From positions 1 through 63,241 of the forward strand of contig MFGN01000006.1 of the NCBI GenBank assembly GCA_001780285.1: 63,241 bases of DNA. The letters run 5' to 3'. A program made the translations under genes and the position numbers. Shown here one piece after another: positions 1-63,241 of this stretch. Positions within the stretch are counted from its first letter, which is position 1. Every line of letters starts with the position of its first letter. The notes below the pieces were generated by a model. The model was not told the origin of the DNA, searched no databases, and saw nothing but the letters and a program-made list of their open reading frames with translations. Source of the stretch: Candidatus Falkowbacteria bacterium RIFOXYD12_FULL_34_57. Its GTDB lineage: Bacteria; Patescibacteriota; Patescibacteriia; Patescibacteriales; UBA12075.

Positions 1-1677
1 GCAACAAGCGTTCGCGTTCTGGCATCCACAATCCGCATCTTGCGCCACATTACATCCAGCAGGACAATTTCCGTTGCATCCGTCAGGAACGCAGCCTGGA
101 GGACAATCCGGATCCAGGGCTCCGCAAGATATACCACAACAACCATCTCCCCCAAGACAGCCACAATCAGGATCACTAGCTACATCACAACCAATTGGGG
201 CACATACTCCGTTACAAGTATTATCACAGCAAAAAGTATTAAATGGCCCGCATACCCATGCACCCGCGCATCCGCAATTAGCCGCGCCACCACAACCCTC
301 CACCAAATTTCCGGCACCATTACAATACCAGGGAGCTCCACTTATAACAGAACAACTATTTCTGGCAGTCCCATCGCTACAAGCGCAAATCGGATTTATT
401 GCACAATCTGAATCATTACAGTTTATATTACCATCACAGTCATTGTCATAAATATCATTACAACTTGTTTCGTTGACCTCGTAGTTTAAAAATGGCACGG
501 TAATAGTAACCAGGGCTCCGTCAAGCTGGCAATCAGCATCGCACATATCCGCCATGGGCCAATCTGCGCCCTGATCGCCATCATTATCTTCGCTCAATAA
601 ATCGTTACACTGATTACAGTCTCCGGGCTCTAATATATTGGGCCATTCTCGTTCATTATCAGTACTACAAAGCCCGCTACAACCCGAATCTGCCATATCT
701 ATGTCGCCATCGCAATCATTATCATTTCCATCCCCACAGAAAAAAGACTCTGCAGCCTCATAAGGATTGCCCTCGCCTCCATCATCACCACAACAACTAA
801 AATTTCCTACTCTGGCCGCATTATAATCATAAAAAACTGGGCAAAGAAAAGAACAATTCTCCTCATTCATCCCTACGCCATCATCATTCGTTCCATTACA
901 ATTATTATCATAACCGTCACAAATTTCGAGATTACCAGGAAAACAATTTGCACCGCAAGAAAATATATTATCATCACAATCAACGGGGAAAGCATCTAAA
1001 GCACCGGGAGCACCGGGAGCACAAGTGTCATATCCGTCAATATCCAAATCTACACAATTACAATCACCAGGACAAAGCAATGCGTTCTCTCCGATTATTA
1101 AATCACAAAAACCATTTCCACAACAAGCATTAGTTGCTATAGCATTACAATCCAGCACACAAGAAGAGCATTCACCAATAGCTGTATTACACCCCCCAAC
1201 CCCGCAACATCCAACATTACCCATGCAATCAGCCGGACAAGTAACACATTCATTACAGGTTAAATCACAAAAACCATTAGGGCAGGTCACGGGGCACGCA
1301 CCACAATCCCCTGGACAATTGTTGCAGTCTTCCCCTGGTTCGCAAATAATATTATTATTACAAGCGCCCACTATGACGCAAAACGGCGAACCCACGCAGT
1401 CCGCATCATTACAGTCAGCCAAGCCATCACAATCATCATCGAAGGCATTAAAACAGAGTTCGGGAACACCAAAAGTAACCAGCGGATTAAAATCATCGCA
1501 ATCAAGTGCTGGAAAATCACAAACAGCAGACGCCGGACTGCCGTATCCATCGCCGTCAAAGTCTAAACAAACATCTTCACAAGCAGCAAAAACCAAACCA
1601 CTTATAAAAACAACACTAAACACTAAAACGAAAAAGGTGGTGAGTAATTTAAATTTATTAAATTTTTCTTTCTTCAT
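1..1677 (-). CDS. Cys-rich secreted protein, partial (C-terminus runs off the left edge)
   Basis: Absent from the ORF track because it has no stop inside the window. The reverse complement from the ATG at 1675-1677 reads MKKEKFNKFKLLTTFFVLVFSVVFISGLVFAACEDVCLDFDGDGYGSPASAVCDF...DDDCDG... This is a signal peptide followed by dense Cys and DGDGYG / DCDG motifs (MopE-like putative metal-binding motif). The frame is still open and Cys-rich at nt 1-60 (...AGCNVAQDADCGCQNANACC). Plus-strand ORFs 40..411, 74..451 and 1025..1690 are antisense shadows. Confidence 0.8.
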   Translation of the reverse strand, partial: MKKEKFNKFKLLTTFFVLVFSVVFISGLVFAACEDVCLDFDGDGYGSPASAVCDFPALDCDDFNPLVTFGVPELCFNAFDDDCDGLADCNDADCVGSPFCVIVGACNNNIICEPGEDCNNCPGDCGACPVTCPNGFCDLTCNECVTCPADCMGNVGCCGVGGCNTAIGECSSCVLDCNAIATNACCGNGFCDLIIGENALLCPGDCNCVDLDIDGYDTCAPGAPGALDAFPVDCDDNIFSCGANCFPGNLEICDGYDNNCNGTNDDGVGMNEENCSFLCPVFYDYNAARVGNFSCCGDDGGEGNPYEAAESFFCGDGNDNDCDGDIDMADSGCSGLCSTDNEREWPNILEPGDCNQCNDLLSEDNDGDQGADWPMADMCDADCQLDGALVTITVPFLNYEVNETSCNDIYDNDCDGNINCNDSDCAINPICACSDGTARNSCSVISGAPWYCNGAGNLVEGCGGAANCGCAGAWVCGPFNTFCCDNTCNGVCAPIGCDVASDPDCGCLGGDGCCGISCGALDPDCPPGCVPDGCNGNCPAGCNVAQDADCGCQNANACC

Positions 1678-1701
1678 ATTTAAAATATAAATAATAATTT
1701 A

Positions 1702-2583
1702 TCAAACCGAATTTTTTTCGTCTTTTTTCTTCATTATTTTGTATCCTACTACAATAAAACCAACAGCAACGAGTAAAACAATAGAAAATATAATATTTCC
1801 TTGGCTGAATATTTTAGACTTTACAATCACGCAATCTTGCGGGCAATTTTGCTCTGTTTCTTTTCCTGTGCACTTATTATCAACCTGACAAACAGAGGCG
1901 GACTTTATTTTTGCCGGAGCTGCAATTACAGCAAAATCTTTATCAATTTCCTGATTAACAAATCCCTGCTTTTCCAAATTAATTTTTAATGCAAAACTCC
2001 CCTCTTTTGTTGCCTCAAATATTGCTAAATTATTATCAAAAACTATACTCTGATCATCAACAAATGCATTAACACTTATATCACCTGAATTTCCCTCTAA
2101 CCTTATATACACTTTTTCTCCTTGCATAAATACTACTTTCCTTTCCGTACATTCTATATCGGCACATAACAGCGCATCGGCCTCAAACATTTTTTTTGTA
2201 CCGGATACAATAAATTCTTTTTCGTTTTTTATAACAGTTGTTTTATTTTGATCCATTACTTCTGCTTGCGCCCTGTATATTCCCTCCGGCATGGCCTCGC
2301 CGATTGTCATGGCGCACTCCAGCTTTTCACTTTTTTCTCCTGGTTTTAGATTAATCTCTATCATGGTGGGCATGGGGGGCATCTCATTGTTTGATGCCTC
2401 TATGCTACAAAACAATACCCCCACAACCTCCTGGGTATAGGTATTAATAAATTCAGTTTTCATAATTATTTTATCTCCGGGAAAATATTCTGTCTTGTTT
2501 AAATTAATTTCTAAAGGACTTGCCGCACCCGCATAAAAGAGTGGAAAAAATGCAAAGAATATAAATACTAATGTCTTTTTCAT
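1702..2583 (-). CDS. Secreted, C-terminally membrane-anchored hypothetical protein
   Basis: 293-aa ORF. N-terminal signal peptide MKKTLVFIFFAFFPLFYAGAAS. Short Cys knot (CQVDNKCTGKETEQNCPQDC) followed by a C-terminal TM helix IIFSIVLLVAVGFIVVGY and a basic tail. Confidence 0.7.
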   Translation of the reverse strand: MKKTLVFIFFAFFPLFYAGAASPLEINLNKTEYFPGDKIIMKTEFINTYTQEVVGVLFCSIEASNNEMPPMPTMIEINLKPGEKSEKLECAMTIGEAMPEGIYRAQAEVMDQNKTTVIKNEKEFIVSGTKKMFEADALLCADIECTERKVVFMQGEKVYIRLEGNSGDISVNAFVDDQSIVFDNNLAIFEATKEGSFALKINLEKQGFVNQEIDKDFAVIAAPAKIKSASVCQVDNKCTGKETEQNCPQDCVIVKSKIFSQGNIIFSIVLLVAVGFIVVGYKIMKKKDEKNSV

Positions 2584-2625
2584 ATTAAGTTTATTTAAAA
2601 ATTAAAATTAATTACCAAATATTAA

Positions 2626-5600
2626 TTACCAAGTAACAGCTTTAAATTTGGGCTGTAAGGTCGGATCTCCCATAAGAATATAATCATTGTCCCAACAATT
2701 ACCGGCGACACGAAGCTTCAAAAACATTTCTCCTGTAGTCAGGTTCGCATCTTCTCCTAAATATTTGATTCCATTGGTGATTATATTGCCACTAGAAGTC
2801 CAGGCTATGCCTACTGCACCAACATAGCCAAGCGCCCCCCTTCTAATCATATGCGCGCCAAAATTTCTATTGGTATATTGCCAATAATCATTAGTCAAAC
2901 AGGCGGTTCCGATAGAAACCGTCATATCAAGCCAGGGAATATTATTATAATCCATGGTTTGATACCAAGCATATGGACTACCATGATCAGCAAAACTAAT
3001 ATAGTTTTTATTTTTATAAACACTATATGGTGGATTTTTACTTTGCGTGCAATTAGCCAAGCTATCTTCTGTGTAACAGCTAGCGTTATAACCCGAAGCT
3101 GTTAACTTGTCCCGAATTTCTTTGGAGTAATTACTACAATAAGCAAAAGAGTGCCCCACAGACACACTGCTCCAATTAGCGCCGTAAATTTTATTTCTTA
3201 AATAGTCATAATTAATGCTGCGCGCAATATGAGCAGAAGCATCAGCTACGGATATACCATATATTCTTCCGGTATTTATTTGGACATCCACATTATCAAG
3301 AGAACCATATACCCAGTCCCGGGGTGCTCTATGTTGCCAAGAACCAGTACACTGATCATCGTAAACAGAATCCGGCAGGGCTCTGGGGGTAGCGATAATA
3401 GTTAAAAAATCCGGCGGATTGACAAAAAAATTATTTATAGCATAAGCAGCGTCCGTGTCAGCCTGTGCGGCATTTGCCGTAATCACGGCGCTGGCACTGC
3501 AGGAAGTATTGGTTCCCGAATCTCCTAAATCAGAAAAGGTTATCACCTCTTCTTTGGCAGCTGCTAAAAAGGGAGCGGCCAAAGACATTTTGGTATACAT
3601 ATCCGCTATAGCTGTACCCTTTTCTGTTGTATAGGATTGAGAATATTTTATAGTTAAATCATTTGGATTAACCAGTATTAATTTATTACTATTTGAGGTT
3701 CCTGAATACCACTTTTGCAACTCTTCTATGGTGTAATCAACCTGACAGGAAGCATTATTATTAATATAGGCTTGAGTCGGACCATCCAGGGTGCCAACCG
3801 TATATATTGTTTTACCGTTAATTATTCCTTGATAACTCGCTAAATTAGAATTATTCACAAAAATTATCGGGCTATTGTGTTCCGATGCGAGTACGCTGGC
3901 GATCAATCCTGATTTATAATCATTATAGTCCACCACCACCAAAGTATTATAACCAGTCCAATAACTAAAATAATCGCTGGCATTAATATTGTTAATATTT
4001 ACAGCATTCATTCCGGCTCCAACGGGTTTGGATGCTACTAATAAATTGTTTATAGCGGCCAAAGTGGTGCCCACAGTGGTTAAATGATCGGGTTCATATT
4101 GCTGCATGAAGTGAATACTGGAATCCACATCAAAATTACCAACCTCTTTATGATAAATAAGGGACGGATAAGCATGAATCGTGTTTCCGTCTTTCCATGT
4201 GGTAACCGGCACCATAGCTAAAACATCGCGCCAATTTTCATCAGCAATAAAAAATACTTCTTTCGCGCTATATTGGGCATTGTTTTTAGTATTGCTTATC
4301 GCGCATCCGCCGTTAATAGTGATATTCACAGAAGTATTAACAGTCGCGTTCACGGCATCTTTAACTGTAAAAGTAATCACATGGCTTCCGACCGATAAAT
4401 CATTTTTAAATAATTTATCCCCCGTGCCAAGCGCTCCGTCTATATTAGAATTCCATGAATAATTATATGGCACTACTCCGCCCGTAGCCGAACCAAACAA
4501 AGCCACCACCTCGTCAATACGTTTAAAAACACTATTGGGGGCTGGCGAATTAATTACTGGTAAAACAGGAGACGGCGATGTGATGGTTAAATTAATACTG
4601 GCGCTACCCGTATTTCCCTTGGCATCAATTGTAGTCATGGTTATAAAATGACTCCCAACTGAAAGATTATTGACATTAAAATTTTTCTCCGTGCTAATAT
4701 CCCCATCTAAACTAGAGCTCCATTTAAAGGTATGCGGCCAAACACCCCATTTAAGAACATTTGACACAAAAGATACATCATCCCCTTGTTGAAAAGTGCT
4801 GTTATTCGCAGGGGAATTAATTACAACATCAATTGGGACAAATGGGATTATTTGAAGATAATTAGTTTTAGAAACACTTGCATTGTTAGAGTCTGTCACC
4901 GTAAGAGTAATTGCGTGCACCCCCAAAGATAAATCATCTTTTTGAAAACTGTCCCAATTATCTATTTTAGGGCCAGAAGCATTCAACACTCCAGCTTTGT
5001 CAGATTTCCACAAGTATGAAAATGGAGCTGTACCCCCATCAACGCTTGCACTAAACCAAACAGTAAACATTTCTTCCATATTCTGACCATTGTGTGGACC
5101 CATATTTGCAATTATAAAATCAGATATTTTAAATGTTTCAGTATCTGTAACCACATTACTGGCACTATCGGTTACTGTTAGCGTAACTTGATGATCTCCA
5201 AGTGTCCAAGACGACACATCAACACTGGACCATTGATCTGTAGCAAAATCCCCTTCTAAATTAGAATTCCACTTGAAAATATAAGGGGTGGCTCCGCCAC
5301 TAACCTGAACACCGAAATTAGCAGGCCTGGTTGGGTCCCTGGCAAACTCCGTTTGCCAAGTATCAATATTGGCTATAAGAGTACCTGCCGGTAAAATATT
5401 TATTTGGATATTATCGGAATTTGCTTGACTGGCAGAGTCTGTAACGGTGGCGGTGATTATATGCGTTCCAATGGTCCACAAAGACACATCCTGCCACGGC
5501 CATTGATTAGTAGAAAAATCTCCTTCCAGATTAGAATTCCAGTTAAATGTATAAGGAGGTGTCCCACCTAAAACCAAAGCTTCAAAACTAACACCACCAA

Positions 5601-8223
5601 CACCTCCACCAGCCACATCATATCCGTCATCAGGTCTTTTTATTTCAACTTGCAAGCATAATTGATTTTCAATTGGTTTATTTAATGTTGTCCCGCAGTT
5701 ATTATTATCGGTACAAATCCTGCTTTGTGTACCGCCCACACAAGCAGAAAACGGAGTACATGTCCAATTTTCCACACAAACACAACCATTGTCCGCCACA
5801 CCATCACAATCCTCATCCAATCCATTTCCGCATATTTCCGCCTTTGGTGTTATTTCCCCGGCACATATCGGACTCCATGCTCCGGACACGCAAGTCTGGG
5901 TACCCTGTTGGCACTCTCCAACATTTGATCCACAATTTTGAGTAGTACCGTTTATGCAAACAGATGTATCTGCACAATTACACAACACGTATTTATCATC
6001 ACTGCACATACTAAAATTACTGGTATTGCGTATCCAGTTGTTAACCGAATTTGAATTCCCCTGTGTGCCAAAATAAGGATTTCCAACAGTACAATTCCCC
6101 GTACCATTAAATCCCCAATTATTACACTGATAACTCCAAAATAACCCCGTACAACCGCCAGTAGCTGCCGCGTCTGGGGTTATAGATCCGTCATTCTGGG
6201 ATCCTGTCCAAAAATTACCTGGTGTATTACCTAACCCCGTTGCGACATTTATCAATAAAGAGTTGTCCAAAATATCATTCCAATTCTTGGCAAATTTTCT
6301 ATATATTCCGTCACTCGAATTAAACATATAGATTCCGTCCGTATTGCTATAGCCATAATTTGTGGGCATATCCCTAATCTCATCACTGGCATTCGTAGAA
6401 ACAAATGCATGAAAATTTCCATTACAGCCTAAACCAGTGGGTTTATTGTTTTCACAAAAATTATCTACCCCAGATCTTCCCCCAAAGTTGGCATTATGGG
6501 TTATACTAGCTTTATACATTATAGTGGGGTTAGTATCTGGTATGTCATCCATGCTGCCATATTCTTCATTTGATATACACGAACACAACAAAGGTTTACT
6601 ATCACTGCACATACTAAAATTACTGGTATTGCGTATCCAGTTGTTAACCGAATTTGAATTCCCCTGTGTGCCAAAATAAGGATTTCCAACAGTACAATCT
6701 CCAATACCGTTAAATGTCCAATTATTACACTGATAACTCCAAAATAACCCCGTACAACTACCAACTGCTGCTGCGTCTGGGGTTATAGATCCGTCATTCT
6801 GGGATCCTGTCCAAAAATTACCGGCAAAAACACCAAGCCCTGTTGCCGGACTAGCCAAAATTGAACCATCAAGCATATCCGCCCAATTAGAGGCGAACAA
6901 CGTAAAATTATTCGTATTTTTATTATACCAATACAACTCCGCATCTATGGGATAGGTATAATTTGTAGGCATATCCCTGATCTCATCACTGGCATTTGTA
7001 GAAATAAATGCATGAATATTATTACATGTTAATTCTGATGGCTTATTACTTTGACAAAAAGAATCAGCCCCGCTTCTTCCACCCACATTCCCTATTGTGG
7101 TTGAAGTTTTATAAAAAACAATACCATGCGCACCAGATAAAGTAACCACCTTATTAATCCATATTGGTCCCGGAGGATTTGGTTCTGACCCCATGTTGGC
7201 ACTAGCATCTATCACATGAAGGCCATACCAAAAAATTCCAGAAGAAGGTGTGTCGGATAAAGTTCCCGTATAAGATAAACCGGATATATTTGACTGAGAA
7301 ACATTAACCCAAACTCCTGGTACCCCCAAATTATCCGGAGCTACCCAAAGTTCAACTTTATTAAGATTTACATTATCTGTTACGGAAAAACTAGCTGTAG
7401 ATATATTGGTAGCACTATTAAACGAAACACTAAAAGAGGTTACAATTGGATCAATAACATCGACACATCCCTCGTCGGACGTGCCATCACAATCCTCATC
7501 CAATCCATTTCCACATATTTCCGCCTTTGGTGTTATTTCCCCGGCGCATATCGGACTCCATGCTCCGGACACGCAAGTCTTGGTACCCTGTTGGCACTCT
7601 CCAACATTTGATCCGCAATTTTGAGTAGTACCGTTTATGCACACAGGACAATCAACTGCGCAAGTAGCATTGGTTTCTGCGGCATTACATGTTCCATCTC
7701 CGCAGCATCCACCGACACCGCAATCCGGATCTTTTGCTATAGAACAATTAATATTGGAACAAGTATTATTGCATGCTCCGTCGCAACAGAATGTAAATGC
7801 CGGACCACATACCCATGTCCCGGCACATCCGCAAAGTCCGCAATTTTCTATTAAATTTCCGCTATTATTGCAATACCACGGTTTTCCTGTATTTACTGAA
7901 CACTGATTATATGGCGTGTTATCCGCGCAAGTTGGCGACGGCGAAACTCCTCCACAGACACCGCCTGCGCACATCTGACCGGTTAAACTGCAATCCTGCA
8001 AGAGACACCAGTCATTATAATTATCACCATCGCATCCGGGACCCAGGGTACATGCCATCACATTATTTCCTTCGCATTTATTCGGTTCAGTCATATTACA
8101 TTCATGATAACAGCAATCTGTAGCAGCTTCTGTCTTTGGTGTACAAAAATAGCCCAGAAGCATAATCGTTGTTAAAACCGGGATACTGATTAAAAAAATT
8201 GATGATTTTTTAAGATAGTACAT
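2626..8223 (-). CDS. Giant (1865 aa) multidomain surface protein. Order: N-terminal anchor, Cys-rich module, MopE-like CxGxDEDCDG modules, 2x endostatin/DUF1554-like domains, 5x Ig/PKD-like repeats, C-terminal clan-CD (C25 gingipain-like) peptidase domain
   Basis: Single uninterrupted ORF. The module CINGTTQNCGSNVGECQQGT.TCVSGAWSPICAGEITPKAEICGNGLDEDCDG occurs twice. The block GGRSG.D.FC..NKP...C....HAF(I/V)STNASDEIRDMPTNY...FWTGSQNDGSITPDAA..G.CTGLFWSYQCNNW.FNG.G.CTVGNPYFGTQGNSNSVNNWIRNTSNFSMCSD occurs twice and resembles endostatin/DUF1554. Five repeats have the form GG..PY.F.W.S.L.GD...H.IT.TVTD. The C-terminus carries YISFADHGSPYAW (His codon 2983-2985) and VSIGTACLTNDYW (Cys codon 2899-2901), then GALGYVGAVG and LMGDPTLQP. 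This is the His-Gly / Ala-Cys dyad pattern of clan CD peptidases. Confidence 0.85.
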   Translation of the reverse strand: MYYLKKSSIFLISIPVLTTIMLLGYFCTPKTEAATDCCYHECNMTEPNKCEGNNVMACTLGPGCDGDNYNDWCLLQDCSLTGQMCAGGVCGGVSPSPTCADNTPYNQCSVNTGKPWYCNNSGNLIENCGLCGCAGTWVCGPAFTFCCDGACNNTCSNINCSIAKDPDCGVGGCCGDGTCNAAETNATCAVDCPVCINGTTQNCGSNVGECQQGTKTCVSGAWSPICAGEITPKAEICGNGLDEDCDGTSDEGCVDVIDPIVTSFSVSFNSATNISTASFSVTDNVNLNKVELWVAPDNLGVPGVWVNVSQSNISGLSYTGTLSDTPSSGIFWYGLHVIDASANMGSEPNPPGPIWINKVVTLSGAHGIVFYKTSTTIGNVGGRSGADSFCQSNKPSELTCNNIHAFISTNASDEIRDMPTNYTYPIDAELYWYNKNTNNFTLFASNWADMLDGSILASPATGLGVFAGNFWTGSQNDGSITPDAAAVGSCTGLFWSYQCNNWTFNGIGDCTVGNPYFGTQGNSNSVNNWIRNTSNFSMCSDSKPLLCSCISNEEYGSMDDIPDTNPTIMYKASITHNANFGGRSGVDNFCENNKPTGLGCNGNFHAFVSTNASDEIRDMPTNYGYSNTDGIYMFNSSDGIYRKFAKNWNDILDNSLLINVATGLGNTPGNFWTGSQNDGSITPDAAATGGCTGLFWSYQCNNWGFNGTGNCTVGNPYFGTQGNSNSVNNWIRNTSNFSMCSDDKYVLCNCADTSVCINGTTQNCGSNVGECQQGTQTCVSGAWSPICAGEITPKAEICGNGLDEDCDGVADNGCVCVENWTCTPFSACVGGTQSRICTDNNNCGTTLNKPIENQLCLQVEIKRPDDGYDVAGGGVGGVSFEALVLGGTPPYTFNWNSNLEGDFSTNQWPWQDVSLWTIGTHIITATVTDSASQANSDNIQINILPAGTLIANIDTWQTEFARDPTRPANFGVQVSGGATPYIFKWNSNLEGDFATDQWSSVDVSSWTLGDHQVTLTVTDSASNVVTDTETFKISDFIIANMGPHNGQNMEEMFTVWFSASVDGGTAPFSYLWKSDKAGVLNASGPKIDNWDSFQKDDLSLGVHAITLTVTDSNNASVSKTNYLQIIPFVPIDVVINSPANNSTFQQGDDVSFVSNVLKWGVWPHTFKWSSSLDGDISTEKNFNVNNLSVGSHFITMTTIDAKGNTGSASINLTITSPSPVLPVINSPAPNSVFKRIDEVVALFGSATGGVVPYNYSWNSNIDGALGTGDKLFKNDLSVGSHVITFTVKDAVNATVNTSVNITINGGCAISNTKNNAQYSAKEVFFIADENWRDVLAMVPVTTWKDGNTIHAYPSLIYHKEVGNFDVDSSIHFMQQYEPDHLTTVGTTLAAINNLLVASKPVGAGMNAVNINNINASDYFSYWTGYNTLVVVDYNDYKSGLIASVLASEHNSPIIFVNNSNLASYQGIINGKTIYTVGTLDGPTQAYINNNASCQVDYTIEELQKWYSGTSNSNKLILVNPNDLTIKYSQSYTTEKGTAIADMYTKMSLAAPFLAAAKEEVITFSDLGDSGTNTSCSASAVITANAAQADTDAAYAINNFFVNPPDFLTIIATPRALPDSVYDDQCTGSWQHRAPRDWVYGSLDNVDVQINTGRIYGISVADASAHIARSINYDYLRNKIYGANWSSVSVGHSFAYCSNYSKEIRDKLTASGYNASCYTEDSLANCTQSKNPPYSVYKNKNYISFADHGSPYAWYQTMDYNNIPWLDMTVSIGTACLTNDYWQYTNRNFGAHMIRRGALGYVGAVGIAWTSSGNIITNGIKYLGEDANLTTGEMFLKLRVAGNCWDNDYILMGDPTLQPKFKAVTW
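5801..5958. repeat. Intragenic direct repeat, copy 1 (partner 7484..7641)
   Basis: 158 nt with 4 mismatches to 7484..7641 by eye. Encodes the duplicated MopE-like module. Confidence 0.9.
5998..6229. repeat. Intragenic direct repeat, copy 1 (partner 6601..6832)
   Basis: 232 nt, near-identical to 6601..6832 (atcactgcacatactaaaattactggtattgcgtatccagttgttaaccg...). Lower-identity similarity continues about 200 nt further on both copies. Encodes the C-terminal part of the duplicated endostatin-like domain. Confidence 0.9.
6601..6832. repeat. Intragenic direct repeat, copy 2 (partner 5998..6229)
   Basis: See partner. Confidence 0.9.
7484..7641. repeat. Intragenic direct repeat, copy 2 (partner 5801..5958)
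   Basis: See partner. ccatcacaatcctcatccaatccatttcc...gagtagtaccgtttatgca is shared. Confidence 0.9.
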
Positions 8224-8297
8224 AATAATAATATTTAAAAAATTAACGATTTTAATACGACAATAAAAATCTTAAACATTTTTAATATTTTAAAATC

Positions 8298-9914
8298 CTA
8301 CAACAAGCTTATGCCTGTCATTTCTTTTGGTTTTTCTAATTTTAAAAGCTTTAATATTGTGGGTGCAACATCGGAAAGAATTCCCTGTGGCTGCACCAAG
8401 CTTAAATCACTGCCCACAGAATCCTGCCAACCAAAAGTACGACCTCGATATTCGTTGCCAATCAAAATAAAAGGAACGGGGTTGGATGTGTGTTCTTTGT
8501 CCATTTGTCCGCTTTGCATATTAAACATAATTTCTGCATTTCCATGATCAGCGGTAATTATTGCCACTCCGCCCTTAAACAAAACACTATCAACAACCCT
8601 TTTTATTTCTCCGTCCAATGTTTCTATGGCCCTAATGGTGGCATCAATGTTGCCGGTATGCCCCACCATGTCAGCGTTGGCGTAATTTATTAAAATAAAA
8701 TCATAAATCTCGTCATCTATCACATCCAAAACTCTTTTTGTTACCTCCAGGGCTGACATTTCCGGCTTTTGGTCATAGCTAGATACATGAGGGGAGGGAA
8801 CGAGTATATGATCTTCATTTTTCATTTTTTCTTCTATGCCTCCATTAAAAAAATAAGTGACATGGGCATATTTTTCCGTCTCCGCAATTCTTAATTGTTT
8901 TAAATTTGCTTCAGAAATTATGGCACCCAAGGAATTGCGCGCATCATCCGGCAAAAAAGCTATTTCTACCGGCAGCCCCTTTTCATATTCAGTAAAACAA
9001 ACAAAAACTAAATTATTTAAAAATCTCGGCCTATCAAATTTATCAAAATCAGAAGAAACAAAGGCTTTGGTTATTTGCCTTGCCCTGTCTGGACGAAAAT
9101 TATAAAACACAACTGAATCATTATCAGAAATTCTCATATCCTCTCCGCATTCCTGAATAATTGTCGGTTTAAACTCTTCGTCAAAAATTTTATTTTTATA
9201 ACTATCCTCCAGAGCCAAAACAGGATCACTACTTTCCTCCCCTATACCCTCAGTCATAGCCAAATAAGATGTCGCTATACGATCCCAGTTGTTGTTTCTA
9301 TCCATGGCATAGAAACGCCCCGAAATAGTAGCAATCTTCCCAACCCCATATCTGGAGATGCTTTTTTGAATTCCTTTTACGAAATTAATTCCGGCGTTAT
9401 AAGTAGTATCTCTACCATCCAAAATAACATGCACACAAACCTTAGACAAATTATTCTTTTGAGCTAAGAGCAATAAAGCATATAAATGATCAATGGATGA
9501 GTGTACCCCCCCATTAGAGGCAAGCCCCATGATATGAAATTTAGAATTATTTTTTTTGGCATGCTCCACTGCCTTCATTAAAGCTGGATTCTTATAAAAA
9601 CTGTTATCGCTAATTGATTTATTAATTTTTGGTAAATTTTGATAAACAATTCTTCCTAGTCCCAAATTCAAATGTCCCACCTCACTATTCCCCCCCTCTC
9701 CCCAAGGCAAGCCGACAGCCTCCCCTGATGCGCGCAATGTCATAGATGGGTACTCTGCTATTAAATTATTAATATTGGGTGTCTTGGATCTGGTTATGGA
9801 GTTACCAGCGTAATGCTCACAGATTCCCCACCCATCCAGAATAATCAAAACAATGGGTCTTGGGATTTTATTATCTTTATTATCTAAACTAACATCTATC
9901 TTTTTATTTTCCAT
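8298..9914 (-). CDS. gpmI: 2,3-bisphosphoglycerate-independent phosphoglycerate mutase, copy 1
   Basis: 538 aa. Has the iPGM signature motifs ILDGWG, GGNSEVGHLNLGLGR (phospho-Ser), NADMVGHTGN, ITADHGNAE and EHTSNPVPF. Confidence 0.93.
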   Translation of the reverse strand: MENKKIDVSLDNKDNKIPRPIVLIILDGWGICEHYAGNSITRSKTPNINNLIAEYPSMTLRASGEAVGLPWGEGGNSEVGHLNLGLGRIVYQNLPKINKSISDNSFYKNPALMKAVEHAKKNNSKFHIMGLASNGGVHSSIDHLYALLLLAQKNNLSKVCVHVILDGRDTTYNAGINFVKGIQKSISRYGVGKIATISGRFYAMDRNNNWDRIATSYLAMTEGIGEESSDPVLALEDSYKNKIFDEEFKPTIIQECGEDMRISDNDSVVFYNFRPDRARQITKAFVSSDFDKFDRPRFLNNLVFVCFTEYEKGLPVEIAFLPDDARNSLGAIISEANLKQLRIAETEKYAHVTYFFNGGIEEKMKNEDHILVPSPHVSSYDQKPEMSALEVTKRVLDVIDDEIYDFILINYANADMVGHTGNIDATIRAIETLDGEIKRVVDSVLFKGGVAIITADHGNAEIMFNMQSGQMDKEHTSNPVPFILIGNEYRGRTFGWQDSVGSDLSLVQPQGILSDVAPTILKLLKLEKPKEMTGISLL

Positions 9915-9948
9915 AATTTTTTCTTACAAACTCATAAACCGTGGACGG

Positions 9949-11541
9949 TTATGAATTGCGGATAATCAAAGATTTTCCGCTCATACTTTCAGGTTTTTCT
10001 CTTCTTAATAAGTCTAGAATCGTAGGAGAAATATCGGAGAGAGAGCCATTATTCATTAACTTTATTTTATTCTTTAACTTTTTATTAATGATTATAAATG
10101 GTACTGGGTTTGATGTGTGTTCGGTAAAAATTTCTCCAGTTTTTATATTTATCATTTGATCAATATTGCCATGGTCGGCTGTAATAATAATGGTCCCATT
10201 AACTTTTAGGTAGGCCTCAACAATATCACGAACACATTTATCAATTATTTCACAGCACCCTATTCCGGCTTTTAGGTTTCCAGTATGACCCACCATGTCA
10301 GGGCAAGCAAAATTTATAACAGTAAAATCATACTTCCAGAATATTTTCTTCTTAAAATGAATATTTTGTATTATGCTTTTTACTAATTTTTCCGAACTCA
10401 TACCGGGTGTCATATCGTAAGATCTTACATCCGGAGAAGGAATCATTAATTGTTTCTCACCAGCTACTGTTCCGGCATAGCCCCCATTAAAAAAATAAGT
10501 AACATGGGCATATTTCTCCGTTTCTGCAATATATAATTGTCTAAGATCGGATAATTCCATGGGAAGTGTCTCATCTATATCCACAGAAGGATAGGCTGTT
10601 AAAATCTCATCTAAATCAGGACCAAAGTCGGTCATGGCCACAAAATATAAATGCTCTAATCTTTTAGAGCGCTTAAAGGCTTTTTCGTTCATTTTATTAA
10701 ACCGATTTTGCACAAAAACCTTAGCAAGCTGCCGGCTACGATCAGATCTGAGATTAAAAAATATTACACTATCATTATCTTCAATTCTGGTATTCTTTCC
10801 ATTTTCACTTTCTATAATATATGGCTCAATAAATTCATCACTTTCCCCCCGATTATAAGCTTCAGTAATAGCAGTAGTTGCACTTTCTGCTTTGCGGCCC
10901 TTCCCAAAAACAAGGGCATCAAAAGCCTTTTTTGTTTTTTTCCAATCCTTTTTCCTGTCCATAGCATAAAAACGGCCCATAAGTGTTGCGATTTTAAAAC
11001 CATTGATATTGCTTTTCTCAAATTCTTCTATTAATTTAAGTGAGGAATATTTCGGTGAATCACGCCCATCTGTAAACAGATGCAAAAAAACTTCTTTTAT
11101 TCCTCTTTTTTTAAACAATTTTAATAGAGCGACTAAATGCTTGGGGTCGCTATGTGGGCTTCTGCCATTAGAGAGCATACCCATCACGTGTATTTTAGAA
11201 TTCATTTTTTTAACATGGCGAATCGCCCCTAAAAAAGCCGAATTTTTAAAAAATGTTCCATTATCAATTTCATCGCTAATACGCACCATGTCTTGCTTAA
11301 TTACTCGACCAGCACCAATGTTTACATGGCCGGCTTCACTGTTTCCGGATTGCCACCTAGGAAGTCCCACATATCTACCGTGTGCATGTAGTTTGGTGGA
11401 TGGGTATTTCTTTGTAAGTCCGTTAATTGTCGGGATTTTAGCCAAAGTAATAGCATTGCCCACATTTGGCTTATCAATACCCCAACCGTCCAAAATAATT
11501 AAAATCAACGGAATATTTTCTATCTTCTTTGCTTTTTTCAT
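9949..11541 (-). CDS. gpmI: 2,3-bisphosphoglycerate-independent phosphoglycerate mutase, divergent tandem copy 2
   Basis: The track ORF 9949..11562 begins at a TTG. The ATG at 11539-11541 (MKKAKKIENIPLILIILDGWG) is the likelier start. Motifs ILDGWG, SGNSEAGHVNIGAGR, CPDMVGHTGN, ITADHGNID and EHTSNPVPF are all intact. Confidence 0.9.
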   Translation of the reverse strand: MKKAKKIENIPLILIILDGWGIDKPNVGNAITLAKIPTINGLTKKYPSTKLHAHGRYVGLPRWQSGNSEAGHVNIGAGRVIKQDMVRISDEIDNGTFFKNSAFLGAIRHVKKMNSKIHVMGMLSNGRSPHSDPKHLVALLKLFKKRGIKEVFLHLFTDGRDSPKYSSLKLIEEFEKSNINGFKIATLMGRFYAMDRKKDWKKTKKAFDALVFGKGRKAESATTAITEAYNRGESDEFIEPYIIESENGKNTRIEDNDSVIFFNLRSDRSRQLAKVFVQNRFNKMNEKAFKRSKRLEHLYFVAMTDFGPDLDEILTAYPSVDIDETLPMELSDLRQLYIAETEKYAHVTYFFNGGYAGTVAGEKQLMIPSPDVRSYDMTPGMSSEKLVKSIIQNIHFKKKIFWKYDFTVINFACPDMVGHTGNLKAGIGCCEIIDKCVRDIVEAYLKVNGTIIITADHGNIDQMINIKTGEIFTEHTSNPVPFIIINKKLKNKIKLMNNGSLSDISPTILDLLRREKPESMSGKSLIIRNS

Positions 11542-11623
11542 ATTACTAGTAACGATTAACAATTAACCCCTATTATTGGACCGCAATTATTTGAGGCGGT
11601 AATGAGGAAAATAATTAACTAGT

Positions 11624-12883
11624 TTATTTTATTATTTCCTCCTCTATTTCCATTAAACGATTATATTTAGCGAGTCTTTCTCCGCGAGAAAGCGATCCGG
11701 CTTTTATATAATCAGCGCCGACAGCCACGGATAAATCAGCGATAAAATCATCGCATGTCTCCCCGCTTCGATGTGATGCCATAACTTTATAATTATGTTT
11801 TTGCGCCAATTTTATACACTCTACGGTTTCAGTTAATGTTCCCACTTGATTTGGTTTTATAAGAATCGCATTAGCTGCTTTTTCTTTTAATCCAATGCGT
11901 AATCTATCTAAATTGGTTACAAATAAATCATCTCCTATTAAAAGCATTTCGCTTCCCAATTCCTTGTTTAATTCTCTCCACCCATCCCAATCATCCTCTG
12001 AAAGGCCATCCTCTATGGATATAATCGGAAATTTCCTAAACCACTCATAATAAAGATCAATTAGGGTGTGGCTGGAAAATACAGCCTTATCTAATTTAAA
12101 AATATATTTTTTAGTTTCTTTGTTATAAAGTTCAGATGACCCCACATCTGTACCCAGACCAATATCCTCCCCGGGCTTGTATCCGGCGTTTACAATGGCG
12201 GCTATTATCAGTTCTACTGCCTGAATACTGGAATAAATATTTGGCGCATACCCGCCCTCATTTCCCACATCCGTATCAAATCCGGCCTCACGCAGGACAT
12301 GTCCTAATTCATGAAAAATTTCCGAACCCATGCGCACCTTCTCTGAAAATTTTATGTCCTTTAAAGGCAAAATCATAAATTCTTGAAAATCCAAATTGGT
12401 ATCAGCGTGTTTTCCGCCGTTAAAAATATTAAAAGAGGGGGTTGGTATCTTATTTGGTTTTTTAAATTTATATATATTGGCAATATAGGCATACAACTCT
12501 TCGTTCTGATTTATTGCTGCTGCTCTAGCACATGCCAATGAAACAGAAAGAATCGCATTTGCCCCTAATTTCTTTTTGTTTTTAGTACCGTCTAATTTTA
12601 TCATTTCCTTATCAATTTTTTCTTGGTTTGCAACGGAAACACCTTTTAACTTTTCAAAAATTTTAGTATTTACATTTTCCACTGCCCGCAAAACACCCTT
12701 TCCATTATAACGCTTCTTGTCTCCATCTCGAAGTTCCCACGCTTCATGCATTCCCGTAGAAGCCCCAGATGGCACACTTGCCTTAGTAATAACACCATTA
12801 GTCAAAATAATTTTTGTTTCTATCGTGGGGTTTCCCCGAGAATCCAAAATTTCTCTTGCCTTAATTTGTTTTATTTTACTCAT
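11624..12883 (-). CDS. eno: Enolase
   Basis: 419 aa. Starts MSKIKQIKAREILDSRGNPTIETKI. Also has SGASTGMHEA, DDLFVTN, KPNQVGTLTET and SHRSGET. Confidence 0.96.
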   Translation of the reverse strand: MSKIKQIKAREILDSRGNPTIETKIILTNGVITKASVPSGASTGMHEAWELRDGDKKRYNGKGVLRAVENVNTKIFEKLKGVSVANQEKIDKEMIKLDGTKNKKKLGANAILSVSLACARAAAINQNEELYAYIANIYKFKKPNKIPTPSFNIFNGGKHADTNLDFQEFMILPLKDIKFSEKVRMGSEIFHELGHVLREAGFDTDVGNEGGYAPNIYSSIQAVELIIAAIVNAGYKPGEDIGLGTDVGSSELYNKETKKYIFKLDKAVFSSHTLIDLYYEWFRKFPIISIEDGLSEDDWDGWRELNKELGSEMLLIGDDLFVTNLDRLRIGLKEKAANAILIKPNQVGTLTETVECIKLAQKHNYKVMASHRSGETCDDFIADLSVAVGADYIKAGSLSRGERLAKYNRLMEIEEEIIK

Positions 12884-12930
12884 AGATAAAAAATTTAAAA
12901 AATGATAACACGCTTGAATGTTAACATAAA

Positions 12931-13482
12931 TTAAAATGCTATTATTTTTATAATATCGTCACTATTATATTGCCCATCTCCCACGCCATCGGGACCATAA
13001 GAACCGACAACAACCACATTGTGGCATCCTCCGCCCCCATTACACGGTTCATTGCTGGCATTAACACTGTAATCTGTATCAAAAAAATATTCATTTCCCC
13101 AAGAATCTAAAGGTACTTGCGCCATATATGGTCCAGACCAATTTGGAAAATTACCATCCGTTGCCTCAAGCCCTGCTCGAGGATCAGATAATCCATAAGC
13201 GCAGCCGTCGCTGCAAATTTCATTGCCGGCGGGACAACCTCCTGGTCGATCAGTACACACCACCTCAAAGGGCTGTAAACCGGGCCAATAACCCGTATCA
13301 TTCGCCATAACCCCCATGGCGCGAAAAATTGTATCCACCTCATGTTCGGCTTTAGCAATTTTTGATTTTGTTTGAGCTACCCTTACGCCAACTACGGCCA
13401 TCGTGGTTAAAAGTCCAATAATCGCAATAGTGACCAATAACTCAACCAAAGAGAAACCTTTCTGTAATTTTATAAATTTCAT
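12931..13482 (-). CDS. Type IV pilin-like / GspG-like pseudopilin
   Basis: The N-terminus MKFIKLQKGFSLVELLVTIAIIGLL has a prepilin peptidase site (KG|FSLVE) and a hydrophobic helix. The C-terminal part has DSWGNEYFFD...GSYGPDG..DG...SDDI, which resembles GspG/PulG. Confidence 0.8.
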   Translation of the reverse strand: MKFIKLQKGFSLVELLVTIAIIGLLTTMAVVGVRVAQTKSKIAKAEHEVDTIFRAMGVMANDTGYWPGLQPFEVVCTDRPGGCPAGNEICSDGCAYGLSDPRAGLEATDGNFPNWSGPYMAQVPLDSWGNEYFFDTDYSVNASNEPCNGGGGCHNVVVVGSYGPDGVGDGQYNSDDIIKIIAF

Positions 13483-13492
13483 AAGTTTTTTA

Positions 13493-14125
13493 CTATTTAT
13501 AATTAAAACTGCATTTATTATTAATGCATTTACAATTTAATCCAGCTGAGGGATCCCACAGAGAAGCATCACAAGTTTTTTTTAATTTTGAAATTATATT
13601 TTCATTGTTTTGATTTTGGTTGGCACAAAACATCTGGCAGCTATTGGTGGAAATATATTTACTACAATCAATATCCGTGTCACACCTAAAATCAAGCTTA
13701 TCGGTTGGTTCAATTTTTGGTAATTTTGATAAACCCAGAACACCGGGGCAATCGGCAAAATCACACTCCGGAGGAATACGATTCACGATAGAGCCATCTG
13801 TGCATACCCTCATATCCATACGACACTGATATTTTTCTTTAAAAACTTTCACAAAATCCAAAGAACTAGCCTGATCATCGGCATAATAAAAATAATAGCC
13901 TAAAGCGGCGCACACCACCGCAAAAAATATTACCACCAAGACTCCGGAGGTGGAATATATTTTATTAAAAAATTTTCCCTTAGCCCGAAGCTTTTCTATT
14001 CTTTTCTCAAAACTATCAACATCTTTTATGCCGGGTTCTTTTTGTAAAACTGAAACAATGGGCCCAGTAGCCTTGTTAATACTTTCTAAAATATCACCTT
14101 GTTTATGTTTTTTTTCTTTTAACAT
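13493..14125 (-). CDS. Single-pass membrane protein with Cys-rich ectodomain (hypothetical)
   Basis: 210 aa with one TM helix (GVLVVIFFAVVCAALGYYFYY) followed by 12 Cys. It is 10 nt upstream of the pseudopilin gene on the same strand. Confidence 0.6.
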   Translation of the reverse strand: MLKEKKHKQGDILESINKATGPIVSVLQKEPGIKDVDSFEKRIEKLRAKGKFFNKIYSTSGVLVVIFFAVVCAALGYYFYYADDQASSLDFVKVFKEKYQCRMDMRVCTDGSIVNRIPPECDFADCPGVLGLSKLPKIEPTDKLDFRCDTDIDCSKYISTNSCQMFCANQNQNNENIISKLKKTCDASLWDPSAGLNCKCINNKCSFNYK

Positions 14126-14236
14126 GTAAAATAAATCTTAAAACTAAAAATAATTTCTATCAATATTTTAAATTTTAGCTGTTATTCTTAGCTTTTCACT
14201 CTTAATTTTTAGTTTTTATAGAAATGTATAAAATAA

Positions 14237-15406
14237 TTATCTGGTTACTATTTTTCTAAGTCCCGGCATTTTTTTCTTTCCCAAGAAAGCCAGGCTCGCT
14301 CCTCCGCCGGTTGATGCCCAATCTACAGCGTCAATCATTTTGGTTTTTTGCAAAGCCTCAATGGTTTCTCCTCCACCCACCACCCCAAAAGCTTTTCCGC
14401 GCGATCTGCCGGCAATCACATTAGCCATCGCCATAGTGCCGTGGTGGAAACCATTTTCCTCAAATAATCCCATTGGCCCGTTCCAAATAATTGTATTAGC
14501 TTTTTTTATAATATCGCTAAAAAGCTTTATGGTCTTTGGGCCAATGTCATAAATATAATCTCCTTTGTTTATATTTATAAGATCTTTCGCTACCGGGTTC
14601 TTGGCGCCCTTAACAGCGCTGATTACCACATCTACGGGCAGGACAATTTTTTTGTTTTTAAACTTTTGAGCAAATTTCAAACTCTCTTTATCGGTCAACG
14701 ACTTTCCAATTTCAAAATCATGAATGCGAAAAAAATTATTAGCGAGCGCTCCTCCGACCAATATCTTGTCCGCTTTTCTGTAAAAAGCCTTAATTAAAGG
14801 AACTTTGGTTTTTATCTTATTTCCCCCAATTACTAATACAAAGGGTTTTTTAGCATCAAAAACCTTGCTTAAATTCAAAACCTCTTTTTCAAGCAAAAGA
14901 CCAGCAAAGGCTGGCAAGTATTTTTGAATAGCGGACAGTGATGCATGGGCTCTATGAGATACGCCAAAAGCATCATTTACATAAACATCTCCGAGCTTGG
15001 CTAAATTTTTGGCTAAATTTTTGCTATTTTTTTCCTCTCCCGGCTCAAATCTAATATTTTCAAATGCCACAATGTCGCCGTTTTTCATATAACTCGCAAC
15101 GCTACCGCCCTCAAAACCGGAAATATTTTTTATAATTTTTATATCCCTACACAACTCCTCCTCTAAAATATCTATTACCGGTCTAATTGATAAATCCTTC
15201 TTAAATTTTCCCTCGGGCCGGCCCAGGTGAGTAATTAAAATAATCTTACATTTTTTTTCAAGCAAAAATTCAATAGTGGGAAGCTGTCTTTTAATCTTGT
15301 AATCATTCAAGACTACCCCATTCTTGATTGGCACATTAAAATCAACTCTCAATACCACCCTTTTTCCCTCAATATTTTTAGCTTGTTTTATAGACTTTAC
15401 TTTCAT
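14237..15406 (-). CDS. pgk: Phosphoglycerate kinase
   Basis: 389 aa. Has RVDFNVP, ILITHLGRP, NDAFGVSHRAHAS, WNGPMGLFE and STGGGASL. Confidence 0.96.
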   Translation of the reverse strand: MKVKSIKQAKNIEGKRVVLRVDFNVPIKNGVVLNDYKIKRQLPTIEFLLEKKCKIILITHLGRPEGKFKKDLSIRPVIDILEEELCRDIKIIKNISGFEGGSVASYMKNGDIVAFENIRFEPGEEKNSKNLAKNLAKLGDVYVNDAFGVSHRAHASLSAIQKYLPAFAGLLLEKEVLNLSKVFDAKKPFVLVIGGNKIKTKVPLIKAFYRKADKILVGGALANNFFRIHDFEIGKSLTDKESLKFAQKFKNKKIVLPVDVVISAVKGAKNPVAKDLININKGDYIYDIGPKTIKLFSDIIKKANTIIWNGPMGLFEENGFHHGTMAMANVIAGRSRGKAFGVVGGGETIEALQKTKMIDAVDWASTGGGASLAFLGKKKMPGLRKIVTR

Positions 15407-15604
15407 AAAAATAACAAATATTTACCTTTATAATAAAAACATATTTTATACACATTTCCTATATATTATACCACATATAAACATCAAAAACAAAATCATT
15501 CTTTAAAAATCATTGACAAAAAATATAAACTATGTTAATTTTTGAAATATAATAAAAATAACATCGGCTCATTAACAAAATAATTTTAAAAAAGGGGGGA
15601 AATT

Positions 15605-17077
15605 ATGATTTTTGGGTTATTTGCAACATCTTTTATTTTTATTTTTTTTATGGGGTTTTTACTGGTAATTATGGGCCCTAATAATTTTTTTCAATTTTTG
15701 AGACAAATTCTTAAAGATAAAAAATGTATTGCTGTAATCATTCTTCTGTTCTTTTTTCTAACTCTTGGATTCAGGGCTGTAAAACTAAATGAGGAGGAAA
15801 AAGCAACACAACTCACCGTTCAAAAAACTGAAAAAACCATGATTAGTGATCCAAAACTGTTGACTTCCGCCACGGAAGAAAAAAAAATAGAACCCCCAAA
15901 GACCGATAAAATCGAGGGAGGGAAACCAATCGCATCAACTACAGAGACAAGTAATGGGGCGGTATCATTAATCGGCAAAAAAATTGCCGGCACCCATCCA
16001 TTAAAAACCTTATCCAATCATAATAATGTTGCTTTTTCCTATTTTCAAAACTCGGATGTTCCAAATTGTAGATACACCACCCAACACACCATAGTTGAGT
16101 TTTCCTGGCGAAAAGAAGGTGAAATTCATTATCTGCCCGTATCCAAATTTAAGATTATAGAAAAAAAAGACGGTCCAAGTGTTCCGGTAGCTAAATTCAG
16201 ATGGAAAGTCCGGGGAGAAGAGGGTGTTGATAAAGACATACCTAAAATAATGGAAGAAAATATTATTTATATAGAGATTACCGGACAATCTGGCTTTTGG
16301 CCTTTTGATCGTCAATACGCCGAAAACATTGAGGTGCTGAGCAGTAAAATCAGCCAAAAGTTAAAGGGGATGCGCACCCTAGAGCCTCTGAGGAACAGTT
16401 CAAACACAATTCTATCCAGCAACACATATTTCGATAGTTTTGGACGCGATAAAAACTTGATAAATGCTTATAGCAAGATACGATTTAATACTACTTTCGA
16501 AAACGGCATCACGCAGTTTTGTGTCATACCCTGCGGCAAACTAAAGGTTAAAATAGTAGACAATATCGCAACTCCGGTATTTAGGTCAAGGTGGGCGGTA
16601 CTAACCGGAGAAGGAAGCACCGAAAAACCTATTACTAAAATATTAGAAGAAAATATTATTTTCTTTGAAGTTATCTGTACCCGCGATCAATGGCCGTTTC
16701 GCTATATCCCAAACGGAAAGTATAAAAAATTAACCGGGGAGATCAATGTTTTACTTTCTCAAAATTATTATTTAGAACAAATAAACCCAAACCAAGAAAA
16801 TACGATTAATCCTCTCCAAAAATATTTTGACTCCGAAGAAGAAATGGTGAAATTTGTTCTAAAATTTGAAGAAAAAATAAAGTTTGAACTAAGGTTTCCG
16901 CTTAGTAAATTCCAGGTTGAATTCACAGAAGATAAGCATTCACCAATTATAGGATTTAATTTTAAAGAACACAAAGAAAACTGTACCATTAAAAAATCAC
17001 TTATAGAAAAAGATTGTTTTAAAAAGAATATGGATAGTATTAAAATAATCTGCAACAAAAAGGACTGGCCTTTCTAG
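15605..17077 (+). CDS. Membrane-anchored hypothetical protein with three internal repeats ending in WPF
   Basis: 490 aa. GGGGG at 15594-15598 precedes the ATG. Two N-terminal TM helices. Repeated blocks are KIMEENIIYIEITGQSGFWPFDRQY, KILEENIIFFEVICTRDQWPFRYIP and DSIKIICNKKDWPF*. A TTGACA-17-TAATTT promoter-like site lies at about 15519-15547. Confidence 0.7.
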   Translation: MIFGLFATSFIFIFFMGFLLVIMGPNNFFQFLRQILKDKKCIAVIILLFFFLTLGFRAVKLNEEEKATQLTVQKTEKTMISDPKLLTSATEEKKIEPPKTDKIEGGKPIASTTETSNGAVSLIGKKIAGTHPLKTLSNHNNVAFSYFQNSDVPNCRYTTQHTIVEFSWRKEGEIHYLPVSKFKIIEKKDGPSVPVAKFRWKVRGEEGVDKDIPKIMEENIIYIEITGQSGFWPFDRQYAENIEVLSSKISQKLKGMRTLEPLRNSSNTILSSNTYFDSFGRDKNLINAYSKIRFNTTFENGITQFCVIPCGKLKVKIVDNIATPVFRSRWAVLTGEGSTEKPITKILEENIIFFEVICTRDQWPFRYIPNGKYKKLTGEINVLLSQNYYLEQINPNQENTINPLQKYFDSEEEMVKFVLKFEEKIKFELRFPLSKFQVEFTEDKHSPIIGFNFKEHKENCTIKKSLIEKDCFKKNMDSIKIICNKKDWPF

Positions 17078-17093
17078 GTATATCAAAAACAAA

Positions 17094-17118
17094 AAACGGG
17101 AAAAATTCCCGTTTTTTT
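17094..17118 (+). terminator. Intrinsic terminator after 15605..17077
   Basis: aaaacgggaaaaattcccgttttttt. Confidence 0.8.
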
Positions 17119-17140
17119 ATTATAGCAAAATATAGATTTA

Positions 17141-17167
17141 AAAAGAGGTGTGTTTTTACACCTCTTT
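17141..17167 (-). terminator. Intrinsic terminator after rseP
   Basis: Minus strand: agaggtgtaaaaacacacctct followed by ttttt. Confidence 0.7.
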
Positions 17168-17176
17168 ATCTTAGTT

Positions 17177-18232
17177 TTAAAAAAAGAAATTCAGAAAATC
17201 ATTTCCAACCGTAAAAACCATCAAGGCAACCAATAACAATACTCCCGCCACATTCAAACACTTTTCAATGGTTTTATTTACCGGTCTGCTGATTACTCCC
17301 TCTATTGTGTAAATCAGCAAATGTCCGCCATCAAGAGCGGGAATAGGAAAAAGGTTAATAACCCCCAAACAAACACTAATAATAGCTATAAACCACAGAA
17401 ATGACTTAAGTCCATATTTGGCTGTTTCAGCAGATGCTTTTGCAATCATAATCGGTCCACCCAAGTTATCCCTAGCAGATAATTCTCCAGTAACCATTTT
17501 TTTAATGCCAAGGAGATTTAATTTACCAACTTCATATGTGTCTTTAATTCCGGATTGAACTGATGATATAATCCCTAAGCGAACTGTCTCAACTTTAAAA
17601 ACAACCCCCATAACCTTCATATCCATTTCTTTCCCAGTAATATTTTTACCTTTAACAATTTGTGGATTGATTCGCAAAATCAAACTTTCTTTATTCCTTT
17701 CTACTAAAACATCAATATCACCTTTGGCGCTATGCAGCTCTAATCTAATATCGTTAAAGGTGGAAATATTATTATCATTTATTTTTAAAATCCTATCTCC
17801 AATCTGCATGCCAACATCTTTTGCTGGACTATTTTCCGTAAATTCTACCACTATCGGATAAAAAACCTGTCTTTCAGAAGTCATATTGAGCCCAGAAAAT
17901 ATCACAATTGCCAATAAAAAATTAAATGTAACTCCCATAGCTACAATAATAAATTTTTTCCATAATTTCTGATAAACAAAAGACACGGCTATTTCTTCTT
18001 CGCTGCATATAAAGTTTGAGTCTTCTCCAAACATTTTTACATATCCGCCAAGCGGAACAAGAGAAAGACGGTACTCTGTTTCTCCAATTCTTTTCTTGAG
18101 TAATGCGGGACCAAAGCCAATCGAAAAAGCTTCTACTCTAACCCCAAATTTTTTAGCTGCTAAAAAGTGCCCCATTTCATGAACAAAAACCAAAACACCG
18201 ATAACAATAATAAAATAAAACATTGCGTCCAT
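17177..18232 (-). CDS. rseP: Site-2 (RIP) zinc metalloprotease, M50 family
   Basis: 351 aa. Has the HEMGH motif (VFVHEMGHFLAAKKFGV), a central PDZ-like segment and NLFPIPALDGGH. It is polytopic. Confidence 0.9.
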   Translation of the reverse strand: MDAMFYFIIVIGVLVFVHEMGHFLAAKKFGVRVEAFSIGFGPALLKKRIGETEYRLSLVPLGGYVKMFGEDSNFICSEEEIAVSFVYQKLWKKFIIVAMGVTFNFLLAIVIFSGLNMTSERQVFYPIVVEFTENSPAKDVGMQIGDRILKINDNNISTFNDIRLELHSAKGDIDVLVERNKESLILRINPQIVKGKNITGKEMDMKVMGVVFKVETVRLGIISSVQSGIKDTYEVGKLNLLGIKKMVTGELSARDNLGGPIMIAKASAETAKYGLKSFLWFIAIISVCLGVINLFPIPALDGGHLLIYTIEGVISRPVNKTIEKCLNVAGVLLLVALMVFTVGNDFLNFFF

Positions 18233-18441
18233 TTCAAATCTCCTTGTTTTTATTAATCTTTATTGTAAATGTACTTGTTTTAATTTTAGATATTATCACA
18301 AAAAACAATATATGTCAAACCAAAAAATTATTTTTGTGCTATAATATGAATTGGGACTTATACGTTTAAAAACTTTATATTTACCACAAACAACCCCTTG
18401 CTCCCCCTAAAAATTTTTAAATAACATATTTAATATTAAAT

Positions 18442-19026
18442 ATGAAGAATACAAAACAAATCATCCTCGCTTCCAGCTCTCCGAGGCGCAGACAACTTTT
18501 AACTCAGGTTGGCCTAAAATTCAAAGTTGCAAAAAGCAATTATGAAGAAGATATGTCTCAAAAGATGAAACCAGCACAAATGGTAAAAACATTTTCTCTT
18601 GGCAAGGCGCGTGATGTAGCCCAAAGATATAAAAATGCCATTATTGTCGGTTCTGATACTATTGTCGTTTATAATAATAAAAAACTAGGAAAACCCAAAT
18701 CCCCCGCCGAAGCTAAAAAGATGCTAAAAATGCTCTCCAATAAAGCCCATACTGTCTTGACCGGGATTACTGTCATCAATTCTAAAACCGGTAAAACTAT
18801 TACCGATTATGAAGCCACTAAAGTATATTTTAAAAAATTAACTCCTTCTGAGATTAATAACTATGTAAAATCGGGTGAACCATTAGACAAAGCCGGTTCA
18901 TACGGAATTCAGGAACTAGGCGCTACTATTATCAAAAAAATAGACGGGGATTATTTTACAGTAGTCGGATTGCCATTAGTTAAATTGACTAAGATATTAA
19001 AAAAATTTGGAATAAAAGTGTTGTAA
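18442..19026 (+). CDS. maf: Maf-like nucleoside triphosphate pyrophosphatase
   Basis: 194 aa. Has IILASSSPRRRQLL, GSDTIV and KAGSYGIQ. An extended -10 (tgcTATAAT) lies at about 18337-18345. Confidence 0.9.
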   Translation: MKNTKQIILASSSPRRRQLLTQVGLKFKVAKSNYEEDMSQKMKPAQMVKTFSLGKARDVAQRYKNAIIVGSDTIVVYNNKKLGKPKSPAEAKKMLKMLSNKAHTVLTGITVINSKTGKTITDYEATKVYFKKLTPSEINNYVKSGEPLDKAGSYGIQELGATIIKKIDGDYFTVVGLPLVKLTKILKKFGIKVL

Positions 19027-19072
19027 ATATTCTCTATTTTTTCGGAATATCATTCTTTCTAAAATAAATTTT

Positions 19073-20845
19073 TTATAATTTGCTATTAATCTTTTCCAAT
19101 ATTTCTTTGATAAACTCATCTTTCCCAATCTCCCGTATATCCTCCGCTCCCCTATCCCGGACATTCAATTTTTCTGATTCCATTTCCCTGTCTCCAATTA
19201 CCAGCATATATGGCACTTTTTCTGCAACTGCCTTGCGTATTTTATTTCCCACTGTTTCATCCGAAAAATCAACCTCCACTCTAATGCCGGCCCCCATTAA
19301 TTCTTGTGCTTGTTTAGTGCAATATTCAACATGTTTAGCGCTCACTGCGACTAATTTTACTTGCACAGGTGAAAGCCAAACAGGAAAAGCTCCGGCATAG
19401 TGTTCAATTAAGTAAGCAAGGGTTCTTTCATAACAGCCAAGAGAGGTGCGGTGAATAACCACCGGCTCTGCCTCTTTTCCGTTACTATCTGTATATTTAA
19501 GGCCAAATCTGCCGGACATGGCAAAGTCAACCTGTACCGTAATAATCGTGTCCTCCTTGCCATTTACATTTTTGTACTGAACATCCAGCTTTGGTCCATA
19601 AAAAGCAGCTTCTCCGTCAGCTTCTGTGTATTCCACCCCCGCTTTATCTAATATTTTTTTCATGGATTCCTGGGTTTTATTCCATGCTTCGGGATTGTTT
19701 ACATATTTTCCTTTTTTATTTTCTCTATCCCACTTAGAAAAACGGTAAGTATAGTTATTTAATCCAAGAGTTTTTAATATATATTCAATCAAATTCAAAA
19801 CTCCTAAAATTTCTTCTTCCACTTGATCTGCCCGGCATATCAAATGCCCCTCAGAGATAGTAAACTGCCTGACACGAATCAGCCCAGACAGCTCGCCGGA
19901 TAGCTCATTTCTAAAAAGTGTAGAAGTTTCAGAATATCTAATCGGCAATTCCTTGTAGGATCTTGGCTTAGCTTGAAAAATACAAAACTGATGAGGGCAG
20001 GTCATGGGACGCAGGGCATAAGGACTTTCGTCCGCCTCTGTAATAAACATATCATCCTTGTAGTGCGCCCAATGTCCGCTTATTTCATAAAGCTGTTTTG
20101 ACCCAAGACTGGAAGTATAAGTTTTTTGATATCCTCTTTTTCTTTCTTCATCTTCCACCCAGCGCTCTAAAATTTGTCTAATAATGGCTCCCTTTGGTGC
20201 AAAAAGAGGTAATCCCTTTCCAACTCTTTCATCAATGTAAAACAAATCTAACTCCCTACCCAATTTTCGATGATCTCTTTTTTCCGCCTCTGTCTGTACT
20301 GTTAAATAATATTCTAGTTTTTCTTTAGTTTCAAAAGCAACTCCATAAATTCTGGTTAACATTTTATTTTTTTCATCCCCTCGCCAATAAGCTCCGGCTA
20401 TTTTTGTTAGTTTAAAAACATCCAATTTTATTTTACCCGTAGAACCCAAATGCTTACCGATGCACAGATCACCAAAATTACCGCTCCAATAATAAGAAAC
20501 GTTCTTTTTTCCATCTTTCTTTAAATCTTCCAAAATATCTATTTTATAATTTGCTTTTCTCTCTTTTTCAAATTCTATTGCTTTCTCAATTCCCAACTCT
20601 CGTTTTTCAAATTCTAAATTCTGCTTGATTATATGTTTCATTTTTTTCTCAATTTTTTTCAAGTCATCTTCTCCGATTTTTACATCCCCAAAATCAAAAT
20701 CATAATAAAATCCGTTTTCAATTGCCGGACCAATAGCAAATTTAACATCCGGCCACAACTCTTGAACAGCGGCCGCTAAAACATGGGCGCATGAATGCCT
20801 CATAATTTCTAGTTCTTCATTTAATTTTTCTTCTTTAGTTAACAT
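19073..20845 (-). CDS. thrS: Threonine--tRNA ligase lacking the N-terminal TGS domain
   Basis: 590 aa. The editing-domain motif HSCAHVLAAA is already at residue 17. DLCIGKHL, class II catalytic core and a C-terminal anticodon-binding domain are present. Confidence 0.93.
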   Translation of the reverse strand: MLTKEEKLNEELEIMRHSCAHVLAAAVQELWPDVKFAIGPAIENGFYYDFDFGDVKIGEDDLKKIEKKMKHIIKQNLEFEKRELGIEKAIEFEKERKANYKIDILEDLKKDGKKNVSYYWSGNFGDLCIGKHLGSTGKIKLDVFKLTKIAGAYWRGDEKNKMLTRIYGVAFETKEKLEYYLTVQTEAEKRDHRKLGRELDLFYIDERVGKGLPLFAPKGAIIRQILERWVEDEERKRGYQKTYTSSLGSKQLYEISGHWAHYKDDMFITEADESPYALRPMTCPHQFCIFQAKPRSYKELPIRYSETSTLFRNELSGELSGLIRVRQFTISEGHLICRADQVEEEILGVLNLIEYILKTLGLNNYTYRFSKWDRENKKGKYVNNPEAWNKTQESMKKILDKAGVEYTEADGEAAFYGPKLDVQYKNVNGKEDTIITVQVDFAMSGRFGLKYTDSNGKEAEPVVIHRTSLGCYERTLAYLIEHYAGAFPVWLSPVQVKLVAVSAKHVEYCTKQAQELMGAGIRVEVDFSDETVGNKIRKAVAEKVPYMLVIGDREMESEKLNVRDRGAEDIREIGKDEFIKEILEKINSKL

Positions 20846-20869
20846 AAATTTAAATTATTATTAATTATT

Positions 20870-21070
20870 AAAAAATCCCGTCCCAGTGTATAAAAAATAT
20901 TTTATACACTGGGACGGGATTTATAATCTCGCGGTTCCACCCAGTTTCCCGCTTAAAATAATAAGCGGACTCTTTTATAAATTTTATTAGTTTAGTTTCA
21001 ATTTTTATATTGAAATCCCAATTTGGGACCGTGGTTGGTAGTCACGGCAATCACCCTTAAAATTTATTAT
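20870..21070 (-). promoter_or_regulatory. T-box riboswitch leader (Thr specifier) of thrS
   Basis: All on the minus strand. The T-box sequence AAACUGGGUGGAACCGCGA (20929-20947) matches the consensus AAnnnGGGUGGnACCGCG. Immediately 3' is a 21-bp terminator hairpin (20875-20920) plus U6. The terminator 5' arm UCCCGU can alternatively pair with GCGGGA just 5' of the T-box, forming an antiterminator. Hairpin CCGUG-ACUACCAAC-CACGG (21029-21047) displays the ACC (Thr) codon followed by A. Confidence 0.8.
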
Positions 21071-21076
21071 ATCTTA

Positions 21077-21105
21077 TATATATCTCATTTTTAAAAATTT
21101 GTCAA
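21077..21105 (-). promoter_or_regulatory. Sigma70-like promoter of the thrS leader
   Basis: Minus strand: TTGACA (21100-21105), 17 nt, TATATA (21077-21082). Confidence 0.6.
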
Positions 21106-21142
21106 TCATCAAAAATTCGCATAATTAAAATTCGCATTATTT

Positions 21143-22927
21143 TTACTTTTTGATTTCTATATCTATCTTATCAACTAATTTTGGTACTTTTTTAATAAAC
21201 TTAGGATAAAATTCTATCTCAAACCCGGCAATCTCCGGCATATCTCCCAGGTAAGTTTCTAACTGTTCTTTATTTAAACCCAATATTTTTTCAACATCTA
21301 TAATGTTTGAATCTCCCTTTAAACTTATCTTTCCCTCAAAAGCAGCATTGACTGAGGCAACTCCGGCTGAATTATTATAGTTATCCAAAGAATAAATAAT
21401 ATTATTTTCATCAAAATTGAGTAACTCTTTGTTTTCCGGCAAAGAAGAAATAAATTTGTTTTTAGCAAGCTTTGAAGCTGTTTCATCGTCAAAAGCCACA
21501 ACCATCACATCGGCCTTCATGGAAATATTAAAACTATCTTTTTCTTCATTTATCTTTCCATCTGCGTTGCTCTTTATGGATTGTTCATCAATTTTAAAAA
21601 TCACCTGATCATAATCTTTATAAATATCGTTTACTTTTGATTTTACAGAAGATAGGAGCTGTTGTTTTAAATCCATTTCACCTTTTTCAATATCGGTTTC
21701 GTCTATATATTTTTTTACTTTTTGACGATAAACAATATCTGTATTGTTTTTGGCGTAAATTTTGTCCTGAAGTCCTGCCCAAAGTCCAGGAATAGTAAAA
21801 GTGGTTGGACCAGTAGCCATCTCCGGTTTGGCCTCATCGGCATAAATCTCCACATCTTTCAAACCGCCAACTGGAACATTTACGGTTTCTTTTAATCTGA
21901 ATAGTTTACCATCAGAAGAAATTAGTCTAGTGGTAGCCACCAATGGCTGATTTTTATTATAATCATTAATAATATCTATTTTGCCAACTACCTCTTTGCC
22001 GATAACATTTGAACCGGATGCTTGATATTCTTTTTTATCTTCTATCGTAATTTGGCGGACAATGCCCGGAACACCCATGGCAGAAACCGAATCTGCATTT
22101 TCGGAGTCATAAATATCAAAAATCAAATTATTACTAACTCTTTCTTGATTTGGAATCAGGGTAATTGTAACCCTAGTAAAAGAAAAATAAAATATTACTG
22201 CTAGCAGCACAACCGTAAGCACAACAAAGCTTAAAGCGATCTTGCGATACATGCCCACCGAACGACCACCACCCAAATTATCTATAATAGCTTCTTCAAT
22301 TTTTTCAATATTCTCTTTTTCCTTTTTTTCCGTTAACATTTCTTGTTTTTGACTGCGCGGGGCTAAAATACTTTTCATTTCATCACCCCTTAATACCAAC
22401 TCTTCTTTTTTATCATCATTATGAACCATGATTCTGTCTTTATTTTTACTCCTTAAAAAATTATTATTCATTTTTTCTTCTTCTTGATTTTTCTTTTCTT
22501 CGGCTAAAACTTTTTCTCGGTCAGCTTTTATACCCTCAATCTTTTCCATAGTAATCAATGGTTCGTCTGTTTTAATTTCTGGAATTAGTTCTTTTTTTGG
22601 TTCTTTTTCAATCTTTATTTCTTCTTTTGCTTTTTTAACTATTGGCTCGTTAATGTTTTTTTTAATAACTGTGGATGGAATTTTATTTACCGTTCTCTTT
22701 TTTGTTTTTTTTGCAAACACTTTTTTAACTGGAGATTTCTTCAATTTGCTTTTTGTTTTTTGAGGAATATTAACTTTAACAGATTTCCGAGTTACCGGCT
22801 TCACTGTTTTCTTTTTAGCGCTTATCTTTTTATTGGTGGCTATTTTTTTTACAACCCCTTTTTCAACCTCTGCTTCTACACTCTGAACATTGGGGGTCTT
22901 AGAAGTGTTTTTTTTCTCCACAGACAT
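21143..22927 (-). CDS. Hypothetical membrane-anchored protein with Lys-rich N-terminal region
   Basis: The track ORF is 21143..22951. The ATG at 22927 (MSVEKKNTSK) is likelier. About 230 aa of K/E-rich low complexity are followed by one TM helix (IALSFVVLTVVLLAVIFYF) and a domain of about 340 aa. Confidence 0.65.
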   Translation of the reverse strand: MSVEKKNTSKTPNVQSVEAEVEKGVVKKIATNKKISAKKKTVKPVTRKSVKVNIPQKTKSKLKKSPVKKVFAKKTKKRTVNKIPSTVIKKNINEPIVKKAKEEIKIEKEPKKELIPEIKTDEPLITMEKIEGIKADREKVLAEEKKNQEEEKMNNNFLRSKNKDRIMVHNDDKKEELVLRGDEMKSILAPRSQKQEMLTEKKEKENIEKIEEAIIDNLGGGRSVGMYRKIALSFVVLTVVLLAVIFYFSFTRVTITLIPNQERVSNNLIFDIYDSENADSVSAMGVPGIVRQITIEDKKEYQASGSNVIGKEVVGKIDIINDYNKNQPLVATTRLISSDGKLFRLKETVNVPVGGLKDVEIYADEAKPEMATGPTTFTIPGLWAGLQDKIYAKNNTDIVYRQKVKKYIDETDIEKGEMDLKQQLLSSVKSKVNDIYKDYDQVIFKIDEQSIKSNADGKINEEKDSFNISMKADVMVVAFDDETASKLAKNKFISSLPENKELLNFDENNIIYSLDNYNNSAGVASVNAAFEGKISLKGDSNIIDVEKILGLNKEQLETYLGDMPEIAGFEIEFYPKFIKKVPKLVDKIDIEIKK

Positions 22928-23124
22928 AATATAAAATAAAATTAATTTCAAAAAGTATATAATCTATTCATATTAATACTATAACAAAATTTCTATTTTT
23001 TGTCTAATAAACAAAAAAGGTAAAAAAAAATAACCCTAAAACATATTCCCATAATTCTACCAAAAATAAAAAAGCCGCTAATCATAAAATTAACGATTTC
23101 TCAACACAAAAGCATTTTAATGTT

Positions 23125-26100
23125 TTATTCCTCTTTTATGGTTATTACTCCCCGAAAATCTTCTGTTAACTTTTTTATTAATTCCATGTCATTATTTACT
23201 TGGTATGCCGTTTTGATAATCCGTGATTTACCATCCACGGTTATCCTGAAAAGAACCATATCCCCTCCTGGATACTGTATAAATACACCTTTTAATCTTT
23301 CTAGTATTTCCTGATTTGCTTCTTGATTAAAAATAATTCTCAGGGGATTTGTTACATTTTTTGAGGTTATACTTTGAGAATTTTGATTTTTAAATCTGGC
23401 AACTATGCGTTCTGCCTTCTCTAATATGAGTTCTTCAACAGTATTTGCCAAAACCTTAATTTCATTATCCTTATTAGATATCTTTCCGTTGATAATTACA
23501 AATTTTCCCTCTTTCCATACTTCACTATCCCGATCCAAGAGACGAGGAAAAACCAAAATTTCAGTATTATTATATTCATCTTCAATTTTTACAAAAAGCA
23601 TTGCCTTGTTGGTGCGAGTAATAATTTTTTTAACCGTAGTAATGATTCCAGCAATATTTACCTGATGCTCAATGTATTTATGCAATCGGTGTAATGAAAT
23701 AGTATGATCTTCCGTGTACTTTCTAAAATCAGAAAAGGGGTGTTCTGTAATATAAAGACCTAAAAGCTCCTTCTCCCAGGTCAATTTTACCTGCCTGTTG
23801 GCCGGGTCATAATAATCCATTTTAACCATATTCCTTATATTGAGCTCTGGCACATCTGCAAACAAGCTCTCTTGTTTGCTGCTTATAGACCTTACTACTT
23901 CCTTGTTGTAGCTTATCATGTTTTCCACATTCCCAAGCATGTGCCCCCTTTCACCAAAACTGTCAAAACCACCACTTTTAATCAAACTTTCCAGAGATTT
24001 CTTGTTCAAATCTTTATCAGTTATCCGCTCTAATAAATCATTCAAATCCTTATAAGGACCTCCGCTTTTTCTTTCTTCTATTAAAACTTTAGAAATATTT
24101 TCTCCAATATTCTTAACTGCGTGCAAACCAAAACGAATAGTTTTGGTATCTTCGTCTTTTTTAGCGGTTTGGTTTTTTTCCGTACCAGAAGTAACCACCG
24201 TAAAAGTTTCAAAAGACTGGTTCACATCCGGCGGCATAACCTCAATTCCCATACGACGGCATTCTTCAATTTCGATTGCGATTCTATCTATATTTTGCTG
24301 ATCCGCAGTCAAAAGAGCTGCCATAAACTCGGTCGGCCAATGCGCCTTGAGATATGCGGTCTGATAACCAATTAATGCATAACACGCGGCATGAGAACGA
24401 TTAAAACCATAACCAGCAAATGGTTCGATAAATGAAAATATTTTTTCGGCTAAATCTTTAGAAATATTATTATTCACGCACCCATCTATAAATTTCTTTT
24501 TTTGTTTAGCAAGAAGCGACACTATTTTCTTGCCCATAGCCTTTCTTAAAACATCAGCTTCACCTTTGGTAAATCCGGCTAAATCCCTGGATATTTGCAT
24601 AACTTGCTCTTGATAAATAGCCACGCCATAAGTTTTTTTAAGTATTGGTTCCAATTTTGGGTGCAGATATGTCAATTTTTTAGTACCATTTTTACCACCA
24701 ATATAATCTGGTATCCACTCCATTGGTCCCGGCCTATAAAGCGCAACCATAGCGATAATATCTTCAAACTCCGTTGATTTTAGCTCTCGCAAATATCTCT
24801 TCATTCCACTGGATTCAAATTGAAAAACTCCGGTAGTTTCCCCTTTTTGAAATAATTCATATGTTTCCTTATTGTCCAGGGGAATCTTATTAATATCTAT
24901 TTCTATTCCGCGGGTTTTTTTAATAATTTTAATAGCAGACTCGATGATAGTTAAATTCTTAAGACCTAAAAAATCCATTTTTAAAAGACCCAAATCTTCT
25001 ACTGGGTGCAAGGAATATTGCGATACAATTGTTTTGTCGCCAGAAGATGCGAACTGCACCGGCACATTCTCGGTTAGCTGATCTTTTGTAATCAAAACTC
25101 CGCAAGCATGAGTAGAAGAGTGCCTGGCAACACCCTCAAGTCTCAATGCATGATCAATTACCCTTTTGGCCTCCGGCTCCTTTTTGTACATTGAGCTGAA
25201 TTCGTCCACCGTATCTAGTGCTTCTTGGATACTGGTAAACATGGGAATTGCTTTGGAAAGTTTGTCGCAATACTCATAAGGCACACCCAGCGCCCTACCC
25301 ACATCCTTTACCGCAGCGCGCGCGGCCATGGTGCCGAAAGTGATAATTTGCGCGACATGATCTTTACCGTATTTCTCCTCTACATAGGATATTACTTCAT
25401 CTCGACGAATATCAGCAAAATCTAAATCAATATCGGGCATAGAAACTCGATCGGGATTTAAAAAACGTTCAAAAAGCAAATCATATTCAATGGGGTCCAG
25501 ATTGGTAATACCGGTCAAATAGCACACCAGGGACCCGGCAGCGCTGCCGCGACCGGGACCAACCACTATCTTTCGATTTTTAGCCCAATTCACAAAATCA
25601 GCTACAATCAAAAAATAAGAAGGCCACCCCATTTTATCAATTACCGATAATTCATAATCCATTCTCTCTTTATATTGCACATCTATCTGTTCGTATGTTT
25701 TGCCAAATCTTTTTACCATTCCATCTTCGCACAATTTACGAAAGTAACTACTTTCAGTAAACCCGCTTGGTACTTCAAAATAGGGCAATTGCACATTTCC
25801 AAGTTCAATCTCCACATCGCACATATCGGCAATTTTTATTGAATTTTCTATTGCTTCCGGCACATCCATAAAACTTTCTATCATCTCTGCGGTAGGTCTC
25901 ACAGAAAAATCACTTTCCATCATGTTCATTCTATCTTTATCATCCACCTTTTTTTTGTTTTGCAAGCACAAGAGTATATCCTGTGAATCAGCATCTTCTT
26001 TTTTTAAATAATGAGAATCATTGGTGGCAACCAAAGGAACATTGAGCTCGCGAGAAAATTCAATTAATTTTTCATTAACCAAATCCTGCCCTCTTAAATT

Positions 26101-26640
26101 CGGGTGGTGCTGAATTTCTAAATAAAAATTATTCTGCCCGAATAAATTATTATATTCAAGTATTCGCGTTCTCGCCTGATCCAATTTATTAGAGCGAATC
26201 AAAACCGGAATCTCGCCACCCAAACAGGCTGTACAGGCAATCAAACCATTGTGGTGTTTTTGCAAAACCTCCCAATCAATTCTTGGCTTATAATAAAAAC
26301 CCTCCAAATGAGCAATGGAGACAAGTTTGATTAAATTTTTATAACCGATATTGTTTTTAGCCAAGAGTAAAAGATGATAACTCCTTCGTTCATCATCTCG
26401 ACTAACTTTATCATGTCTGGATCCTGGCGCAAGATATGTTTCTACGCCAATAATCGGCTTGATTCCCGCCTTCTTACATTTTTCATAAAACTCAATAACG
26501 CCATACATGGTGCCATGATCGGAAATAGCCACAGCCGGAGAACCCTGTTCCTTGGCGAAATCAATCAACTCATCCAATTTGGTCAAGCCGTCTAATAAAG
26601 AATAATGGGTATGCACATGCAAATGCACAAATTTCTGCAT
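23125..26640 (-). CDS. dnaE: DNA polymerase III alpha subunit
   Basis: 1171 aa. PHP domain begins MQKFVHLHVHTHYSLLDG. Also has the polymerase core (GRGSAAGSLV, PDIDLDF) and a C-terminal OB region. Confidence 0.96.
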   Translation of the reverse strand: MQKFVHLHVHTHYSLLDGLTKLDELIDFAKEQGSPAVAISDHGTMYGVIEFYEKCKKAGIKPIIGVETYLAPGSRHDKVSRDDERRSYHLLLLAKNNIGYKNLIKLVSIAHLEGFYYKPRIDWEVLQKHHNGLIACTACLGGEIPVLIRSNKLDQARTRILEYNNLFGQNNFYLEIQHHPNLRGQDLVNEKLIEFSRELNVPLVATNDSHYLKKEDADSQDILLCLQNKKKVDDKDRMNMMESDFSVRPTAEMIESFMDVPEAIENSIKIADMCDVEIELGNVQLPYFEVPSGFTESSYFRKLCEDGMVKRFGKTYEQIDVQYKERMDYELSVIDKMGWPSYFLIVADFVNWAKNRKIVVGPGRGSAAGSLVCYLTGITNLDPIEYDLLFERFLNPDRVSMPDIDLDFADIRRDEVISYVEEKYGKDHVAQIITFGTMAARAAVKDVGRALGVPYEYCDKLSKAIPMFTSIQEALDTVDEFSSMYKKEPEAKRVIDHALRLEGVARHSSTHACGVLITKDQLTENVPVQFASSGDKTIVSQYSLHPVEDLGLLKMDFLGLKNLTIIESAIKIIKKTRGIEIDINKIPLDNKETYELFQKGETTGVFQFESSGMKRYLRELKSTEFEDIIAMVALYRPGPMEWIPDYIGGKNGTKKLTYLHPKLEPILKKTYGVAIYQEQVMQISRDLAGFTKGEADVLRKAMGKKIVSLLAKQKKKFIDGCVNNNISKDLAEKIFSFIEPFAGYGFNRSHAACYALIGYQTAYLKAHWPTEFMAALLTADQQNIDRIAIEIEECRRMGIEVMPPDVNQSFETFTVVTSGTEKNQTAKKDEDTKTIRFGLHAVKNIGENISKVLIEERKSGGPYKDLNDLLERITDKDLNKKSLESLIKSGGFDSFGERGHMLGNVENMISYNKEVVRSISSKQESLFADVPELNIRNMVKMDYYDPANRQVKLTWEKELLGLYITEHPFSDFRKYTEDHTISLHRLHKYIEHQVNIAGIITTVKKIITRTNKAMLFVKIEDEYNNTEILVFPRLLDRDSEVWKEGKFVIINGKISNKDNEIKVLANTVEELILEKAERIVARFKNQNSQSITSKNVTNPLRIIFNQEANQEILERLKGVFIQYPGGDMVLFRITVDGKSRIIKTAYQVNNDMELIKKLTEDFRGVITIKEE

Positions 26641-26729
26641 ATATATTCAATTAACATGCAACAATCAACATGCAATAATTAACTTATTATTAATATGTTA
26701 ATAATAATACAATTAGTCCCGATTTTCAA

Positions 26730-26758
26730 TTGACAAAAATTATTAAACATGCTAATCT
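26730..26758 (+). promoter_or_regulatory. Sigma70-like promoter
   Basis: TTGACA (26730-26735), 17 nt, TAATCT (26753-26758). It reads into the palindrome cluster at 26796-26877. Confidence 0.5.
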
Positions 26759-26795
26759 CTACTATTCTTTAACAATTTTCATTCTCCTCCACACT

Positions 26796-26877
26796 TGTCA
26801 TTCTGAATTCGATTCAGAATCCACACAATAAAACACAATCAAAATTCCATAGATTCTGAATCAGGTTCAGAATGACA
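26796..26877 (+). other. Pair of related palindromes (four ATTCTGAA/TTCAGAAT arms)
   Basis: ATTCTGAAT-tcg-ATTCAGAAT lies at 26800-26820 and ATTCTGAA-tcagg-TTCAGAAT at 26853-26873. The outer flanks tgtc...gaca are also complementary. Confidence 0.7.
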
Positions 26878-26973
26878 CAAAATTTCTATTAAGATGCTGT
26901 CTGTTTTATTTCTTAAGAAAAAAAACGAAAACAAATGCGAAAATTAATCACGCAAAAATAGGGGGTAAAAATT

Positions 26974-27129
26974 ATGAAAAAATTTTGGGAATTTATTAAA
27001 AAATGGATAAAAAGATATTATGTATATATTATACCTATAATAATCGGTATTTTGGCACCAAACCTTTTCTTTAAAATTGAGAACGGTTCACACTTTATGG
27101 TCTTATTATTTTCCCTAATATCACATTAA
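26974..27129 (+). CDS. Possible small (51 aa) membrane protein
   Basis: The ATG is preceded by tagggggtaaaaatt. Sequence is MKKFWEFIKKWIKRYYVYIIPIIIGILAPNLFFKIENGSHFMVLLFSLISH. It is below the ORF-track cutoff. A terminator at 27227-27254 follows. Confidence 0.35.
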   Translation: MKKFWEFIKKWIKRYYVYIIPIIIGILAPNLFFKIENGSHFMVLLFSLISH

Positions 27130-27226
27130 CAGTAGAAATTTTTATTTTTTTTATATTGCGTCAAATAAAGAATGCGAAAGAAAAGAAACCACTATCAGAT
27201 AAATAAAAAACGATCAAGACTCACGC

Positions 27227-27254
27227 AACCATCGATAAAATATCGATGGTTTTT
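27227..27254 (+). terminator. Intrinsic terminator
   Basis: aaccatcgataaaatatcgatggtt followed by ttt. Confidence 0.6.
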
Positions 27255-27258
27255 AAAT

Positions 27259-27287
27259 TTGACAATCACTTTTTTTTCTGCCAAAAT
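27259..27287 (+). promoter_or_regulatory. Promoter of the methyltransferase gene
   Basis: TTGACA (27259-27264), 17 nt, CAAAAT (27282-27287). AGGGAGG lies 5 nt before the ATG at 27371. Confidence 0.5.
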
Positions 27288-27370
27288 ACAAGCAAATCGT
27301 TGTTTAACAACCAAAACACAAAACGAAATCCGCCGTCGCTTGATAGTTATGGCGAGACAAGGGAGGAAAA

Positions 27371-28348
27371 ATGACTGAGCACACAAAGTTGGAAAAACTC
27401 GTATTTGCGCATCCAAGATGGAAAGCACTATCCACTATTGCCAAAAAACAAATAGAGGATATTAACAAATCCTCAAAAAATGAACTTAAAAAAACCAAAG
27501 AAAAAAAAGCGCTAGCACAAGTTCTAAAAAAACAAAGACAAGAAATATTAGATAGTATTTGCGAAGAAATTGTTGCGCAGCTTAGCGATCAGGAATTAAT
27601 GCAAAGCGTTCTGGATATTTACAGCCAAACCGTGGAAGAATACACTCAAAATCCGCATACTCAATACATTACCGATGATCTGGCCAAATTCATGCTTGAC
27701 CCGCGAATCCATAATAATGCGCGCGTTTTGGATATTGGCTGCGGACCCGGCAGGGACAGCTTTTTTATGTTCTATAATCACTTAAAATTCCGCGAAATAT
27801 TTATGGAAAGAAAAGACGGTGAAGGTAAAACAACTTTGGAAAAATTCGGCGTACCGCGCAAAAAATTCAAAACTATCGGCATAGACGGTTCTCCGGAAAT
27901 GATAAAAATTGCAAATAAAAAAGCCGCTTTGCTCCGAATAAGATTTTCCACCACGGATCAGCCGTTTTTTATCTGTAAAGATATTCATAATATTAAATTT
28001 AATTATCCAACCGAATTCGATGCTGTCTGGGCTTGTGCTTCCCTTTTTACCCACACACCGCGCAACTTAATAGAACCGGCAATTGAATCTATTGTTAATT
28101 TAATGAAAACAAACGGAATTTTCTTTTTGAGCTATACACATGGCGCCAATAAACCCTATAACAAATTATTACTCTCTTCTACTGGAAGAATAAAATGGTT
28201 TTCTCAGCCCAACCCCGAAGAAATCGTAAGTATTGCCCAAAAATACGGCTTAATCCAAATTGAAGATTCAAAATTCGATGATTACCGAAAAGGAAAAGAT
28301 ATTAAAAAAGACATGTTCGTTTCCCACTTTTTCCAAAAAACAAGATAA
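27371..28348 (+). CDS. Class I SAM-dependent methyltransferase
   Basis: 325 aa. Motif I is VLDIGCGPGRDS, followed by IGIDGS and an acidic loop. The N-terminal ~90 aa are K/E-rich and helical. Confidence 0.8.
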   Translation: MTEHTKLEKLVFAHPRWKALSTIAKKQIEDINKSSKNELKKTKEKKALAQVLKKQRQEILDSICEEIVAQLSDQELMQSVLDIYSQTVEEYTQNPHTQYITDDLAKFMLDPRIHNNARVLDIGCGPGRDSFFMFYNHLKFREIFMERKDGEGKTTLEKFGVPRKKFKTIGIDGSPEMIKIANKKAALLRIRFSTTDQPFFICKDIHNIKFNYPTEFDAVWACASLFTHTPRNLIEPAIESIVNLMKTNGIFFLSYTHGANKPYNKLLLSSTGRIKWFSQPNPEEIVSIAQKYGLIQIEDSKFDDYRKGKDIKKDMFVSHFFQKTR

Positions 28349-28356
28349 CAAAAATC

Positions 28357-28385
28357 AAAAAACCGTCTTACAAAAGACGGTTTTT
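28357..28385. terminator. Bidirectional terminator between convergent genes
   Basis: aaaaaccgtcttacaaaagacggttttt. Confidence 0.8.
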
Positions 28386-28413
28386 AAAATAATGCTATGT
28401 TGCTTGCCACTTG

Positions 28414-29289
28414 TTACTTATTATTAACTTTACTCATAATTTCTCTTAATTCATCATCTGAATAAAAGTGAATAATGATCTGACCGGCTCCCTTAGCTTT
28501 TCTTTTCACCTCTGCTTTAGCGCCGAAAAATTCCCTGAGAGCAAATTCCTTGTCTTTGTCCTGGTAATTGATCTGAATTTTGGCGCGCTTTGTACCGCCC
28601 ATTTGGCGGGCTTCTCCGCTAGTATCCTGAACCGACAAACCGCCATGCAATATTTTTCTAAAAAGACTCATTTGTTTAGTTTCTGAATCTAAGCCGATTA
28701 AATATTTAGCGTGTCCTTCTGTAATTTTTCCCTCTATCAATGCTAGTTTAATTTCTGCCGGAAGCCCAAGCATTCGGATGGTGTTAGCCACGGATGACCT
28801 GGATTTACCCATTTGTTTAGCCACTTCGTCTTGGGTTAACTGAAATTTATCCATTAATTCTTTATATGCCCCCCCCAAATCAATCGGATTCAAGTTTTCT
28901 CTTTGGATATTTTCAATTAAGGCTACTTCTAGCTTTTCCTTATCATCTGCATCTCGCACAATTACCGGTAATTTAGTAAGTCCGGCCATTTTTGAGGCGC
29001 GCAAACGGCGCTCTCCGGCAATCAATTCATATTTATTCCCTTTGCGGCTAACGATCAAGGGTTGAATTACGCCATATTCCTTAATTGATGCCACTAATTC
29101 ATCCAGCCTGGCATCTACAAATCTCTTTCGAGGTTGCAAGGGGTTGGTTTCAATATCACTAATACTCACTCTAAAAATCTTATTTTTATCATCACTAGAT
29201 ACTGCCATGTTGCCATTTTGCACAGGAACTGATTGTTTATTTGGAATCAGAGACCCGAGCCCCCTCCCTAATCCACTATTGTTATTCAT
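28414..29289 (-). CDS. parB: Chromosome partitioning protein ParB/Spo0J
   Basis: 291 aa. Has NPLQPR, LIAGERRLRAS and an HTH region (QDEVAKQMGKSRSSVANTIRML). Confidence 0.93.
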   Translation of the reverse strand: MNNNSGLGRGLGSLIPNKQSVPVQNGNMAVSSDDKNKIFRVSISDIETNPLQPRKRFVDARLDELVASIKEYGVIQPLIVSRKGNKYELIAGERRLRASKMAGLTKLPVIVRDADDKEKLEVALIENIQRENLNPIDLGGAYKELMDKFQLTQDEVAKQMGKSRSSVANTIRMLGLPAEIKLALIEGKITEGHAKYLIGLDSETKQMSLFRKILHGGLSVQDTSGEARQMGGTKRAKIQINYQDKDKEFALREFFGAKAEVKRKAKGAGQIIIHFYSDDELREIMSKVNNK

Positions 29290-29419
29290 ATATTTTTATA
29301 ATTAAAATTAATTAATTTAATAAACAACAAATCACAAATATTAAATTCTAAATAAATCTCAAAAATCAAATCTTAAATTCAAAACTTATGTATGTAGAAC
29401 TTACGCATTTGGACGTAAA

Positions 29420-29434
29420 AGATGTCGAACATCT
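29420..29434. promoter_or_regulatory. 15-bp palindrome AGATGT-cga-ACATCT (candidate operator / parS-like site)
   Basis: Perfect palindrome in the parB-parA spacer. A second copy lies at 29506-29520. Confidence 0.4.
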
Positions 29435-29505
29435 GCGAATTTTGTTTAATATTTATACTTAATTCATTTCTACGCGCTAATATTAAAATTTAAAGTGATA
29501 TGCGT

Positions 29506-29520
29506 AGATGTCCGACATCT
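29506..29520. promoter_or_regulatory. 15-bp palindrome AGATGT-ccg-ACATCT (second copy)
   Basis: Same arms as 29420-29434. Flanked by ATGCGTA, which is complementary to TACGCAT at 29402-29408. Confidence 0.4.
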
Positions 29521-29625
29521 CAATGAATGAAAAACAAGGTCAAACGCGCAAATCCTGGTATGTTTGAAATTTTGGTAATTGTAATTTTGAATTTATTTGT
29601 TATTTGTGATTTAATATTTGTAATT

Positions 29626-30399
29626 TTAACTTGTTTCTTCTTCTAATCCTATTATTTCTTGAGCCAATTTATTATATGCTTTTCCCCCTTTTGATCTTGG
29701 ATCATAATGAAGTATTGACCGCCCGAAAGAAGGCGCCTCTGCAAGCCTGACAGCCCTCGGAATAACAGAACGAAACACTCTATTTGGAAAATATCGATAA
29801 AGTTCGGTCATTACCGAACCGGAAAGCTTGTTTCTTTTATCAAACATGGTAATTACCGCGCCCATAATCCCCAGACTCGGCTTTAAACCGTTTTGTACCA
29901 ACGAAATAGTTTCAAGCAATTGACTAAGGCCCTCTAGAGCATAATACTCGCTTTGAATCGGAATCAATATCTCGTCTGCGGCCACCAAACTATTTACTGT
30001 AATAAGCCCGAGAGACGGCGGACCGTCAACTATGATATAATCATACTCATCCCTAATGTCTTCCAATACTTTTTGCAAACGAAACTCTCTATCCTCCATG
30101 TTAACAAGCTCAATTCCTGCTCCGGCCAAAGCAATAGTAGAAGGCGCTACAGAAAAACGATCCTGCAGGGTGTGTTTAATTATTGAATAAATAGGTTTTT
30201 GACCAATAATAGCTTCATATATTCCATATGGCAAATTTTTGTGATCAATCCCGATTCCAGAGGTAGCATTGGCTTGTGGATCCACATCTACAAGGAGAAC
30301 ATCTTTCCCATGATGCGCCAAATAAGACCCTAAATTTACGGCCGTAGTGGTTTTTCCCACCCCCCCTTTTTGATTAACAATAGAAATTATTTTTCCCAT
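29626..30399 (-). CDS. parA: Chromosome partitioning ATPase ParA/Soj
   Basis: The track ORF starts at TTG 30408. The ATG at 30399 gives MGKIISIVNQKGGVGKTTTAVNL (deviant Walker A). DVDPQANAT and DGPPSLG are present. Confidence 0.93.
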   Translation of the reverse strand: MGKIISIVNQKGGVGKTTTAVNLGSYLAHHGKDVLLVDVDPQANATSGIGIDHKNLPYGIYEAIIGQKPIYSIIKHTLQDRFSVAPSTIALAGAGIELVNMEDREFRLQKVLEDIRDEYDYIIVDGPPSLGLITVNSLVAADEILIPIQSEYYALEGLSQLLETISLVQNGLKPSLGIMGAVITMFDKRNKLSGSVMTELYRYFPNRVFRSVIPRAVRLAEAPSFGRSILHYDPRSKGGKAYNKLAQEIIGLEEETS

Positions 30400-30538
30400 A
30401 CGATGCAATAAAAAATTAAAAGTTTATAAAGTTGAAAGTTTATAATAAATAGAAATTTTGAAAAAATTTTTTCTAGGTTTTTAACTTTACGGACTTTCTA
30501 CTTTTAACTAATACTAATTATAACCCAAAAAATAACCT

Positions 30539-30567
30539 TTGACAATTTTTAAAATATACGCTAATAT
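30539..30567 (+). promoter_or_regulatory. Promoter of the tRNA-Leu gene
   Basis: TTGACA (30539-30544), 17 nt, TAATAT (30562-30567). Confidence 0.6.
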
Positions 30568-30588
30568 AATTTTAAGAAATACTGATAA

Positions 30589-30630
30589 ATGTGGGGTCGG
30601 ACCACTATTTTAGGAGTCCGACCCCCACAT
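30589..30630 (+). other. GC-rich 14-bp perfect hairpin in the tRNA-Leu leader
   Basis: atgtggggtcggac-cactattttagga-gtccgacccccacat. Confidence 0.8.
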
Positions 30631-30642
30631 TTACTTAAATTA

Positions 30643-30724
30643 GCCGATGTGGTGAAACTGGTAAACACGCACGACTCAAACTCGTGTGCCTCACGGCTTG
30701 TGGGTCCGAGTCCCACCATCGGCA
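30643..30724 (+). tRNA. tRNA-Leu (anticodon CAA), type II, no encoded CCA
   Basis: Acceptor stem GCCGATG/CATCGGC with discriminator A. D stem GTG/CAC. Anticodon stem CACGA/TCGTG with loop CTCAAAC. Variable arm GCC-TCAC-GGC. T stem GTGGG/CCCAC with loop TCCGAGT. Confidence 0.85.
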
Positions 30725-30727
30725 CAA

Positions 30728-30760
30728 TAAAAACAACTGGCTTTTGCCGGTTGTTTTTAT
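30728..30760 (+). terminator. Intrinsic terminator after tRNA-Leu
   Basis: aaaaacaactggcttttgccggttgttttt. Confidence 0.8.
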
Positions 30761-30982
30761 TGTAATGATGACTGGGTAAAAACCCGCCATGAGCAATATG
30801 AAGCATAGTAGAATATATTCAAAAGCCACAACCTAAATAAACAGTAAAAGATAACCACATGATCGGGATGTCCGCCATATGTGTGTACACACCATCTTTA
30901 TTCACATTGACATTCTTAATAAAACATGTTAACATAATTCAATATTTTAAATAAGATTTCTTTAACAAAAGGGAGAGATATA

Positions 30983-31330
30983 ATGAACAAATTTTTTACT
31001 AAGTGGAAAGCCTTTTTTTGCGGAAGCGATGATTTGACCCACGAGGAAGTAAAAAGATATTTCAATTTTACTTTAAGCAATTTAAGCAGTATTCTAATTA
31101 TCATCAGTCTTATCATTATTCTTAATTCTTTTTTAGCCGCTCTTTTTTTAGGGCTTGGTATTTATCTGGTAATCTTTACTATTTTCAGCAATGAATATTA
31201 CAATTTTATGATATTTTATTCTTTGCGATCTATTGAAAAAAACACCCTCAATACTGATAAAAAAATAAACGCTTTACAAAAAGCAATTGCCAGAAAAAAC
31301 AGAAGGAATAGCTTTAGAAAAAGAAGGTAA
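30983..31330 (+). CDS. Small membrane protein (hypothetical)
   Basis: 115 aa. TTGACA-17-TAACAT at about 30909-30937 and GGGAGAG precede the ATG. Two TM helices and a basic tail. Confidence 0.6.
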   Translation: MNKFFTKWKAFFCGSDDLTHEEVKRYFNFTLSNLSSILIIISLIIILNSFLAALFLGLGIYLVIFTIFSNEYYNFMIFYSLRSIEKNTLNTDKKINALQKAIARKNRRNSFRKRR

Positions 31331-31338
31331 AACAATCT

Positions 31339-31367
31339 AAATCAGTGAAAAAATTCACTGATTTTTT
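31339..31367 (+). terminator. Intrinsic terminator
   Basis: aatcagtgaaaaaattcactgatt followed by tttt. Confidence 0.8.
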
Positions 31368-31423
31368 ATTTTAAAACACTAAACCATTAAGGATTATTAA
31401 AAATTGGAAATTAAAAACAAGAA

Positions 31424-31612
31424 AAGCCTGAAAGGCTTTTTGAAGTCTCCGCCTGAGGCGGACACAGCGCCTTTCCATGCCCGCCTCAGGCGGGGGCGTG
31501 GTGAATAATGGAATAATAATAAAAAAATAATCCCCCTTCGGGAGATCCCCCACAAGATGAAGCCATATAACAGATATGGGGTTAGGGGGAAAATTCCTAT
31601 ACGATTAAAAAA
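31424..31612. repeat. Intergenic GC-hairpin repeat element, copy A
   Basis: aaaagcctgaaaggctttttgaagtctccgcctgaggcggacacagcgcctttccatgcccgcctcaggcgggggcgtggtgaataatggaat...aatcccccttcgggagatcccccacaagatgaagccatataacagatatggggttagggggaaaattcctatacgat. Almost identical to 53768..53987. Confidence 0.9.
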
Positions 31613-31690
31613 TTATCTAAAGTGTGGTATAATATATATAATTAGAAACCAAAAACCTAGAATCGCTTTGCAATATTTTTTTAAAAAATT

Positions 31691-32263
31691 ATGCCAACCA
31701 CAGACAAACAACTTATCACCGAAAAACAAGCTTTAGATATTTTTTTCAATCTTTTGAACAGCTCGTATTCTGAACTTTTTTATGATTTTAACAAACACCT
31801 AGATCAGTTTCACGACCTTGATATTCAAAATGAAAAAATTGCTAAAATGTCTTTTTTACTAATGCTGGCCGTATTGGAAATAGAGTGTACCCGCAATATC
31901 CATTCTGAGCAGCTTGCTAATAAAATGTATCATTATTTCTTGGAAAATATTCTAAAAACGCTTGAAGATAAATTTAATGAAATTCAGGCGGAGAGATACC
32001 GGGATATTATTCATAATGAGCTGGCGGACTACAAGCAAAAATATCACGAATCGCTGGAGCACAATAAACGAAACCCTTGCTATAGTCTTCTGGAAAATGT
32101 CATTGATAAACATCTACATATCTGTTTTGAAAACCACACCAGTAAAATCTACCTTGAAAACACCAACACCATAAATCCTATCATTACCAAGCTATCAAGT
32201 GATTTTCTAACTGATTCTATTTATATTTCTAAAAAAATATTTACAGAATATGAGGTGGGTTAA
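31691..32263 (+). CDS. Hypothetical protein (190 aa, helical)
   Basis: ORF with an extended -10 (tgtggTATAAT, about 31634-31644) upstream. No recognisable motifs. Confidence 0.55.
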   Translation: MPTTDKQLITEKQALDIFFNLLNSSYSELFYDFNKHLDQFHDLDIQNEKIAKMSFLLMLAVLEIECTRNIHSEQLANKMYHYFLENILKTLEDKFNEIQAERYRDIIHNELADYKQKYHESLEHNKRNPCYSLLENVIDKHLHICFENHTSKIYLENTNTINPIITKLSSDFLTDSIYISKKIFTEYEVG

Positions 32264-32295
32264 CCAAAAATACATGAGCCAATAAAAGATATAAT

Positions 32296-32331
32296 AAAAA
32301 ACGCATCAATTTATTTACTGATGCGTTTTTT
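32296..32331. terminator. Bidirectional terminator between convergent genes
   Basis: aaaaaacgcatcaatttatttactgatgcgtttttt. Confidence 0.8.
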
Positions 32332-32350
32332 AAAGTCTAAAATTATATTA

Positions 32351-33481
32351 TCATTCAACTTTTTTCCAAAAAATAAAATACAAATAAGCGCCGCCGGCAA
32401 CCAGAAACAATATCTTCAAGTTAGCCGCGAAAACAATCGCTAAGGAAAAAACTATTACCCGAGCAATCGCTACCGGTATTTCGCGGAACGCGAAAAAAAC
32501 AGTGGCTTTTTCCTTTTGCGAAATTCTATAAAAGAAAGAATAATAAGGCACTGAAAATACTACATAAAATATTCCGGAAAAAAATGTCAAAATATAAAAA
32601 GCCGGCTCATTGTCAAAAATAAACCTGAAAACCCAAACCATGGCTATGAAAACTACGCTATAACGCATCATGCTTGATTTATCTTTCTTATCGGATAGTT
32701 TACCGATTGCAAAAGTAAAAAAAGCCGAACTGAGCGCTAATAAAGTACCGATCATACCAACGGACGCCACATTGATCAAGCTGACATAAACAAAAATCGG
32801 CCAAATTACGCCCTCTATTTCTTCGCCGATATTGCTAAAAATCTCTGCCTTAAAAAATTTTCTATATTTTTTATAAAGATTAATCCCCTCTCCAAATTTA
32901 AATTCATATTTTATGCCCGGAATCTGAGTATACAAAATCGGAATAAAATCAATTGCAAATAAAATAATAGCGGTTAAATATAAAACTTTAAAATTTGAAT
33001 TTAAAATAATCAACCCTCCGATCAAGGGTCCAAACATGGCGACAACTTGCGGAATAGCCAATAATTTACCTGTTTCCCTTCCCAATTTCCGCTCCTGTGC
33101 AAACCCGGAAAACAAAACATGCAGAGGGATAAAATAAAAAGCGGCCTGCAAGCCGTCTATAAAAGCCAAAATATACAAAGGAAAATTAATATCTTGCAAA
33201 TAATATAAAATACCTAAAAACAATAACAAAATCGGAAAACGAATAATAAATATTTTTTTAATGCTAATAAACTTTTCCAAAAATATAACTAAAAAAGCCC
33301 CCAAACAAATTACCGAATTCTGAATAATGTAATAAACAAAAACCTGCGGCAAAGAAAAACCCAATTTCAAAAAATAAATCGGGATAAAAATACCTATCAA
33401 TGACCACCCCAAACCCTCAATTGAATTCATCACATGCAGCCTGAGCATGTTTTGTTTCAGATTTAAAAATTTTATCAGCAT
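32351..33481 (-). CDS. Polytopic membrane transporter, MFS-like
   Basis: 376 aa with about 10-12 predicted TM helices. Its ATG overlaps the stop of the upstream GH130 C-terminal frame (TTATGCTGA). Confidence 0.6.
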   Translation of the reverse strand: MLIKFLNLKQNMLRLHVMNSIEGLGWSLIGIFIPIYFLKLGFSLPQVFVYYIIQNSVICLGAFLVIFLEKFISIKKIFIIRFPILLLFLGILYYLQDINFPLYILAFIDGLQAAFYFIPLHVLFSGFAQERKLGRETGKLLAIPQVVAMFGPLIGGLIILNSNFKVLYLTAIILFAIDFIPILYTQIPGIKYEFKFGEGINLYKKYRKFFKAEIFSNIGEEIEGVIWPIFVYVSLINVASVGMIGTLLALSSAFFTFAIGKLSDKKDKSSMMRYSVVFIAMVWVFRFIFDNEPAFYILTFFSGIFYVVFSVPYYSFFYRISQKEKATVFFAFREIPVAIARVIVFSLAIVFAANLKILFLVAGGAYLYFIFWKKVE

Positions 33482-34529
33482 AAATCTAATAATTTACTTA
33501 AATCGCAAACCGCCGTACAAATAACAGAATCGGCGGCGCCGTAATAAATCCGCAGTTTGTCGCCGACAACCACCGCGCCGCAGCAAAAAACCACATGTGG
33601 CATAATATGTTTCTTTTCCGCCTCTTGTAAATATTTATTCAATTCTTTTTTGTCATTTTCTCCTCTTCTTTTAATCCAATCGGCAAAACATCAACTATGC
33701 CATAGGTTTCATATGATTCCCTGGGACTAAAAACCGGCTTATCCGATCTATACAAAATTTTCCTGGGATTTTTCGCGTCCAATAAAAGCACTCCGATTTG
33801 GTAACAATTTTTACGGTTAACGCCATGATAAAGAACAAGCCACCCCTTTTTGGTTTTAATTGGCGGCGGACCCATTTCTACAAATACATTATCAAAATAA
33901 TCCCCTTTTCTTGGCGTCAAAAATGGTTTTTGATCACCCGTCCATTTTATTCCATTATCAGAAGCTGCGAACCAAATTCTCTGTTCCCCAAATAACATCA
34001 AAAAACCACCATTAATCTTCTCGGGAAATATTCCACCAGACTTTGACCATTCAACATCTCTTGACCTAATAAATGGTTCTCCTTTTTCGTTGAATTCTAT
34101 ATAGACACCGCCGGCTTTTTCAAAACTCCAATCACAAAAAGCAGGTCCATATTTATTCCATTTTTTCAAATCCCTGGATATGGCTATGCTCAACCTAGGT
34201 GTTATACCATCATAGGCCCCATAAACCATATAGAATATATCTCCTATTTTCGTAATTCGCGGATCTTCTAATCCCCTTTTCTCCCCTTCTTCATCTCCCA
34301 GAAGCAATGGCCCATCATATCTTTGGAAGTTCTCTCCGTCATCAGACACGGCATATCCTATTGCTGATTTCCAATGTTTCCCACCATTCACGGATCGATA
34401 AAATAAATGATACCGACCGCCACAATAAATAACTCCGGGATTATATAATTTTAAACTCTCCCAATCGTGTTTCGGATCGGGCTTTAAAATTGGATTTAAT
34501 CTAGAGCGTATAAATAAATTTTTATTCAT
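33475..34529 (-). pseudogene. GH130-family glycosidase/phosphorylase (DUF377-like) interrupted by a frameshift in an A6 run
   Basis: ORF 33639..34529 (296 aa; NPGVIYCGGRYHLFYRS, IGYAVSDDG, LEDPRITKIGDIFYMVYGAYDG) stops at 33639. A different frame, 33475..about 33650, continues ...ELNKYLQEAEKKHIMPHVVFCCGAVVVGDKLRIYYGAADSVICTAVCDL, which is the conserved GH130 C-terminus. The frames meet at the T6/A6 run 33646-33651. Confidence 0.75.
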
Positions 34530-34541
34530 TTTTTATGTATT

Positions 34542-36812
34542 TTAATTTTCCTCTAATTCCTTTATTTTTTCTTTTAACTCCTTATTATCGGGATTTAGGG
34601 CTGAAACTTTTTTAAAAAAATACAAAGCTTCCTGCTTTTCTCCTGTTTGTTCAAAGCTAAGCCCAAGACCATACAGGGCATTGGCGTGTATTGGAGACAC
34701 GGTTATTACTTGACGAAAACTATTTATTGCCCCTCGAAAGTCTCCCAAATTATAATAAGCTCTTCCTAATTCATAATAAATATCAGCTCTGGAATTATTT
34801 TCGGATAATTCTTCCAAAATCATTAATGCTTCTTTTTCCTGACCGGCGCCGATATAGCTTTTGGCTAGATTAAACTCTGCTTCTAGATAATTACTTTTTA
34901 AACCCTTAGCCTTCTCTAGTATTAAAATAGCTTCTTCGGGATTGTTGTTTATTAGCAGCTTTCCGAGTTCCAACGCTAATACCGGATTACTCGGTTCAAG
35001 TTCGCTCGCTTTTTTAAACATCTGGATTGCAAGCTCCTGATAGGAATAAGAATATTCTCCGATTTGCCTATAAATCATGGCTAGTGTTTCATATGGCACA
35101 ACATAATACGGAGCTAATTCAATGGCGCGGCCGGCAAAAAAAATACTTTTTTTAAAATGACCGCCTGCTAATTCTAAGTCTCTTTTATTATCTTCTTTTT
35201 TAAATTCTCTCAGGGCAATTCCTGCGTGGTATTTGGCTAAATCAGCCGGATAATTATATCTGTAGGTATTTAAAATAATTGCCCTATTCATACTGTCTTC
35301 TGTGTGCATCTGAAAATAAATATCAGCTGCATAATATTTCACAGCGTATCCAAGCAACACGAACCAGGCAAAAAACGAGATTAATATTATTATTTTAATT
35401 ATTGCGTTTTTAACCTTCTCTGATGCGCGCGGCAGGCGTAATTCATAATTCTTTATTTTTAATTGACCGACATTTAATCCAAAGAATAGCCAAAACAAGA
35501 ACAATAAATTAATGTTCACCGAATAAACAAACTGTCCCAAAAACAAAACCAAAAAGGGAATTCCGGTAATAAAAAACAGGCAAATATTATTATTTTTTTT
35601 ATTTCTTAAAAATTTTACCGCCGCATAAATCCAAAAAGTAAAAATAAACAAATATGACAACAAACCAAAAATACCCAAAGATATAAACAAATTCAAAATA
35701 TGTGAAGCGGTCTTGTTGAATCTAATATGCCAAAAGGGGGAATTATTCATCTCGGCATTACGGAGATCTGAAAAAATATATTTAAAATTTTCCAGCCCCA
35801 CACCCAAAAATAAATCCCTGCCTCTCATTTTTTTTGCAATATCCAGGGTGTTACCTATGTCTAATTGTAATTTTTGAGAAACCCGCTCCTTTGTGCTATA
35901 TCCATTTAAATTATAAAAATTAAAAAATATAAACACACAAGATACAAAAAAAAGAGACAAGATTAATATTTTATAACTATTATTCTTAAAAAATATTCTA
36001 AAATTAAAAAATATTTTTTTTGCTTTTTTTAATTCTTTTTCTTTTTGTTCAATTTCCTGTGTCGTTTCGGACCGCAACCCAAATCCCCTTGTTATAAAAT
36101 CAAAAATTAATATTAAAATCAGTCCAAACGAAAAACACCACCATGCCGGCAAAAAATTAATAAAGATTAAAAATAAAAATGAAACCACCAATAATGATTT
36201 CATTAAAAACATTTGCGGGTATTTTTTAAACATCTGCTTGTTTTTACCGCAAATAAAAATAGCAAGCAATAAAATATTAAAAAATACAATCAAAATAGAA
36301 AAATCCTCAAATGACCCTTGAGAAAATTCAAACCACTCCACTAAATACTTACTAATTCCATACAAAATAAAAATAAAAAATATAATAATCAATCCAAAAC
36401 TACTTATCACTATTTTTAATATTTTTTCTACACCCCCCTCTTTTAATTCCCGGGAAATTAAAAAATAAAACAAAACCATAGTAAGCATAGAGGTAAAAGA
36501 TGCCCCAAAATAACCATATGCTCCCCAAAAAGAAGAAAAACGATCTATGCCGAAAATGGTAGAAATAAATGAAAAAAACAGAAAAACCAAAATAAAAAAA
36601 TCCAAAATATTTATTTCTAGTTTAAATTTTTTACCATTATTCTTCAAAAGTAACCACAGAACAAAAACCCAAGGAACCGTTGCAAACAACAAAAAATTCT
36701 TATGAAAATTATCAACTCCTGCCAAACTATTAAAAACCGGCAAAAAAAACAAAGGCAAAAAAAATGCTAATCCATAAATTAGATATTTAATAAATTTTTC
36801 TGAATTTAACAT
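34542..36812 (-). CDS. O-antigen ligase/polymerase-like polytopic membrane protein with C-terminal TPR repeats
   Basis: 756 aa. About 12 TM helices are followed by about 250 aa of TPR-like repeats (AIELAPYYVVPYETLAMIY..., ELEPSNPVLALELGKL..., YYELGRAYYNLGDFRGAINSFRQVI...). Confidence 0.7.
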   Translation of the reverse strand: MLNSEKFIKYLIYGLAFFLPLFFLPVFNSLAGVDNFHKNFLLFATVPWVFVLWLLLKNNGKKFKLEINILDFFILVFLFFSFISTIFGIDRFSSFWGAYGYFGASFTSMLTMVLFYFLISRELKEGGVEKILKIVISSFGLIIIFFIFILYGISKYLVEWFEFSQGSFEDFSILIVFFNILLLAIFICGKNKQMFKKYPQMFLMKSLLVVSFLFLIFINFLPAWWCFSFGLILILIFDFITRGFGLRSETTQEIEQKEKELKKAKKIFFNFRIFFKNNSYKILILSLFFVSCVFIFFNFYNLNGYSTKERVSQKLQLDIGNTLDIAKKMRGRDLFLGVGLENFKYIFSDLRNAEMNNSPFWHIRFNKTASHILNLFISLGIFGLLSYLFIFTFWIYAAVKFLRNKKNNNICLFFITGIPFLVLFLGQFVYSVNINLLFLFWLFFGLNVGQLKIKNYELRLPRASEKVKNAIIKIIILISFFAWFVLLGYAVKYYAADIYFQMHTEDSMNRAIILNTYRYNYPADLAKYHAGIALREFKKEDNKRDLELAGGHFKKSIFFAGRAIELAPYYVVPYETLAMIYRQIGEYSYSYQELAIQMFKKASELEPSNPVLALELGKLLINNNPEEAILILEKAKGLKSNYLEAEFNLAKSYIGAGQEKEALMILEELSENNSRADIYYELGRAYYNLGDFRGAINSFRQVITVSPIHANALYGLGLSFEQTGEKQEALYFFKKVSALNPDNKELKEKIKELEEN

Positions 36813-36825
36813 ATCGCATTAATGA

Positions 36826-36855
36826 CATAGAGACGCGCCGTGGCGCGCCTCTATG
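36826..36855 (-). other. GC-rich hairpin between genes
   Basis: catagagacgcgcc-gtgg-cgcgcctctatg. There is no clear U tract. Confidence 0.5.
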
Positions 36856-36884
36856 AACACATTTTATGTAAAATTTATAAAAAA

Positions 36885-37937
36885 CTATAAATCCGTTTTA
36901 TCCATCTCCCCCGCTCTTTGTTCAAAAATATCTTTAACAAAAACATTTACAGCTGTTGCGACAGGAATAGAAAGAATTGCCCCAACAATACCAGCTACCT
37001 TAAATCCTATCATTAAAACAGCAATACTCACTATTGGGTTTAGTCCTACCACTTTTTGCATCAACTTGGGAACAATAATATTGTTTTCCACTAATTGAAT
37101 AATATAATAAACAATTGCCACAAAAACAGCAAGTGTTGGCGCCTGAGTAAATGACAAAAATATGGCTGGAATAGAAGCAATTATTGGCCCCAAATAAGGC
37201 ACAAATTCTGTTAAGCCAGCAATCAACGCCAAAACCAAGGCATACTTTACATCCAACAAAAGTAAAGCGCAATAAGTAAGCAGGAATATAATTAAAGAAA
37301 GAATAAGTTGGCCACGAAGCCACAATCCAACCTTTTTTTGCATCCTGTTTACAAGTTTCATGATATAAACTTGGTGCTGAGCAGGAGCAACGGACCAAAC
37401 TATTTTTTTCAAAGCATTTTCTTCTACTGTCATATAAAAAGTAATTACCAAAACCAAGAAAAAAGTAAAGATACCTCCAAATATTCCGGAAACCGTAGAA
37501 AAAAATCCACCGGCAGCACCCTGTAAATTATCACTTAAGGATCCAAAACTATTTCTTATCTCATCCAAGAGTCCATGTTTAATAGAATACTCCTTTAATA
37601 TTGAAAAAGCGGAAACTATTTTTTCAAAAATTCTTGGAAAACTTTCTATCAAATCATTAGTCTGCTCTATAATTGGCGGGATAATAAGCCCAACCACCCC
37701 GCCAACAACCGCAAACATCACCAAATAGATAACCAAAATTCCCGCTCCCCGCGGTATCTTTCTTTTTTCCATCCAATCCACCCAGGGGTCAACAGCACTT
37801 GCAAGTATCAAGGAAACAAATAAAATGGCAAGTATTTCTCGAATTAGGTACAAGAAATAAAAAAGAATAAATACTAAAATTATTTTAATAATAGTAAATG
37901 TGGAAATATTAAAAGAGGTGCATTTTTTGTCTTCCAT
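36885..37937 (-). CDS. AI-2E family transporter (PerM/UPF0118-like)
   Basis: 350 aa and 7-8 TM helices. The layout is typical: an N-terminal TM pair, a central soluble loop, and a C-terminal TM bundle with EFVPYLGPII. Confidence 0.75.
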   Translation of the reverse strand: MEDKKCTSFNISTFTIIKIILVFILFYFLYLIREILAILFVSLILASAVDPWVDWMEKRKIPRGAGILVIYLVMFAVVGGVVGLIIPPIIEQTNDLIESFPRIFEKIVSAFSILKEYSIKHGLLDEIRNSFGSLSDNLQGAAGGFFSTVSGIFGGIFTFFLVLVITFYMTVEENALKKIVWSVAPAQHQVYIMKLVNRMQKKVGLWLRGQLILSLIIFLLTYCALLLLDVKYALVLALIAGLTEFVPYLGPIIASIPAIFLSFTQAPTLAVFVAIVYYIIQLVENNIIVPKLMQKVVGLNPIVSIAVLMIGFKVAGIVGAILSIPVATAVNVFVKDIFEQRAGEMDKTDL

Positions 37938-38251
37938 AATATTTTTAGCTTACAAAATTTTAACCTCCAATCCCCGGGGTTCGCCCAAGCACTTTTCGGA
38001 TAATTAAAATCTTAATTATTATTTATAATTATACAATAATTCTAATTATTAAGCAAAATAAAAAATCGGGTTATTACAACCCGAAATTTGATTTAAAAAA
38101 TTACTTTTTTGCTCCTAATCCAGCCCTAATGGATACTTTTTATTTTAAATTCCTGCCCCCCACAATCAAAACAAAAGTTATTTCTATCTATTCTCTGTTT
38201 TGAAGATTTCTTCTTTATATTACAATGCCAATCTCCTTTATTGACAAAAAA

Positions 38252-38518
38252 TTATTTAAAACCCTTTATATCTTCTTCTTTTATTTCCCATTCACACCAC
38301 AACTTAATGTTTACTAGTTCAAACATAGAAAGTTCGGGACAATTTTTTATAATTTGGTCATATACCATTTTATTATCCGGAGGAAATACGCGAATCCCTA
38401 TAAACCCTTCAACTGGCGGCACTTTTTGTTGTCGATTATTTTTACCTCTAAATATCGCTGTATACTTAACCTCAGCAACCATGTTTTTCTGTGTTCCTAT
38501 CCCCTTCTGGTTTTTCAT
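38252..38518 (-). CDS. Small hypothetical protein (88 aa)
   Basis: AAGGAG lies 8 nt before the ATG at 38518. Its TAA stop is followed in frame by 41 more open codons (see findings). A terminator lies at about 38064-38090. Confidence 0.6.
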   Translation of the reverse strand: MKNQKGIGTQKNMVAEVKYTAIFRGKNNRQQKVPPVEGFIGIRVFPPDNKMVYDQIIKNCPELSMFELVNIKLWCEWEIKEEDIKGFK

Positions 38519-38743
38519 GATTTTTTCTCCTTATAAATTTATAATAAAAAGAGCTGATTTGTTAATTAAAATAATTTTCTCAAAACTATATCATAAATTA
38601 ATAAATTTGTCAAACAGATAAAAATTGACATTATGGTTGACATACTTTCATTTTCTGCTAGTATTACTTATGCACCATTCAGGGCGAGAGACAAAAAGTC
38701 TCTGAAAAACAAAAAATATCTATTATTCAAGAGGAGGAAATTA

Positions 38744-39025
38744 ATGAAATTTCGGTTGCAATTTTGGAGTTCTGCAGAACTGGGTATCTTATCAAGAAAA
38801 GATGTTGAAAAATACTGCTTCATACACGCCATCCAAGAGGAAACTGATATAAACAAGCTCAACGAAGAAAATTTTCAAAACAATGAATATACCGAAGCTA
38901 TGACGCTTCAAGAAATTCAACTATTCATAAAAAAAGATCCGGAAAAATATATCGGCCGCGATGCGCAAAAATGCATCGGAGTTTGTCTTGAAGAATGTTA
39001 CGGCGAATTAATCACCTTTGAATAA
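38744..39025 (+). CDS. Small hypothetical protein (93 aa)
   Basis: The track ORF starts at 38633, but AGGAGG at 38732-38737 precedes the ATG at 38744 (MKFRLQFWSS...). TTGACA-16-TAGTAT lies at about 38637-38664. A terminator lies at 39049-39074. Confidence 0.6.
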   Translation: MKFRLQFWSSAELGILSRKDVEKYCFIHAIQEETDINKLNEENFQNNEYTEAMTLQEIQLFIKKDPEKYIGRDAQKCIGVCLEECYGELITFE

Positions 39026-39048
39026 TAAATCAAAATAAAACAAAAAAT

Positions 39049-39074
39049 GCGAAGCAACAATGCTTCGCTTTTAT
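39049..39074 (+). terminator. Intrinsic terminator
   Basis: gcgaagcaacaatgcttcgc followed by ttttatttt. Confidence 0.8.
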
Positions 39075-39154
39075 TTTTATTTCCAACAATAAAATACGAA
39101 CATTCTTTTAAAAATAAACGACTTGGCTATAAACTTATTTAAACTAACAATATA

Positions 39155-39186
39155 AAAAATCCGATTAAAAATTAATCGGATTTTTT
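39155..39186 (-). terminator. Intrinsic terminator after groEL
   Basis: aaaaaatccgattaaaaattaatcggatttttt. Confidence 0.8.
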
Positions 39187-39251
39187 ATATTTTAGGCTCT
39201 TATCTATTCGCAATTCGCATTATTAGTATAATCGCATATTAGCATCACGCC

Positions 39252-40928
<1,677 letters not shown>

Positions 40929-41031
40929 TCAAAGTGCAAAATGCAAAACTAAAAACTTAAAAGTCGCTTATGCGGTATATAGTCTTACATATTTACCTTC
41001 GGGTTTATTTTAATTAAAATTAAATTTTTAA

Positions 41032-41319
41032 TTATCCTAAAATTGCGAGGATATCGCTTTCGCTTATTATTAAAAGCTCTTCACCGTCAACCTTGATTTC
41101 ATCCGGTGAATATTTTTTGAACATTACAATGTCTCCTTTTTTGACGCTCATTGGCGCTTTTTGTCCGTTGTCCAAAACCTTGCCATCACCCACAGCAATT
41201 ACTTCTCCTCTCTCCGGTCTTTCTTTGTCTATTGTATCTGGCAAAATAATTCCCGATGCTGTAACATTGTCTTCTATGATGGGTTTTACCACCACATTAG
41301 AATGAATTGGTTTTATCAT
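41032..41319 (-). CDS. groES: Co-chaperonin GroES
   Basis: 95 aa: MIKPIHSNVVVKPIIEDNVTASGIILPDT...GEVIAVGDG. Confidence 0.95.
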   Translation of the reverse strand: MIKPIHSNVVVKPIIEDNVTASGIILPDTIDKERPERGEVIAVGDGKVLDNGQKAPMSVKKGDIVMFKKYSPDEIKVDGEELLIISESDILAILG

Positions 41320-41392
41320 AAATAGATTTATCCATCACTAGAAATATTAATAAAATAATATTCTCTAATGATAGAAAATAATTAATTATAGA

Positions 41393-41419
41393 TTAGCACT
41401 CTCAAGTTCAAAGTGCTAA
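41393..41419. promoter_or_regulatory. CIRCE element (HrcA operator)
   Basis: TTAGCACTC-tcaagttca-AAGTGCTAA against the consensus TTAGCACTC-N9-GAGTGCTAA, with one mismatch. It lies between the promoter and groES. Confidence 0.85.
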
Positions 41420-41436
41420 AATCTCTCTGTTATAGT

Positions 41437-41465
41437 ATTTTACCCTTCACAAAAAATATTGTCAA
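41437..41465 (-). promoter_or_regulatory. groESL promoter
   Basis: Minus strand: TTGACA (41460-41465), 17 nt, TAAAAT (41437-41442). Confidence 0.65.
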
Positions 41466-41489
41466 GTTAACTAATATTAGCAAAAATTT

Positions 41490-41519
41490 AAAAACCAACC
41501 AAAGAGTTTGGTTGGTTTT
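41490..41519 (-). terminator. Intrinsic terminator after the V-ATPase operon
   Basis: Minus strand: aaaaccaaccaaactctttggttggttttt. Confidence 0.8.
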
Positions 41520-41595
41520 CATTACTTTTAACTTTTTAAATCACAATAGAAAATAATAAAAATTTGATTCACATCCAAAATAAACTTTCTCTCAA

Positions 41596-42231
41596 TTAAA
41601 CCGCTTCTTCCTGCGCTTCCATTTCATTTTTGATAATCATCGTAGTAATAATCGTAGACCTTTCCTGTTCATTTAACTTGGAGGTAATATATTTAAAGGT
41701 TTCCGCCATATCCGGAATAAAAACATACTCTAGGGCATTTACTCTTCTTCTGGTCTTCTCAATTTCAGCTGCCATCAATTTTGCGGAATGCTCTTTTTCC
41801 GCCAAATTCACCAAATCCTTTAAGGTATCGGAAAATATTTTTAAAGAAGTGTCTAGTTCTCCACTGGTAGTAGCAAGGCTATAAGAAAGAAAATCTCCCT
41901 CTTCCTTGTAAGTAAATCGAGGCACATTAACACTCATTACATTTTTAGTATCCGCTTCTAGTCTTATTTTTTTAGACGGCACCGCAAAAGCTTCTTCAAT
42001 TTCTTCCTTGTTCATATCGGCTCCGGCAAATAAAAAAGCTTTGAATCCCAAGGCTAGCTTGTCCTCTACTGATTCTCGTAAGGTTTTTACTTCCCTGATA
42101 ATCGCCATAAACTCTTTCATGAGGCCATCGCGCTTCTCTTTTAGTAATTTATGCCCACGCTTCGCAGTAACAAGCTTCTTTTTCAACTTAATCAACTCCA
42201 TTCTGGTGGGATTTATTTTTAATATAGCCAT
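41596..42231 (-). CDS. ntpD: V/A-type ATPase subunit D
   Basis: 211 aa. Starts MAILKINPTRMELIKLKKKL..A.RGHKLLKEKRD. Coiled-coil central stalk. Last gene of the operon. Confidence 0.9.
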   Translation of the reverse strand: MAILKINPTRMELIKLKKKLVTAKRGHKLLKEKRDGLMKEFMAIIREVKTLRESVEDKLALGFKAFLFAGADMNKEEIEEAFAVPSKKIRLEADTKNVMSVNVPRFTYKEEGDFLSYSLATTSGELDTSLKIFSDTLKDLVNLAEKEHSAKLMAAEIEKTRRRVNALEYVFIPDMAETFKYITSKLNEQERSTIITTMIIKNEMEAQEEAV

Positions 42232-42289
42232 ATTTTATTCAGGCAATAGCAGTAAGCAACGGATAATATTTATTGTTGCTTACTACTTG

Positions 42290-43669
42290 TTACTTGCTTT
42301 TTGGTAAATATTTCTCAATTTGTTTTTCTTTTAATCTCTTTAATTCTTCTCTTGGCAAGATGGTTAAAAGTTTCCATGCTCTGTCTAATGTGTCTTTTTC
42401 TAATTCACGATTTTCAGCAATTCCTTGTCTAATATATGTATTTTCAAATTCATCTGCAAAGTGCGAATATTTTTTGTCAGCATCAGAAAGAGCCGCTTCA
42501 CCCAAAATGACAGCGAGTTCTTTAGCCTCTTTTCCACGAGCATAGGCAGAAAAAAGCTGATTGGCTAAATCTCCATGATCTTCTCTGGTTTTTTTACCCC
42601 AAACCTTTTGCGCCAAGCGAGAAAGTGATGGCAGCACATCTACCGGCGGATAAATACCCCTTCTGTGTAACTCCCTAGAAAGGATAATCTGTCCTTCAGT
42701 AATATAACCTGTCAAATCAGGAATTGGATGAGTTTTATCATCTTCAGGCATAGTAAGTACGGGAATTTGAGTAATAGAACCCTTCTTGCCCTTAATGCGA
42801 CCGGCTCTTTCATAAAGGGTGGAAAGGTCGGTATACAGATATCCTGGGTAACCACGCCTTCCTGGAATTTCTTTTCTGGCAGCTGATACTTCGCGCAAAG
42901 CCTCACAATAGTTGGTTAAATCAGTTAATATCACCAAAACATGCATATCCTTTTCAAATGCCAAATACTCGGCTGTGGTCAGAGCCATTCTTGGCAAAGT
43001 AATTCTTTCTACCACCGGATCATTAGCTAAATTCATATACAAAACAGATCTTTCAATTGCTCCTGTTTCTTTAAATTGATTAATAAAATATTCCGCTTCT
43101 TCAAATGTAATACCCATCGCACCAAAGACTACTGCAAACTCTGAATCTGAATCATCTTTTACTCTTGCCTGTCTTGCGATTTGAGCGGCTACTTCCGAGT
43201 GGGGCAAACCAGCCCCAGAAAAAATAGGCAACTTTTGTCCGCGTACCAAAATATTCATTCCATCTATAGAGGAAATTCCGGTCTGAATAAAGTCATTGGG
43301 GAAATCTCTGGAGTAAGGATTAATTGGCGCACCATTAATATCAACTTCTTTTTCAGCAATAATATCCGGACCCCCATCTTTTACTCTACCAGCACCGGTA
43401 AAAATACGACCAAGCATGTCCGGAGATACGGCAATAGTCATGGTTTTACCTAAAAATTTTGCCTTACTTTTTTTCAAATTAATTCCACGGCTCTCTTCAA
43501 ACATTTGCACTACCGCTTTTTCCTCATCCACCTCCAAAACTCTCCCTAAACGGATTTCTCCATTTGGTAATTCTATCTCAACTATTTCTTCGTATTTTAC
43601 ATCCCTAACCTTATCTACAATCATGAGTGGTCCCGCAACTTCTTTGATTGTTTTATATTCTTTTTGCAT
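42290..43669 (-). CDS. ntpB: V/A-type ATPase subunit B
   Basis: 459 aa. Has [39 protein letters not shown] and [12 protein letters not shown]. Confidence 0.95.
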
Positions 43670-43692
43670 AAATTTATTTTAATATATAATTA

Positions 43693-45435
43693 TTAGCCGT
43701 AAAGCTTTCTAATTTCACTTTTTACATTATCAATCAGTTCTTCATATAAACTATTATCCTTGAGCCATTTACATTTAATAACCTCTGTTTTTATTGGCAG
43801 GTTAACCAAATCATTTAGCTTAATTTCCCTATCCAGAGCCCTTTTTGCTTCTTTGTGAAAAGTTATTATGGACCTTAATATGTAATATTGTTTTTTCAGT
43901 GATGTATAGGTATCTTCATCGTCAAAAGCATTCTGGTGTAAAAAATCTTCACGCAAAGATTTTGTAGTATTCAAAACTAATTGTTCTCTGGCAGACAAAG
44001 CGTCAACTCCCACTAAACGAACAATTTCTTCAAGCCTTGCTTCTTCCTGAAGTAGGTTCATGGCTTCATTTCTAATTTCCGGCCAATCTTCTCCGGCCTC
44101 TCTGCGCATATAATCCAAAACATCATTTTCATATAAAGAGTAACTGTTAAGCCAATTTATTGCCGGAAAGTGGCGTTTAAATGCTAACTTGTCATCAAGT
44201 CCCCAAAAAACCTTTGCTACCCGCAAAGTATTTTGTGTTACCGGTTCAGATAAATCCCCACCCGGAGGCGAAACAGCTCCCACTACAGTAAGCGCCCCTT
44301 CTCGACTCTCCGATCCCAAACACTTTACTTTTCCTGCTCTTTCATAGAATGCGGCCGTCTTAGAGCCCAAATAAGCAGGATATCCCTCTTCCCCGGGCAT
44401 TTCTCCTAGGCGTCCCGATATTTCCCTTAAGGCCTCTGCCCATCTAGATGTGGAATCTGCCATCAAGGCCACTCTGTATCCCATGTCACGAAAATATTCA
44501 GCAATTGTTATTCCGGTATAAATAGATGCTTCGCGGGCTGCCACTGGCATATTAGAAGTATTGGCGATTAAAACAGTTCTTTCCATTAATGGCTTTCCCG
44601 TTTTTGGGTCTTCAAGTTCTGGAAACTCTAAAAGCACATCGGTCATTTCATTTCCACGCTCTCCGCATCCAATAAAAATAACTATCTCGGTGTCAGACCA
44701 TTTAGCAAGTTGGTGCTGCACCACTGTCTTACCAGCCCCAAATGGTCCGGGTACACACGCTGTACCACCCTGCACCACAGGAAAAAAAGTATCAATCACT
44801 CTTTGTCCGGTAATCATTGGCTCTCTTGGAGCTAATTTATTTTTTGTTGGTCTTGGGGCTCTAATTGGCCAAATTTGTAACATACAAATCTTTTTTCCAC
44901 CAACTTCAGCCACAATCTCTTCGATAGTAAATTCTCCGGCCTTAATATTATTAATTGTACCGCTAATTCCTGGTGGCACCATTATTTTATGCACAACTAA
45001 ACTGGTCTCCTGAACTGTTCCAATAATATCACCCTCCTCTACCTTATCCCCATTTTTTACAATCGGTTCAAATTTCCATTTTTTTGCGCGATCAAGACCA
45101 GGAACACTGATTCCTCTGGTAATAAACGGACCAGCAGCTTCTTCTAAAAGCCTTAAGGGCCTTTGAATTCCATCATAAAAATTAGTAAGAAGCCCTGGGC
45201 CAAGTTCTACTGAAAGTGAATGACCCTCCAAATAAACAGGTTCTCCTGGTCCAATACCAGAAGTATCTTCATATACCTGTATAGAGGCCTTATCTCCCCT
45301 CATTTCAATAATTTCTCCAATAAGTTTATGTTCGCTTACCTTTACCACATCATAAATATTAGCATCTTCCATTCCTTTTGCTACAATCAACGGACCGGAG
45401 ACTTTAACAATTGTTCCATGTTTTATATTTGTCAT
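43693..45435 (-). CDS. ntpA: V/A-type ATPase catalytic subunit A
   Basis: 580 aa. Walker A is [11 protein letters not shown]. Has the non-homologous insert typical of A subunits, plus [16 protein letters not shown]. Confidence 0.96.
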
Positions 45436-45585
45436 ATTTTTATTAAAATTTTTAATTTTTATAATTTTTAATTTTTAAATAAAATATTAAATTATAATTT
45501 TTAAACCATTCCATAAAACAACTTATTTTGTTTTTAAAAAATTAAAACATTATTTATAAAATTAAAAATTACAAAATTATAAAAA

Positions 45586-45918
45586 TTATTTAAGAATATC
45601 CGAACCAACTGCCTGCTCTACTATCTTTTTCAAATTCTTAAGCGCCACACCAGAGCTCCCCTTCGGTGATGGTACTGAAACGATAGCTGGCAGGGCGCGT
45701 GAGTAATATTCATCTAAAACTTTTTCTAATTTTTCTGCCCAATCTTCTGTAATAAAAACAATGGCATAATTTCCGCTATCCAAAATCTTTACAGCTTGTT
45801 CCTTGGCATTATTATCATTTAACCCAAAAACATCAATCCCCAGACTGCTAAATCCAAGAATGGCATTGTGATTTCCAATTATTGCAATTTTATACTCTTT
45901 CATATGAAATTTAGTCAT
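45586..45918 (-). CDS. V/A-type ATPase subunit F
   Basis: 110 aa (possibly starting at MKEYKIAIIG, 45903). Has IAIIGNHNAILGFSSLGIDVF and occupies the expected position between C and A. Confidence 0.85.
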   Translation of the reverse strand: MTKFHMKEYKIAIIGNHNAILGFSSLGIDVFGLNDNNAKEQAVKILDSGNYAIVFITEDWAEKLEKVLDEYYSRALPAIVSVPSPKGSSGVALKNLKKIVEQAVGSDILK

Positions 45919-45987
45919 CCGCTTAAGGCGGACCAGTTCTTTATTGTTTTTATTGTAAATTAAAGAGTCAAAAATCTATAAAATCAA

Positions 45988-46980
45988 TTAATATAAATTT
46001 CGCACCCTTTCTTTTATTTCTTCTCCTTTAATATTATTAATTTTTCCGGCCATAATAATCTGGATGTTGTGAATAGCGTTTACTTTTGCTAAAAAATAAG
46101 CCACCAAAACAAAAGGACCCTCTTTCTTAATGTGCGACTCTTGCAGCAATGCCACTATATGGTTATCCATCCCTTTTTCAAAACGCCAAAAATCACCTGA
46201 TTCTAAAAAAATATTTAAACTATTCTTTATTTGTAAATTAATAAATAAATCACTGATATCGTTTACCATTTCATGTAGACCCTTTTTGTATGCTCTGAGT
46301 AAATTGTTTTCATTACCGCCGACAATCGTATCTTTGCGCACATCATCCACGGGGCGATCTAATAATTTACTTCGAAGAACCAGCTTAATATTAGCAATAT
46401 CGATTTTTATTTTTATAAAGTCTATTAAATCTCTGTCTTTCATCTTAATAGCCTTATTTAAAATAAATTCAAAGTATTTTTTATCAAAATAAGCATCAAT
46501 TATTTGTGGTGTATTATTTTTTTCAAAAATTTCACAAGCATCTTTTATGATATCGCCATATTCGGGTGGTATATCGCTTGACGCCCCCTTGTTCAAAATA
46601 ACATTATAAAATTTTTCTTTTCCAATCATCCCCAGAGAGCTTAAATCTTCAATCTTTATATCTTTCCCGGCATACTTTGTCTTGAAAATAATTTTCAAAT
46701 TATTAAAATCATAAGGAGCTAACATTAAATCCAACACCCGCTTGTCTGGTGCGATAGATGACACAAAATCTCTCACCTGCCCCAAGTCATGAGCTAAAAC
46801 TTCTTCGTATTGCTCTGGATTGTCCACATCTAAAAGTTCATCAGCATAACTGAGGTCGTTAAAAATTTTAAAGCTCTTGTCGGCACTAGGAGCATCTATC
46901 ATTCTCTCCATATCATTATAATCAAATAATTTTTTTTCTACCTCCCTAATGGCTCCGGTTGGAAATAAGTATGAATTCAT
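45988..46980 (-). CDS. ntpC: V/A-type ATPase subunit C (d-like)
   Basis: The track ORF extends to 47034 and overlaps subunit E. The ATG at 46980 ([19 protein letters not shown]) avoids the overlap. All-helical, about 330 aa, in the expected position. Confidence 0.8.
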
Positions 46981-47005
46981 AAAATTAATAAAAATTTTGA
47001 ATTTA

Positions 47006-47575
47006 TTATTCAAAAAGACGCTTTGCAATTTCAACGCTAAATTCTTTTTTACTGGTGTTTATATAATTTTCTATGGTGTTATTAACTTCAACAATTTTAG
47101 AGGACAAAATAAAACCATCTTCCCCTTTTGGTAAATTTTTATCAGAAATTTTGTATGACAATCCCGCCTTTTGTATAGCTTTTTTTATCAAATCTTTTTT
47201 AGATGAGGAGGTAATAATTTCTGCATCTTCTACCATGTCAGTACTCTGAAGCATTTTAACCATCAAATTTATGAATTCTTCATCGTTCAACTTCAACAAT
47301 TTTTCTTTTGCAGTTTCAAAAACCTGATCAATAAGTTCTTGTTTAACGGTTAGAAGAATATTCTTCTTTAACATTCTTTCCTTAAACTCTGTTTGTTCTT
47401 GTATTTTCAATGCTCTTTCTTTACTTCTATCTTTTATAATTTGAATAGCGTTCACGATTTGCTGGTTTTTTTCTGCTAAAATTTTGTCCAATTCTTTTTG
47501 GCCATCACCTATAATATTCTCGGCTTTTTTATTAGCATCTGATAATATTTTGTTTGTAATATCGGTTAAAGACAT
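47006..47575 (-). CDS. ntpE: V/A-type ATPase subunit E
   Basis: 189 aa. N-terminal coiled coil ([13 protein letters not shown]...) plus a globular C-terminus. Confidence 0.85.
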
Positions 47576-47632
47576 AATATTGATTTATTGCGATTCTAAA
47601 TTACGAATTTCGAAATTTATTAAGATATTTAA

Positions 47633-48103
47633 CTATCCCACATTAATTCCGTTTAAAATTAATAAGCTTGTAAGCAATCCGAACACAGCATAAGTTTCTA
47701 CCATAGCGGCATAAATTACACCCTTGCCGACTTGGTCTGGTCTTTTAGCGAGTAAATAACAACCACTGGCACAAACTTTTCCCTGAAAAATTCCAGAAAA
47801 AAATCCAGTAAAGGCTATTGGTGTGCAAGCAAAAAATATTTGCCATCCAACATTTATATCAATCATTATAACCGATCCCAATAAACCAACTTTGGTCATA
47901 ACTAAAATTGCGGTTAAAAGACCATAGATTCCTTGGGTGCCAGGTAAGGCCTGCAGCAACAAAGTTTTACCAAATTTTTCAGGGTCTTCAGAAATTACTC
48001 CCGCTGCAGCTTGACCCGCAGTTCCAATACCATGTGCCGACCCAATACCGGACAATATAACGGCAAGAGCGGCACCTGAAATAGCAATTGCTAATCCTAA
48101 CAT
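47633..48103 (-). CDS. ntpK: V/A-type ATPase proteolipid subunit K (4-TM, duplicated hairpin)
   Basis: 156 aa. Has LSGIGSAHGIGTAG, LLLQALPGTQGIYG, FFSGIFQGKV and YAAMVETYAVFGL. Very close in pattern to Enterococcus hirae NtpK. Confidence 0.93.
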   Translation of the reverse strand: MLGLAIAISGAALAVILSGIGSAHGIGTAGQAAAGVISEDPEKFGKTLLLQALPGTQGIYGLLTAILVMTKVGLLGSVIMIDINVGWQIFFACTPIAFTGFFSGIFQGKVCASGCYLLAKRPDQVGKGVIYAAMVETYAVFGLLTSLLILNGINVG

Positions 48104-48154
48104 AGTTTTTTTATTAATGTGGAAATATATTTTTTATAATTCCAAATTAATCAA

Positions 48155-50143
48155 TTATTTTTTAATTAAATTAATATATTTATTTTCCCTAATAAAGGGG
48201 TGAAAAATTCGTCCCCCTCCTTCAAAAAATGTTTTAAAAAATTCAACATATTGCAAACGACCAGAGTGCACAAAAGCACCAACTAAACTAATTACCAAAT
48301 TCATAAGATGCCCACCAATCAAGACTAAAACCATGAGCAGCCAACCAATATAAGGAATCTTGTCATAGACCATTGCACCTACAATATTAACAACCATCCC
48401 AATAATACCAGTAGCAAGCCCCAGAGCTAATAAACGAGAATAGGACAAAATATCCGACACATATCCAGAAATCCCAAAATAAAGTTGGGTTAACCCCCCA
48501 AAAATTTTCATTATGGGGTTTTTGCTTTTTCCCTGAGTTAATACAACTAAAATAATTGCTGAAATTACGGCATATAAAGCTGCCTGATTCACACTTGGTG
48601 GCAACACTCCCTTTATGGTTGCTATCCAAAAACCAATAGTTAATAAAAAATAAATCCATACCCCAGAAGTCAAAAGTCCATCTTTTACTTCTCCTTGTTT
48701 TATCTTACAACTCAGGCTAATAAAATTTCCAAATACTAAATGAATATAACCCAACAATATTGAAAGTGCCAATATGGTTAGGGGATCTTTTACTGGATCT
48801 ACTTGCCTGATTGCAATCAGTGGTTTAGCGAGCCAAGCCAAGCTTTCTGGTAGATCATCCAAAACCACGCCGAACCAACCGCCAGTTAACCCCCCCGCTA
48901 TAAATGTTACTATACCGCCAAAAAATAATACTTGTAGTAATTTTTTTGTACCTCCGGTAAATTTAAAAAATTTCAAAAATATAAATGAACAAATCGTTAA
49001 AATAATTCCGTATCCCGCATCAGTTAAACAAAGACCAAAAAAAATGATAAAAAAACCAGCCAAAAATGGTGTTGGATCCACTTCGCCATACCTGGGGAAA
49101 CCATAAATACTTGTAACAAACTCAAATGGTGTCACAAGTTTGGAATTTTTCATAATAATCGGCACCGGTTCATCTTCTTTTATTTTTAGTTCTATGATAT
49201 CAAAAAAATCAGTAATTTTTTGTATTCCTTTCTTAAGTTCCGATAATTCAGTGTTTTTTATCCAACCCAAAACAGAAAAGGTGTTTTCCGTAAACTCAAA
49301 ATTTTCTTGAATATTTTCTTGTTTTAATTGCCAGGTTAAAAAATCAAAAATAATTTGTAAATTTTCAAAATGTTTATTGGCAATTTCCTGCACCTCGCTT
49401 TTTATTTTCCCTATTTCCGTTTCAACACCCTCTATTTCTTTATCTATTTCATCAATTCTCTCCCTAACAGAAATATTTCCCAGGGGCGATTCAATTAACT
49501 TAAAACTATTATTATTTAAAAAATTAAAAAATCTTCTTTCGTATTCTTTAATAAAAATAATATAAACAAAAGAACAAGAATCATTTTGCTCAACACGGGT
49601 GATGTTAATTTTTGTAAATTTTTTATTTATCTTATTGCAAAACTCATCATATTTATCATTAGCAATGCTTCCCAAAACCACTTTTACATTTTTTGTCTCT
49701 ATATCATTTTCGGTCAATGGTAAATTTTTCCATGGTAATAATTTTTTCTTTTCCTCGTTTAATTTTATAATTAAACTCTTTAAGGTATTAAATCCTTGCC
49801 CACAATCCTCAATTTTTTCGCAAACTTCAAAATATTTAAAATCATTTTGAAGCTTAAAAATTTCATCTAAATAGATATTTTTCTTCTCTTGGTTAATTTT
49901 TTCAGTTAAGGTTCGCGTATCCTGATGATATGAAGACAAAAAGTCAAGAGCATAAGTAATTTTGGATAATTTATATTCAGTATTAGTTGCTTCATCATTC
50001 CGTCTCTCCCGCACCAAAATTGCTGAAGCATCTTTGGCGGGCAATATTTCCATAAATCCTCTATCAAATAAAAACTCAAGGATTTCTTTCTTTGAATCAT
50101 TATGGGCAATAATGTTAATTTTTTTAATTTTAGCTACGGACAT
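48155..50143 (-). CDS. ntpI: V/A-type ATPase subunit I (a-like)
   Basis: 662 aa. Soluble N-terminal half plus a C-terminal half of about 7-8 TM helices, with YSRLLALGLATG (conserved Arg). Confidence 0.9.
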   Translation of the reverse strand: MSVAKIKKINIIAHNDSKKEILEFLFDRGFMEILPAKDASAILVRERRNDEATNTEYKLSKITYALDFLSSYHQDTRTLTEKINQEKKNIYLDEIFKLQNDFKYFEVCEKIEDCGQGFNTLKSLIIKLNEEKKKLLPWKNLPLTENDIETKNVKVVLGSIANDKYDEFCNKINKKFTKINITRVEQNDSCSFVYIIFIKEYERRFFNFLNNNSFKLIESPLGNISVRERIDEIDKEIEGVETEIGKIKSEVQEIANKHFENLQIIFDFLTWQLKQENIQENFEFTENTFSVLGWIKNTELSELKKGIQKITDFFDIIELKIKEDEPVPIIMKNSKLVTPFEFVTSIYGFPRYGEVDPTPFLAGFFIIFFGLCLTDAGYGIILTICSFIFLKFFKFTGGTKKLLQVLFFGGIVTFIAGGLTGGWFGVVLDDLPESLAWLAKPLIAIRQVDPVKDPLTILALSILLGYIHLVFGNFISLSCKIKQGEVKDGLLTSGVWIYFLLTIGFWIATIKGVLPPSVNQAALYAVISAIILVVLTQGKSKNPIMKIFGGLTQLYFGISGYVSDILSYSRLLALGLATGIIGMVVNIVGAMVYDKIPYIGWLLMVLVLIGGHLMNLVISLVGAFVHSGRLQYVEFFKTFFEGGGRIFHPFIRENKYINLIKK

Positions 50144-50146
50144 TGT

Positions 50147-50458
50147 TTATAGGCTAATTAATTTTTCAACTAAAAATTCGGAGACCTTCCTGATTCTGCT
50201 CTCTGATTCCTGTTTTATCTTTTGTGTTTCACGAAGCACTTTCTGTTCGACATCAATAATATATTTATCCATCTTAACAGACAGATCTAAAAGATATTTT
50301 TCTGTTTCTTGGTTGGCTTTTTCAACCCTACTTTTAAGTTCATCTTCTTTCTTTTTTATTAAATCATTTATTTCATCTCTACTTTTTTCTTCGGCTTTTG
50401 CAATAATTCTTTCCGCTTCTTTCTCATGTTTTTTTATCTCTTTAATTGGGTTATCCAT
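50147..50458 (-). CDS. V/A-type ATPase peripheral-stalk subunit (G/H-like)
   Basis: 103-aa K/E-rich coiled coil. It is the first gene of the operon and ends 4 nt before subunit I. Confidence 0.65.
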   Translation of the reverse strand: MDNPIKEIKKHEKEAERIIAKAEEKSRDEINDLIKKKEDELKSRVEKANQETEKYLLDLSVKMDKYIIDVEQKVLRETQKIKQESESRIRKVSEFLVEKLISL

Positions 50459-50633
50459 AAAAATTAATCTTAGTTTTTAGAAACAAAAAGGCTCCTTTGG
50501 ATGGAGTTCTTTTTTAATCATCTTTATTATTTATCAGATCAGCAAAAAAGTCAAGTCCCCATTTTTTTGAAAATGGAGTACATTAGGACACAAAATACAA
50601 ATAAATTTTTTATAATACAAAGCTGAAAACAAA

Positions 50634-51473
50634 CTAAATATTAAAAAATTTTCTGGCATTTTTTGTGGTTATTTCCGCTATTTTTTCTTGAGATAAATTT
50701 TTTATTTCCGCAATGCGTTTTGCAACATATTTTACATATATTGGCTCATTTTTTTGTCCCCTGTGGGGCTCTGGGGTCATAAAAGGACAATCGGTTTCAA
50801 TCATAAATTTATTGCTTGGAAGCTTTCGAATCAGATCATCCCATTGCTGACTAAAAGTAATAAGACCAGTAAAAGAGATTATAAAACCCAGACTGAAATA
50901 CTGCCAAGCCAGATCCTCATCACCAGAAAAACAGTGCATAACCCCCCATGGCTTATCCACAGATATCAAATCCCTATATTCTTTTTTAAATTCTTTTAAA
51001 ATTTCAATCATATCATCATGGGCTTGTCTACAATGAACAATAACCGGCAAATCTGCCCGACGCGCCAATAATAATTGTTCCCAAAAAACTTTTTTTTGAG
51101 TTTCTTTTATATGCGCGGCATCATGACCAATATCCATATGATAATAATCCAAACCTATCTCCCCAATAGCTACCACCTTCTGAAAACTAGATAATTTTTC
51201 ATATATATCATAATTAAACTCCTCTCCTCTGGTTTGAAAATCATAATCCCTAGACTCGGCGCGAAACGAAAAAATATGCATCGGATGCAAACCCACAGCT
51301 ACATAAACTCCTTTTTCATATTTATTGGCATAATCCAGAGCGCGTTTTGATGTTTTATAGTCAGCACCAACCACAATCATCCAAGTCTGCTCCGAAAGCG
51401 AATTCTGGATGACCTTATCTGCGTCATCTTTAAAATTATTAAAATTTATATGTGAGTGAGTATCTATATACAT
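50634..51473 (-). CDS. tatD: TatD-family metal-dependent hydrolase
   Basis: Start taken at MYIDTHSHINF (ATG 51473). EIGLDYY, VIVHCRQAHDD, GVMHCFSG and ETDCPFM are present. The 27-codon upstream extension in the track covers a conserved noncoding motif. Confidence 0.9.
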   Translation of the reverse strand: MYIDTHSHINFNNFKDDADKVIQNSLSEQTWMIVVGADYKTSKRALDYANKYEKGVYVAVGLHPMHIFSFRAESRDYDFQTRGEEFNYDIYEKLSSFQKVVAIGEIGLDYYHMDIGHDAAHIKETQKKVFWEQLLLARRADLPVIVHCRQAHDDMIEILKEFKKEYRDLISVDKPWGVMHCFSGDEDLAWQYFSLGFIISFTGLITFSQQWDDLIRKLPSNKFMIETDCPFMTPEPHRGQKNEPIYVKYVAKRIAEIKNLSQEKIAEITTKNARKFFNI

Positions 51474-51741
51474 AAACTTCAAACTTAAAACTAAAAACGC
51501 AAAATACAAGGTTAAAGAATCGCTTATGCGACATTTATAATAAATTGAAATCACAAATCACAAACATCAAATCTCCAATAAGCACAAAAATTCAAATCTA
51601 AAATCATAAACATTAGATTTTATTATTTTATATTTTGGTTTTCTGAATTTGAAATTTAATTTTTGTTATTTATAAATTGTTGGATATTTTTTCAGCGAGG
51701 CCGTAAAACCTCGCTGAAAAACATAATTCTAAATTTTGTTT

Positions 51742-51909
51742 TTATTGTATCTCTTCTTCTTTTTCTTTTTCTTCTTCCATACCGGTTTCATCCGCTGATT
51801 CCGGCGTTTCTGTTTGTTCTACTGATCCTGTTTCCTGCTCTGTTGGCTGCTCCGGTTGTTCACCCCCACCCATGCCGAGCATTTTTTTGATAGTGTCTAA
51901 TAATCCCAT
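51742..51909 (-). CDS. Possible small acidic protein (55 aa)
   Basis: Below the track cutoff. Sequence is MGLLDTIKKMLGMGGGEQPEQPTEQETGSVEQTETPESADETGMEEEKEKEEEIQ. It is followed on the minus strand by a strong terminator (51686-51721, ttcagcgagg-ttttacgg-cctcgctgaa). Confidence 0.4.
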   Translation of the reverse strand: MGLLDTIKKMLGMGGGEQPEQPTEQETGSVEQTETPESADETGMEEEKEKEEEIQ

Positions 51910-51989
51910 AAATTTAAATCGTTAATTTATAAGTAATATTATTAATTATATTATCATTTTACAAAAAAAATAAATTTTTAGCAAATTTT

Positions 51990-52511
51990 TTATATCAAAC
52001 TCTTGAGCATTTTCAACATTTCCGGCAACAAGGGCAGAAGCAGATTATTTATTTTCAGAAAATAAGGAGTTAATTCTGAATTTATCAGCCATCTGCCGAA
52101 TATGCTTTCAATAAATGTATAACGAGAAGCAACATAAAGAACCAGCCCGATAGACAATGAGCCTATAAGCGCTCCTAATATCCCTCCACCAAGACGATTA
52201 AATGATTTTAAAAAAGGAATAATCGACAAAATATTAAAAGTACGGTCTATAAAGAAAAATCCAATACCCACTACATGATGAATAAATGAAAAAAGAATGA
52301 CAAAAACCAGTACTTTGCCCAAATTATCAAATCCTATAAACAAGCCGTCTATCATGCCATAAACAGCCAGATAATAACGGCTGGCGATTACCGCTCCGAT
52401 GATAAGTCCTATCAGGGATCCGACGGTGCGAATCAGGCCGAAAAACAATCCGTAAAAAACAAAACCGGATAAAATAATTAATAATACGACGTCTATAATT
52501 GGAACCATCAT
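51990..52511 (-). CDS. cvpA: CvpA-family membrane protein
   Basis: 173 aa and 4 TM helices. Starts MMVPIIDVVLLIILSGFVFYGLFFGLIRT, which is typical of colicin V production protein family members. Confidence 0.75.
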   Translation of the reverse strand: MMVPIIDVVLLIILSGFVFYGLFFGLIRTVGSLIGLIIGAVIASRYYLAVYGMIDGLFIGFDNLGKVLVFVILFSFIHHVVGIGFFFIDRTFNILSIIPFLKSFNRLGGGILGALIGSLSIGLVLYVASRYTFIESIFGRWLINSELTPYFLKINNLLLPLLPEMLKMLKSLI

Positions 52512-52592
52512 ATATTTTTATTTAATTAGTTATACTATTATTATAGCAAATTTTAACTAAAAAAAACAGGGAAATTTTACCCTGTTTATTTT

Positions 52593-53024
52593 TTATTTTT
52601 TTTTATTGGCTCTTTCCAGATCTTTATGGGTATTTTTTAAAGTCAATCCATAATGCACAGCCAAAAGAACATTGCCGTATGTTTTTCCCGGGGCTACTTC
52701 CAGTTTATGGGCGTTGGCTAATACAATATTTTTCTCTGGCATAAATTTTTGTGCCATTCTGGCTCCGCCCATGTCCCAATGACTGCCCGTAGAGGCAGAA
52801 TTCCACCAAACATGTATCTCGTCAGCCCAGATAATATCATCTTCATGCTCTTCTACAATCCGCATGCCAAATTCATCATTCTGATTAGTATCGCGATAAG
52901 GAAGGCGGACATCATGTCCCTGATTTTCCAGTCCGGCAACATAAGCATCAATCTCTGATTTTTCTTCATCCTTTAAACCACGAACCGAACAAATAATATA
53001 AATCTTTTTTTTCGACAGAACCAC
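52593..53024 (-). CDS. Nucleoside 2-deoxyribosyltransferase-like small Rossmann protein (tentative)
   Basis: 143 aa. Has KIYIICSVRG...E...I..ADEIHVWWNSASTGSHWDMGGA, which resembles NDT/DUF4406-type folds. The acidic residue is D rather than E. Confidence 0.35.
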   Translation of the reverse strand: MVLSKKKIYIICSVRGLKDEEKSEIDAYVAGLENQGHDVRLPYRDTNQNDEFGMRIVEEHEDDIIWADEIHVWWNSASTGSHWDMGGARMAQKFMPEKNIVLANAHKLEVAPGKTYGNVLLAVHYGLTLKNTHKDLERANKKK

Positions 53025-53037
53025 CTCCTGTTATAAA

Positions 53038-53649
53038 TTATTGTTCTATTTTGTCCAGTATTTTTTCGGCTATTTTTTTTATCTCGCCAATGTTCATTTT
53101 ATTAATTATTTTTTTCGTATCGTTTTCGGAAAACTTAAATTTTGAATCATAAAACTTCTTCCATAACAACCAATGATAAAGAAAAACCTCCAAAAAAATA
53201 ATATCAATATTTACATTTAAAACAAAATTCTTGAATAGGTCTCTGCTTTTCTTGTTAACCCACCGATCAACAATTTTTATCTTGTCCATAAAGCTTAAAA
53301 TATTTTCACATTCCGGAGTAAGGCTTTTCGTGTCAGAAAACAGAAATTCTTTATTATTCATTAATCTGTCCGCTTTGTAGCTGATTATTATCAAATCATC
53401 ATCGCTAAGCTGATCAAAAATTTTATCCATATAATCATCATATTTTATGGGATCTATTTGGGGATGCTTATTTCTTAAATAAGCAAAGATAACAATTTCC
53501 GCCAAAATCAGCTGATAGTTAATATTAATCTCTTTGTCCGCATAACAGATTTCCCCCTCATCATCCCTTCCCAGCCATGAAAAAACAATATTATAATCTA
53601 TATTTTCCAAAAAGTTTAATATTTCTGTTCCCAGTTTAGTTTTAATCAT
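53038..53649 (-). CDS. Hypothetical protein (203 aa)
   Basis: AAGGAG lies 9 nt before the ATG. It ends 13 nt upstream of 52593..53024. No recognisable motif. Confidence 0.55.
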   Translation of the reverse strand: MIKTKLGTEILNFLENIDYNIVFSWLGRDDEGEICYADKEININYQLILAEIVIFAYLRNKHPQIDPIKYDDYMDKIFDQLSDDDLIIISYKADRLMNNKEFLFSDTKSLTPECENILSFMDKIKIVDRWVNKKSRDLFKNFVLNVNIDIIFLEVFLYHWLLWKKFYDSKFKFSENDTKKIINKMNIGEIKKIAEKILDKIEQ

Positions 53650-53767
53650 CTCAATTTACTCCTTAATTATGTATAAAGTAAATTTCATTGTTAAATAGCC
53701 GCTTTATCTGTAAATATATAAACATATTTTTTTCGAAAAATCAAGAAGAATCAAATATCTTTTAACC

Positions 53768-53987
53768 AAAAAAGCCTGAAAGGCTTTTTGAAGTCTCCGC
53801 CCAAGGCGGACACAGCGCCTTTCCATGGCCGCCCCAGGCGGGGGCGTGGTGAATAATGGAATATCTAATATTAAACACTTTTACCCTTTATAAATAGTAA
53901 AAAATAATCCCCCTTCGGGAGATCCCCCACAAGATGAAGCCATATAACAGATATGGGATTAGGGGGAAAATTCCTATACGATAAAAA
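53768..53987. repeat. Intergenic GC-hairpin repeat element, copy B
   Basis: Near-identical to copy A, with loop substitutions in both GC hairpins and an extra AT-rich block of about 40 nt (53863-53905) that is shared with copy C. Confidence 0.9.
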
Positions 53988-54029
53988 AGAGCCAAACCAA
54001 TGACTCTTTTTATAATATTTATAAAATTA

Positions 54030-55145
54030 TTATCTGGTAGCCCCACTGTAAGTTATTGCTTGCATAGTGTTCCACTCATCGGTGGTCCTCGGTAATTTTC
54101 CAAAAATATCCTTAAAAATCTTTATTCCTTGTCTTTCCGAATTCAAATTTCTATTTTCGGCCTTTTGACGAAGCCCATAAGCCATAACTTTCACGGCCGC
54201 AGCATCATTTGAATTATTCATATCCGGAAAGCGCAAATAAATCTTCTTAAATTGCTCTTTGGCTTTATTTTCCGCTTCTTCGCTAAATCTGCTGGGCCAG
54301 CGTCCATTAGCAATTTTAATTGCATCAGCCAATTCGGTTTCATCTTCCGGTAATTTACCAAAAGCCTCTTTAAATGAATACATCACGGCGGCCCGCTCTC
54401 CCTCTCCAAGCTTCTTGGTATTATCATCCACCCCATAGGTGATAAATTGATTAATAGAATTCTGCATAGCTTCGGTTACAACAGATACGCCGATTAAAAG
54501 TTTTTGCAAATGCTTAATTTGATTTTGTTGTTCCTTAACCAAACTTCTGAGCTCTTTTAGTTCAGACAATATATCATCTAGCTGGCTATTTTTTAATTTT
54601 TCCGCATTTTTTTCTATTTTTTGAATCTGCTCATCTCTCGTACATTCTCCATAATAAGCTTTTTGTATACCCTTGCTATCTAAAACACATTTATTAGAAT
54701 AAGTTTTTCCATCTTTTCCGCATACCGGAGTATAATCCATAGTACAGGCTGTTGAATTATCTCCAATAGCAACTTGGATTTGATTACTATAAATTCCGCA
54801 TTTACCACCCAAGTATTCACAAACACGAACATGATAGACACCGCTGCCTGTAAACGCAGTTACTGTATCGTGATTGTACTCGGGGCTGGAAGAATAGTTA
54901 TACTTATCTCCTTCTCGCAAAGGATAAGTTGGATTTTCATTTTTTGACCAAACCAATTTAAACCCCTGAGATGAATAACCGTCCGCAACCCAGCTGACAT
55001 TCGCGCCATCCGCAGTAATAATAATTGACTTTACACTGTTTGTATCTGTTGCACTAACTCCTTCATTATAATTACCAAGCGCAGGCGATGAACTCAGCAC
55101 AAAAATAAAACAAGCGACTCCTAAAATTTTTTTTAAATTCTTCAT
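54030..55145 (-). CDS. Secreted protein with a Kazal-like domain
   Basis: 371 aa. Signal peptide is [25 protein letters not shown] beta-rich N-domain is followed by [35 protein letters not shown] (Kazal core Y.PVCG.DG.TY.N.C), then a coiled coil and a helical C-domain. Confidence 0.75.
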
Positions 55146-55195
55146 AGTTATTATTTATAATTAATTTATTAACCGCTCAATATCAAATATATTTA

Positions 55196-56278
55196 TTACA
55201 AAGAAATAATAAATTTCTTTAAAATATTATAAAATTTTTCTATCTGAGATATATCCACCCACTCATCTTGACCGTGTATGTTTCCTGAATCAATTTTAGT
55301 CAAAATAACCGGAATATTTTTTTCACAAAAGAATCGCGCATCAGACGCTCCGGTTTCCCTGATGAATTTTATTTTTTTACCCATCTCTTTTTCCGCTGTC
55401 TTCTTATAATCCTGAATATATTTATTTTTCATATCCTGTTCAAAATAAAAACCATTCACTAAAACTTCAAAATTATCCGTAATTTTTTTTATCTTCTGTA
55501 AAACAATTTTTCTTTCTTTTTCATTCGCCAATCTGATATCTAAAAACATCTCCGCATAATCCGGAACCTTGTTGATTGCTCCTCCTCCTGAAATTTTGCC
55601 GATATTCAAGCTGTTTTTCCACTGGTTTTTTTTAATATCCGGAATTTCTTTTTTAATCTGAAAATATATTTTCATTAATTTCTCTACGGCATTATCGCCC
55701 AAAAAGGGCCGAGAGCCATGAGCGGATATGCCCCGAGCCCACACCCTGATATGCATAATACCCTTTTCCGCCATAACCACGGTATCCAAACCGGTTCCTC
55801 CGTCGGGAATAATAGCGCAATTCGAACTATAACCGGCTTTCTTAAGCAAATAACCGATTCCATTCTCACCGCCCACCTCTTCGTCGGTAGTCAGAATGAG
55901 TCCTATATTCGGTTTTTCTTTTACCTTTGAAAAATATTTCATGATCTCTATCATTACGGCACAAGCCGTTTTCATATCGCCCGATCCGCGTCCGCAAAGC
56001 TTATGGCCGATTATTCCGGGACAAAAATCATTTTTTTCAGCCGGCACCACATCCAAATGTCCGTTTAAAAATAATTTTGGATTTTTCGTTTTTTGCAAAG
56101 TAATAATCAAAGAAGGAACATTCTTGTAAATAATTTCCCGGACATAAACATCACACTCGGCAAACTCCTGATAAACAAACTCAATAATTTTCTTTCTAGT
56201 CCGAAAATTATCATGCGTGCTTTCAAATCTAATTAATTTTTTAGTCAAATTTATTATTTGTTTGGTATTTTGATTCAT
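55196..56278 (-). CDS. M20-family metallopeptidase (ArgE/DapE/CPG2-like)
   Basis: 360 aa. Has LNGHLDVVP, GRGSGDMK, LTTDEEVGGENG and GISAHGS. Confidence 0.85.
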   Translation of the reverse strand: MNQNTKQIINLTKKLIRFESTHDNFRTRKKIIEFVYQEFAECDVYVREIIYKNVPSLIITLQKTKNPKLFLNGHLDVVPAEKNDFCPGIIGHKLCGRGSGDMKTACAVMIEIMKYFSKVKEKPNIGLILTTDEEVGGENGIGYLLKKAGYSSNCAIIPDGGTGLDTVVMAEKGIMHIRVWARGISAHGSRPFLGDNAVEKLMKIYFQIKKEIPDIKKNQWKNSLNIGKISGGGAINKVPDYAEMFLDIRLANEKERKIVLQKIKKITDNFEVLVNGFYFEQDMKNKYIQDYKKTAEKEMGKKIKFIRETGASDARFFCEKNIPVILTKIDSGNIHGQDEWVDISQIEKFYNILKKFIISL

Positions 56279-56371
56279 AGTTTTTTAACTTATGGATATT
56301 AGCTTGTTGGTTTATAAAAATAAAAAAACCAGAAGCTAACACCTAAGTTAATCTTATCAAAATTTAAGATT

Positions 56372-56400
56372 AAAAAAAAGGGTAAATTATTTTACCCCTT
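56372..56400 (-). terminator. Intrinsic terminator after ATP-grasp 1
   Basis: Minus strand: aaggggtaaaataatttaccc followed by tttttttt. Confidence 0.8.
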
Positions 56401-56406
56401 ATTTTT

Positions 56407-57555
56407 TTAAATCATTTTTTGAATAGCTTTTTTATAATATTCTATTTCATCTTTTTCTTGAGCAACAATTAATATCCCGATAGTGCCATTGATTGCGCAA
56501 CCCCAGTTAAAAACGACCAGCCCGCTCTTGCGCTTCGGATCATACTCTAAAGATCGGTCAAAATTCCAATCATTCAAATTGGTAAAATCCACATCATAAC
56601 CGCGTCCATGCCAGAATTTAGCGCCCAGTCTTTGAGCTATAAAAAACGGATAAGAAGCGCCGGTAAAACGAGGATTGCATTCCAAAAGCTGATACTGATT
56701 ATTATCGTAATTATCCTTTACAACCACCATATCAATTCCAAAGTGTCCCTTCATGCCGCATTCAAACATATATTGAGCCAAAACATCCGTAACATTTCTG
56801 GGATCATATTCAATCGGACCATAATTTCCTTTGTGCACGTCTCCTTTTAAAATCTGCGCCGTAGTGGCTACAAAATACAATTGTCCGCCTGTTACCCGAT
56901 ACTGAGAACTGATAAAACAATCCGAATCTGCTTTTTCCTGAATCTGGAACCTGACTCCGGGCTTTATTTTAGCCAATTGTTCGGCCAATTCCAAAAAATG
57001 CGCGCATTTATGCACCCCCATTCCGGAAACCGATCTGGAAAGCTTAAAATAACAAGGAAAGGGAAAAACATGCAAATCATTGATTTCTTCCACGGAGTTA
57101 AACAAAAAAGTTTTCGGCGTAGGCAATCCTAATTCCCGGGACTTTTTGATAAAAAAATTTTTTTCATTCATTCTGTCGGCAATACTAAACCATTTTTCAT
57201 CCGGACGAATACCATGAATTTTTTCGCCGAAATAAAATACGGAAAAATCATAATCACCATAATCCTTCAAAACATCAAAATCCTTGTCCCAAATAATATT
57301 TTCCGAACATTTTAAACCGATGCGGCGGAAATGATCCCTGACCCAATCATAATTCGGTTTTAAAATCGGAGAAAACTGAATAATATCTTCCCTGTGGGAT
57401 ATTCCCAAAACCCTGCCGGAATAAGCATCCAAACCGGAAACCTTATCAAGCTCTTCTTCTGTGGAGCAACCCCGAAGATCATGATTAATAATAACCGGCC
57501 TTCTTGAAATATCCCCCTCTTTTTGATTCCCGCAACACTCTCTAATCTTAATCAT
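56407..57555 (-). CDS. ATP-grasp fold ligase, paralog 1 (substrate unknown)
   Basis: 382 aa. Has CYFKLSRSVSGMGVHKC (Lys plus Gly-rich loop), RFQIQEK and the ECNPRFTGASYP (E-x-N Mg site). GGAGG lies 9 nt before the ATG. Clearly paralogous to 57961..59148. Confidence 0.8.
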   Translation of the reverse strand: MIKIRECCGNQKEGDISRRPVIINHDLRGCSTEEELDKVSGLDAYSGRVLGISHREDIIQFSPILKPNYDWVRDHFRRIGLKCSENIIWDKDFDVLKDYGDYDFSVFYFGEKIHGIRPDEKWFSIADRMNEKNFFIKKSRELGLPTPKTFLFNSVEEINDLHVFPFPCYFKLSRSVSGMGVHKCAHFLELAEQLAKIKPGVRFQIQEKADSDCFISSQYRVTGGQLYFVATTAQILKGDVHKGNYGPIEYDPRNVTDVLAQYMFECGMKGHFGIDMVVVKDNYDNNQYQLLECNPRFTGASYPFFIAQRLGAKFWHGRGYDVDFTNLNDWNFDRSLEYDPKRKSGLVVFNWGCAINGTIGILIVAQEKDEIEYYKKAIQKMI

Positions 57556-57803
57556 TTACTTTTTCCTCCTTTTGTTGGTATTTTTAGTTAAATTTATAAA
57601 ACTTATATATTAAGCTACTATTTTAAAAGAACAAAAAAACCGATTGCTTTTAAACAATCGGTTTTGGTATTTGAATTTTTAATTCACTAATTTACATAAC
57701 CAAAACCGATCCAACTAACAGTTGAATCAAAATAATAATTAAATTCTGGTTGAATATATTTTTCATATTGGATTTATTATAACACAGCCATAAAAAAAAT
57801 CAA
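57556..57803 (-). promoter_or_regulatory. Promoter plus leader-ORF transcription attenuator L1 (Ile/Leu-rich)
   Basis: TTGATT (57798-57803), 16 nt, TGtTATAAT (57776-57781), 9 nt, ATG. S0 is AACCAGAA (57744-57751). S1 is AUCGGUUUUGGU (57699-57710). S2 is ACCAAAACCGAUUG (57655-57670). The terminator is 57633-57665 with U7. Confidence 0.7.
57692..57766 (-). CDS. Leader ORF L1 (24 aa)
   Basis: MKNIFNQNLIIILIQLLVGSVLVM. Its stop codon directly follows segment S1. Confidence 0.5.
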   Translation of the reverse strand: MKNIFNQNLIIILIQLLVGSVLVM

Positions 57804-57827
57804 GAGGCATCTGTTTTTGATGCCTCT
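57803..57827. terminator. Hairpin terminator after ATP-grasp 2 / element C
   Basis: agaggcatc-tgttttt-gatgcctct with T/A runs on both sides. Confidence 0.7.
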
Positions 57828-57838
57828 TTTATCTTTTT

Positions 57839-57965
57839 CAAGAAAAGCCTGAAAGAATTTTTGATGTCCGCCTCAGGCGAAAGCGTAATGAATAACAAAA
57901 TATTTAATGTTAAACATTTTTTTACTTGATAAATAGTAAAAAATAGAAATTTCTATACGATTAAA
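57839..57965. repeat. Intergenic repeat element, decayed copy C
   Basis: Reads aagaaaagcctgaaagaatttttgatgtccgcctcaggcgaaagcgtaatgaataa...taaacatttttttacttgataaatagtaaaaaata...tttctatacgattaaa. It retains the ends and the AT-rich block of copy B. It lacks one GC hairpin and the whole CCCCC/GGGGG module. Its end overlaps the stop codon of ATP-grasp 2. Confidence 0.8.
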
Positions 57966-59148
57966 TTAATTTTTCAAATTTTTCCTTAATCCGCAATATT
58001 TCCTCCTCGTTATTTCCGAGAAAAACCACGCCGATGCTGCCATAGAGGACACTTCCCCAGTTAATAACCACCACTCCGTTCTTTTTAGTCCGATCATAAG
58101 CCAACTCGCTCAAATCCAAAAAATCCAAACTGCTATGATTAATATCATAAGACATACTGTTCCAATTTCTGGCACCAAGGCGTCTGGCTACCAAAAGCGG
58201 GTATGAAGCACCGGTATATCTAGGATTACATTCCAACATTTTATACTGATTACCGTTATTAGTTTTAATTACGGCCACATCTATACCAAAATAACCGCGC
58301 ATTCCATTCTTATACATATAATTTGCTACCGGATCGGTAATTGGGCGCAAATCATACGACACCGGCCCCCGATTTCCCTTATAAATAGCGCCGTCCAGAA
58401 TCTGTTCGGTGGTAGCCACAAAACTCAGCCCCGCATCAGAGATATAATATTGCGCGCTGGCAAAAACATCTGTTCCGGCATCTTCCTGAATCTGAAAACG
58501 GCAACCATCCTTCACATTTTCTAAATATCGACAAACCTCATCCATGCTTTTTACTGTCTCTGAGCCCATACCGGAAATAGATTTAGATAGTTTCAACCAT
58601 TGTTTTTTGGAAAAATCAATATTTGCATTATCTAATTCTGCACGAGAATTAAAACAAGTGGTTTTCGGAATAGCTAAACCTAGTTTTTGGCACAAAATTA
58701 TAAAATCATTTTTTTCATTCATTTCTTTAACAATTTGATGCCAAGAATCGTTTGGTATAGACTCATGAGCTTTATCACCGAAGAAAAAAACAGATAACCC
58801 ATAATCACGAAAATTCTTAAGCAAATTGCCGGTAGTTACAAAACTATCATTCCATATTATACTTCCGGCAACTTCCAGACCCACTTCCCGATAATGGCTG
58901 CTTATCCATGGATATAAGCCTTTTAAAGCTTGATTAAACTGTACAACATCTTCTTTGTGCGTAATGCAAAAAACTCTGCTGGCATGACCGCGCACGCCAA
59001 GCTTTTCGGATAATTCTTCTGAATCAGCATACTCATTAGACTCTTTTGATACTTCCCTGATAGGGTAATCACCGACTGCGTCAGTAACTTCATGGTTGAT
59101 AACCATTCCAATCTCTCCGTCCGTCCTGTGGTTTAATACTTCACTCAT
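57961..59148 (-). CDS. ATP-grasp fold ligase, paralog 2 (substrate unknown)
   Basis: The track ORF starts at GTG 59151. The ATG at 59148 (MSEVLNH) lies 6 nt after AAGGAG. Has WLKLSKSISGMGSETV, RFQIQED and ECNPRYTGASYP. Confidence 0.8.
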   Translation of the reverse strand: MSEVLNHRTDGEIGMVINHEVTDAVGDYPIREVSKESNEYADSEELSEKLGVRGHASRVFCITHKEDVVQFNQALKGLYPWISSHYREVGLEVAGSIIWNDSFVTTGNLLKNFRDYGLSVFFFGDKAHESIPNDSWHQIVKEMNEKNDFIILCQKLGLAIPKTTCFNSRAELDNANIDFSKKQWLKLSKSISGMGSETVKSMDEVCRYLENVKDGCRFQIQEDAGTDVFASAQYYISDAGLSFVATTEQILDGAIYKGNRGPVSYDLRPITDPVANYMYKNGMRGYFGIDVAVIKTNNGNQYKMLECNPRYTGASYPLLVARRLGARNWNSMSYDINHSSLDFLDLSELAYDRTKKNGVVVINWGSVLYGSIGVVFLGNNEEEILRIKEKFEKLI

Positions 59149-59405
59149 CACTTTCTCCTTTTTTGAAAAATTAAATTGATAATATATTACTAAAAAATTT
59201 CAAGGAACAAAAAATATAACTAAAAAACCGATTCTTTTCAAATCGGTTTTTTGTATGTCATTTAAAATTTTAATTTAAATTTTTGCACACACCAAAACCG
59301 ATCTGCTAAAAAAGTAGAAAAAGAAAAATGAATAGGTTTTGGTGATTAAATTTTTCATAAATTTATTATTATATACATGATAGCAAAAAATATAACAAAA
59401 GTCAA
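59149..59405 (-). promoter_or_regulatory. Promoter plus leader-ORF transcription attenuator L2 (Phe-rich)
   Basis: TTGACT (59400-59405), 17 nt, TATCAT. A TATAAT (59368-59373) lies 9 nt before the ATG. S0 is CACCAAAACC (59335-59344). S1 lies within 59286-59304. S2 is 59241-59257. The terminator is 59222-59250 with U6. Confidence 0.75.
59275..59358 (-). CDS. Leader ORF L2 (27 aa)
   Basis: MKNLITKTYSFFFFYFFSRSVLVCAKI. Confidence 0.55.
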   Translation of the reverse strand: MKNLITKTYSFFFFYFFSRSVLVCAKI

Positions 59406-59443
59406 TAGTTTTTGATTACTTTTTATATGTTTTTGCTAATATT

Positions 59444-59473
59444 AAAAAACTCGCCTTATTTATAAAGCGAGTT
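59444..59473 (-). terminator. Intrinsic terminator after 59488..59862
   Basis: Minus strand: aactcgc-tttataaataag-gcgagtt followed by ttttt. Confidence 0.7.
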
Positions 59474-59487
59474 ATTTCTGAAAAAAA

Positions 59488-59862
59488 TTATTTATGAAGA
59501 GAAACAATTTCCTCTCCAATGGTTGTAAAATTGGCATCCAGCCATTCCGGAAGCCTTTCGTTTAATTCCCGGATGCATTCTTCTTTTTCCAAATCTTGAT
59601 GTTTTTTATAAATTTCCCAAAATATCTTAAGGCCTGTGTGAGTATTACTGATAATTCTTATAGCTACCTCTTGGTTTGGAACAATATTTTTTTCTTCATG
59701 ATCCACACAGGAAAATTTTACAACATATTTATCGTTTAAGCTGATAAACCCGGATTGCAATAAAAATCTATCCACATCTTTTAACTTAAGTTTTTCAAAA
59801 AGCCTCTCAAACATAGCGACTTTCATCAATTTTTCTGTCATTACCTTCTTCTTTTCTGTCAT
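59488..59862 (-). CDS. Hypothetical protein (124 aa)
   Basis: AGGAGG precedes the ATG. The start region contains an 18-nt direct repeat (59831-59848 and 59852-59869) that duplicates the SD-like GAAGG plus ATGACAGAAAA. Confidence 0.55.
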   Translation of the reverse strand: MTEKKKVMTEKLMKVAMFERLFEKLKLKDVDRFLLQSGFISLNDKYVVKFSCVDHEEKNIVPNQEVAIRIISNTHTGLKIFWEIYKKHQDLEKEECIRELNERLPEWLDANFTTIGEEIVSLHK

Positions 59863-59889
59863 TACCTTCCTCCTTTTAATTTTCTGTAT

Positions 59890-60351
59890 TTATTTCCAAA
59901 ATATTTGAACGTGTAAATTCTTGATGCCGTGTTCGTGTTTTCTGCAAACCCCCCTGATACCCAAAAGATTGTTCTGAATAGCCCCGGAAAAACCGGGAAA
60001 ATTTTTCAAATCTCCGCTTTCCAGCAAAGCCCTCTCTTCTTCTTTAAGACGCCTGCTGGTCTCAATCCGGATAAAAAAACCATTTTTTTCTTCTTTTTCT
60101 TTCTGTGATGCCAGCACATATATGGGCGTACCGGCCGGAGTTTCAAGATAGGGATTCAGGAAACAATCCCATTCTTCCCTCATGCATCGAAAAAGACCGC
60201 TGATATTTTTTAATAAATCATTCAAAAATTCATCCGGCAAATACCGATACTGGCTGCGCATATCATCTACATAATCTGCAATCTTTCCCTTCAATCCATT
60301 ATCCTGATACTCAGGAATACTGATTATTTTAATAAATGCCTGTTCTGCCAT
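59890..60351 (-). CDS. Hypothetical protein (153 aa)
   Basis: TAGGAGG lies 5 nt before the ATG. No recognisable motif. Confidence 0.55.
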   Translation of the reverse strand: MAEQAFIKIISIPEYQDNGLKGKIADYVDDMRSQYRYLPDEFLNDLLKNISGLFRCMREEWDCFLNPYLETPAGTPIYVLASQKEKEEKNGFFIRIETSRRLKEEERALLESGDLKNFPGFSGAIQNNLLGIRGVCRKHEHGIKNLHVQIFWK

Positions 60352-60444
60352 TTCTACCTCCTATGGTTAATAATTAAGTTAATGTACAAATAAAAATATA
60401 TAAAAAACTTTAAAAACAAAGTTCAAAATATGTTAGCACAAAAA

Positions 60445-62016
60445 TTAAATTGTGTCAAGTCTGGGAAAAAGCGAATCCCCGGGCTGTGCCTTTGTATCAC
60501 TTTTTAATAAGCCAAATTTAATATTATCTTCCAAATTCTTGGAAATCTCTTCATGAAAATCAAGCCCCAGTCTTGTTATTATTTTTTCGGATACTTCCGG
60601 CATAAAAGGAAAAAGCATCAGGGCCACATGCCTCAATCTCTCTAAAATATTATACATAATAATACCAGTATCTTTATTTCCTTCCTTAATCATTACCCAT
60701 GGCTGATGCTCGGTAATATAGCCGTCTAAATATTTTTGTTCATTCATAACCACTTCCAATGCCTTGTCAATTTCAATATTTTTCATATGATTTTTATAAT
60801 CTTTCCAATTCTTATTAATGTCTTTATTTAATATGCGTCCGCCCCATTTTTTTAATTTTTCTTCAGTATCCGGCCTTTCAACGCATACGGGAATACTTAA
60901 ACCAGCCAGGCGCATTTTGTCTGCCAAGGTTATAGAACGCGCAACTAAATTACCAATACCATTAGCTAAATCAGCATTGAACTTCTCATTGAATTTTTCC
61001 CAAGAAATATCACCATCGCGACCAAAAGTAGCAGCGCTCATTAGCAGGTAACGCGTACCATCCACGCCGTATTTTTGTACCAAATCTCCAGGCGCAATTA
61101 CATTACCGATGGATTTACTCATTTTCTGCCCGTCCACCAAAAAATAACCGTGCACGAAATATTTTTTAGGTAAAGGAATTTCCAATGCCAAAAGCATTGC
61201 TGGCCAGATGCTGGCATGTACCCGCAAAATATCTTTAGCCATTAATTGCACATCAGCAGGCCACATCTCCGGTACTTTCTTCGGATCTCCGGTCCAGCCG
61301 ATTCCGGTTAGGTAGTTCAAAAACGCCTCCATCCACACATAGGCCGTATGTTCTCTGTCCCACGGAAGCTCTATTCCCCACTTTATATTCTTGCGAGAGC
61401 AAGCAATATCCGCAAGACCATTATTTTTATAAAAACTCAATACTTCATTTTTGCGGGTTTTGGGACGAATCTTAAATTCATCGCCCTCAATTTTTTTAAG
61501 AAGCTCGTCTTGAAAAGCGGAAAGTTTGAACATATAACAATCTTCTTTCATTTCCTCCGGCTCCGTGCCATGATCCGGGCACTTGCCGTCTACCAAATCT
61601 TTCTCGGTTTTATACTGTTCACAACCGACACAATAGAGCCCCTTATACTCTCCTTTGTAAATAAAACCTTTATCATACAAATGCTGCAAAGCTTTTTGTG
61701 AAGCTTTTATATGGCGCTTATCAGTTGTGCGAATAAAACCATCATTGGTAATAGCCAAATTATCCCAGACTAACTCAAATTTGGCGACAAGCTCATCTGT
61801 AAACTCCTGCGGAGATTTTCCTGCCCTTTTGGCATACTCAGCTATTTTAGCTCCATGCTCATCCGTCCCTGTCAGAAAAAATGTCTTATCTCCAACCATC
61901 CGGTGAAAACGCGCTAAAACATCAGCAGCGAGAGTAGTGTAAGTACTGCCAATATGCGGATCAGCGTTTGCATAATATATCGGAGTGACTACATAAAATT
62001 TATTTTTTGAACTCAT
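60445..62016 (-). CDS. metG: Methionine--tRNA ligase (short form, no C-terminal tRNA-binding appendix)
   Basis: 523 aa. Has ADPHIGSTYT (HIGH), a CVGCEQY...CPDHG zinc knuckle and KMSKS. Its own TTGCAT-17-TACTAT promoter lies at about 62040-62068. Confidence 0.93.
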   Translation of the reverse strand: MSSKNKFYVVTPIYYANADPHIGSTYTTLAADVLARFHRMVGDKTFFLTGTDEHGAKIAEYAKRAGKSPQEFTDELVAKFELVWDNLAITNDGFIRTTDKRHIKASQKALQHLYDKGFIYKGEYKGLYCVGCEQYKTEKDLVDGKCPDHGTEPEEMKEDCYMFKLSAFQDELLKKIEGDEFKIRPKTRKNEVLSFYKNNGLADIACSRKNIKWGIELPWDREHTAYVWMEAFLNYLTGIGWTGDPKKVPEMWPADVQLMAKDILRVHASIWPAMLLALEIPLPKKYFVHGYFLVDGQKMSKSIGNVIAPGDLVQKYGVDGTRYLLMSAATFGRDGDISWEKFNEKFNADLANGIGNLVARSITLADKMRLAGLSIPVCVERPDTEEKLKKWGGRILNKDINKNWKDYKNHMKNIEIDKALEVVMNEQKYLDGYITEHQPWVMIKEGNKDTGIIMYNILERLRHVALMLFPFMPEVSEKIITRLGLDFHEEISKNLEDNIKFGLLKSDTKAQPGDSLFPRLDTI

Positions 62017-62094
62017 ATTTTTATTAAATTTATTGCTTAATTAACTACTTTAATAGTATCTAAAAAACCAAATCAATGCAAATAATAGATAGAT

Positions 62095-62119
62095 AAGACC
62101 CGACACTTTGTCGGGTCTT
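62095..62119 (-). terminator. Hairpin after the 62-aa gene
   Basis: aagacccgaca-ctt-tgtcgggtctt. The U tract is weak. Confidence 0.55.
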
Positions 62120-62127
62120 GGCACGTT

Positions 62128-62316
62128 CTACTCTACAAAGAATATAATTTTTGATTCTTCTCCCCTTTTGATTTCTTTAATTTGATATATAGGCACAAAC
62201 ATCCGAATCGGTCTTTCTGCATTTCCTGCATTATACCCTTTAGCTTTTTCATAGTTTTTTAATTTCGTAAATTCTTCTGCGGAAAAAAATACCTCTACTG
62301 TTGCATACTGCGTCAT
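62128..62316 (-). CDS. Small hypothetical protein (62 aa) controlled by attenuator L3
   Basis: GGAGG lies 8 nt before the ATG. Sequence is MTQYATVEVFFSAEEFTKLKNYEKAKGYNAGNAERPIRMFVPIYQIKEIKRGEESKIIFFVE. Confidence 0.6.
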   Translation of the reverse strand: MTQYATVEVFFSAEEFTKLKNYEKAKGYNAGNAERPIRMFVPIYQIKEIKRGEESKIIFFVE

Positions 62317-62543
62317 TTTTTTGCCTCCTTTTTGGGTTATTAAAGAACTATTGATTAAAAATTAAAAAAACCGATTATTTTTTAAATAATCGGTTTTTAT
62401 ATATGTAATTTTAATTTTGATATCAAATATTTTTACACATTAAAACCGACCTGTTTTAACCAAAACAGGTGCATGTATGAATAGATTCTTGTGTAAATAT
62501 TTTTCATATATTAAATACTAGCAAAGAAAAAAATATCAGTCAA
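62317..62543 (-). promoter_or_regulatory. Promoter plus leader-ORF transcription attenuator L3 (Tyr/aromatic-rich)
   Basis: TTGACT (62538-62543), 17 nt, TAGTAT (62515-62520), 7 nt, ATG. S0 is UUUACACA (62490-62497). S1 is UCGGUUUUAAUGUGUA. S2 is UACAUAUAUAAAAACCGAUUAU. The terminator is 62364-62398 with U7. Confidence 0.65.
62433..62507 (-). CDS. Leader ORF L3 (24 aa)
   Basis: MKNIYTRIYSYMHLFWLKQVGFNV. Confidence 0.45.
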   Translation of the reverse strand: MKNIYTRIYSYMHLFWLKQVGFNV

Positions 62544-62557
62544 GAAGTGACTGGTTT

Positions 62558-62977
62558 GTGGCGAGTTTGTTATATATTATGATCGCCTTAATTATTTTAA
62601 TAGTTACAATTATAGCTACATATATTTTAATATTTTCTTCTTGGTTATTTGACAGTTTTACTGTAGTTAATTTTTGGTGGGGCTTAGGAGCAATTATTTC
62701 TATGATACTTATTTCAGATGTACTAACTAAAATTTTAGCCTTTCTAATTGTTTATTACGAAAAACCTAAAATAACAAGAAATGCAATTAGATTACTAACG
62801 AGTAGTAAATCAATAAAAGAGCTAGAAAATAATATTGAGAAAGTAAAAGAACAAATATTCAATTCGGTTTTTGCAGAAAAAGGTTGCAATTTTTTTAACT
62901 CTTCTCGTCTTTTAGATGAAGAAAGTATTAATTCAGCAATAAGAAAAACGGCAAAAAAACTTGAATGTAATAATTAA
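62558..62977 (+). CDS. Small membrane protein (hypothetical)
   Basis: 139 aa from GTG 62558 (alternative ATG at 62579). Two or three TM helices followed by a helical tail. Confidence 0.5.
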   Translation: MASLLYIMIALIILIVTIIATYILIFSSWLFDSFTVVNFWWGLGAIISMILISDVLTKILAFLIVYYEKPKITRNAIRLLTSSKSIKELENNIEKVKEQIFNSVFAEKGCNFFNSSRLLDEESINSAIRKTAKKLECNN

Positions 62978-63069
62978 ATTAATTATAAATTTTTGCTTTA
63001 AATATAAATTTAGAGCTTTTATTTTATCAAAAAAGTTCCAATGACGTCCCACTATCTTCGCTAAATAAT

Positions 63070-63095
63070 AAAAACCGTTCAAAGACGGTTTTTTA
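63070..63095. terminator. Hairpin terminator
   Basis: aaaaaccgt-tcaaaga-cggtttttt. Confidence 0.7.
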
Positions 63096-63100
63096 TCTTG

Positions 63101-63184
63101 CGGAGAGTGTGGGATTCGAACCCACGTAGGCGTTAACCTACCCGCTTTCCAAGCGGGCGCCATAGGCCTCTAGGCGAACTCTCC
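63101..63184 (-). tRNA. tRNA-Ser (anticodon GGA), type II, no encoded CCA
   Basis: Minus strand: GGAGAGT-TC-GCC-TAGAGGCCTAT-GGC-G-CCCGC-TTGGAAA-GCGGG-TAGGTTAACGCCTAC-GTGGG-TTCGAAT-CCCAC-ACTCTCC-G. Confidence 0.9.
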
Positions 63185-63241
63185 TAATTTATATTATTCC
63201 TAATCTTTTAAATAATTTCTCTTTTTCTTGATTATGATTTT

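Follow-up and report, generated by a model that had tools for sequence, protein, structure and literature searches.

We analysed a 63,241-nt stretch of DNA (the window) from a groundwater bacterium of the Patescibacteria (Candidate Phyla Radiation, CPR). Its genes are ordinary chromosomal ones, among which we recognised by eye ParAB, DnaE, ThrRS, GroEL, a V-type ATPase operon and glycolytic enzymes; G+C content is 35% and the GC skew is negative throughout. Using blastn and an nhmmer profile, we identified three copies of an intergenic repeat in the window, all on the plus strand: copy A (31418..31612), a short form without a 29-nt piece of the spacer; copy B (53766..53988), a full-length form that contains this piece; and copy C (57839..57965), a decayed deletion derivative. 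The plus-strand placement of B and C and the orientations of the flanking genes (plus-strand genes around A, minus-strand genes around B and C) agree with an initial annotation of the region.

The borders of copy A were fixed at 31417/31418 and 31611/31612, the points at which other contigs diverge from the window, and the nhmmer match covers 31417-31613. Copy A is identical and contig-internal in three independent assemblies, which rules out the assembly artefact that the initial annotation had associated with copies lying only at contig ends. The 190-aa protein encoded downstream of copy A is also found on contigs of GCA_001778135.1 and of ENA, JGI and Logan groundwater assemblies. For the M20 peptidase encoded beside the element, the best homologues are from Patescibacteria, Paceibacterota or Parcubacteria and are only 54-56% identical, indicating that a close relative is absent from public data; the loci of these 54-56% identical homologues are non-syntenic and lack the element, and none of them provides an empty site.

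A mosaic repeat with defined borders

From left to right, the repeat consists of CAA(G), hairpin 1 (AAAAGCC TGAAA GGCTTTTT), module 1, an AT-rich spacer, module 2 and a tail, AAATTCCTATACGAT, followed by an A-run. All hairpins described in the initial annotation were recovered, in place, on our reading of the sequence. In copy A, CAAG (31418..31421, plus strand; CTTG on the minus strand) lies at or just outside the left end, as judged from the variation of this tetranucleotide among 11 copies. It is followed by hairpin 1, AAAAGCC-TGAAA-GGCTTTT (31422..31440, no strand assigned), which scores as terminator-like on the minus strand, is almost unchanged between copies and has the A-run/stem/T-run shape of bidirectional terminators native to the genome. 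An alternative 7-nt pairing, GAAAGGC/GCCTTTC, competes with hairpin 1, but about one pair of this kind would arise by chance.

Module 1 comprises two GC-rich palindromes, neither assigned to a strand. Module 1a, GTCTCCGCC-TGA-GGCGGACAC (31445..31465), was identified by reading the sequence, has the core TCCGCC-TGA-GGCGGA (31448-31462) and corresponds in copy B to inverted repeat I7 of an inverted-repeat scan. Module 1b, CCATGCCCGCC-TCA-GGCGGGGGCGTGG (31475..31501), has the core CCCGCC-TCA-GGCGGG (31480-31494), enclosed by TTCCAT (31473-31478) and ATGGAA (31508-31513). The 13-nt cores of the two, CCGCC-TGA-GGCGG and CCGCC-TCA-GGCGG, are reverse complements and form a REPIN-like inverted pair that can fold as one hairpin; the minimum-energy fold joins modules 1a and 1b in this way, as a single hairpin of 17 bp. 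Positions 31454/31455, in the loop of module 1a, and 31480 and 31486, in module 1b, are polymorphic between copies. The claim that differences between copies fall in hairpin loops holds for module 1, where it is borne out by positions 31454, 31455 and 31486.

The AT-rich spacer includes the optional 29-nt portion that is missing from copy A. In copy B, it occupies 53862..53907 (plus strand) and carries a promoter-like TTTACC-17-AATAAT at 53880-53908, aimed into module 2. The latter is a 60-nt foldback on the plus strand (31531..31590 in copy A, 53908..53967 in copy B), in which TCCCCC (31531-31536) pairs with GGGGGA (31585-31590) and encloses CCATAT-AACAG-ATATGG. It is the portion of the repeat with the highest depth among public contigs and behaves as a discrete insertion/deletion unit. 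The tail, in copy A AAATTCCTATACGAT(T) plus A6 (31591..31612, plus strand), is kept in all 12 copies described below, and the conserved tail of the mosaic can be written as CCTATACGAT plus an A-run. In copy A, it may also provide the -35 hexamer for the promoter of the downstream gene.

A 32-mer and a 40-mer of copy A recur exactly in copy B, compared with 0 matches in 100 shuffles, confirming that the repetition is beyond chance. Copy B had been described as almost identical to copy A; it has 29 extra nucleotides between the modules. Its tail is abutted by a locus-specific host terminator, AAAAGAGCCA-N6-TGACTCTTTT (53985..54012, no strand assigned; inverted repeat I6), which serves the convergent gene at 54030-55145. 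A terminator hairpin beside the tail end was not part of the initial annotation. In copy C, hairpin 1 carries mutations, module 1 is shortened by a collapse between its two CCGCC motifs, and nothing is left of the 60-nt module 2; the spacer is present and the tail is retained, overlapping the stop codon (57961-57963) of an ATP-grasp gene (57961-59151).

Tens of copies per genome at unrelated loci

The three copies reported initially are an underestimate: depth and contig pieces both point to tens of copies per genome, roughly 20-80, given that the repeat is covered at 20-80 times the depth of its flanks. At the copy A locus, repeat depth in run X1 was 400-2900 compared with ~38 in the flanks, and 66 contig pieces matched the repeat; across the source metagenomes, the number of such pieces was 66-84. 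At a second locus, L011, the repeat reached 940-2260 in the same run, compared with 36 in flanks with 0 differences, and ~5300-19900 compared with 225-267 in run X6. As the flanks of L011 have the depth of the window and show 0 differences, L011 is another contig of the same genome.

Using an exact-pattern scan of metagenome contigs, we obtained nine loci, giving, with the window copies, 12 distinct copies; a match at L010 was discarded as a 22-nt chance similarity within a coding region. Outside the repeat, the 12 copies have no other nucleotide similarity to the window or to each other, and their flanking genes are ordinary housekeeping genes. They are 103-223 nt long and 84-97% identical. 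L006, L007b, L008b, L005, L009 and C carry internal deletions, most of which have short direct repeats at their endpoints and all of which leave both ends in place. L006, L007b and C have lost module 1b, in L008a it is rearranged or inverted, the left end is missing from L007a, and one contig carries a tandem-duplication joint. In a related strain (run X8, 2025 sediment), the L011 copy lacks exactly the 60 nt of module 2.

The shared plus-strand orientation noted for the three window copies is real but is no rule, since the L007 locus has two copies in opposite orientations. Relative to GC skew, 8 of the 12 copies lie on the C-rich strand, a figure confounded with gene orientation. A replication-strand bias was rejected on this count, on the confounding and on the presence of both orientations at L007.

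Searches further afield covered several collections. Exact-pattern scans gave 0 matches in viral contigs (two scans) and in species-representative genomes (two scans), and blastn against phages and against 72,556 plasmids, many of them carrying IS91/ISCR, found no match to the element. A concatenated six-frame peptide query for further copies also returned no matches.

The tail end adjoins host transcription terminators

The feature constant across copies is a terminator hairpin beside the tail end, a new finding whose strictness is unusual. Of 14 junctions, 11 have the tail end in immediate contact with an intrinsic terminator that is specific to the locus and made up of an A-run, a unique hairpin and a T-run. 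Eight copies (L013, L011, L006, L008b, L007a, L007b, L005 and L009) have a perfect locus-specific hairpin right after the tail A-run, usually followed by a T-run; the hairpin at the right junction of copy B is weaker, and two more hairpin junctions come from contig loose ends. The junctions without an adjoining hairpin are those of A, C and L008a. Among 12 right flanks, 8 folded at <= -5 kcal/mol with a hairpin starting at flank nucleotides 1-3, compared with 1 of 12 left flanks under the same criterion and with 15% of intergenic 32-mers, for which a hairpin at any position was counted. The native terminators of the genome have the form A-run/stem/loop/stem/T-run; as they themselves include an A-run, the A-run at the junction may belong to the target. 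Among 70 terminator-like hairpins, we found 0 unoccupied sites combining a terminator with CTTG.

One defined unit has spread by copying to tens of intergenic sites that are unrelated to each other, with one end at terminators, and has then decayed by deletion. How the copying came about can be read in more than one way. The repeat might be a host-domesticated, REP/BIME/SPRITE-like sequence without transposition of its own, spread at hairpin-stalled forks, where recombination or template switching would exploit microhomology of A- and T-runs. Both junctions do lie at the base of A-run/hairpin structures, short direct repeats do bound the deletions, and in 8 of the 12 copies a convergent gene has its 3′ end towards the tail. 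The stems are kept while the loops vary, and the element has terminator-like hairpins on both strands, which would suit a sequence retained for what its hairpins contribute to termination or to the stability of mRNA 3′ ends. However, tens of copies dispersed over unrelated loci are 84-97% identical, which speaks for active copying of a defined unit with fixed ends, and decayed copies such as C show no selective maintenance. We regard this reading, both the spread by recombination and the retention for a host function, as improbable.

Read on the minus strand, the order at the junctions is host hairpin and T-run, then ATCGTATAGG, the element and GGCTTTT, followed by CTTG. Group IIC introns integrate directly behind intrinsic terminators of unrelated sequence, and in a single orientation (PMC1702495), and at 11 of 14 junctions the element, read on this strand, likewise begins right after a hairpin and T-run in fixed orientation. 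It could accordingly be conceived as a retro-element relic, either the remnant of a group IIC intron or an RNA with an A-tail that target-primed reverse transcription placed in T-runs; on the plus strand, its terminal A-run merges with the A-run of the target, and L007a is 5′-truncated. Against this, the element is about one-tenth the size of a group IIC intron and has no ribozyme, reverse transcriptase (RT) or Rfam match. The group II ribozyme models (Intron_gpII and group-II-D1D4) had no match on either strand at E<=10, and a reading of the sequence found no GUGYG 5′ end, domain V or RT ORF. Most derivatives retain both ends rather than being 5′-truncated, and we know of no bacterial enzyme for A-tail priming. 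A retro-element origin is consequently very unlikely.

A variable tetranucleotide at the left end

The 4 nt preceding the A-run of hairpin 1 in 11 copies are CAAG (six copies), CGAG (one), CCAA (one), ACAA (two) and TATA (one), which on the minus strand read CTTG, CTCG, TTGG, TTGT and TATA, with T in the second position in 10 of 11. By our own count on the alignment, this tetranucleotide is about 5 times more variable per base than the adjoining 19-nt hairpin. CAAG may therefore be derived from the target, or CTTG may instead belong to the element. The variant CAA-AAAAGCC occurs in three copies and might just as well be a mutation internal to a subfamily.

The initial annotation had proposed a search for target-site duplications, and none was consistent: the best direct repeats flanking 11 copies are 2-8 nt long and at inconsistent offsets. 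Two candidate duplications, the 8-nt TTTTTCAA flanking copy C and TAAAAA flanking copy A, were treated as chance, since their offsets are inconsistent. A scan of copy B and its flanks for terminal inverted repeats gave internal hairpins only.

These results bear on the proposal that the repeat is a MITE- or REP-like element. High copy number, sharp borders, mosaic structure, deletion derivatives and intergenic location support it in substance. Classical MITEs such as Correia and RUP are similarly small, non-coding, multi-copy and intergenic, and can supply promoter or terminator elements. MITEs are defined, however, by terminal inverted repeats and target-site duplications, and as the former are absent (copy B scan) and the latter are absent from 11 copies, the repeat is not a classical MITE.

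The ends invite a different comparison. Elements of the IS91 family generate no duplication, have subterminal palindromes and insert with 5′-CTTG or GTTC (also CTCG) beside oriIS (PMC13181058). The repeat resembles IS91/ISCR elements, which are moved by rolling-circle HUH Y2 enzymes, in its two unlike ends without inverted repeats or target duplication, and in its subterminal palindromes; if the 4 nt stem from the target, CTTG (also CTCG, with T at position 2) beside one end would be a further likeness, matching in strand and side. It differs in being only ~0.2 kb long, in having no transposase gene and in that GTTC was never found. To our knowledge, hairpin-adjacent targeting is undescribed for IS91.

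Transcription and coding potential

The repeat may also represent a family of small structured non-coding RNAs, as had been proposed. A 198-nt stretch folded better than all shuffles on both strands (z = -4.0 on the plus strand and -4.7 on the minus strand). Rfam and covariation gave no backing to an RNA family. At the gathering score, Rfam found two tRNAs only in the whole window; permissive searches returned nothing meaningful around copy A up to E = 10 and nothing around copy B up to E = 1, in agreement with the initial statement that no known RNA family matches. Covariation, suggested as a check, amounted to 0 pairs changed on both sides in an alignment that has no power for covariation, as the copies are too similar; a C-G to U-A change in L008b can be counted only in a shifted register. 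No run in an RNA-seq search contained the element sequence. The tRNA- or SRP-derived SINE, ribozyme, retron and CRISPR origins that we considered found no support.

A more specific form of the RNA reading, compatible with mobility, is that plus-strand structured sRNAs of ~85-110 nt, comprising module 2 and the tail, are transcribed independently and end at the host terminator. Several observations agree with this. A hairpin and T-run follow the tail on the plus strand in most copies, and in the plus-strand consensus fold of module 2, 98% of cells remain paired. Where only one side of a stem has changed, the result is G.U about 4-9 times on the plus strand compared with 1-2 times on the minus strand, and a GGGAG/UUCCU helix exists on the plus strand only. 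In these very bases, however, the minus strand has a terminator-like hairpin specific to that strand, and both the absence of covariation and the lack of any match in Rfam or the RNA runs count against it. We consider independent sRNAs unlikely, at perhaps one chance in a handful. Transcription would start from TTTACY-17-AATAAT in the AT spacer, making the repeat a portable sRNA cassette. This promoter-like site is located just upstream of module 2, and the deletion copy L005 begins exactly at its -35 hexamer. In copy B, TTTACC-17-AATAAT matches the consensus at 9 of 12 positions, but chance alone should give this AT-rich region about 1.6 matches of that quality, so the site weighs little as evidence; moreover, the -35 region is missing from A and L009, as is module 2 from C. 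A cassette with its own promoter is likewise a doubtful proposition.

The initial annotation had stated that no ORF is conserved between copies. Copies A and B do share the start of one, MKPYNRYG(V/I)RGKIPIR, but it is not kept in the other copies. That this ORF, in module 2 with GGGAGA upstream, represents a small-protein gene might be argued from the ATG and GGGAG motif, which are kept in all copies with module 2, and from one substitution being synonymous. Yet at least six substitutions are non-synonymous, L007a is frameshifted and the stop varies from 15 to 59 codons. A peptide search gave 0 matches, a search that also missed a 60-aa ORF annotated here by NCBI. Because of the frameshift and the mostly non-synonymous changes, we rejected the small-protein reading, to which we attach almost no probability.

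Discussion

On balance, we favour the reading that the repeat is a lineage-specific, high-copy, non-coding, non-autonomous and probably mobile element residing beside terminators. We take it for a new lineage-specific addition to the bacterial interspersed intergenic repeats rather than a known RNA gene.

Within this broad class, REP, REPIN and BIME sequences, which are mobilised by RAYT, an IS200/IS605-like HUH transposase (PMC3337134, PMC3116915), are comparable in several respects. Among the traits described for REPs and REPINs is lineage-specific, vertical retention (PMC3337134, PMC3116915). The repeat shares with them GC-rich palindromes in inverted pairs (here, module 1), a copy number of tens to hundreds, with copies extragenic and often downstream of genes, and mosaics with linker motifs and without terminal inverted repeats. 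It is distinguished from REPs and REPINs by a repeat unit of 130-220 nt with additional non-palindromic modules and a fixed tail, by the unique terminator that each copy abuts and by the lack of a RAYT in the window and ~75 kb of related loci. REPs carry a GTAG-type 5′ tetranucleotide, which is missing from the repeat. The pneumococcal BOX elements, compared here in kind together with SPRITE repeats (PMC3184786), are also modular, non-autonomous and intergenic and form stable folds. BOX and SPRITE are nevertheless unrelated to it in sequence and host phylum; the terminal modules of BOX are complementary, and neither repeat has been reported to abut a host terminator by one fixed end.

How such an element might move can be outlined as follows. 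New copies would arise by strand-specific, hairpin-directed insertion of single-stranded DNA, with the host terminator (hairpin and T-run) as the landing site. Host terminators would be targeted because they mimic the terminal hairpin and T-run of the element itself. The inserting enzyme may be of the HUH type (IS91-, IS200/IS605- or RAYT-like) and encoded elsewhere in the genome. Against this, no transposase of any kind was found in the 63-kb window and ~75 kb of related loci; we put this enzymatic step forward tentatively, with the odds rather against it. Copies would land between a terminator and the next promoter and bring their own terminator-like hairpins, so that they may be transcriptionally insulated, tolerated and nearly neutral. 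They are probably transcribed only as 3′-UTR or read-through RNA, while some may give a short plus-strand RNA ending at the host terminator. The complete proposal, in which a terminator-homing DNA element is moved as single-stranded DNA by a hairpin-recognising HUH transposase that treats terminators as generic mimics, is speculative and, taken as a whole, unlikely.

CPR/Patescibacteria genomes are ~1 Mb in size and tightly packed, and their mobile DNA has been little studied. Tens of copies correspond to roughly 1% of such a genome and fragment short-read assemblies, with many contigs of the source runs ending inside the repeat. As the repeat marks terminators, it helps to delimit transcription units. 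If terminator homing were true, this would, group IIC introns apart, be the first mobile element found to treat terminators as general landing sites. It would also be the first IS91-like family of non-autonomous elements in the CPR, and the element may double as a portable sRNA or terminator cassette. If terminator-directed insertion is not confirmed, the repeat would be one more lineage-specific REP/BIME-like family; if it is confirmed, it would provide a second, DNA-based case of structure-guided terminator targeting and point to an unrecognised transposase in this lineage.

Modular rearrangements of the repeat

In the mosaic intergenic repeat at L011, a locus on another contig of the window's genome, the stretch at 8386-8445 (TCCCCC...GGGGGA) corresponds to exactly the 60-nt foldback module 2 and is missing from the copy in a related strain (2025 sediment run). 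In addition, the depth of module 2 is approximately twice that of the remaining repeat. Module 2 may be a separate foldback unit nested within the repeat or, alternatively, a hairpin that is readily lost via slippage. In module 1, which comprises a pair of inverted GC palindromes, the segment GGCGGACACAGCGCC is reverse-complemented in L008a, one copy at a further locus (L008 8889-9096), and this represents an inversion within the palindrome pair.

Settings of copies A and C

The tail of copy A, GATTAAAAAA, contributes a -35-like TTAAAA, and an extended -10 element (TG-n-TATAAT) lies 17 nt downstream of this hexamer, ahead of the gene at 31691-32263; both elements (window 31605-31633) were assigned by consensus match only. 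As the tail brings the -35-like motif in front of the extended -10, insertion of copy A may have created a hybrid promoter for this gene.

Copy C, a decayed deletion derivative that has kept its tail, is flanked by two tandem ATP-grasp paralogues (window 56407-59151), which places it within one paralogue's 3' UTR. Its tail (57958-57965) overlaps the stop codon of an ATP-grasp gene (57961-57963, minus strand).

Other features of the window

On the plus strand, GC skew is negative throughout the window (1-63241), ranging from -0.12 to -0.25, with no switch indicative of a replication origin or terminus across this span. The sign remains constant even though parA and parB are located at 28.4-30.4 kb.

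Inspection of translations by eye placed a V/A-type ATPase subunit operon at 41596-50143 in this CPR-like genome, with one subunit confirmed using Pfam (vATP-synt_AC39). Two tandem paralogues of approximately 537 amino acids each (8298-9914 and 9949-11562) have N-termini resembling cofactor-independent phosphoglycerate mutase and lie beside apparent enolase and PGK genes; these assignments were made by eye only. Two secreted products are notable, namely a cysteine-rich giant of 1,865 amino acids with DUF1554, MopE-like and SprB-like stretches (2626-8223) and a 371-amino-acid protein with a Kazal protease-inhibitor domain (54030-55145).

Matches and repeats on other contigs

An exact-pattern scan of metagenome contigs returned a 22-nt exact match to the module 2 loop region at L010 (5431-5452). 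This match falls within a coding region of an unrelated contig with 43% G+C, and we took it as a chance hit.

Finally, a different short repeat, unrelated to this one and approximately 55-90 nt in length, occupies intergenic regions at L014, a locus of a distant Patescibacteria relative. Its copies, at 1513-1695, 1841-1904, 2852-3134, 6810-6873 and 8439-8515, cluster near a gene for a tyrosine integrase. Patescibacteria may commonly harbour small repeat families.

Follow-up and report, generated by a model that had tools for sequence, protein, structure and literature searches.

A putative leader-peptide attenuator with an isoleucine/leucine codon run upstream of an ATP-grasp ligase in Candidatus Falkowbacteria

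Introduction

To our knowledge, most described cases of leader-peptide attenuation come from operons for amino-acid biosynthesis in Proteobacteria, Actinobacteria and a few Firmicutes. Branched-chain attenuators of Enterobacteria include the ilvGMEDA, ilvBN and leu leaders. Other branched-chain attenuators include a Leu-rich attenuator peptide upstream of Staphylococcus aureus ilvD (PMC5794164) and the Corynebacterium ilvBNC leader (PMC11857589, PMC10272879), and phenylalanine codons serve in pheL and pheM, the leaders of pheA and pheST (PMC3082878). A second point of reference is the hmrA/ldmS operon of Staphylococcaceae, which encodes the M20D peptidase HmrA and the L-Asp-L-Met ligase LdmS and is starvation-responsive, under the control of CodY/CymR or of an S-box riboswitch (PMC9486568). 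Full-text literature searches returned no paper joining leader-peptide attenuation with Patescibacteria or CPR.

Here we analyze a locus from Candidatus Falkowbacteria (Patescibacteria), contained in a stretch of 63,241 nucleotides (the window), where a preliminary description had proposed an Ile/Leu-rich leader peptide in front of a gene for an ATP-grasp ligase. We refer to this locus as unit A and to the regulated gene as ligase 1.

Results

Organization of unit A

Every listed element of unit A is present, and all lie on the minus strand:

57802..57828, minus strand: intrinsic terminator of the upstream ligase-2 transcription unit (10-pair stem with 5 GC pairs, then GATTTTTTTT)
57776..57803, minus strand: sigma70-like promoter of unit A, TTGATT-16-(TGt)TATAAT (score 10/12)
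57692..57766, minus strand: leader ORF of 24 codons, MKNIFNQNLIIILIQLLVGSVLVM, stop TAA (top Ile/Leu run among small ORFs, specific to the ATG frame)
57743..57751, minus strand: S0 (region 1), AACCAGAAU, codons 6-8, predicted anti-antiterminator pairing with S1 in untranslated RNA (minimum-free-energy structures)
57716..57742, minus strand: regulatory codon run, codons 9-17, proposed site of ribosome stalling (masked folding, codon statistics)
57699..57711, minus strand: S1 (region 2), GAUCGGUUUUGGU, codons 19-23, ending 4 nt before the stop codon (complementarity)
57657..57669, minus strand: S2 (region 3), ACCAAAACCGAUU, antiterminator with S1, its 3' part being the 5' arm of the terminator (pairing, masked folding)
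57629..57665, minus strand: terminator (regions 3:4), 13-pair hairpin AAAACCGAUUG-UUUAAAAG-CAAUCGGUUUU followed by a U-rich tail (terminator scan, folding)
57565..57569, minus strand: Shine-Dalgarno GGAGG of ligase 1 (sequence inspection)
56407..57555, minus strand: ligase 1 (382 aa), the regulated gene; ATP-grasp enzyme whose predicted fold is like that of L-amino-acid or peptide ligases (Pfam, AF2, Foldseek)
55196..56278, minus strand: M20-family (ArgE/DapE-like) metallopeptidase downstream of ligase 1 (family match; conserved partner in Patescibacteria)

The ligase-2 terminator (57828..57802) reaches with its U-tract into the -35 box of the unit A promoter. Because the ligase-2 unit ends in its own terminator and unit A has its own promoter, unit A is a separate transcript. 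The promoter (57803..57776) has the proposed form, with TG at the extended -10 position and the leader ATG 9 nt past the end of the -10 box, and the GGAGG (57569..57565) and ATG (57555, minus strand) of ligase 1 follow downstream as had been described. The leader ORF is preceded by no Shine-Dalgarno sequence and is nearly leaderless, so its translation would depend on leaderless or Shine-Dalgarno-independent initiation. Between ligase 1 and the M20 peptidase gene lies a terminator-like hairpin (56400..56377), which makes co-transcription of the two genes uncertain in this genome.

An Ile/Leu codon run in the leader ORF

Translation of the 24-codon ORF gave L I I I L I Q L L at codons 9-17 (TTA ATT ATT ATT TTG ATT CAA CTG TTA), as originally reported. 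The Ile/Leu enrichment of this run is significant: with a score of 8/9, the leader ranks first of the 390 ATG-initiated ORFs with 15-45 aa that the window contains, the score was reached by none of 11,569 ORFs from order-2 Markov simulations, and the binomial probability given the codon usage of the window itself is 6e-6. The run is also specific to the reading frame, the Ile/Leu score of unit A (winA) being 8 in the ATG frame and 4 and 1 in the other two.

The peptide contains a hydrophobic stretch of 16 residues, LIIILIQLLVGSVLVM, such as would be expected if the ORF encoded a stable membrane peptide (for example a type I toxin) unrelated to ligase control, which the preliminary description had itself named as counter-evidence to attenuation. 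The plus strand across 57600-57800 showed no antisense promoter, and the leaders of homologous loci, down to 15 aa in length, are not transmembrane-like (for example MDYAKNNWFFFFSRH). The position of the leader relative to S1 and the terminator is conserved across loci and the peptide sequence is not, and we find a membrane peptide scarcely credible.

Mutually exclusive folds of the leader RNA

S1 (GAUCGGUUUUGGU) is exactly complementary to S2 (ACCAAAACCGAU(U)), in agreement with the earlier claim, with the duplex measuring 13 bp (-18.8 kcal/mol) instead of 12. Its strength was matched by 0 of 1000 dinucleotide shuffles. The S2:S3 hairpin (57665..57636) and the U7 that follows it were likewise recovered, with 13 pairs counted rather than 11, and the stop codon UAA lies just past S1, 4 nt after it and not directly adjacent. 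The proposed pairing of S0 (codons 6-8) inside S1 was found for the free RNA in both the centroid and the minimum-free-energy structure, the latter having a z-score of -2.86.

Folding of the free RNA of unit A yielded S0:S1 together with the terminator. When a ribosome footprint was placed on the Ile/Leu run (masked folding), the 13-bp S1:S2 antiterminator formed and the terminator was absent; a footprint at the stop codon gave the terminator. The window contains 58 terminator-like hairpins. A small ATG ORF occurs together with an antiterminator at least as strong as -12 kcal/mol in just two cases, the two ligase units.

Related loci share the architecture and an in-frame codon run

About 10 other low-GC loci, several of which are annotated as Patescibacteria, have the four-segment design of unit A upstream of homologous ligases, although their sequences are unrelated. 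Loci with a leader, a terminator and an antiterminator are L004, L005/L093, L009, L094/95/97, L103/104, L151, L040/L173 and L176. Their leader peptides are mostly rich in Phe, Tyr and Trp; one carries tandem Trp codons and one is mixed Ile/Leu/Phe. The amino-acid run sits in the ATG frame in every locus (aromatic loci, 5-8 versus 2-5 in the other frames), and across the 11 loci S1:S2 always outdoes 95.6% or more of the shuffles. The masked-folding switch of unit A is repeated in unit B (the sister unit described below), L005, L009, L095 and L103. In L004 and L151 the terminator persists in the equilibrium fold with a stalled ribosome, so that a kinetic argument is needed for these two.

No motif is shared among the 11 leader peptides, which range from 15 to 42 aa and have the codon run as their sole common feature, and leaders of different clades have no alignable sequence in common. 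No double compensatory changes were seen in the leaders of L009, L094, L095 and L097 because these are too similar. Locus L025 has a terminator and an antiterminator with an ORF lacking an obvious codon run, L099 and L122 have no leader, and L006, a syntenic Falkowbacteria locus, has one ligase and neither leader ORF nor attenuator. Upstream of cyanobacterial and gammaproteobacterial homologs we found no comparable ORF.

The Ile/Leu content is not kept in orthologous loci. Related leaders are aromatic, tandem-Trp or mixed; no orthologous locus with an Ile/Leu leader was found, and a pure Ile/Leu leader occurs in one genome only. The evidence for the Ile/Leu content thus comes from a single genome; L001-L003 are identical copies. 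Separately, the P0002 protein was noted as a 96%-identical relative.

At the Rfam gathering score, the window and 13 related loci gave tRNAs only, with no leader family and no T-box (families considered were Leu_leader, Phe_leader, Trp_leader, Thr_leader, His_leader and T-box). Searches at E-value thresholds likewise identified no family; the best sub-threshold matches were the trpB motif (27 bits, threshold 59) and Trp_leader (18.7 bits, threshold 41); both identities were rejected, as these scores were driven by a generic hairpin plus terminator. The Rfam result also speaks against a protein-, tRNA- or ligand-binding switch with a merely fortuitous ORF. Such a switch would have the terminator/antiterminator logic common to riboswitches and T-boxes, and would agree with an ORF devoid of a Shine-Dalgarno sequence. 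It would not account for loci that have no conserved nucleotides in common and share just the architecture and the in-frame codon run, nor for an ATG that directly follows the promoter in every locus examined. We consider it highly improbable.

Ligase 1 resembles L-amino-acid and peptide ligases

Ligase 1 matches Pfam ATP-grasp_3 and has no equivalog match in NCBIfam; the species-representative genome collection contains 341 stretches with a match to its family. The AF2 model (pLDDT 88.4) gave as top Foldseek matches 8ynd, 7r8p/7r8q (LdmS), 8yi6 (BesA) and 3wvq (PGM1), with E-values of 1e-17 to 1e-12 and TM of 0.65-0.75, at a sequence identity to characterised ligases of only 13-16%. By its predicted fold, ligase 1 thus resembles members of the L-amino-acid ligase/peptide-ligase branch of the ATP-grasp superfamily. 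It departs from the consensus of the aromatic-leader ligases at 18 positions. An M20 peptidase usually follows the ligase, as it does in the window and in L005, L006 and L009.

Two of these structural neighbours, PGM1 (3wvq) and the Streptomyces ATP-grasp peptide ligase (8ynd), act on ribosomal peptides, and RiPP loci are usually laid out with a small ORF directly 5' of an ATP-grasp gene. The leader could on these grounds be the substrate or precursor peptide of ligase 1, in the manner of RiPPs or of PGM1/PGM2, with the hairpin as a leaky terminator that sets the precursor-to-enzyme ratio. This would require a recognition motif or core common to peptides that share only a codon run and vary in length from 15 to 42 aa, and would leave the S0:S1 and S1:S2 pairings, which are in register with the ORF, without purpose. 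The unit A peptide lacks Asp, Glu and Thr and has one Ser and one Lys, and it offers no Asp, Glu, Ser-rich or Thr-rich core for ester or amide cross-links; cyanobacterial and gammaproteobacterial homologs also lack such an ORF. We therefore judge a precursor role very unlikely. On the evidence against each, type I toxin, RiPP precursor and T-box identities were rejected for unit A.

A sister unit with a phenylalanine-type leader

The preliminary description had noted an architecture match with a second unit at 59.2 kb, which we confirmed:

59222..59405, minus strand: sister unit B, with promoter 59405..59377, leader ORF 59358..59275 (MKNLITKTYSFFFFYFFSRSVLVCAKI) and terminator 59252..59222 (homologous nucleotide sequence)
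57961..59151, minus strand: ligase 2, a 396-aa paralog 41% identical to ligase 1 (sequence comparison)

The leader DNAs of the two units are homologous, S1 is identical in both and the switch is the same; the S1:S2 duplex of unit A, a perfect 13 bp, is better than its unit B counterpart. The reported contrast in codon bias also holds, with branched-chain codons in unit A and a FFFFYFF-type run in unit B. In a neighbor-joining tree of the ligases, ligases 1 and 2 (winA and winB) are sister paralogs nested in the aromatic-leader clade, and the Ile/Leu leader therefore looks derived, that is, retuned. A protein search with ligase 2 gave two distant matches only. We conclude that unit A is a lineage-specific derivative. 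It would stem from a tandem duplication of an aromatic (Phe-type) attenuator-ligase unit, after which the regulatory codons would have shifted from Phe to Ile/Leu, a step for which single-nucleotide changes suffice (TTT to ATT, TTA or TTG), with no loss of the RNA pairing segments.

The same history could have left a relic, in which the RNA switch is kept, the Ile/Leu codons reflect AT-biased decay of the Phe run, and the leader senses general translation or coupling, or nothing. By the genetic code, a single mutation turns the Phe codon TTT into ATT, TTA, TTG or CTT, and about half of its non-synonymous neighbours encode Ile or Leu. A pure Ile/Leu leader at no other locus would agree with decay, as would several substitutions unique to ligase 1 at positions conserved elsewhere. 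Yet every Phe codon of the ancestral run has been exchanged while the ORF, the stop position and the four pairing segments remain intact, including the perfect S1:S2 complementarity. Three successive ATT codons and 8/9 Ile/Leu exceed what is expected from random decay, and ligase 1 retains all family-invariant residues. We regard a relic as unlikely.

Discussion

Proposed mechanism

Overall, our analysis supports the original proposal of a ribosome-mediated attenuator with an Ile/Leu leader peptide. The computational evidence consists of the elements themselves, the alternative folds of the switch, the statistics of the codon run and of the pairing, the frame specificity, and the architecture conserved in about 10 further loci. 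We give a probability of about 0.78 to ribosome-mediated (leader-peptide) attenuation of ligase 1 transcription by unit A, which possibly also controls the M20 peptidase. Most likely, it switches ligase 1 on when isoleucine or leucine is scarce.

Transcription would start a few nucleotides before the ATG of the leader ORF. If the RNA is not translated, S0 would pair with S1, leaving S2 free for S3, and the resulting terminator would stop transcription at the U-tract 57639..57633. When charged tRNA-Ile and tRNA-Leu are plentiful, the ribosome would reach the UAA 4 nt past S1 and cover S1, so that the terminator again forms. When Ile or Leu charging is low, it would stall in codons 9-14 (L I I I L I) and cover S0, leaving S1 free; S1 would then pair with S2 before S3 is made, no terminator would form and RNA polymerase would read into ligase 1. 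We infer that the leader ORF is translated, that ribosomes stall in it on starvation with read-through as the outcome, and that the sensed amino acid is the ligase substrate.

Inducing an amino-acid-consuming enzyme under scarcity of those very amino acids is physiologically paradoxical. The same paradox has been remarked for LdmS (PMC9486568), and unit A bears on the question of why a dipeptide-forming ligase of the LdmS/HmrA kind would be induced when an amino acid runs short.

What the leader may tell about the ligase

If correct, our prediction places classical attenuation in a lineage of the Candidate Phyla Radiation, before an amide-forming ligase rather than a biosynthetic enzyme. Patescibacteria are mostly amino-acid auxotrophs. 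The leader could serve as a label for this orphan ligase family, as the amino acid it encodes would be the one that induces the gene when in short supply. For ligase 1 the label would read Ile/Leu; in most Patescibacteria it would be the aromatic amino acids. Tuning of each paralogous ligase to its own leader amino acid, as the preliminary description had suggested, would fit the data, and yields the biochemical prediction that ligase 1 uses Ile or Leu and ligase 2 an aromatic amino acid (Phe, Tyr or Trp). Unit A would then be a natural case of regulatory retuning after duplication, in which codons shifted by single-nucleotide substitutions and the RNA switch was preserved.

A broader view is tentative, and we hold it to be possible rather than probable. 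Patescibacteria may carry a family of Shine-Dalgarno-less, often leaderless attenuators coupling the charging of Phe/Tyr/Trp, Trp or Ile/Leu tRNAs to a ligase plus M20 module. Here this module would have been duplicated and one copy retuned from aromatic to branched-chain amino acids together with the substrate specificity of its ligase. The leader would read out the substrate of the enzyme family and point to a dipeptide-based pathway of amino-acid homeostasis or scavenging.

Comparison with known systems

Unit A shares with the branched-chain leaders (ilvGMEDA, ilvBN, leu, ilvD and ilvBNC) a short ORF with a run of Ile/Leu(/Val) codons, the regions 1:2, 2:3 and 3:4 with mutually exclusive antiterminator and terminator, and, as proposed here, expression when the cognate charged tRNA is scarce. 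Unlike them, it precedes an ATP-grasp ligase and not a biosynthetic operon, its host is Candidatus Falkowbacteria, its ORF is nearly leaderless and without a Shine-Dalgarno sequence, and it has no sequence or Rfam similarity to them. The FFFFYFF-type runs of unit B and of most related loci recall pheL and pheM. Unit A differs from these in having Ile/Leu instead of Phe codons, and many of its relatives in mixing Phe, Tyr and Trp codons; the regulated gene differs as well.

Similarly, a small ORF immediately 5' of an ATP-grasp gene is found in graspetide/microviridin loci. In contrast to graspetides, unit A has no conserved leader motif and no core of Thr/Ser/Lys plus Asp/Glu, and the fold of ligase 1 is nearer to L-amino-acid/peptide ligases than to the macrocyclase MdnB (5ig9), to which it has a weak generic sequence match (E 0.005).

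Finally, ligase 1 differs from LdmS in sequence (identity only about 16%), in gene order (here ligase, then peptidase) and in its proposed sensor, a leader peptide reading tRNA charging rather than a SAM riboswitch or repressor. Both are ATP-grasp enzymes that share the fold of L-amino-acid ligases (the LdmS structures 7r8p and 7r8q rank among the best Foldseek matches of ligase 1, TM about 0.7), both are paired with an M20-family peptidase, and both have, in unit A by prediction, a starvation-responsive, amino-acid-specific terminator switch in the 5' leader.

Unit A, a leader ORF with alternative pairings upstream of ligase 1

The region upstream of ATP-grasp ligase 1, termed unit A, is a well-supported candidate for a leader-peptide transcription attenuator, as judged from its sequence. 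All of its features lie on the minus strand.

Features of unit A and its boundaries
59151..57961, minus: ligase 2, the gene upstream of unit A
57828..57802, minus: strong terminator closing ligase 2, the upstream boundary of unit A
57803..57776, minus: sigma70-like promoter TTGATT-16 nt-TATAAT, with TG preceding TATAAT (score 10/12)
57766..57692, minus: leader ORF of 24 codons with a UAA stop, encoding MKNIFNQNLIIILIQLLVGSVLVM
Leader codons 9-17: regulatory run TTA ATT ATT ATT TTG ATT CAA CTG TTA
57711..57699, minus: S1, GAUCGGUUUUGGU, 3' end 4 nt ahead of the UAA stop
57669..57657, minus: S2, ACCAAAACCGAUU, exact complement of S1
57665..57636, minus: terminator hairpin of 13 pairs, then U7; its 5' arm is the 3' part of S2
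57569..57565, minus: GGAGG before ligase 1
57555, minus: ligase-1 ATG

The preliminary description of an Ile/Leu leader attenuator was correct bar minor details, with its elements found where it had placed them; the UAA stop is indeed present after S1, not directly adjacent to it but across the 4-nt gap. The -35 box overlaps the U-tract of the ligase-2 terminator, the leader ATG follows the -10 box by 9 nt, and no Shine-Dalgarno sequence was found for the leader ORF.

When untranslated, the leader RNA folds into the S0:S1 anti-antiterminator (with an inner hairpin extension) plus the terminator (z-score -2.86). Masking 29 nt around the A-site at codon 13 yielded the 13-bp S1:S2 antiterminator as the minimum free energy fold, with the terminator absent, while a footprint on the stop codon covered S1 and brought the terminator back. 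In the proposed mechanism, transcription would terminate both without translation and under unhindered translation of the leader, and a ribosome stalled in the regulatory run would permit read-through. These folds follow the same 1:2, 2:3, 3:4 scheme as classical attenuators.

Codon run and pairing against null models

Among 390 ATG ORFs of 15-45 aa in the six frames of the window, the unit A leader alone contains 8 Ile/Leu in a 9-residue stretch, and the ORF of the sister Phe-type unit before ligase 2 (unit B) is the only one with 8 Phe/Tyr/Trp in 9. Neither value was matched in order-2 Markov simulations of the window (0/11,569 ORFs). With Ile and Leu together at 17.3% of amino-acid usage in the window, a stretch of 9 would contain 8 or more of them with a probability of 6e-6, and the Ile/Leu score of unit A is 8 in the ATG frame versus 4 and 1 elsewhere. 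The S1:S2 duplex (-18.8 kcal/mol) exceeds 1000/1000 dinucleotide shuffles of the upstream segment. We further asked which of the 58 terminator-like hairpins in the 63-kb window (both strands) have a small ATG ORF that ends close by together with an antiterminator of -12 kcal/mol or lower; only the two ligase units qualified.

The second-highest aromatic small ORF of the window, MPISFIDKKLFKTLYIFFFYFPFTPQLNVY (38225-38317, plus strand; 7/9 Phe/Tyr/Trp), overlaps the start of a 126-aa ORF; neither a terminator nor an antiterminator was detected there.

Related leaders at other ligase loci

The window belongs to a Candidatus Falkowbacteria genome, and a cluster mate at a minimum of 90% identity is OGF27302.1 from Falkowbacteria RIFOXYB2_FULL_34_18. 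Matches to the ligase family comprised 341 stretches in species-representative genomes and 410 in metagenome contigs. The best 80 loci of the genome scan belong to Patescibacteria, cyanobacteria and gammaproteobacteria (mostly Chromatiaceae). Across 148 distinct upstream regions, leader-plus-terminator units occur in deep-branching, low-GC members only, several of them annotated as Patescibacteria.

Leaders of related units (L, ligase-homolog loci)
Unit B: MKNLITKTYSFFFFYFFSRSVLVCAKI
L004: ...HILWVFFYFFFGKG...
L005/L093: MSLSKTPQNIAFYFYWFFGLPRRAVFCGVLTK
L009: MDYAKNNWFFFFSRH
L094/95/97: MNYTKNNW(L/F)FF(D/N)FFS...
L103/104: ...ANFYWFGFFYKFP...
L151: MIINSKNWFYFNFYGFFRKTGFCVSSNT
L040/L173: MIIKRVIQFIACFLALFLRVDFGWNNYGL (mixed)
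L176: MFVATLHIAQNNWWNSLSREASFVLCGEVTI (tandem Trp)

In every aromatic locus, aromatic codons are far commoner in the ATG frame than in other frames. In 11/11 loci, at least 95.6% of shuffles gave a weaker antiterminator than the real one. A sigma70-like promoter with a score of 7 or more was present for 10 of 11 leaders checked, and a Shine-Dalgarno sequence for none of the 11. The ATG lies 6 nt past the -10 box end in L103, L151 and L173, so that these mRNAs are truly leaderless. The pairing segments are wholly different between clades (in L004, for example, AAACCUCC, GGGGAGGUUU, CCUCCC and GGGAGG). Retention of architecture, frame and codon run without sequence conservation marks a leader-peptide attenuator, and neither a ligand-binding riboswitch nor a peptide product.

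A riboswitch or T-box was rejected, as no nucleotides are conserved between loci and Rfam returned no family match for unit A or the related leader regions. Likewise, a RiPP or other peptide substrate would leave the register-specific alternative pairings purposeless, and the leaders (15-42 aa) have no shared motif or core. A membrane peptide or type I toxin had been named as a reading that would speak against attenuation; there is no antisense promoter and homologous leaders are not transmembrane-like. We assign unit A to an undescribed attenuator family found mainly in Patescibacteria.

At L176:1190-1350, a tandem-Trp ORF (…AQNNWWNSLS…), an antiterminator and a GC-rich terminator precede the ligase homolog, making this locus a Trp-type version of the same design.

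Other elements were observed upstream of ligase homologs. One clade (L009:2700-2890, L094:600-885, L095:1189-1474, L097:623-908) has a second segment that is conserved and structured, 190-230 nt long and without an Rfam match, in the stretch from the attenuator terminator to the ligase start. It consists of a 23-bp hairpin and a multi-stem element, and six of its pairs carry compensatory changes. The ligase start in this clade is probably a TTG, about 72 nt before the ATG assigned at first. In a gammaproteobacterial MAG (L073:2764-2916), a Phe-rich small ORF, MYPTDFRSFFFTFKYQG, lies upstream of the ligase with no terminator. The ligase Shine-Dalgarno sequence is part of UCAGGAGUU, with which AACUCCUGA can pair, and the attenuator may exist here in a translational form. 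Chromatiaceae-type loci (L011, L014, L019, L030, L049, L106, L109, L114-L116, L120, L133) carry a conserved small ORF of 25-46 aa that precedes the ligase start by about 190-400 nt (MPKS(T/A)R(D/E)LID(Q/K/R)CDRFRR(T/A/S/N)(F/Y)L(D/E)...). This ORF bears no relation to the leaders of Patescibacteria and may encode a partner protein or substrate.

Origin of the Ile/Leu unit

Identity between the two ligases is 41%. An NJ tree built from 150 sequences of the family places them as sister paralogs in a clade where every other member (L005/L007, L151, L104, L004) has an aromatic leader. Between units A and B the leader DNA can be aligned: the MKN start is common to both, S1 is identical, S2 and S3 are similar, and the differences fall precisely on the regulatory codons. 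TTT is one step from each of ATT, TTA and TTG. The most parsimonious history would be tandem duplication of a Phe-type unit and replacement of Phe by Ile/Leu codons with the switch retained.

The most serious rival is a relic attenuator, under which decay of a Phe run could account for the Ile/Leu codons. However, the leader ORF is intact, the antiterminator is perfect over 13 bp, three consecutive codons are identical (ATT), and ligase 1 is intact with all family-invariant residues retained. The syntenic Falkowbacteria locus (L006) has one ligase and lacks the leader. No other genome was found to have a purely Ile/Leu leader, so Ile/Leu specificity is attested by this genome only.

Ligase 1, its neighbors and known systems

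Ligase 1 matches Pfam ATP-grasp_3 weakly, and no NCBIfam equivalog was found. The closest structures to its AlphaFold model (pLDDT 88.4) are 8ynd (Streptomyces ATP-grasp peptide ligase), 7r8p/7r8q (S. aureus SAOUHSC_02373, the L-Asp-L-Met ligase LdmS), BesA (8yi6) and PGM1 (3wvq), with TM 0.65-0.75 at 11-16% sequence identity. It is an attractive proposal that ligase substrate specificity would follow the leader amino acid.

Downstream of the ligase lies an M20-family peptidase in the window, L005, L006 and L009 (2-nt gap in L009). Outside Falkowbacteria, different hydrolases take this place: a C26 peptidase in L004 (6333-7040), an Asparaginase_2-family (PF01112) protein in L173:4208-5131 and L177:4165-5076, and an M1 aminopeptidase in cyanobacteria (L087:9566-12193). 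Pairing of the ligase with a peptidase appears to be general in this family. A hairpin resembling a terminator, AAGGGGTAAAATAATTTACCCTTT plus a T-rich stretch (window 56400..56377, minus strand), comes immediately after the ligase-1 stop codon and ahead of the M20 gene, making co-regulation uncertain in this genome; the two genes may not be co-transcribed.

The window (54030-62016) and L006:19-6841 have the same gene order (MetRS, small ORF(s), ligase, M20 peptidase, Kazal-domain protein), and the L004 ligase is directly downstream of MetRS (L004:3226-6248). The Kazal-domain protein of the window (54030-55145, minus strand), downstream of the M20 peptidase as in the homologous arrangement of L006, has 371 aa, looks secreted and carries a Kazal-type serine-protease-inhibitor domain (Pfam E 3e-11). 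Between MetRS and unit B (59488-60351, minus strand), two ORFs (124 and 153 aa) had no Pfam family matches.

Unit A is of interest for the lineage that hosts it, for a leader ORF that is SD-less or leaderless, and for its unusual target, a module in which an L-amino-acid-ligase-like ATP-grasp enzyme is combined with a peptidase. A parallel pairing of peptidase and ligase is found in the hmrA/ldmS operon, where an M20D peptidase and an L-amino-acid ligase are under CodY/CymR or S-box riboswitch control, and whose authors note the paradox of an amino-acid-consuming enzyme induced under starvation (PMC9486568).

Follow-up and report, generated by a model that had tools for sequence, protein, structure and literature searches.

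The locus studied here raises the question of why three short ORFs, each followed by a terminator hairpin, stand in front of longer genes, and whether it is the RNA or the encoded peptide that selection has maintained. The three units (L1, L2 and L3) and all coordinates given for them are on the minus strand of the window, by which we mean the whole stretch of 63,241 nucleotides that was analysed. The initial annotation had proposed that the leaders are conserved as RNA, independent of reading frame, and the motifs that it described are borne out by the sequence: L1, L2 and L3 all start with ATGAAAAAT, and in each of the three a core near the ORF end is matched by its complement in the 5' arm of the terminator.

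Three leader units and their alternative pairings

The leader ORFs comprise 24 codons in L1 (57692..57766; MKNIFNQNLIIILIQLLVGSVLVM), 27 in L2 (59275..59358; MKNLITKTYSFFFFYFFSRSVLVCAKI) and 24 in L3 (62433..62507; MKNIYTRIYSYMHLFWLKQVGFNV), and all carry (A/G)UCGGUUUU at their ends. The core sequences are GGAUCGGUUUU, AGAUCGGUUUU and AGGUCGGUUUU, respectively; as had been pointed out, the core is read as UCG GUU UUG (S V L) in L1 and L2, and one base out of phase, as GUC GGU UUU (V G F), in L3. Between each ORF and its gene lies a 12-14-bp terminator hairpin with a U-run, whose 5' arm contains AAAACCGAU and whose 3' arm contains AUCGGUUUU in every unit.

It could be asked, as the initial annotation did, whether this hairpin is simply the generic terminator of the genome. 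Within the window it is not, because among ~70 terminator-like hairpins only the three use this sequence, and no other terminator in that set has an upstream copy of its own 3' arm. The window contains 13 copies of the motif AAAACCGA, where 4.3 +/- 2.0 would be expected; none of 100 shuffles had as many, and nine of the 13 copies fall inside the three units; ATGAAAAAT alone is a common 9-mer in the window (12 copies versus 6.1 expected). A covariance model built from the window units alone (R1) scored the three at 146-156 bits, against 25.9 bits for the best other full-length match and 30 bits for the best partial, terminator-only match. Terminators of the form AAAACCGA...UCGGUUUU are common across bacteria, and a three-part pattern returned 79 matches in 596 Gb of genomes, most of them chance-like.

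Each unit can adopt a four-segment attenuator fold, consisting of region 1 at about codons 4-9, the codon run, region 2 at the ORF end and the terminator formed by regions 3 and 4 (3:4). In L1, region 1 (57743..57752; ACCAGAAUU, codons 5-8) pairs with GGUUUUGGU of region 2 (57698..57712), whose sequence, GGAUCGGUUUUGGUU, is the core, has either region 1 or region 3 as its partner and ends 4 nt before the stop codon; the 2:3 duplex has a dG of -19.2 (z -5.0), and 57629..57669 holds region 3 (UACCAAAACCGAUUG) and the terminator hairpin AAAACCGAUUGUU/AGCAAUCGGUUUU followed by a U-run. In L2, region 1 (59334..59345; CACCAAAACC) makes 10 bp with GGUUUUGGUG of region 2 (1:2 dG -15.9, z -3.5), region 2 itself is AGAUCGGUUUUGGUGUGUGCA (59283..59305; 2:3 dG -19.9, z -6.1), and the corresponding segment (59216..59260) comprises region 3 (GACAUACAAAAAACCGAUUU) and the terminator AAAAAACCGAUU/AAUCGGUUUUUU with its U-run. 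Region 2 of L3 (62434..62452; AGGUCGGUUUUAAUGUGUA) overlaps the stop codon (2:3 dG -15.6, z -4.9) and is preceded by an inner hairpin, ACCUGUUUU-GGUU-AAAACAGGU; here region 3 (CAUAUAUAAAAACCGAUUA) and the terminator AAAAACCGAUUAUUU/AAAUAAUCGGUUUUU plus a U-run lie at 62360..62405.

The full-length sequence folds into 1:2, the inner hairpin and 3:4, and 2:3 appears when region 4 is withheld. In all ten units tested the 2:3 duplex was stronger than in dinucleotide shuffles (z -1.9 to -9.9), the window units having values of -4.9 to -6.1. The 1:2 helix is present in the RNAalifold consensus of the three window units; taken singly, the 1:2 pairing of L3 is no better than shuffles (z -0.2), and weak 1:2 pairing was also found in L003, L099b and L103. 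The pairing of region 1 with the core is an additional element that the initial annotation did not describe. Relative to the end of region 2, the stop codon starts at -1 to +6 nt in the window units and at -10 to +20 nt across 17 units; in L003 and L083 the distance beyond region 2 is 16-19 nt, roughly as far as a terminating ribosome could be expected to occlude RNA.

Promoters were predicted upstream of each ORF. That of L1 (57776..57803), identified purely as a consensus match, has a -35 box TTGATT (57798-57803), a 16-nt spacer and TGt-TATAAT, the -10 box (57776-57781) ending 9 nt before the ATG. That of L3 (62515..62543) combines TTGACT (62538-62543), a 17-nt spacer and TGc-TAGTAT (62515-62520), 7 nt from the ATG, a spacing compatible with a leaderless transcript. 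The span given for L2 (59368..59405) covers two candidates, the best of which (TTGACT 59400-59405, a 17-nt spacer and TGc-TATCAT 59377-59382) lies 18 nt from the ATG; the alternative TATAAT (59368-59373) lies 9 nt from it and has a poor -35 box. The short ORFs of the window thus sit 7-18 nt after the predicted -10 boxes, and the earlier statement that this distance is 7-9 nt in all three stands for L1 (TATAAT, 9) and L3 (TAGTAT, 7) but not for the best L2 promoter. Relatives range from 6 to 27 nt: where a clear promoter is present, roughly every second unit has 6-9 nt and the others have 13-27 nt, the group to which the best L2 promoter belongs. A Shine-Dalgarno (SD) motif was sought at the leader ORFs and was absent from all 17 units, in contrast with the AAGGAGG-type SDs of the target genes. 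Leaderless initiation, which had been suggested for all three sensor ORFs, may therefore be retained for some units: the lack of an SD in 17/17 and the spacing in L1 and L3 favour it, whereas L2 is ambiguous and the feature is not universal among the units.

Covariation and codon runs among relatives

The same architecture, with different core sequences, is present in other Parcubacteria and in metagenome contigs, and the family numbers 13 or more distinct loci, spread over several genomes. The architecture is found upstream of orthologous ATP-grasp genes (L083, L095, L097, L099, L103, L105, L109 and L178) and before other genes (L003, L054, L099 and L178), and R1 recovers these relatives at 23-46 bits. 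The cores of the relatives include GGGAGGUUUU, ACCGGUUUUU, GCCAGUUUUU and GACGGUUUUGG, among others, and the partner segments change alongside. Within one genome the cores are nearly identical (the window, L099, L178 and L054). In the window the pairing blocks are identical, yet the ATP-grasp genes behind L1 and L2 share no more than 41% identity. Judged from these sequences, AUCGGUUUU is a genome-specific version rather than a motif that defines the family.

Matched 2:3 duplexes average -19.5 kcal/mol versus -11.7 kcal/mol for segments mismatched between units (permutation p ~5e-5), and 1:2 duplexes -15.4 versus -10.0 kcal/mol (p ~5e-5). For the terminated fold, in a model-based alignment that was fitted to the model's structure, 19 of 28 pairs show compensatory double changes and 90% of cells are paired; none of 500 shuffles was as high, and slid controls gave 35-59%. 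For the antiterminator, whose alignment was not fitted to the 2:3 helix, double changes occur at four of 11 pairs and 93% of cells are paired (slid controls 30-66%). There is thus good support for selection on RNA pairing, whatever the reading frame, in a device made of a sensor ORF and a terminator. The initial annotation went further and set RNA pairing against peptide sequence as the object of selection; covariation and the use of two frames uphold the first half of this view, but the peptide is also under selection, through its codon run.

In L1, codons 9-17 read LIIILIQLL (eight of nine Ile/Leu) and in L2 YSFFFFYFF (eight of nine aromatic); the codons of L3 are mixed (Y/M/H/L/F/W), its richest stretch being 4/9 aromatic, with no clean run. 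Across the 17 units, the richest nine-codon stretch is aromatic in 11, nine of them strong (6-9/9 F/Y/W) and two weak (W_L3, 4/9; L105p, 5/9), and is rich in I/L/V in six, four strong (6-8/9) and two weak (L099b, 4/9; L054p, 5/9). These runs are placed just upstream of region 2. Aromatic residues number 74 in the ORF frame versus 25 and 28 in the other frames, and branched-chain residues 39 versus 14 and 8, and conservation of the peptides across units is limited to residue class. At the level of sequence, the run, whether aromatic or branched-chain, is hence conserved by class and frame-specific. L1 is predicted to be a sensor of Ile/Leu(/Val) and L2 of Phe/Tyr.

The proposed switch and competing explanations

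We consider it quite probable that all three units work by transcription attenuation of the trp/phe/ilv type, mediated by a ribosome on the leader-peptide ORF. We infer that the predicted promoters are used and the ORFs translated, and that stalling decides the regulatory outcome. Transcription from a sigma-70-type promoter would begin at, or a few bases before, the SD-less AUG. Region 1 (about codons 4-9) would be able to pair with region 2 (the AUCGGUUUU core), for which region 3, the terminator 5' arm AAAACCGAU, is the alternative partner; region 3 would otherwise pair with region 4 (AUCGGUUUU plus the U-run) and cause termination. With the amino acid in good supply, the ribosome would reach the stop codon and occlude region 2, allowing 3:4 to form and end transcription. 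A shortage of charged tRNA for the run codons would instead stall the ribosome within codons 9-17, where it would cover region 1 and leave region 2 free to form the 2:3 antiterminator, and the downstream gene would be transcribed. A leader that is not translated would form 1:2 and 3:4 and terminate. As only 3-5 nt separate the end of the run from region 2, part of region 2 would lie under any ribosome that stalls on the final codons of the run, and antitermination should thus follow only from stalls early in it. Most likely, the switches turn the downstream genes on under shortage of a particular amino acid.

It could be argued that attenuators of this kind sense general or drug-induced stalling (erm/cat-like, or translation stress) and not one amino acid. 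The mixed codons of L3 and L099b would fit such a sensor, hydrophobic nascent chains can themselves slow ribosomes, and the targets are not classical biosynthetic genes. It is, however, an unlikely explanation of two clean classes of run, F/Y/W and I/L/V, which are conserved across species when the rest of the peptide is not, and of a Phe-run leader (WNFFFFF, L105) that precedes a class I/II aminotransferase (Pfam E 2.5e-66); resistance-type genes were absent downstream of the leaders examined.

Alternatively, the switch may be real and the ribosome not its reader, a protein, tRNA or small ligand picking 2:3 or 3:4 while the ORF is incidental, an idea modelled on TRAP, PyrR, T-box or riboswitch systems. 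The alternative helices, which are the best-supported feature of the units, would be accommodated, chance alone produces ORFs of 24-40 codons fairly often, and L3 is without a clean codon run. We nevertheless regard this as quite unlikely: all 17 units have an AUG-initiated ORF that directly follows the promoter and has its stop codon at region 2 or a little beyond it, the codon runs keep their residue class and belong to one frame, T-box and riboswitch models gave no match even at E <= 10, and the aligned units contain no conserved unpaired sequence outside the helices to which a ligand or protein could bind.

The resemblance of L1-type peptides to transmembrane helices might instead suggest that the ORF products are functional in themselves, as hydrophobic micro-proteins (membrane peptides or toxins) whose ORFs have their own terminators, the upstream copy of the arm being a by-product of cassette duplication, with which the near-identical cores of each genome are consistent. 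This is very improbable, as the peptides have nothing but residue class in common, the frame in which the core is read differs among units, regions 1, 2, 3 and 4 co-vary between genomes, and a terminator directly before a strong-SD gene that lacks its own promoter can be understood only as a means of regulation. Finally, next to no credence attaches to chance or a generic terminator of an AT-rich genome, already refuted within the 63-kb window, for the breadth of AAAACCGA...UCGGUUUU terminators in bacteria, the chance-like majority of the pattern matches and the frequency of ATGAAAAAT in the window are outweighed by the window statistics for motif, terminator, fold and R1 and by the covariation of 1:2, 2:3 and 3:4.

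Target genes, precedents and biological meaning

In the window, the genes that the attenuators would control begin 80-140 nt downstream of the leader ORFs and have strong SDs. L1 precedes an ATP-grasp ligase of 382 aa (56407..57555; SD AAGGAGG), after which come a hairpin (56375-56402) and an M20 peptidase gene (55196-56278). The L2 target (57961..59151; 396 aa) is a paralogue of the L1 target (41% identity), and L3 precedes an orphan protein of 62 aa (62128..62316; strong SD), 3' of which metG (60445-62016) lies beyond a hairpin with a poor U-tract. Overall, the targets are a rare ATP-grasp ligase family, near whose members an M20 peptidase is usually found, an aminotransferase and orphan small proteins. 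The ATP-grasp targets match Pfam ATP-grasp_3 and, among PDB profiles, LdmS (E 2.8e-11) and BL00235 (3e-4). An AF2 model of the L2 target (pLDDT 88) resembles L-amino-acid/peptide ligases, with 8ynd, 7r8q, 8yi6 and 3wvq as top Foldseek matches (TM 0.63-0.73); the modelled fold is closest to dipeptide/peptide ligases, pointing to a putative enzyme of the L-amino-acid-ligase type.

In E. coli, the short ORFs pheL (pheA) and pheM (pheST) contain a run of Phe codons and are followed by mutually exclusive antiterminator and terminator helices, a logic that L2 and the aromatic-run relatives match. The units described here, however, are without sequence or Rfam relationship to these leaders; their runs mix F, Y and W, their ORFs are SD-less and predicted to start at or near the 5' end, their targets are ATP-grasp ligases rather than chorismate mutase or PheRS, and they belong to an ultrasmall, uncultivated member of the Parcubacteria/CPR. 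Similarly, the E. coli ilvGMEDA, ilvBN and leu leaders control terminator read-through by a branched-chain codon run, and the Corynebacterium ilvBNC attenuator is another branched-chain system. Such control is proposed for L1, L103 and L178a, in which, unlike the ilv and leu leaders, the targets are not BCAA biosynthetic enzymes and there is no model match; CPR genomes generally lack BCAA biosynthesis pathways.

No Rfam family matched the three units at gathering thresholds. The best leader score, 18.7 bits (E 3.6) for Trp_leader (RF00513), is far from the gathering value of 41, and the units are thus not members of that family. They share with the trp attenuator the four-segment logic of 1:2, 2:3 and 3:4 and the superattenuation expected without leader translation, but their codon run follows region 1, ahead of region 2, instead of forming part of region 1. 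As outlined in a preprint, leaderless polycysteine short ORFs of mycobacteria are Cys-responsive attenuators (bioRxiv 10.1101/834739); on that outline, there too a sensor ORF at the transcript 5' end reports the supply of one amino acid to the genes of an operon, whereas the present units differ in phylum and amino acid, have an explicit intrinsic terminator/antiterminator and would be leaderless in some cases only. With respect to the targets, S. aureus LdmS (L-aspartate-L-methionine ligase, PDB 7R8P/7R8Q), which shares an operon with the M20D peptidase HmrA (PMC9486568), is, of the proteins with a solved structure, the one nearest in sequence to the regulated ATP-grasp, and it also ranks with the best fold matches. 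In both cases an L-amino-acid ligase, a putative one in CPR, is coupled with an M20 peptidase in the context of amino-acid metabolism, although LdmS and the CPR ATP-grasp proteins have only ~15-17% identity.

Our search of the literature found no description of such leaders in CPR bacteria, and the leaders make up a new family within a well-known class of regulators. The mechanism being textbook, the value of the finding lies in the taxon, the targets and the leverage it gives to annotation. CPR bacteria (Patescibacteria) either have not been cultivated or grow with difficulty; few of their genes can be recognised as regulators, and most of these bacteria are unable to make amino acids. The attenuator family suggests that at least some Parcubacteria keep track of how well particular tRNAs are charged and adjust transcription in response, and its sensor ORFs, which lack an SD and may be leaderless, are of relevance to translation initiation in these bacteria. 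It also offers a functional hint, in that a rare ATP-grasp ligase family and the M20 peptidases adjoining it, an aminotransferase and several orphan small proteins are all linked with the supply of aromatic or branched-chain amino acids. More tentatively, and in our view less likely than not, the leaders may point to an amino-acid homeostasis module of Parcubacteria/CPR that has so far gone unrecognised, in which each paralogous ATP-grasp is specific for the class of its leader. If so, the L2 target would be specific for aromatic and the L1 target for branched-chain amino acids, the ATP-grasp and the M20 dipeptidase would capture, buffer or release scarce amino acids in hosts unable to synthesise them, and the codon run of the leader would be a readable label of enzyme specificity.

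Leader units and their alternative structures

The three leader units lie on the minus strand of the window: L1 (ORF 57692-57766, MKNIFNQNLIIILIQLLVGSVLVM), L2 (59275-59358, MKNLITKTYSFFFFYFFSRSVLVCAKI) and L3 (62433-62507, MKNIYTRIYSYMHLFWLKQVGFNV). Each ORF starts with ATGAAAAAT, contains the core (A/G)UCGGUUUU (region 2) about 55 nt downstream, and is followed by a hairpin and U-run with AAAACCGAU in the 5' arm (region 3) and AUCGGUUUU in the 3' arm (region 4). The core is read as S-V-L in L1 and L2 and, shifted by one base, as V-G-F in L3; re-reading of the sequences bore out the initial annotation on the shared start, the core with its complement and the phase of L3. The start of the stop codon ranges from 1 nt before to 6 nt past the end of region 2, and codons 9-17, between regions 1 and 2, read LIIILIQLL (L1), YSFFFFYFF (L2) and YSYMHLFWL (L3). 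AAGGAGG-type ribosome-binding sites are present on all three target genes, whereas none is found on the leader ORFs.

When folded from the AUG, each unit pairs region 1 (nt ~12-25, codons 4-9) with region 2, in a helix (1:2, the anti-antiterminator) with a small inner hairpin inside it and the terminator (3:4) after it. The 1:2 helix is weak in L3. RNAalifold returned the same terminated fold for the three units, with compensatory changes in the inner hairpin and the inner terminator pair. With the terminator 3' arm withheld, region 2 paired with the 5' arm and the 6-8 nt preceding it, and these 2:3 (antiterminator) duplexes reach -15.6 to -19.9 kcal/mol, 4.9-6.1 SD below dinucleotide shuffles. 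The layout is thus the four-segment plan of classical leader-peptide attenuators.

What this implies for expression of the units, all of which we infer, is as follows. When charged tRNA is sufficient the ribosome would reach the stop codon and cover region 2, leaving 3:4 to terminate transcription. A ribosome stalled early in the run of amino-acid-rich codons before region 2 would cover region 1 and free region 2, such that 2:3 could form and the target be transcribed, while in the absence of translation 1:2 plus 3:4 would lead to termination. L1 would report Ile/Leu(/Val) and L2 Phe/Tyr.

It could be argued, as the initial annotation itself proposed as a refutation, that the hairpin is simply the generic terminator of this genome. 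As for the common start, ATGAAAAAT alone is a frequent 9-mer in the window (12 copies against 6.1 expected). The window has 13 copies of AAAACCGA against 4.3 expected, a number reached by none of 100 shuffles, and nine of the 13 lie inside L1, L2 and L3. Within the 63-kb window the ~70 terminator-like hairpins scanned have many different stem sequences, and only L1-L3 have the 3' arm repeated upstream, which argues against a generic terminator here. Separately, 31424-31546 (-) and 53771-53923 (-) have a pair of terminator hairpins in common (ATCTCCC-gaa-GGGGGAT and AAGCCT-ttc-AGGCTT), which suggests a segment repeated within the window.

Relatives and covariation of the leaders

The exact three-part DNA pattern was searched in 185,579 species genomes, a set to which the window's own genome does not belong. 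It returned 79 loci, nearly all generic AAAACCGA terminators in unrelated phyla, and only L003, L053/L073 and L054 were useful (three-digit handles denote loci or contigs from other genomes or metagenomes). The ATP-grasp family encoded after L1 and L2 is rare, and relatives were gathered via contigs encoding its Parcubacteria-type members and by a metagenome scan with the family alignment. Several are unbinned metagenome contigs without known taxonomy; syntenic relatives are labelled Candidatus Falkowbacteria, Candidatus Moranbacteria, Parcubacteria group or Patescibacteria. On these labels the organism of the window is probably itself a Parcubacteria/CPR bacterium; the window also matches scaffolds of a Rifle groundwater MAG (GCA_001778325.1, MFGO01000003.1).

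In seven of these loci the ATP-grasp gene is preceded by an ORF and terminator of the same design but with a different core: L083 (core GGGAGGUUUU, run WVFFYFFF), L095 (ACCGGUUUUU, WFYFNFYGFF), L097 (GCCAGUUUUU, LFFNFYYFWF), L103 (GCGGUCU, LLIIVFLIL, directly after leuS), L105 (run WLFFDFF), L109 (FYFYWFF) and L178 (NFYWFGFFY). Leaders also precede two small proteins in L003 (YSFYYFFFWFF) and, at the other leader of L178, ILIGLILIV; small proteins in L054 (FWFSFYF); and, on the opposite strand of L105 (WNFFFFF), a class I/II aminotransferase (Pfam E 2.5e-66). L099 has one leader before a 45-aa protein and another before a 151-aa protein, after whose gene come the ATP-grasp and M20 peptidase genes. 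A generic detector, which looks for a terminator with a 2:3 duplex upstream and an ORF that ends at region 2, gave 73 matches in 1.26 Mb of retrieved DNA and 13 when the sequence was reversed, an imperfect control because reversal destroys most hairpin-plus-U-run sites. At the more distant ATP-grasp homologues, which come from cyanobacteria and marine mats (L084-L094 and most of L113-L184), it found no leader.

A covariance model, R1, for which only the three window units were used, gives these units 146-156 bits, against 25.9 bits for the next best full-length match in the window and 30 bits for a partial, terminator-only match; it recovers the independently found relatives, full-length, at 23-46 bits. 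A weak model match at 38921-39091 was rejected as a leader, being the 3' end of a 130-aa ORF with its own terminator. MAFFT was unable to register regions 2, 3 and 4 of divergent units, and its column counts were replaced by duplex-matching permutation tests and covariance-model alignment. Across 17 units, region 3 pairs with its own upstream sequence at a mean of -19.5 kcal/mol, compared with -11.7 kcal/mol for that of other units, and none of 20,000 permutations was as good; for regions 1 and 2 the values are -15.4 and -10.0. In an 11-sequence alignment fitted to R1, and thereby biased towards the modelled fold, 90% of cells in the terminated fold are paired (73% with shuffled columns, 35-59% in slid registers), and 19 of its 28 pairs show double-sided changes. 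The antiterminator helix, which was not used in making the alignment, has 93% of cells paired (30-66% in slid registers) and double changes in four of 11 pairs. Covariation in both helices indicates that both alternative structures are under selection and, with a core frame that varies among units, supports the original proposal that RNA pairing is selected independently of reading frame.

Cores differ between genomes. Within one genome they are nearly identical: all three window leaders have AUCGGUUUU, L099 has GCCGGUUUUGG and GACGGUUUUGG (units 3869-4020 and 4209-4365), L178 has GGGAGGUU(C) twice (1900-2085 and 2748-2955), and the three units of L054 have nearly one core. Cassette duplication or concerted evolution could explain this sameness, as could slow drift, since three or four segments have to change together. 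L054 (CAYUCS010000002.1), which contains an ATP-grasp/M20 pair and three leader-like units, is labelled uncultured Gammaproteobacteria; unless that bin label is mistaken, the family is not confined to Parcubacteria. In L105 (2790-2990; also L106 ~640-840 and L107 ~620-820) ~200 nt separate the leader terminator from the ATP-grasp start and include a 20-bp perfect inverted repeat, ggaattcatcctttagaatttt ... aaaattctaaaggatgaatttc, which may be a second regulatory structure.

Codon runs and start sites of the sensor ORFs

Classified by their richest nine-codon window, 11 of the 17 units are aromatic, nine of them with 6-9/9 F/Y/W (W_L3, that is L3, at 4/9 and L105p at 5/9 are weak), and six are branched-chain, four with 6-8/9 I/L/V (L099b at 4/9 and L054p at 5/9 are weak). 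Codons are mixed in L3 and L099b. The run always lies directly upstream of region 2. Runs hold 74 aromatic residues in the ORF frame compared with 25 and 28 in the other two, and 39 branched-chain residues compared with 14 and 8, contrasts somewhat inflated by picking the window in frame 0. The leader peptide is thus also constrained, by residue class.

Where a promoter is clear, it matches TTGACx - 16/17 nt - TGnTAnnnT well in most units and lies directly upstream. It had been suggested that all three window ORFs are translated leaderless. The predicted -10 to AUG distance of 6-9 nt in L1, L3, L095, L103 and two L054 units is compatible with such a start, but in L003, L097, L099a, L105p, L109 and the better of L2's two candidate promoters it is 13-27 nt; the spacing thus fits the suggestion for L1 and L3 and is ambiguous for L2. 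Because this spacing varies, the general feature, judged from predicted 5' ends, appears to be an AUG lacking a Shine-Dalgarno (SD) motif, with a very short or absent 5' UTR and followed by A-rich codons, rather than strictly a leaderless start. A search for RNA-seq runs covering the locus, meant to place the 5' ends, returned none. A precedent for leaderless sensor ORFs is reported from mycobacteria (10.1101/834739).

Target genes and relation to known attenuators

The proteins encoded after L1 and L2 (382 and 396 aa, Pfam ATP-grasp_3) are only 41% identical, and their duplication is therefore old; the L1 and L2 pairing blocks are identical despite this divergence. The family profile matches Staphylococcus aureus LdmS, an L-aspartate-L-methionine ligase (7R8P), at E 2.8e-11; its matches to other L-amino-acid ligases are weaker. 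The AF2 model (pLDDT 88) most resembles 8ynd, an ATP-grasp peptide ligase of Streptomyces, along with LdmS, BesA and PGM1. LdmS shares an operon with an M20D peptidase (PMC9486568), paralleled by the ATP-grasp/M20 pairing in the window, L054, L095, L097, L099 and L109 (convergent in L103); L083, in contrast, has a C26-type hydrolase in place of the peptidase. In the window the M20 gene lies downstream of the L1 target beyond a terminator-like hairpin (56375-56402, -), and its co-regulation by L1 is thus not assured. Downstream of it, 54030-55145 (-) encodes a secreted 371-aa protein with a Kazal-type protease-inhibitor domain (Pfam E 3e-11), a neighbour kept in L099-L102.

A search of 5.8 billion proteins gave no relative of the 62-aa L3 target (62128-62316, -). 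No mutual similarity was detectable among the small proteins encoded after the leaders, and those of L003, L099, L178 and L054 are also orphans. Downstream of the L3 target gene come a hairpin whose U-tract is poor and, after it, metG (60445-62016, -; 523 aa). Unlike its neighbours, metG lacks a Shine-Dalgarno motif ahead of its ATG (aataaaaatATG), and a promoter-like site, TTGCAT-17-TACTAT, stands upstream of it. In the window, L083, L099 and L103, either metG or leuS adjoins the ATP-grasp locus.

A reading of the leader peptides as graspetides, RiPP precursors for ATP-grasp maturases, was rejected as they lack Thr/Ser/Asp/Glu/Lys cores and are unconserved beyond the codon runs. A LysW/LysX/LysK-like carrier system, prompted by the Glu end of the 62-aa protein, found no supporting homology.

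Rfam, at gathering and permissive thresholds, returned only two tRNAs and sub-threshold noise. The best leader-family match of the units, Trp_leader, scores 18.7 bits against a threshold of 41, and the units belong to no Rfam leader family; a full-text literature search for leader peptides or attenuation in Patescibacteria/CPR yielded nothing relevant. We consider it likely that the window units function as attenuators of the trp/phe/ilv type. They would thus represent a new family of a known kind of regulator, of interest for its lineage, its targets, its mixed F/Y/W runs and its SD-less sensor ORFs.

Follow-up and report, generated by a model that had tools for sequence, protein, structure and literature searches.

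A candidate leader-peptide attenuator with a run of phenylalanine codons before an ATP-grasp ligase gene, and its relatives in the same contig and in other genomes

The window analysed here is the whole 63,241-nt stretch of contig MFGN01000006.1, from a Candidatus Falkowbacteria bacterium. On its minus strand the gene for an ATP-grasp protein, ligase A, is preceded by a promoter, a short ORF rich in Phe codons and four RNA segments (S0 to S3), which together we call leader A. The features are as follows.

59444..59473 (-), intrinsic terminator that serves the upstream gene (59862..59488) and is separate from leader A, ordinary, with a z-score for S1:S2-type pairing of 0.5
59377..59405 (-), promoter of leader A: -35 TTGACT at 59405..59400, 17-nt spacer, -10 TATCAT at 59382..59377
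59373..59368 (-), alternative -10 TATAAT of leader A, exactly 9 nt before the ATG
59275..59358 (-), leader ORF A, 27 codons, MKNLITKTYSFFFFYFFSRSVLVCAKI
59335..59344 (-), S0, proposed anti-antiterminator strand, CACCAAAACC, codons 5-8
59308..59328 (-), proposed regulatory codons 11-17, TTT TTC TTT TTC TAC TTT TTT (FFFFYFF)
59283..59306 (-), S1, GCAGAUCGGUUUUGGUGUGUGCAA, reading GATCGGTTTTGGTGTGTG over 59303..59286, in the 3' part of the ORF
59240..59257 (-), S2, CATACAAAAAACCGATTT, reading CATACAAAAAACCGATT over 59257..59241
59222..59234 (-), S3, GAATCGGTTTTT, with the terminal U6 (T6) run at 59227..59222
59160..59155 (-), AAGGAG, RBS of ligase A, 62 nt past the last U of the leader A terminator
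59148 (ATG) to 57961 (stop) (-), ligase A, ATP-grasp, 395 aa, the gene under leader A

A preliminary description, made from the letters of the sequence, had placed here a promoter TTGACT-17-TATCAT with a TATAAT 9 nt before the ATG, an ORF at 59275..59358 whose codons 9-17 are YSFFFFYFF (six Phe and two Tyr), and the segments S0, S1, S2 and S3 with a U6 terminator. All of these can be read on the minus strand at those positions, and the distance given as about 70 nt from the terminator to AAGGAG and the ligase ATG measures 62 and 74 nt respectively, counted from the last U. The -10 TATCAT has a TG upstream of it, and the promoter has 10 of 12 consensus matches. The ORF is without a Shine-Dalgarno sequence and its predicted 5' UTR is 0 to about 12 nt. 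As the upstream gene has a terminator of its own at 59444..59473, leader A is a separate transcription unit. A further promoter-like sequence, TTGAAA-17-TATATT (59241..59213), overlaps the leader A terminator and could drive leader-independent expression.

S1 has two alternative partners. S0 is a perfect complement of GGTTTTGGTG within S1, and in folding of the free RNA it pairs with GGUUUUGGUG of S1. The pairing of S1 with S2 gives the antiterminator, 20 bp with internal loops. S2 consists of the 5' arm of the terminator and its 5' flank, and is thus common to antiterminator and terminator, while S2:S3 is a predicted intrinsic terminator with a 12-13 bp stem, a 5-nt loop and the U6 run, spanning 59252..59222.

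The arrangement suggests the following scheme. The strong promoter, of sigma-70 type, would give from its predicted start site a leaderless or near-leaderless transcript that opens with the 27-codon ORF. When charged Phe-tRNA is plentiful, the ribosome would pass FFFFYFF and move onto S1 and the stop codon; with S1 occupied, S2 would pair with S3 and the polymerase would terminate at the U6 run, at a predicted 3' end near 59222, before ligase A. When Phe-tRNA is scarce the ribosome would stall at Phe codons 11-14, where it covers S0 and not S1, and the free S1 would pair with S2, blocking the terminator and giving the predicted read-through into ligase A. If the ORF is not translated, S0 could hold S1 and the terminator would form. 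For leader A we infer termination, coupling of ribosome and polymerase, specificity for Phe in vivo and a kinetic role of S0.

The 156-nt leader A fold has a z-score of -3.8, with none of 200 shuffles folding as well. The S1:S2 duplex has a z-score of -7.2, where the background, taken from about 70 terminator-like hairpins in the window, is near -0.3. The free RNA adopts the terminator state at -30.5 kcal/mol, as compared with -25.0 kcal/mol for the best fold that is not a terminator. When a ribosome is represented by masking, with the edge of its footprint assumed to lie 12 nt past the first base of the A site, covering the first 40-46 nt gives the antiterminator an advantage of about 6 kcal/mol. 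For A-site positions from codon 3 to codon 14, S1 is left free and the antiterminator is the minimum-energy fold; once the A site has reached codon 15 or a later one, the RNA goes back to the terminator. The energy comparison of terminator and antiterminator states proposed in the preliminary description thus yields the three states that it predicted. With regard to the untranslated RNA, one part of its claim stands, since the free RNA does fold to the terminator, but nascent RNA that still lacks S3 prefers S1:S2 at equilibrium even without a ribosome. A default in which lack of translation leads to termination therefore needs S0:S1 to form first, which is a kinetic assumption, and S0 acts only kinetically, if at all.

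Leader A is not alone. The window contains three paralogous attenuator elements of the same layout, A (59405..59222), B (57803..57636) and C (62543..62366), of which the second and third have these features.

57636..57803 (-), attenuator B, before ligase B (57555..56407); promoter TTGATT-16-TGtTATAAT
57766..57692 (-), ORF of attenuator B, MKNIFNQNLIIILIQLLVGSVLVM
57751..57743 (-), S0 of B
57711..57696 (-), S1 of B
57670..57655 (-), S2 of B
57648..57636 (-), S3 of B, then a U run
62366..62543 (-), attenuator C, before a 62-aa ORF (62316..62128); promoter TTGACT-17-TGcTAGTAT
62507..62433 (-), ORF of attenuator C, MKNIYTRIYSYMHLFWLKQVGFNV
62451..62433 (-), S1 of C
62408..62388 (-), S2 of C
62380..62366 (-), S3 of C, then a U run

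Against the same background the S1:S2 z-scores of B and C are -4.7 and -5.0. Both copies have S0 strands equivalent to that of A, at the same codon positions but with different sequences. The distance between -10 and AUG is 9 nt for B and 7 nt for C; for A it is 18 nt if counted from TATCAT and 9 nt if counted from TATAAT. The sequence AAAACCGAT occurs 8 times in the window, where 1.5 occurrences are expected, and is confined to the leader A element and its two paralogs. For copy C, folding at equilibrium ends in the terminator whichever mask is applied. Another contig of the same organism (L165) spans leader C and has a sequence identical to the window. By the same logic as for A, paralog B would control ligase B via Ile/Leu codons, and paralog C would control the 62-aa protein via a mixed Tyr/His/Phe/Trp leader. 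A scan of all terminator-like hairpins of the window found no copies beyond A, B and C. The scan also gave a probable chance match inside a gene (3168..3148) and an unrelated repeat.

Relatives of the ligases with about 35-40% identity are preceded by the same architecture only in one clade, made up of Patescibacteria MAGs and of low-GC MAGs that are labelled Gammaproteobacteria, and it is absent from all of the approximately 130 cyanobacterial or Chromatiales loci examined. The best ligase homolog is 40% identical, and no closer relative was found in which synonymous or compensatory changes could be followed. Members of the family are always directly upstream of a gene on the same strand, and most are preceded by a promoter of the design TTGACx-16/17-TGnTAnnnT. 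S0 is less constant, being present in only about 11 of 17 members and missing in about 6. Leader A is thus one of a conserved family of switches, with paralogs in the window.

Among the family loci S1 co-varies with the terminator, whose sequence differs from one locus to another. In 10 loci the best of 17 S1:S2 duplexes is the locus's own, and elsewhere the locus's own duplex takes second or third place. In a 10-sequence alignment 94% of antiterminator cells are paired and 5 of the 12 pairs have changed on both sides, with a covariation score that none of 500 shuffles reached and with slid controls only 26-57% paired; for the terminator 96% are paired and 7 of 11 pairs have changed on both sides. 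Covariation was the outcome that the preliminary description had looked to, and it is present in both of the mutually exclusive helices.

Both helices would co-vary whatever drives the switch, which could in principle be a trans-acting factor (an RNA-binding protein, small RNA, tRNA or metabolite) with the short ORF incidental or untranslated. A hint of additional control at the RNA level comes from two related loci (L085 and L086), whose orthologous 5' UTRs have a tRNA-Phe-like fold downstream of the terminator. We nevertheless regard a trans-acting driver as improbable. In 16-17 of 17 family members there is an ORF, its start codon picked by eye, that begins with AUG and stops between S1 and S2, as against the 3.0 that shuffles would give. 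The AUG is 6-13 nt from the -10 in 12 of 22 leaders, and the amino-acid runs are kept while the nucleotides diverge. There is also no leftover conserved unpaired motif in the family to which a factor might bind, and no Rfam match to a riboswitch or T-box in the window or the leaders. Indeed when the window and each leader were searched against Rfam, two tRNAs were all that reached the gathering level, and permissive thresholds added no more than chance-level matches. The alternative favoured by these data is a switch set by a ribosome that translates the leader ORF, and in 13 of 17 family members mask folding puts the switch boundary directly after the aromatic or hydrophobic run.

We now turn to what the codons of the leader may report. 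A short ORF with a Phe run in homologous loci had been put forward in the preliminary description as a means of checking it, and such ORFs are indeed found, with runs of NNWFFFF in L007, NFFFFF in L013, NNWFFFNFF in L086, NWFYFNFYGFF in L093, AFYFYWFF in L006 and NFYWFGFFY in L160. Phe makes up 30% of the family sensing windows as compared with 5.4% of the proteins of the window (p = 8e-18), and F, Y and W together make up 45% against a background of 10%. Leaders of single or first ligases have mostly F/Y/W runs, and leaders of second ligases have Ile/Leu runs in two genomes, that of the window and L013.

However, the same tracts are also Phe-rich when read in the other two frames (25 and 24 Phe, against 36 in frame), and U is at 52-62% at all three codon positions, so that part of the Phe signal could come from selection to keep the tract U-rich and unstructured. 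The attenuator might then report general translation capacity, coupling or slow decoding of hydrophobic or U-rich codons, with the Phe run a by-product of a U-rich spacer. The mixed hydrophobic leaders (window copy C, L005 E1 and E2, and L001) and the leader of L010, MRKLSKNYNTILDFSATSSDLYRV, which has no evident run, fit such a view, and amino-acid specificity is not universal across the family. We nonetheless consider a general translation sensor unlikely for leader A, though it is the alternative that we take most seriously. Runs of 4-6 identical Phe codons recur at 35-50% GC (L013, L007 and L086), and the runs also take in Trp (UGG) and Tyr codons, for which a plain U tract would not account. 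Nor are the Ile/Leu leaders U tracts, as seen in L013 with its GC content of 49%. In addition the recognisable targets of related leaders are cognate: in L085 an NNWNFFFFF leader precedes tRNA-Phe(GAA) and a class I/II aminotransferase, and in L009 a FISITGLII leader precedes a LeuA/CimA-like synthase. Leader A thus most likely senses Phe-tRNA.

The ORF has its own promoter and terminator, and some family members resemble transmembrane helices (L001, with 22 hydrophobic residues, and window copy B), as might be expected if it were a gene in its own right, coding for some hydrophobic peptide such as a type I toxin or small membrane protein and lying by coincidence beside the ligase. But there are orthologous peptides of only 15-19 aa or with D or N within the run (L007, L013a, L085 and L093), the peptide is conserved in composition only and not in sequence, and in all loci S1 is a mimic of S3, for which an independent gene would have no use. 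The constant position directly upstream of a same-strand gene also does not fit coincidence. We give this reading very little credence, and the ortholog lengths and S1 = S3 mimicry led us to reject a small toxin or membrane peptide. Sensing of membrane insertion or SRP by the nascent peptide was likewise set aside, as peptides of 15-37 aa would by inference still be in the exit tunnel at the time of the decision.

A short ORF beside each ATP-grasp gene also brings to mind RiPP precursors that the adjacent ligase would modify, of graspetide/microviridin or PGM1 type. One distant homolog has a precomputed match to PF18105, which we take to be the PGM1 C-terminal domain. However, leaders A, B and C are without Asp or Glu, so that no omega-ester or omega-amide cross-link could form, and we rejected a graspetide precursor on this ground. 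No conserved recognition motif is seen, the genes behind related leaders include those for a tRNA, an aminotransferase and a LeuA-like protein, and the ligase profile is nearest to ligases of free amino acids. A RiPP precursor is the reading to which we give least weight.

The preliminary description had recognised in leader A the geometry of classical ribosome-mediated attenuation, and that geometry has passed every computational test that was run, in energetics, conservation of the ORF and its Phe codons, and covariation. We conclude that leader A is probably a ribosome-mediated (leader-peptide) transcription attenuator that controls ATP-grasp ligase A.

The nearest parallels are the enterobacterial pheA and pheST attenuators (pheL; RF01859 Phe_leader; PMC3082878). 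These also have a promoter-proximal short ORF with a Phe run, a terminator whose 5' arm serves in the antiterminator as well, and a stalled ribosome that selects the antiterminator. They differ in that S1 of leader A is within the ORF, and in that its ORF lacks a Shine-Dalgarno sequence and begins at the 5' end or close to it; also the host is Patescibacteria-like and the gene is for an ATP-grasp ligase and not for Phe biosynthesis or PheRS. The RF01859 model has no match in 57400..59600 of the window even at E <= 10, and the L086 ortholog matches it only weakly (31.8 bits, E = 0.065, against a gathering threshold of 55 bits). With no significant Rfam match in the window, leader A is not a sequence homolog of Phe_leader.

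With regard to leaderless ORFs, short polycysteine ORFs in mycobacteria are cis-acting, amino-acid-responsive attenuators of downstream genes (bioRxiv 10.1101/834739). Leader A resembles them as a short ORF with a codon run for one amino acid, its leaderless nature being deduced only from the distance between -10 and AUG. It differs in phylum and amino acid, and in having a canonical terminator/antiterminator pair with covariation. The Ile/Leu/Val-rich leaders of ilv/leu attenuators (E. coli ilvGMEDA; Corynebacterium ilvBNC, PMC11857589) resemble copy B, L013b and L009, but the window targets are ligases and not biosynthetic enzymes, and there is no sequence relationship.

Ligase A matches Pfam ATP-grasp_3 at 29 bits, above the cut-off of 23.2. 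The best match to a profile of the ligase family is the L-amino-acid ligase LdmS (PDB 7r8p; E = 6e-10 over about 165 residues), and BL00235 (3vot) is also matched (E = 6e-5). By fold and similarity ligase A is thus a putative member of the ATP-grasp L-amino-acid ligases. The ligases are accompanied by a conserved M20 enzyme, which is ArgE/DapE-like. No homologs of the 62-aa, 124-aa, 153-aa and 203-aa proteins of the window were found beside other ligases. In a neighbour-joining tree, which is weak at such divergence, the two ligases of each genome are mutual sisters, and we therefore rejected orthology of Phe-type and Ile/Leu-type ligases across genomes; the split into the two types looks lineage-specific or homogenised by gene conversion.

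The gene for LdmS, an L-Asp-L-Met ligase, is in the hmrA/ldmS operon of Staphylococcaceae together with that for an M20D peptidase, under control of CodY/CymR or an S-box, and in some species the operon is derepressed by Met starvation via an S-box terminator switch (PMC9486568). The likeness to the window is that an ATP-grasp ligase gene and an M20 hydrolase go together, and that the terminator-type switch ahead of the ligase gene is opened by starvation for a single amino acid, as predicted here. The sensor differs, being a SAM riboswitch or repressors in hmrA/ldmS and a leader peptide here. LdmS is also distant from the window ligases, with a profile match only, and the M20 enzyme here is ArgE/DapE-like, where that of hmrA/ldmS is of the M20D type. 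It is paradoxical that a shortage of Phe should turn on a ligase that may itself use up Phe, and the same has been noted for LdmS.

The preliminary description knew of no leader-peptide attenuation in genomes of this kind or for an ATP-grasp ligase. Our full-text literature searches agree, as no paper was found on attenuation in Patescibacteria (CPR) or on a leader peptide before an ATP-grasp gene. A classic amino-acid-sensing mechanism has thus apparently not previously been described in these genomes.

More tentatively, related Patescibacteria may have a regulon of leaderless attenuators whose codons report the amino acid of the target gene, Phe or aromatic for ligase A and Ile/Leu for ligase B. 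The ligases and the M20 deacylase would then form a module that makes and breaks dipeptides for buffering or salvage and is on when one tRNA is uncharged, and some lineages would also gate a tRNA-Phe gene and have 5' UTRs with tRNA-Phe-like folds. We see this as a possibility well short of probable. If it is true, symbionts poor in biosynthesis switch such a module on when one particular tRNA is uncharged. The proposal predicts substrate preferences for the ligase/M20 pair, which would parallel the unexplained staphylococcal LdmS/HmrA pair.

Patescibacteria are largely uncultivated and there is little on their gene regulation in the searchable literature. Leader A would be a natural case in which a classical terminator switch is driven by leaderless translation. 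The sensors would also label genes, in that two uncharacterised ATP-grasp ligases, small ORFs and a 558-aa protein outside any known family would be marked with Phe or Ile/Leu. A conserved sensor of charged tRNA that can be read from sequence would mean that these reduced genomes monitor specific amino acids.

Leader A, the element ahead of ATP-grasp ligase A, is in our assessment probably a Phe-responsive, ribosome-mediated attenuator, a mechanism that is itself classical (PMC1183508, PMC3082878). A reading of the minus strand found all of the parts listed in the preliminary description (promoter, ORF, segments S0 to S3 and ligase start), as follows.

59405..59400 and 59382..59377, minus: -35 TTGACT, 17-nt spacer and TG-extended -10 TATCAT
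59373..59368, minus: second -10 TATAAT, 9 nt ahead of the ATG
59358..59275, minus: leader ORF of 27 codons, MKNLITKTYSFFFFYFFSRSVLVCAKI
59344..59335, minus: S0, CACCAAAACC
59303..59286, minus: S1, GATCGGTTTTGGTGTGTG
59257..59241, minus: S2, CATACAAAAAACCGATT
59234..59223, minus: S3, GAATCGGTTTTT, with the U6 run at its end at 59227..59222
59160..59155, minus: AAGGAG of ligase A, with the start ATG at 59148

The upstream gene ends in its own terminator (59473..59444, minus), and leader A is thus transcribed as a unit of its own. None of 200 shuffles matches the folding of the 156-nt leader (z = -3.8). There is also a promoter-like TTGAAA-17-TATATT (59241..59213, minus) that overlaps the leader A terminator, with its -35 within the hairpin loop. 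If active it would give transcription of ligase A independent of the leader, but it may be due to chance, as promoter-like matches in the region are fewer than in shuffles.

The folding energies bear out the main part of the proposed switch. Unmasked leader A RNA forms S0:S1 (the anti-antiterminator) plus the S2:S3 terminator at -30.5 kcal/mol, against -25.0 for the best terminator-free fold. With a ribosome modelled by masking the 5' part to 12 nt beyond the first A-site base, A sites at codons 3-14 give the S1:S2 antiterminator as the MFE structure, about 6 kcal/mol better than the terminator state. The terminator returns with the A site at codon 15 or later, and Phe codons 11-14 are therefore the last stall positions that leave S1 free. 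It had also been proposed that termination is the default without translation. This holds for the free RNA but not for nascent RNA lacking S3, which prefers S1:S2 even without a ribosome, and for that reason S0 would be able to enforce termination without translation only kinetically.

The window has 8 occurrences of the motif AAAACCGAT where 1.5 would be expected, all of them in leader A and two paralogous elements.

57803..57636, minus: copy B, ahead of the second ATP-grasp gene (ligase B), leader MKNIFNQNLIIILIQLLVGSVLVM
62543..62366, minus: copy C, ahead of a 62-aa ORF upstream of metG, leader MKNIYTRIYSYMHLFWLKQVGFNV

All three have the same promoter type and S2/S3 core, and in each the ORF starts with MKN, has S0 at codons 5-8 and carries S1 at its 3' end. 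Their S1:S2 z-scores are -7.2 (A), -4.7 (B) and -5.0 (C), while the rest of the approximately 70 terminator-like hairpins of the window centre near -0.3. Mask folding puts the antiterminator window of copy B at codons 6-16 (NQNLIIILIQL); in copy C the terminator is the equilibrium winner under every ribosome mask. The 62-aa ORF (62128..62316, minus, ending ...IIFFVE) stands alone behind leader C, a terminator of its own separating it from metG. Pfam and NCBIfam gave no match to it and the collected loci no homolog, and it is pure speculation that this protein, with its Glu end and co-regulation with ATP-grasp ligases, is a ligase substrate or carrier. A repeat of about 170 nt has two full copies on the minus strand (54000..53770 and 31610..31420) and a partial copy (57890..57840) just upstream of leader B. 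Within it are a GC-rich hairpin, CCGCCTGRGGCGG, and two hairpins that resemble terminators, GGGGATCTCCCGAAGGGGGATTATTTTTT and AAAGCCTTTCAGGCTTTT; Rfam has no match to it, and it may be a dispersed repeat or the gene of a small RNA.

We collected 164 loci around ligase homologs from related genomes (L-numbers) and scanned the upstream regions for a terminator, a complementary S1 and a short ORF. Among these the architecture is confined to the clade whose ligase aligns from the N-terminus, comprising Patescibacteria and low-GC MAGs, and is absent from all of the approximately 130 cyanobacterial or Chromatiales loci scanned. Terminator sequences vary by locus (AGAGACCGC, AAGCUGGUCUC, AAAACCGGCCUC, AAGCCACC, AGGUCGCC and others) and S1 changes along with them: in 10 loci the locus's own S1:S2 duplex was the top-ranked of 17, and in the others, where the competitors are paralogs, it came second or third. 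A MAFFT alignment of 10 sequences shows 94% pairing in the antiterminator helix, with both sides changed in 5 of 12 pairs, a covariation score reached by none of 500 shuffles, and pairing falls to 26-57% when the partner is slid by 1-3 columns. The terminator helix is 96% paired with both sides changed in 7 of 11 pairs, and alignment columns 135-143 are common to the two helices. Both helices thus co-vary across homologous loci, and two mutually exclusive helices, each with covariation support, are the signature expected of a switch.

Of 17 leaders, 16-17 have an ORF that starts with AUG and stops between S1 and the arm of the terminator, with start codons picked by eye, against 3.0 expected from shuffles. 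A switch driven by a factor, with the ORF incidental, is less well supported than attenuation, as are readings of the ORF product as a RiPP precursor or as a small toxin or membrane peptide. Twelve of 22 leaders have 6-13 nt between -10 and AUG. Copy B has 9 nt here and copy C 7 nt, and copy A has 18 nt if counted from TATCAT, or 9 nt if counted from the other -10, TATAAT. No Shine-Dalgarno was present in the leaders, and it is thus likely that translation is leaderless or near-leaderless. In this the family would resemble the polycysteine short-ORF attenuators of mycobacteria (bioRxiv 10.1101/834739) and differ from enterobacterial leaders.

The Phe run also recurs in homologous loci, with aromatic runs in leaders ahead of single or first ligases.

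L007: MDYAKNNWFFFFSRH
L086: MNYTKNNWFFFNFFSRHER
L013: MKHIYSSNFFFFFGASRGW
L093: MIINSKNWFYFNFYGFFRKTGFCVSSNT
L006: ...AFYFYWFFG...
L160: ...NFYWFGFFYKF...

Phe makes up 30% of the seven codons preceding the switch boundary against a background of 5.4% (p = 8e-18), and F+Y+W 45% against 10%. The main caveat is that the tracts are U-rich and their alternative frames also Phe-rich (Phe counts of 25 and 24, against 36 in frame), so that a U-tract alone might account for the runs. That explanation is less well supported, as the runs include Trp and Tyr codons and are kept where genome GC is 49-50%, and the Ile/Leu leaders are not U tracts. These Ile/Leu leaders precede second ligases, in the window (LIIILIQLL) and in L013 (LIIDILVLIL); in a neighbour-joining tree the two ligases of each genome are sisters. 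Copy C, L005 E1 and E2 and L001 have mixed leaders, and L010 has no run. A general translation sensor is likewise less well supported. Mask folding, the covarying exclusive helices and ORF conservation together give computational support to classical attenuation. The L086 leader has a sub-threshold match to Rfam Phe_leader (31.8 bits, gathering score 55), and the window has none.

Scanning of whole Patescibacteria-type loci found the same element ahead of other genes. In L085 a leader, MATTTTCQNNWNFFFFFK..., and its terminator precede a genuine tRNA-Phe(GAA) (2033..2107, minus; Rfam 57 bits; ARAGORN) and then a class I/II aminotransferase, and it thus appears that this tRNA gene is preceded by a leader-peptide attenuator matched to the tRNA's amino acid. 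L009 has ...FISITGLIIK... ahead of a LeuA/CimA-like synthase, and L006 has a Leu-run leader, LLLLALLLGL, ahead of a 90-aa ORF and another ahead of a 558-aa protein with no Pfam family. L005 has two leaders after metG. Other uncharacterised genes behind L160 and L005 leaders are a 100-aa ORF, a 45-aa ORF and a 151-aa ORF heading the L005 ligase operon.

L006 51..205 and 656..805: leader-family members
L160 1900..2065: leader-family member
L005 2869..3010 and 3209..3350: leader-family members

Such cognate pairings of leader and gene, as read from sequence, are what classical attenuation predicts. A tRNA-Phe-like fold is present in the ligase 5' UTR downstream of the leader terminator in L085 (2885..2956), L086 (about 733..806) and L007 (about 3900..3960), with no counterpart in leader A. 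It has acceptor and T arms, an anticodon loop CUGAAAA and a degenerate D arm, aligns with the true tRNA-Phe of the same locus, and scores 26.4 bits on the Rfam tRNA model, a little short of that model's gathering score (29). It may serve as a processing signal or mimic a tRNA.

Ligases A and B match Pfam ATP-grasp_3, with an ArgE/DapE-type M20 deacylase and a Kazal-domain protein downstream. Only 23 homologs of ligase A were found in a set of 5.8 billion proteins, and the best of them is 40% identical. The nearest loci in genome collections belong to Patescibacteria MAGs (Falkowbacteria, Moraniibacteria, Nomurabacteria) and a few low-GC MAGs labelled Gammaproteobacteria, with remoter homologs in cyanobacteria and Chromatiales. 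Falkowbacteria locus L005 is syntenic with the window (metG, ligase, M20 at 55% identity and Kazal-domain protein at 66%), which makes a Patescibacteria genome the most likely origin of the window. The Kazal-domain protein of the window (371 aa, 54030..55145, minus, downstream of the M20 gene) combines a Kazal-type serine protease inhibitor domain with a signal-like stretch at its N-terminus, and is found at the same position with 66% identity in the Falkowbacteria loci L005, L088 and L092. The window also encodes V/A-type ATPase subunits (43693..50143, minus; V_ATPase_I and an ATP-synt_ab subunit with V/A-type C-terminal domain), DNA polymerase III alpha, ThrRS, GroEL and a 1865-aa surface-type repeat protein.

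The top match of the ligase-family profile is the L-amino-acid ligase LdmS (7r8p, E = 6e-10), followed by BL00235. LdmS, the relative that has been characterised best, is an L-Asp-L-Met ligase whose gene shares an operon with that of the M20D peptidase HmrA. Some species have this operon under an S-box terminator switch, which Met starvation opens, and the authors of the LdmS study raised the paradox that scarcity induces a ligase consuming that amino acid (PMC9486568). The leader of ligase A would present the same paradox, with a ligase that might use up the scarce amino acid being switched on. We infer, by analogy only, that Phe or aromatic residues may be the substrates of ligase A and Ile/Leu those of ligase B, and that the M20 enzyme may undo the ligation.

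In full-text literature searches, neither attenuation in Patescibacteria/CPR nor a leader peptide ahead of an ATP-grasp gene came up, in keeping with the novelty claimed for phylum and target. The leader element is of value as a handle on regulation and function in a phylum that has been little studied.
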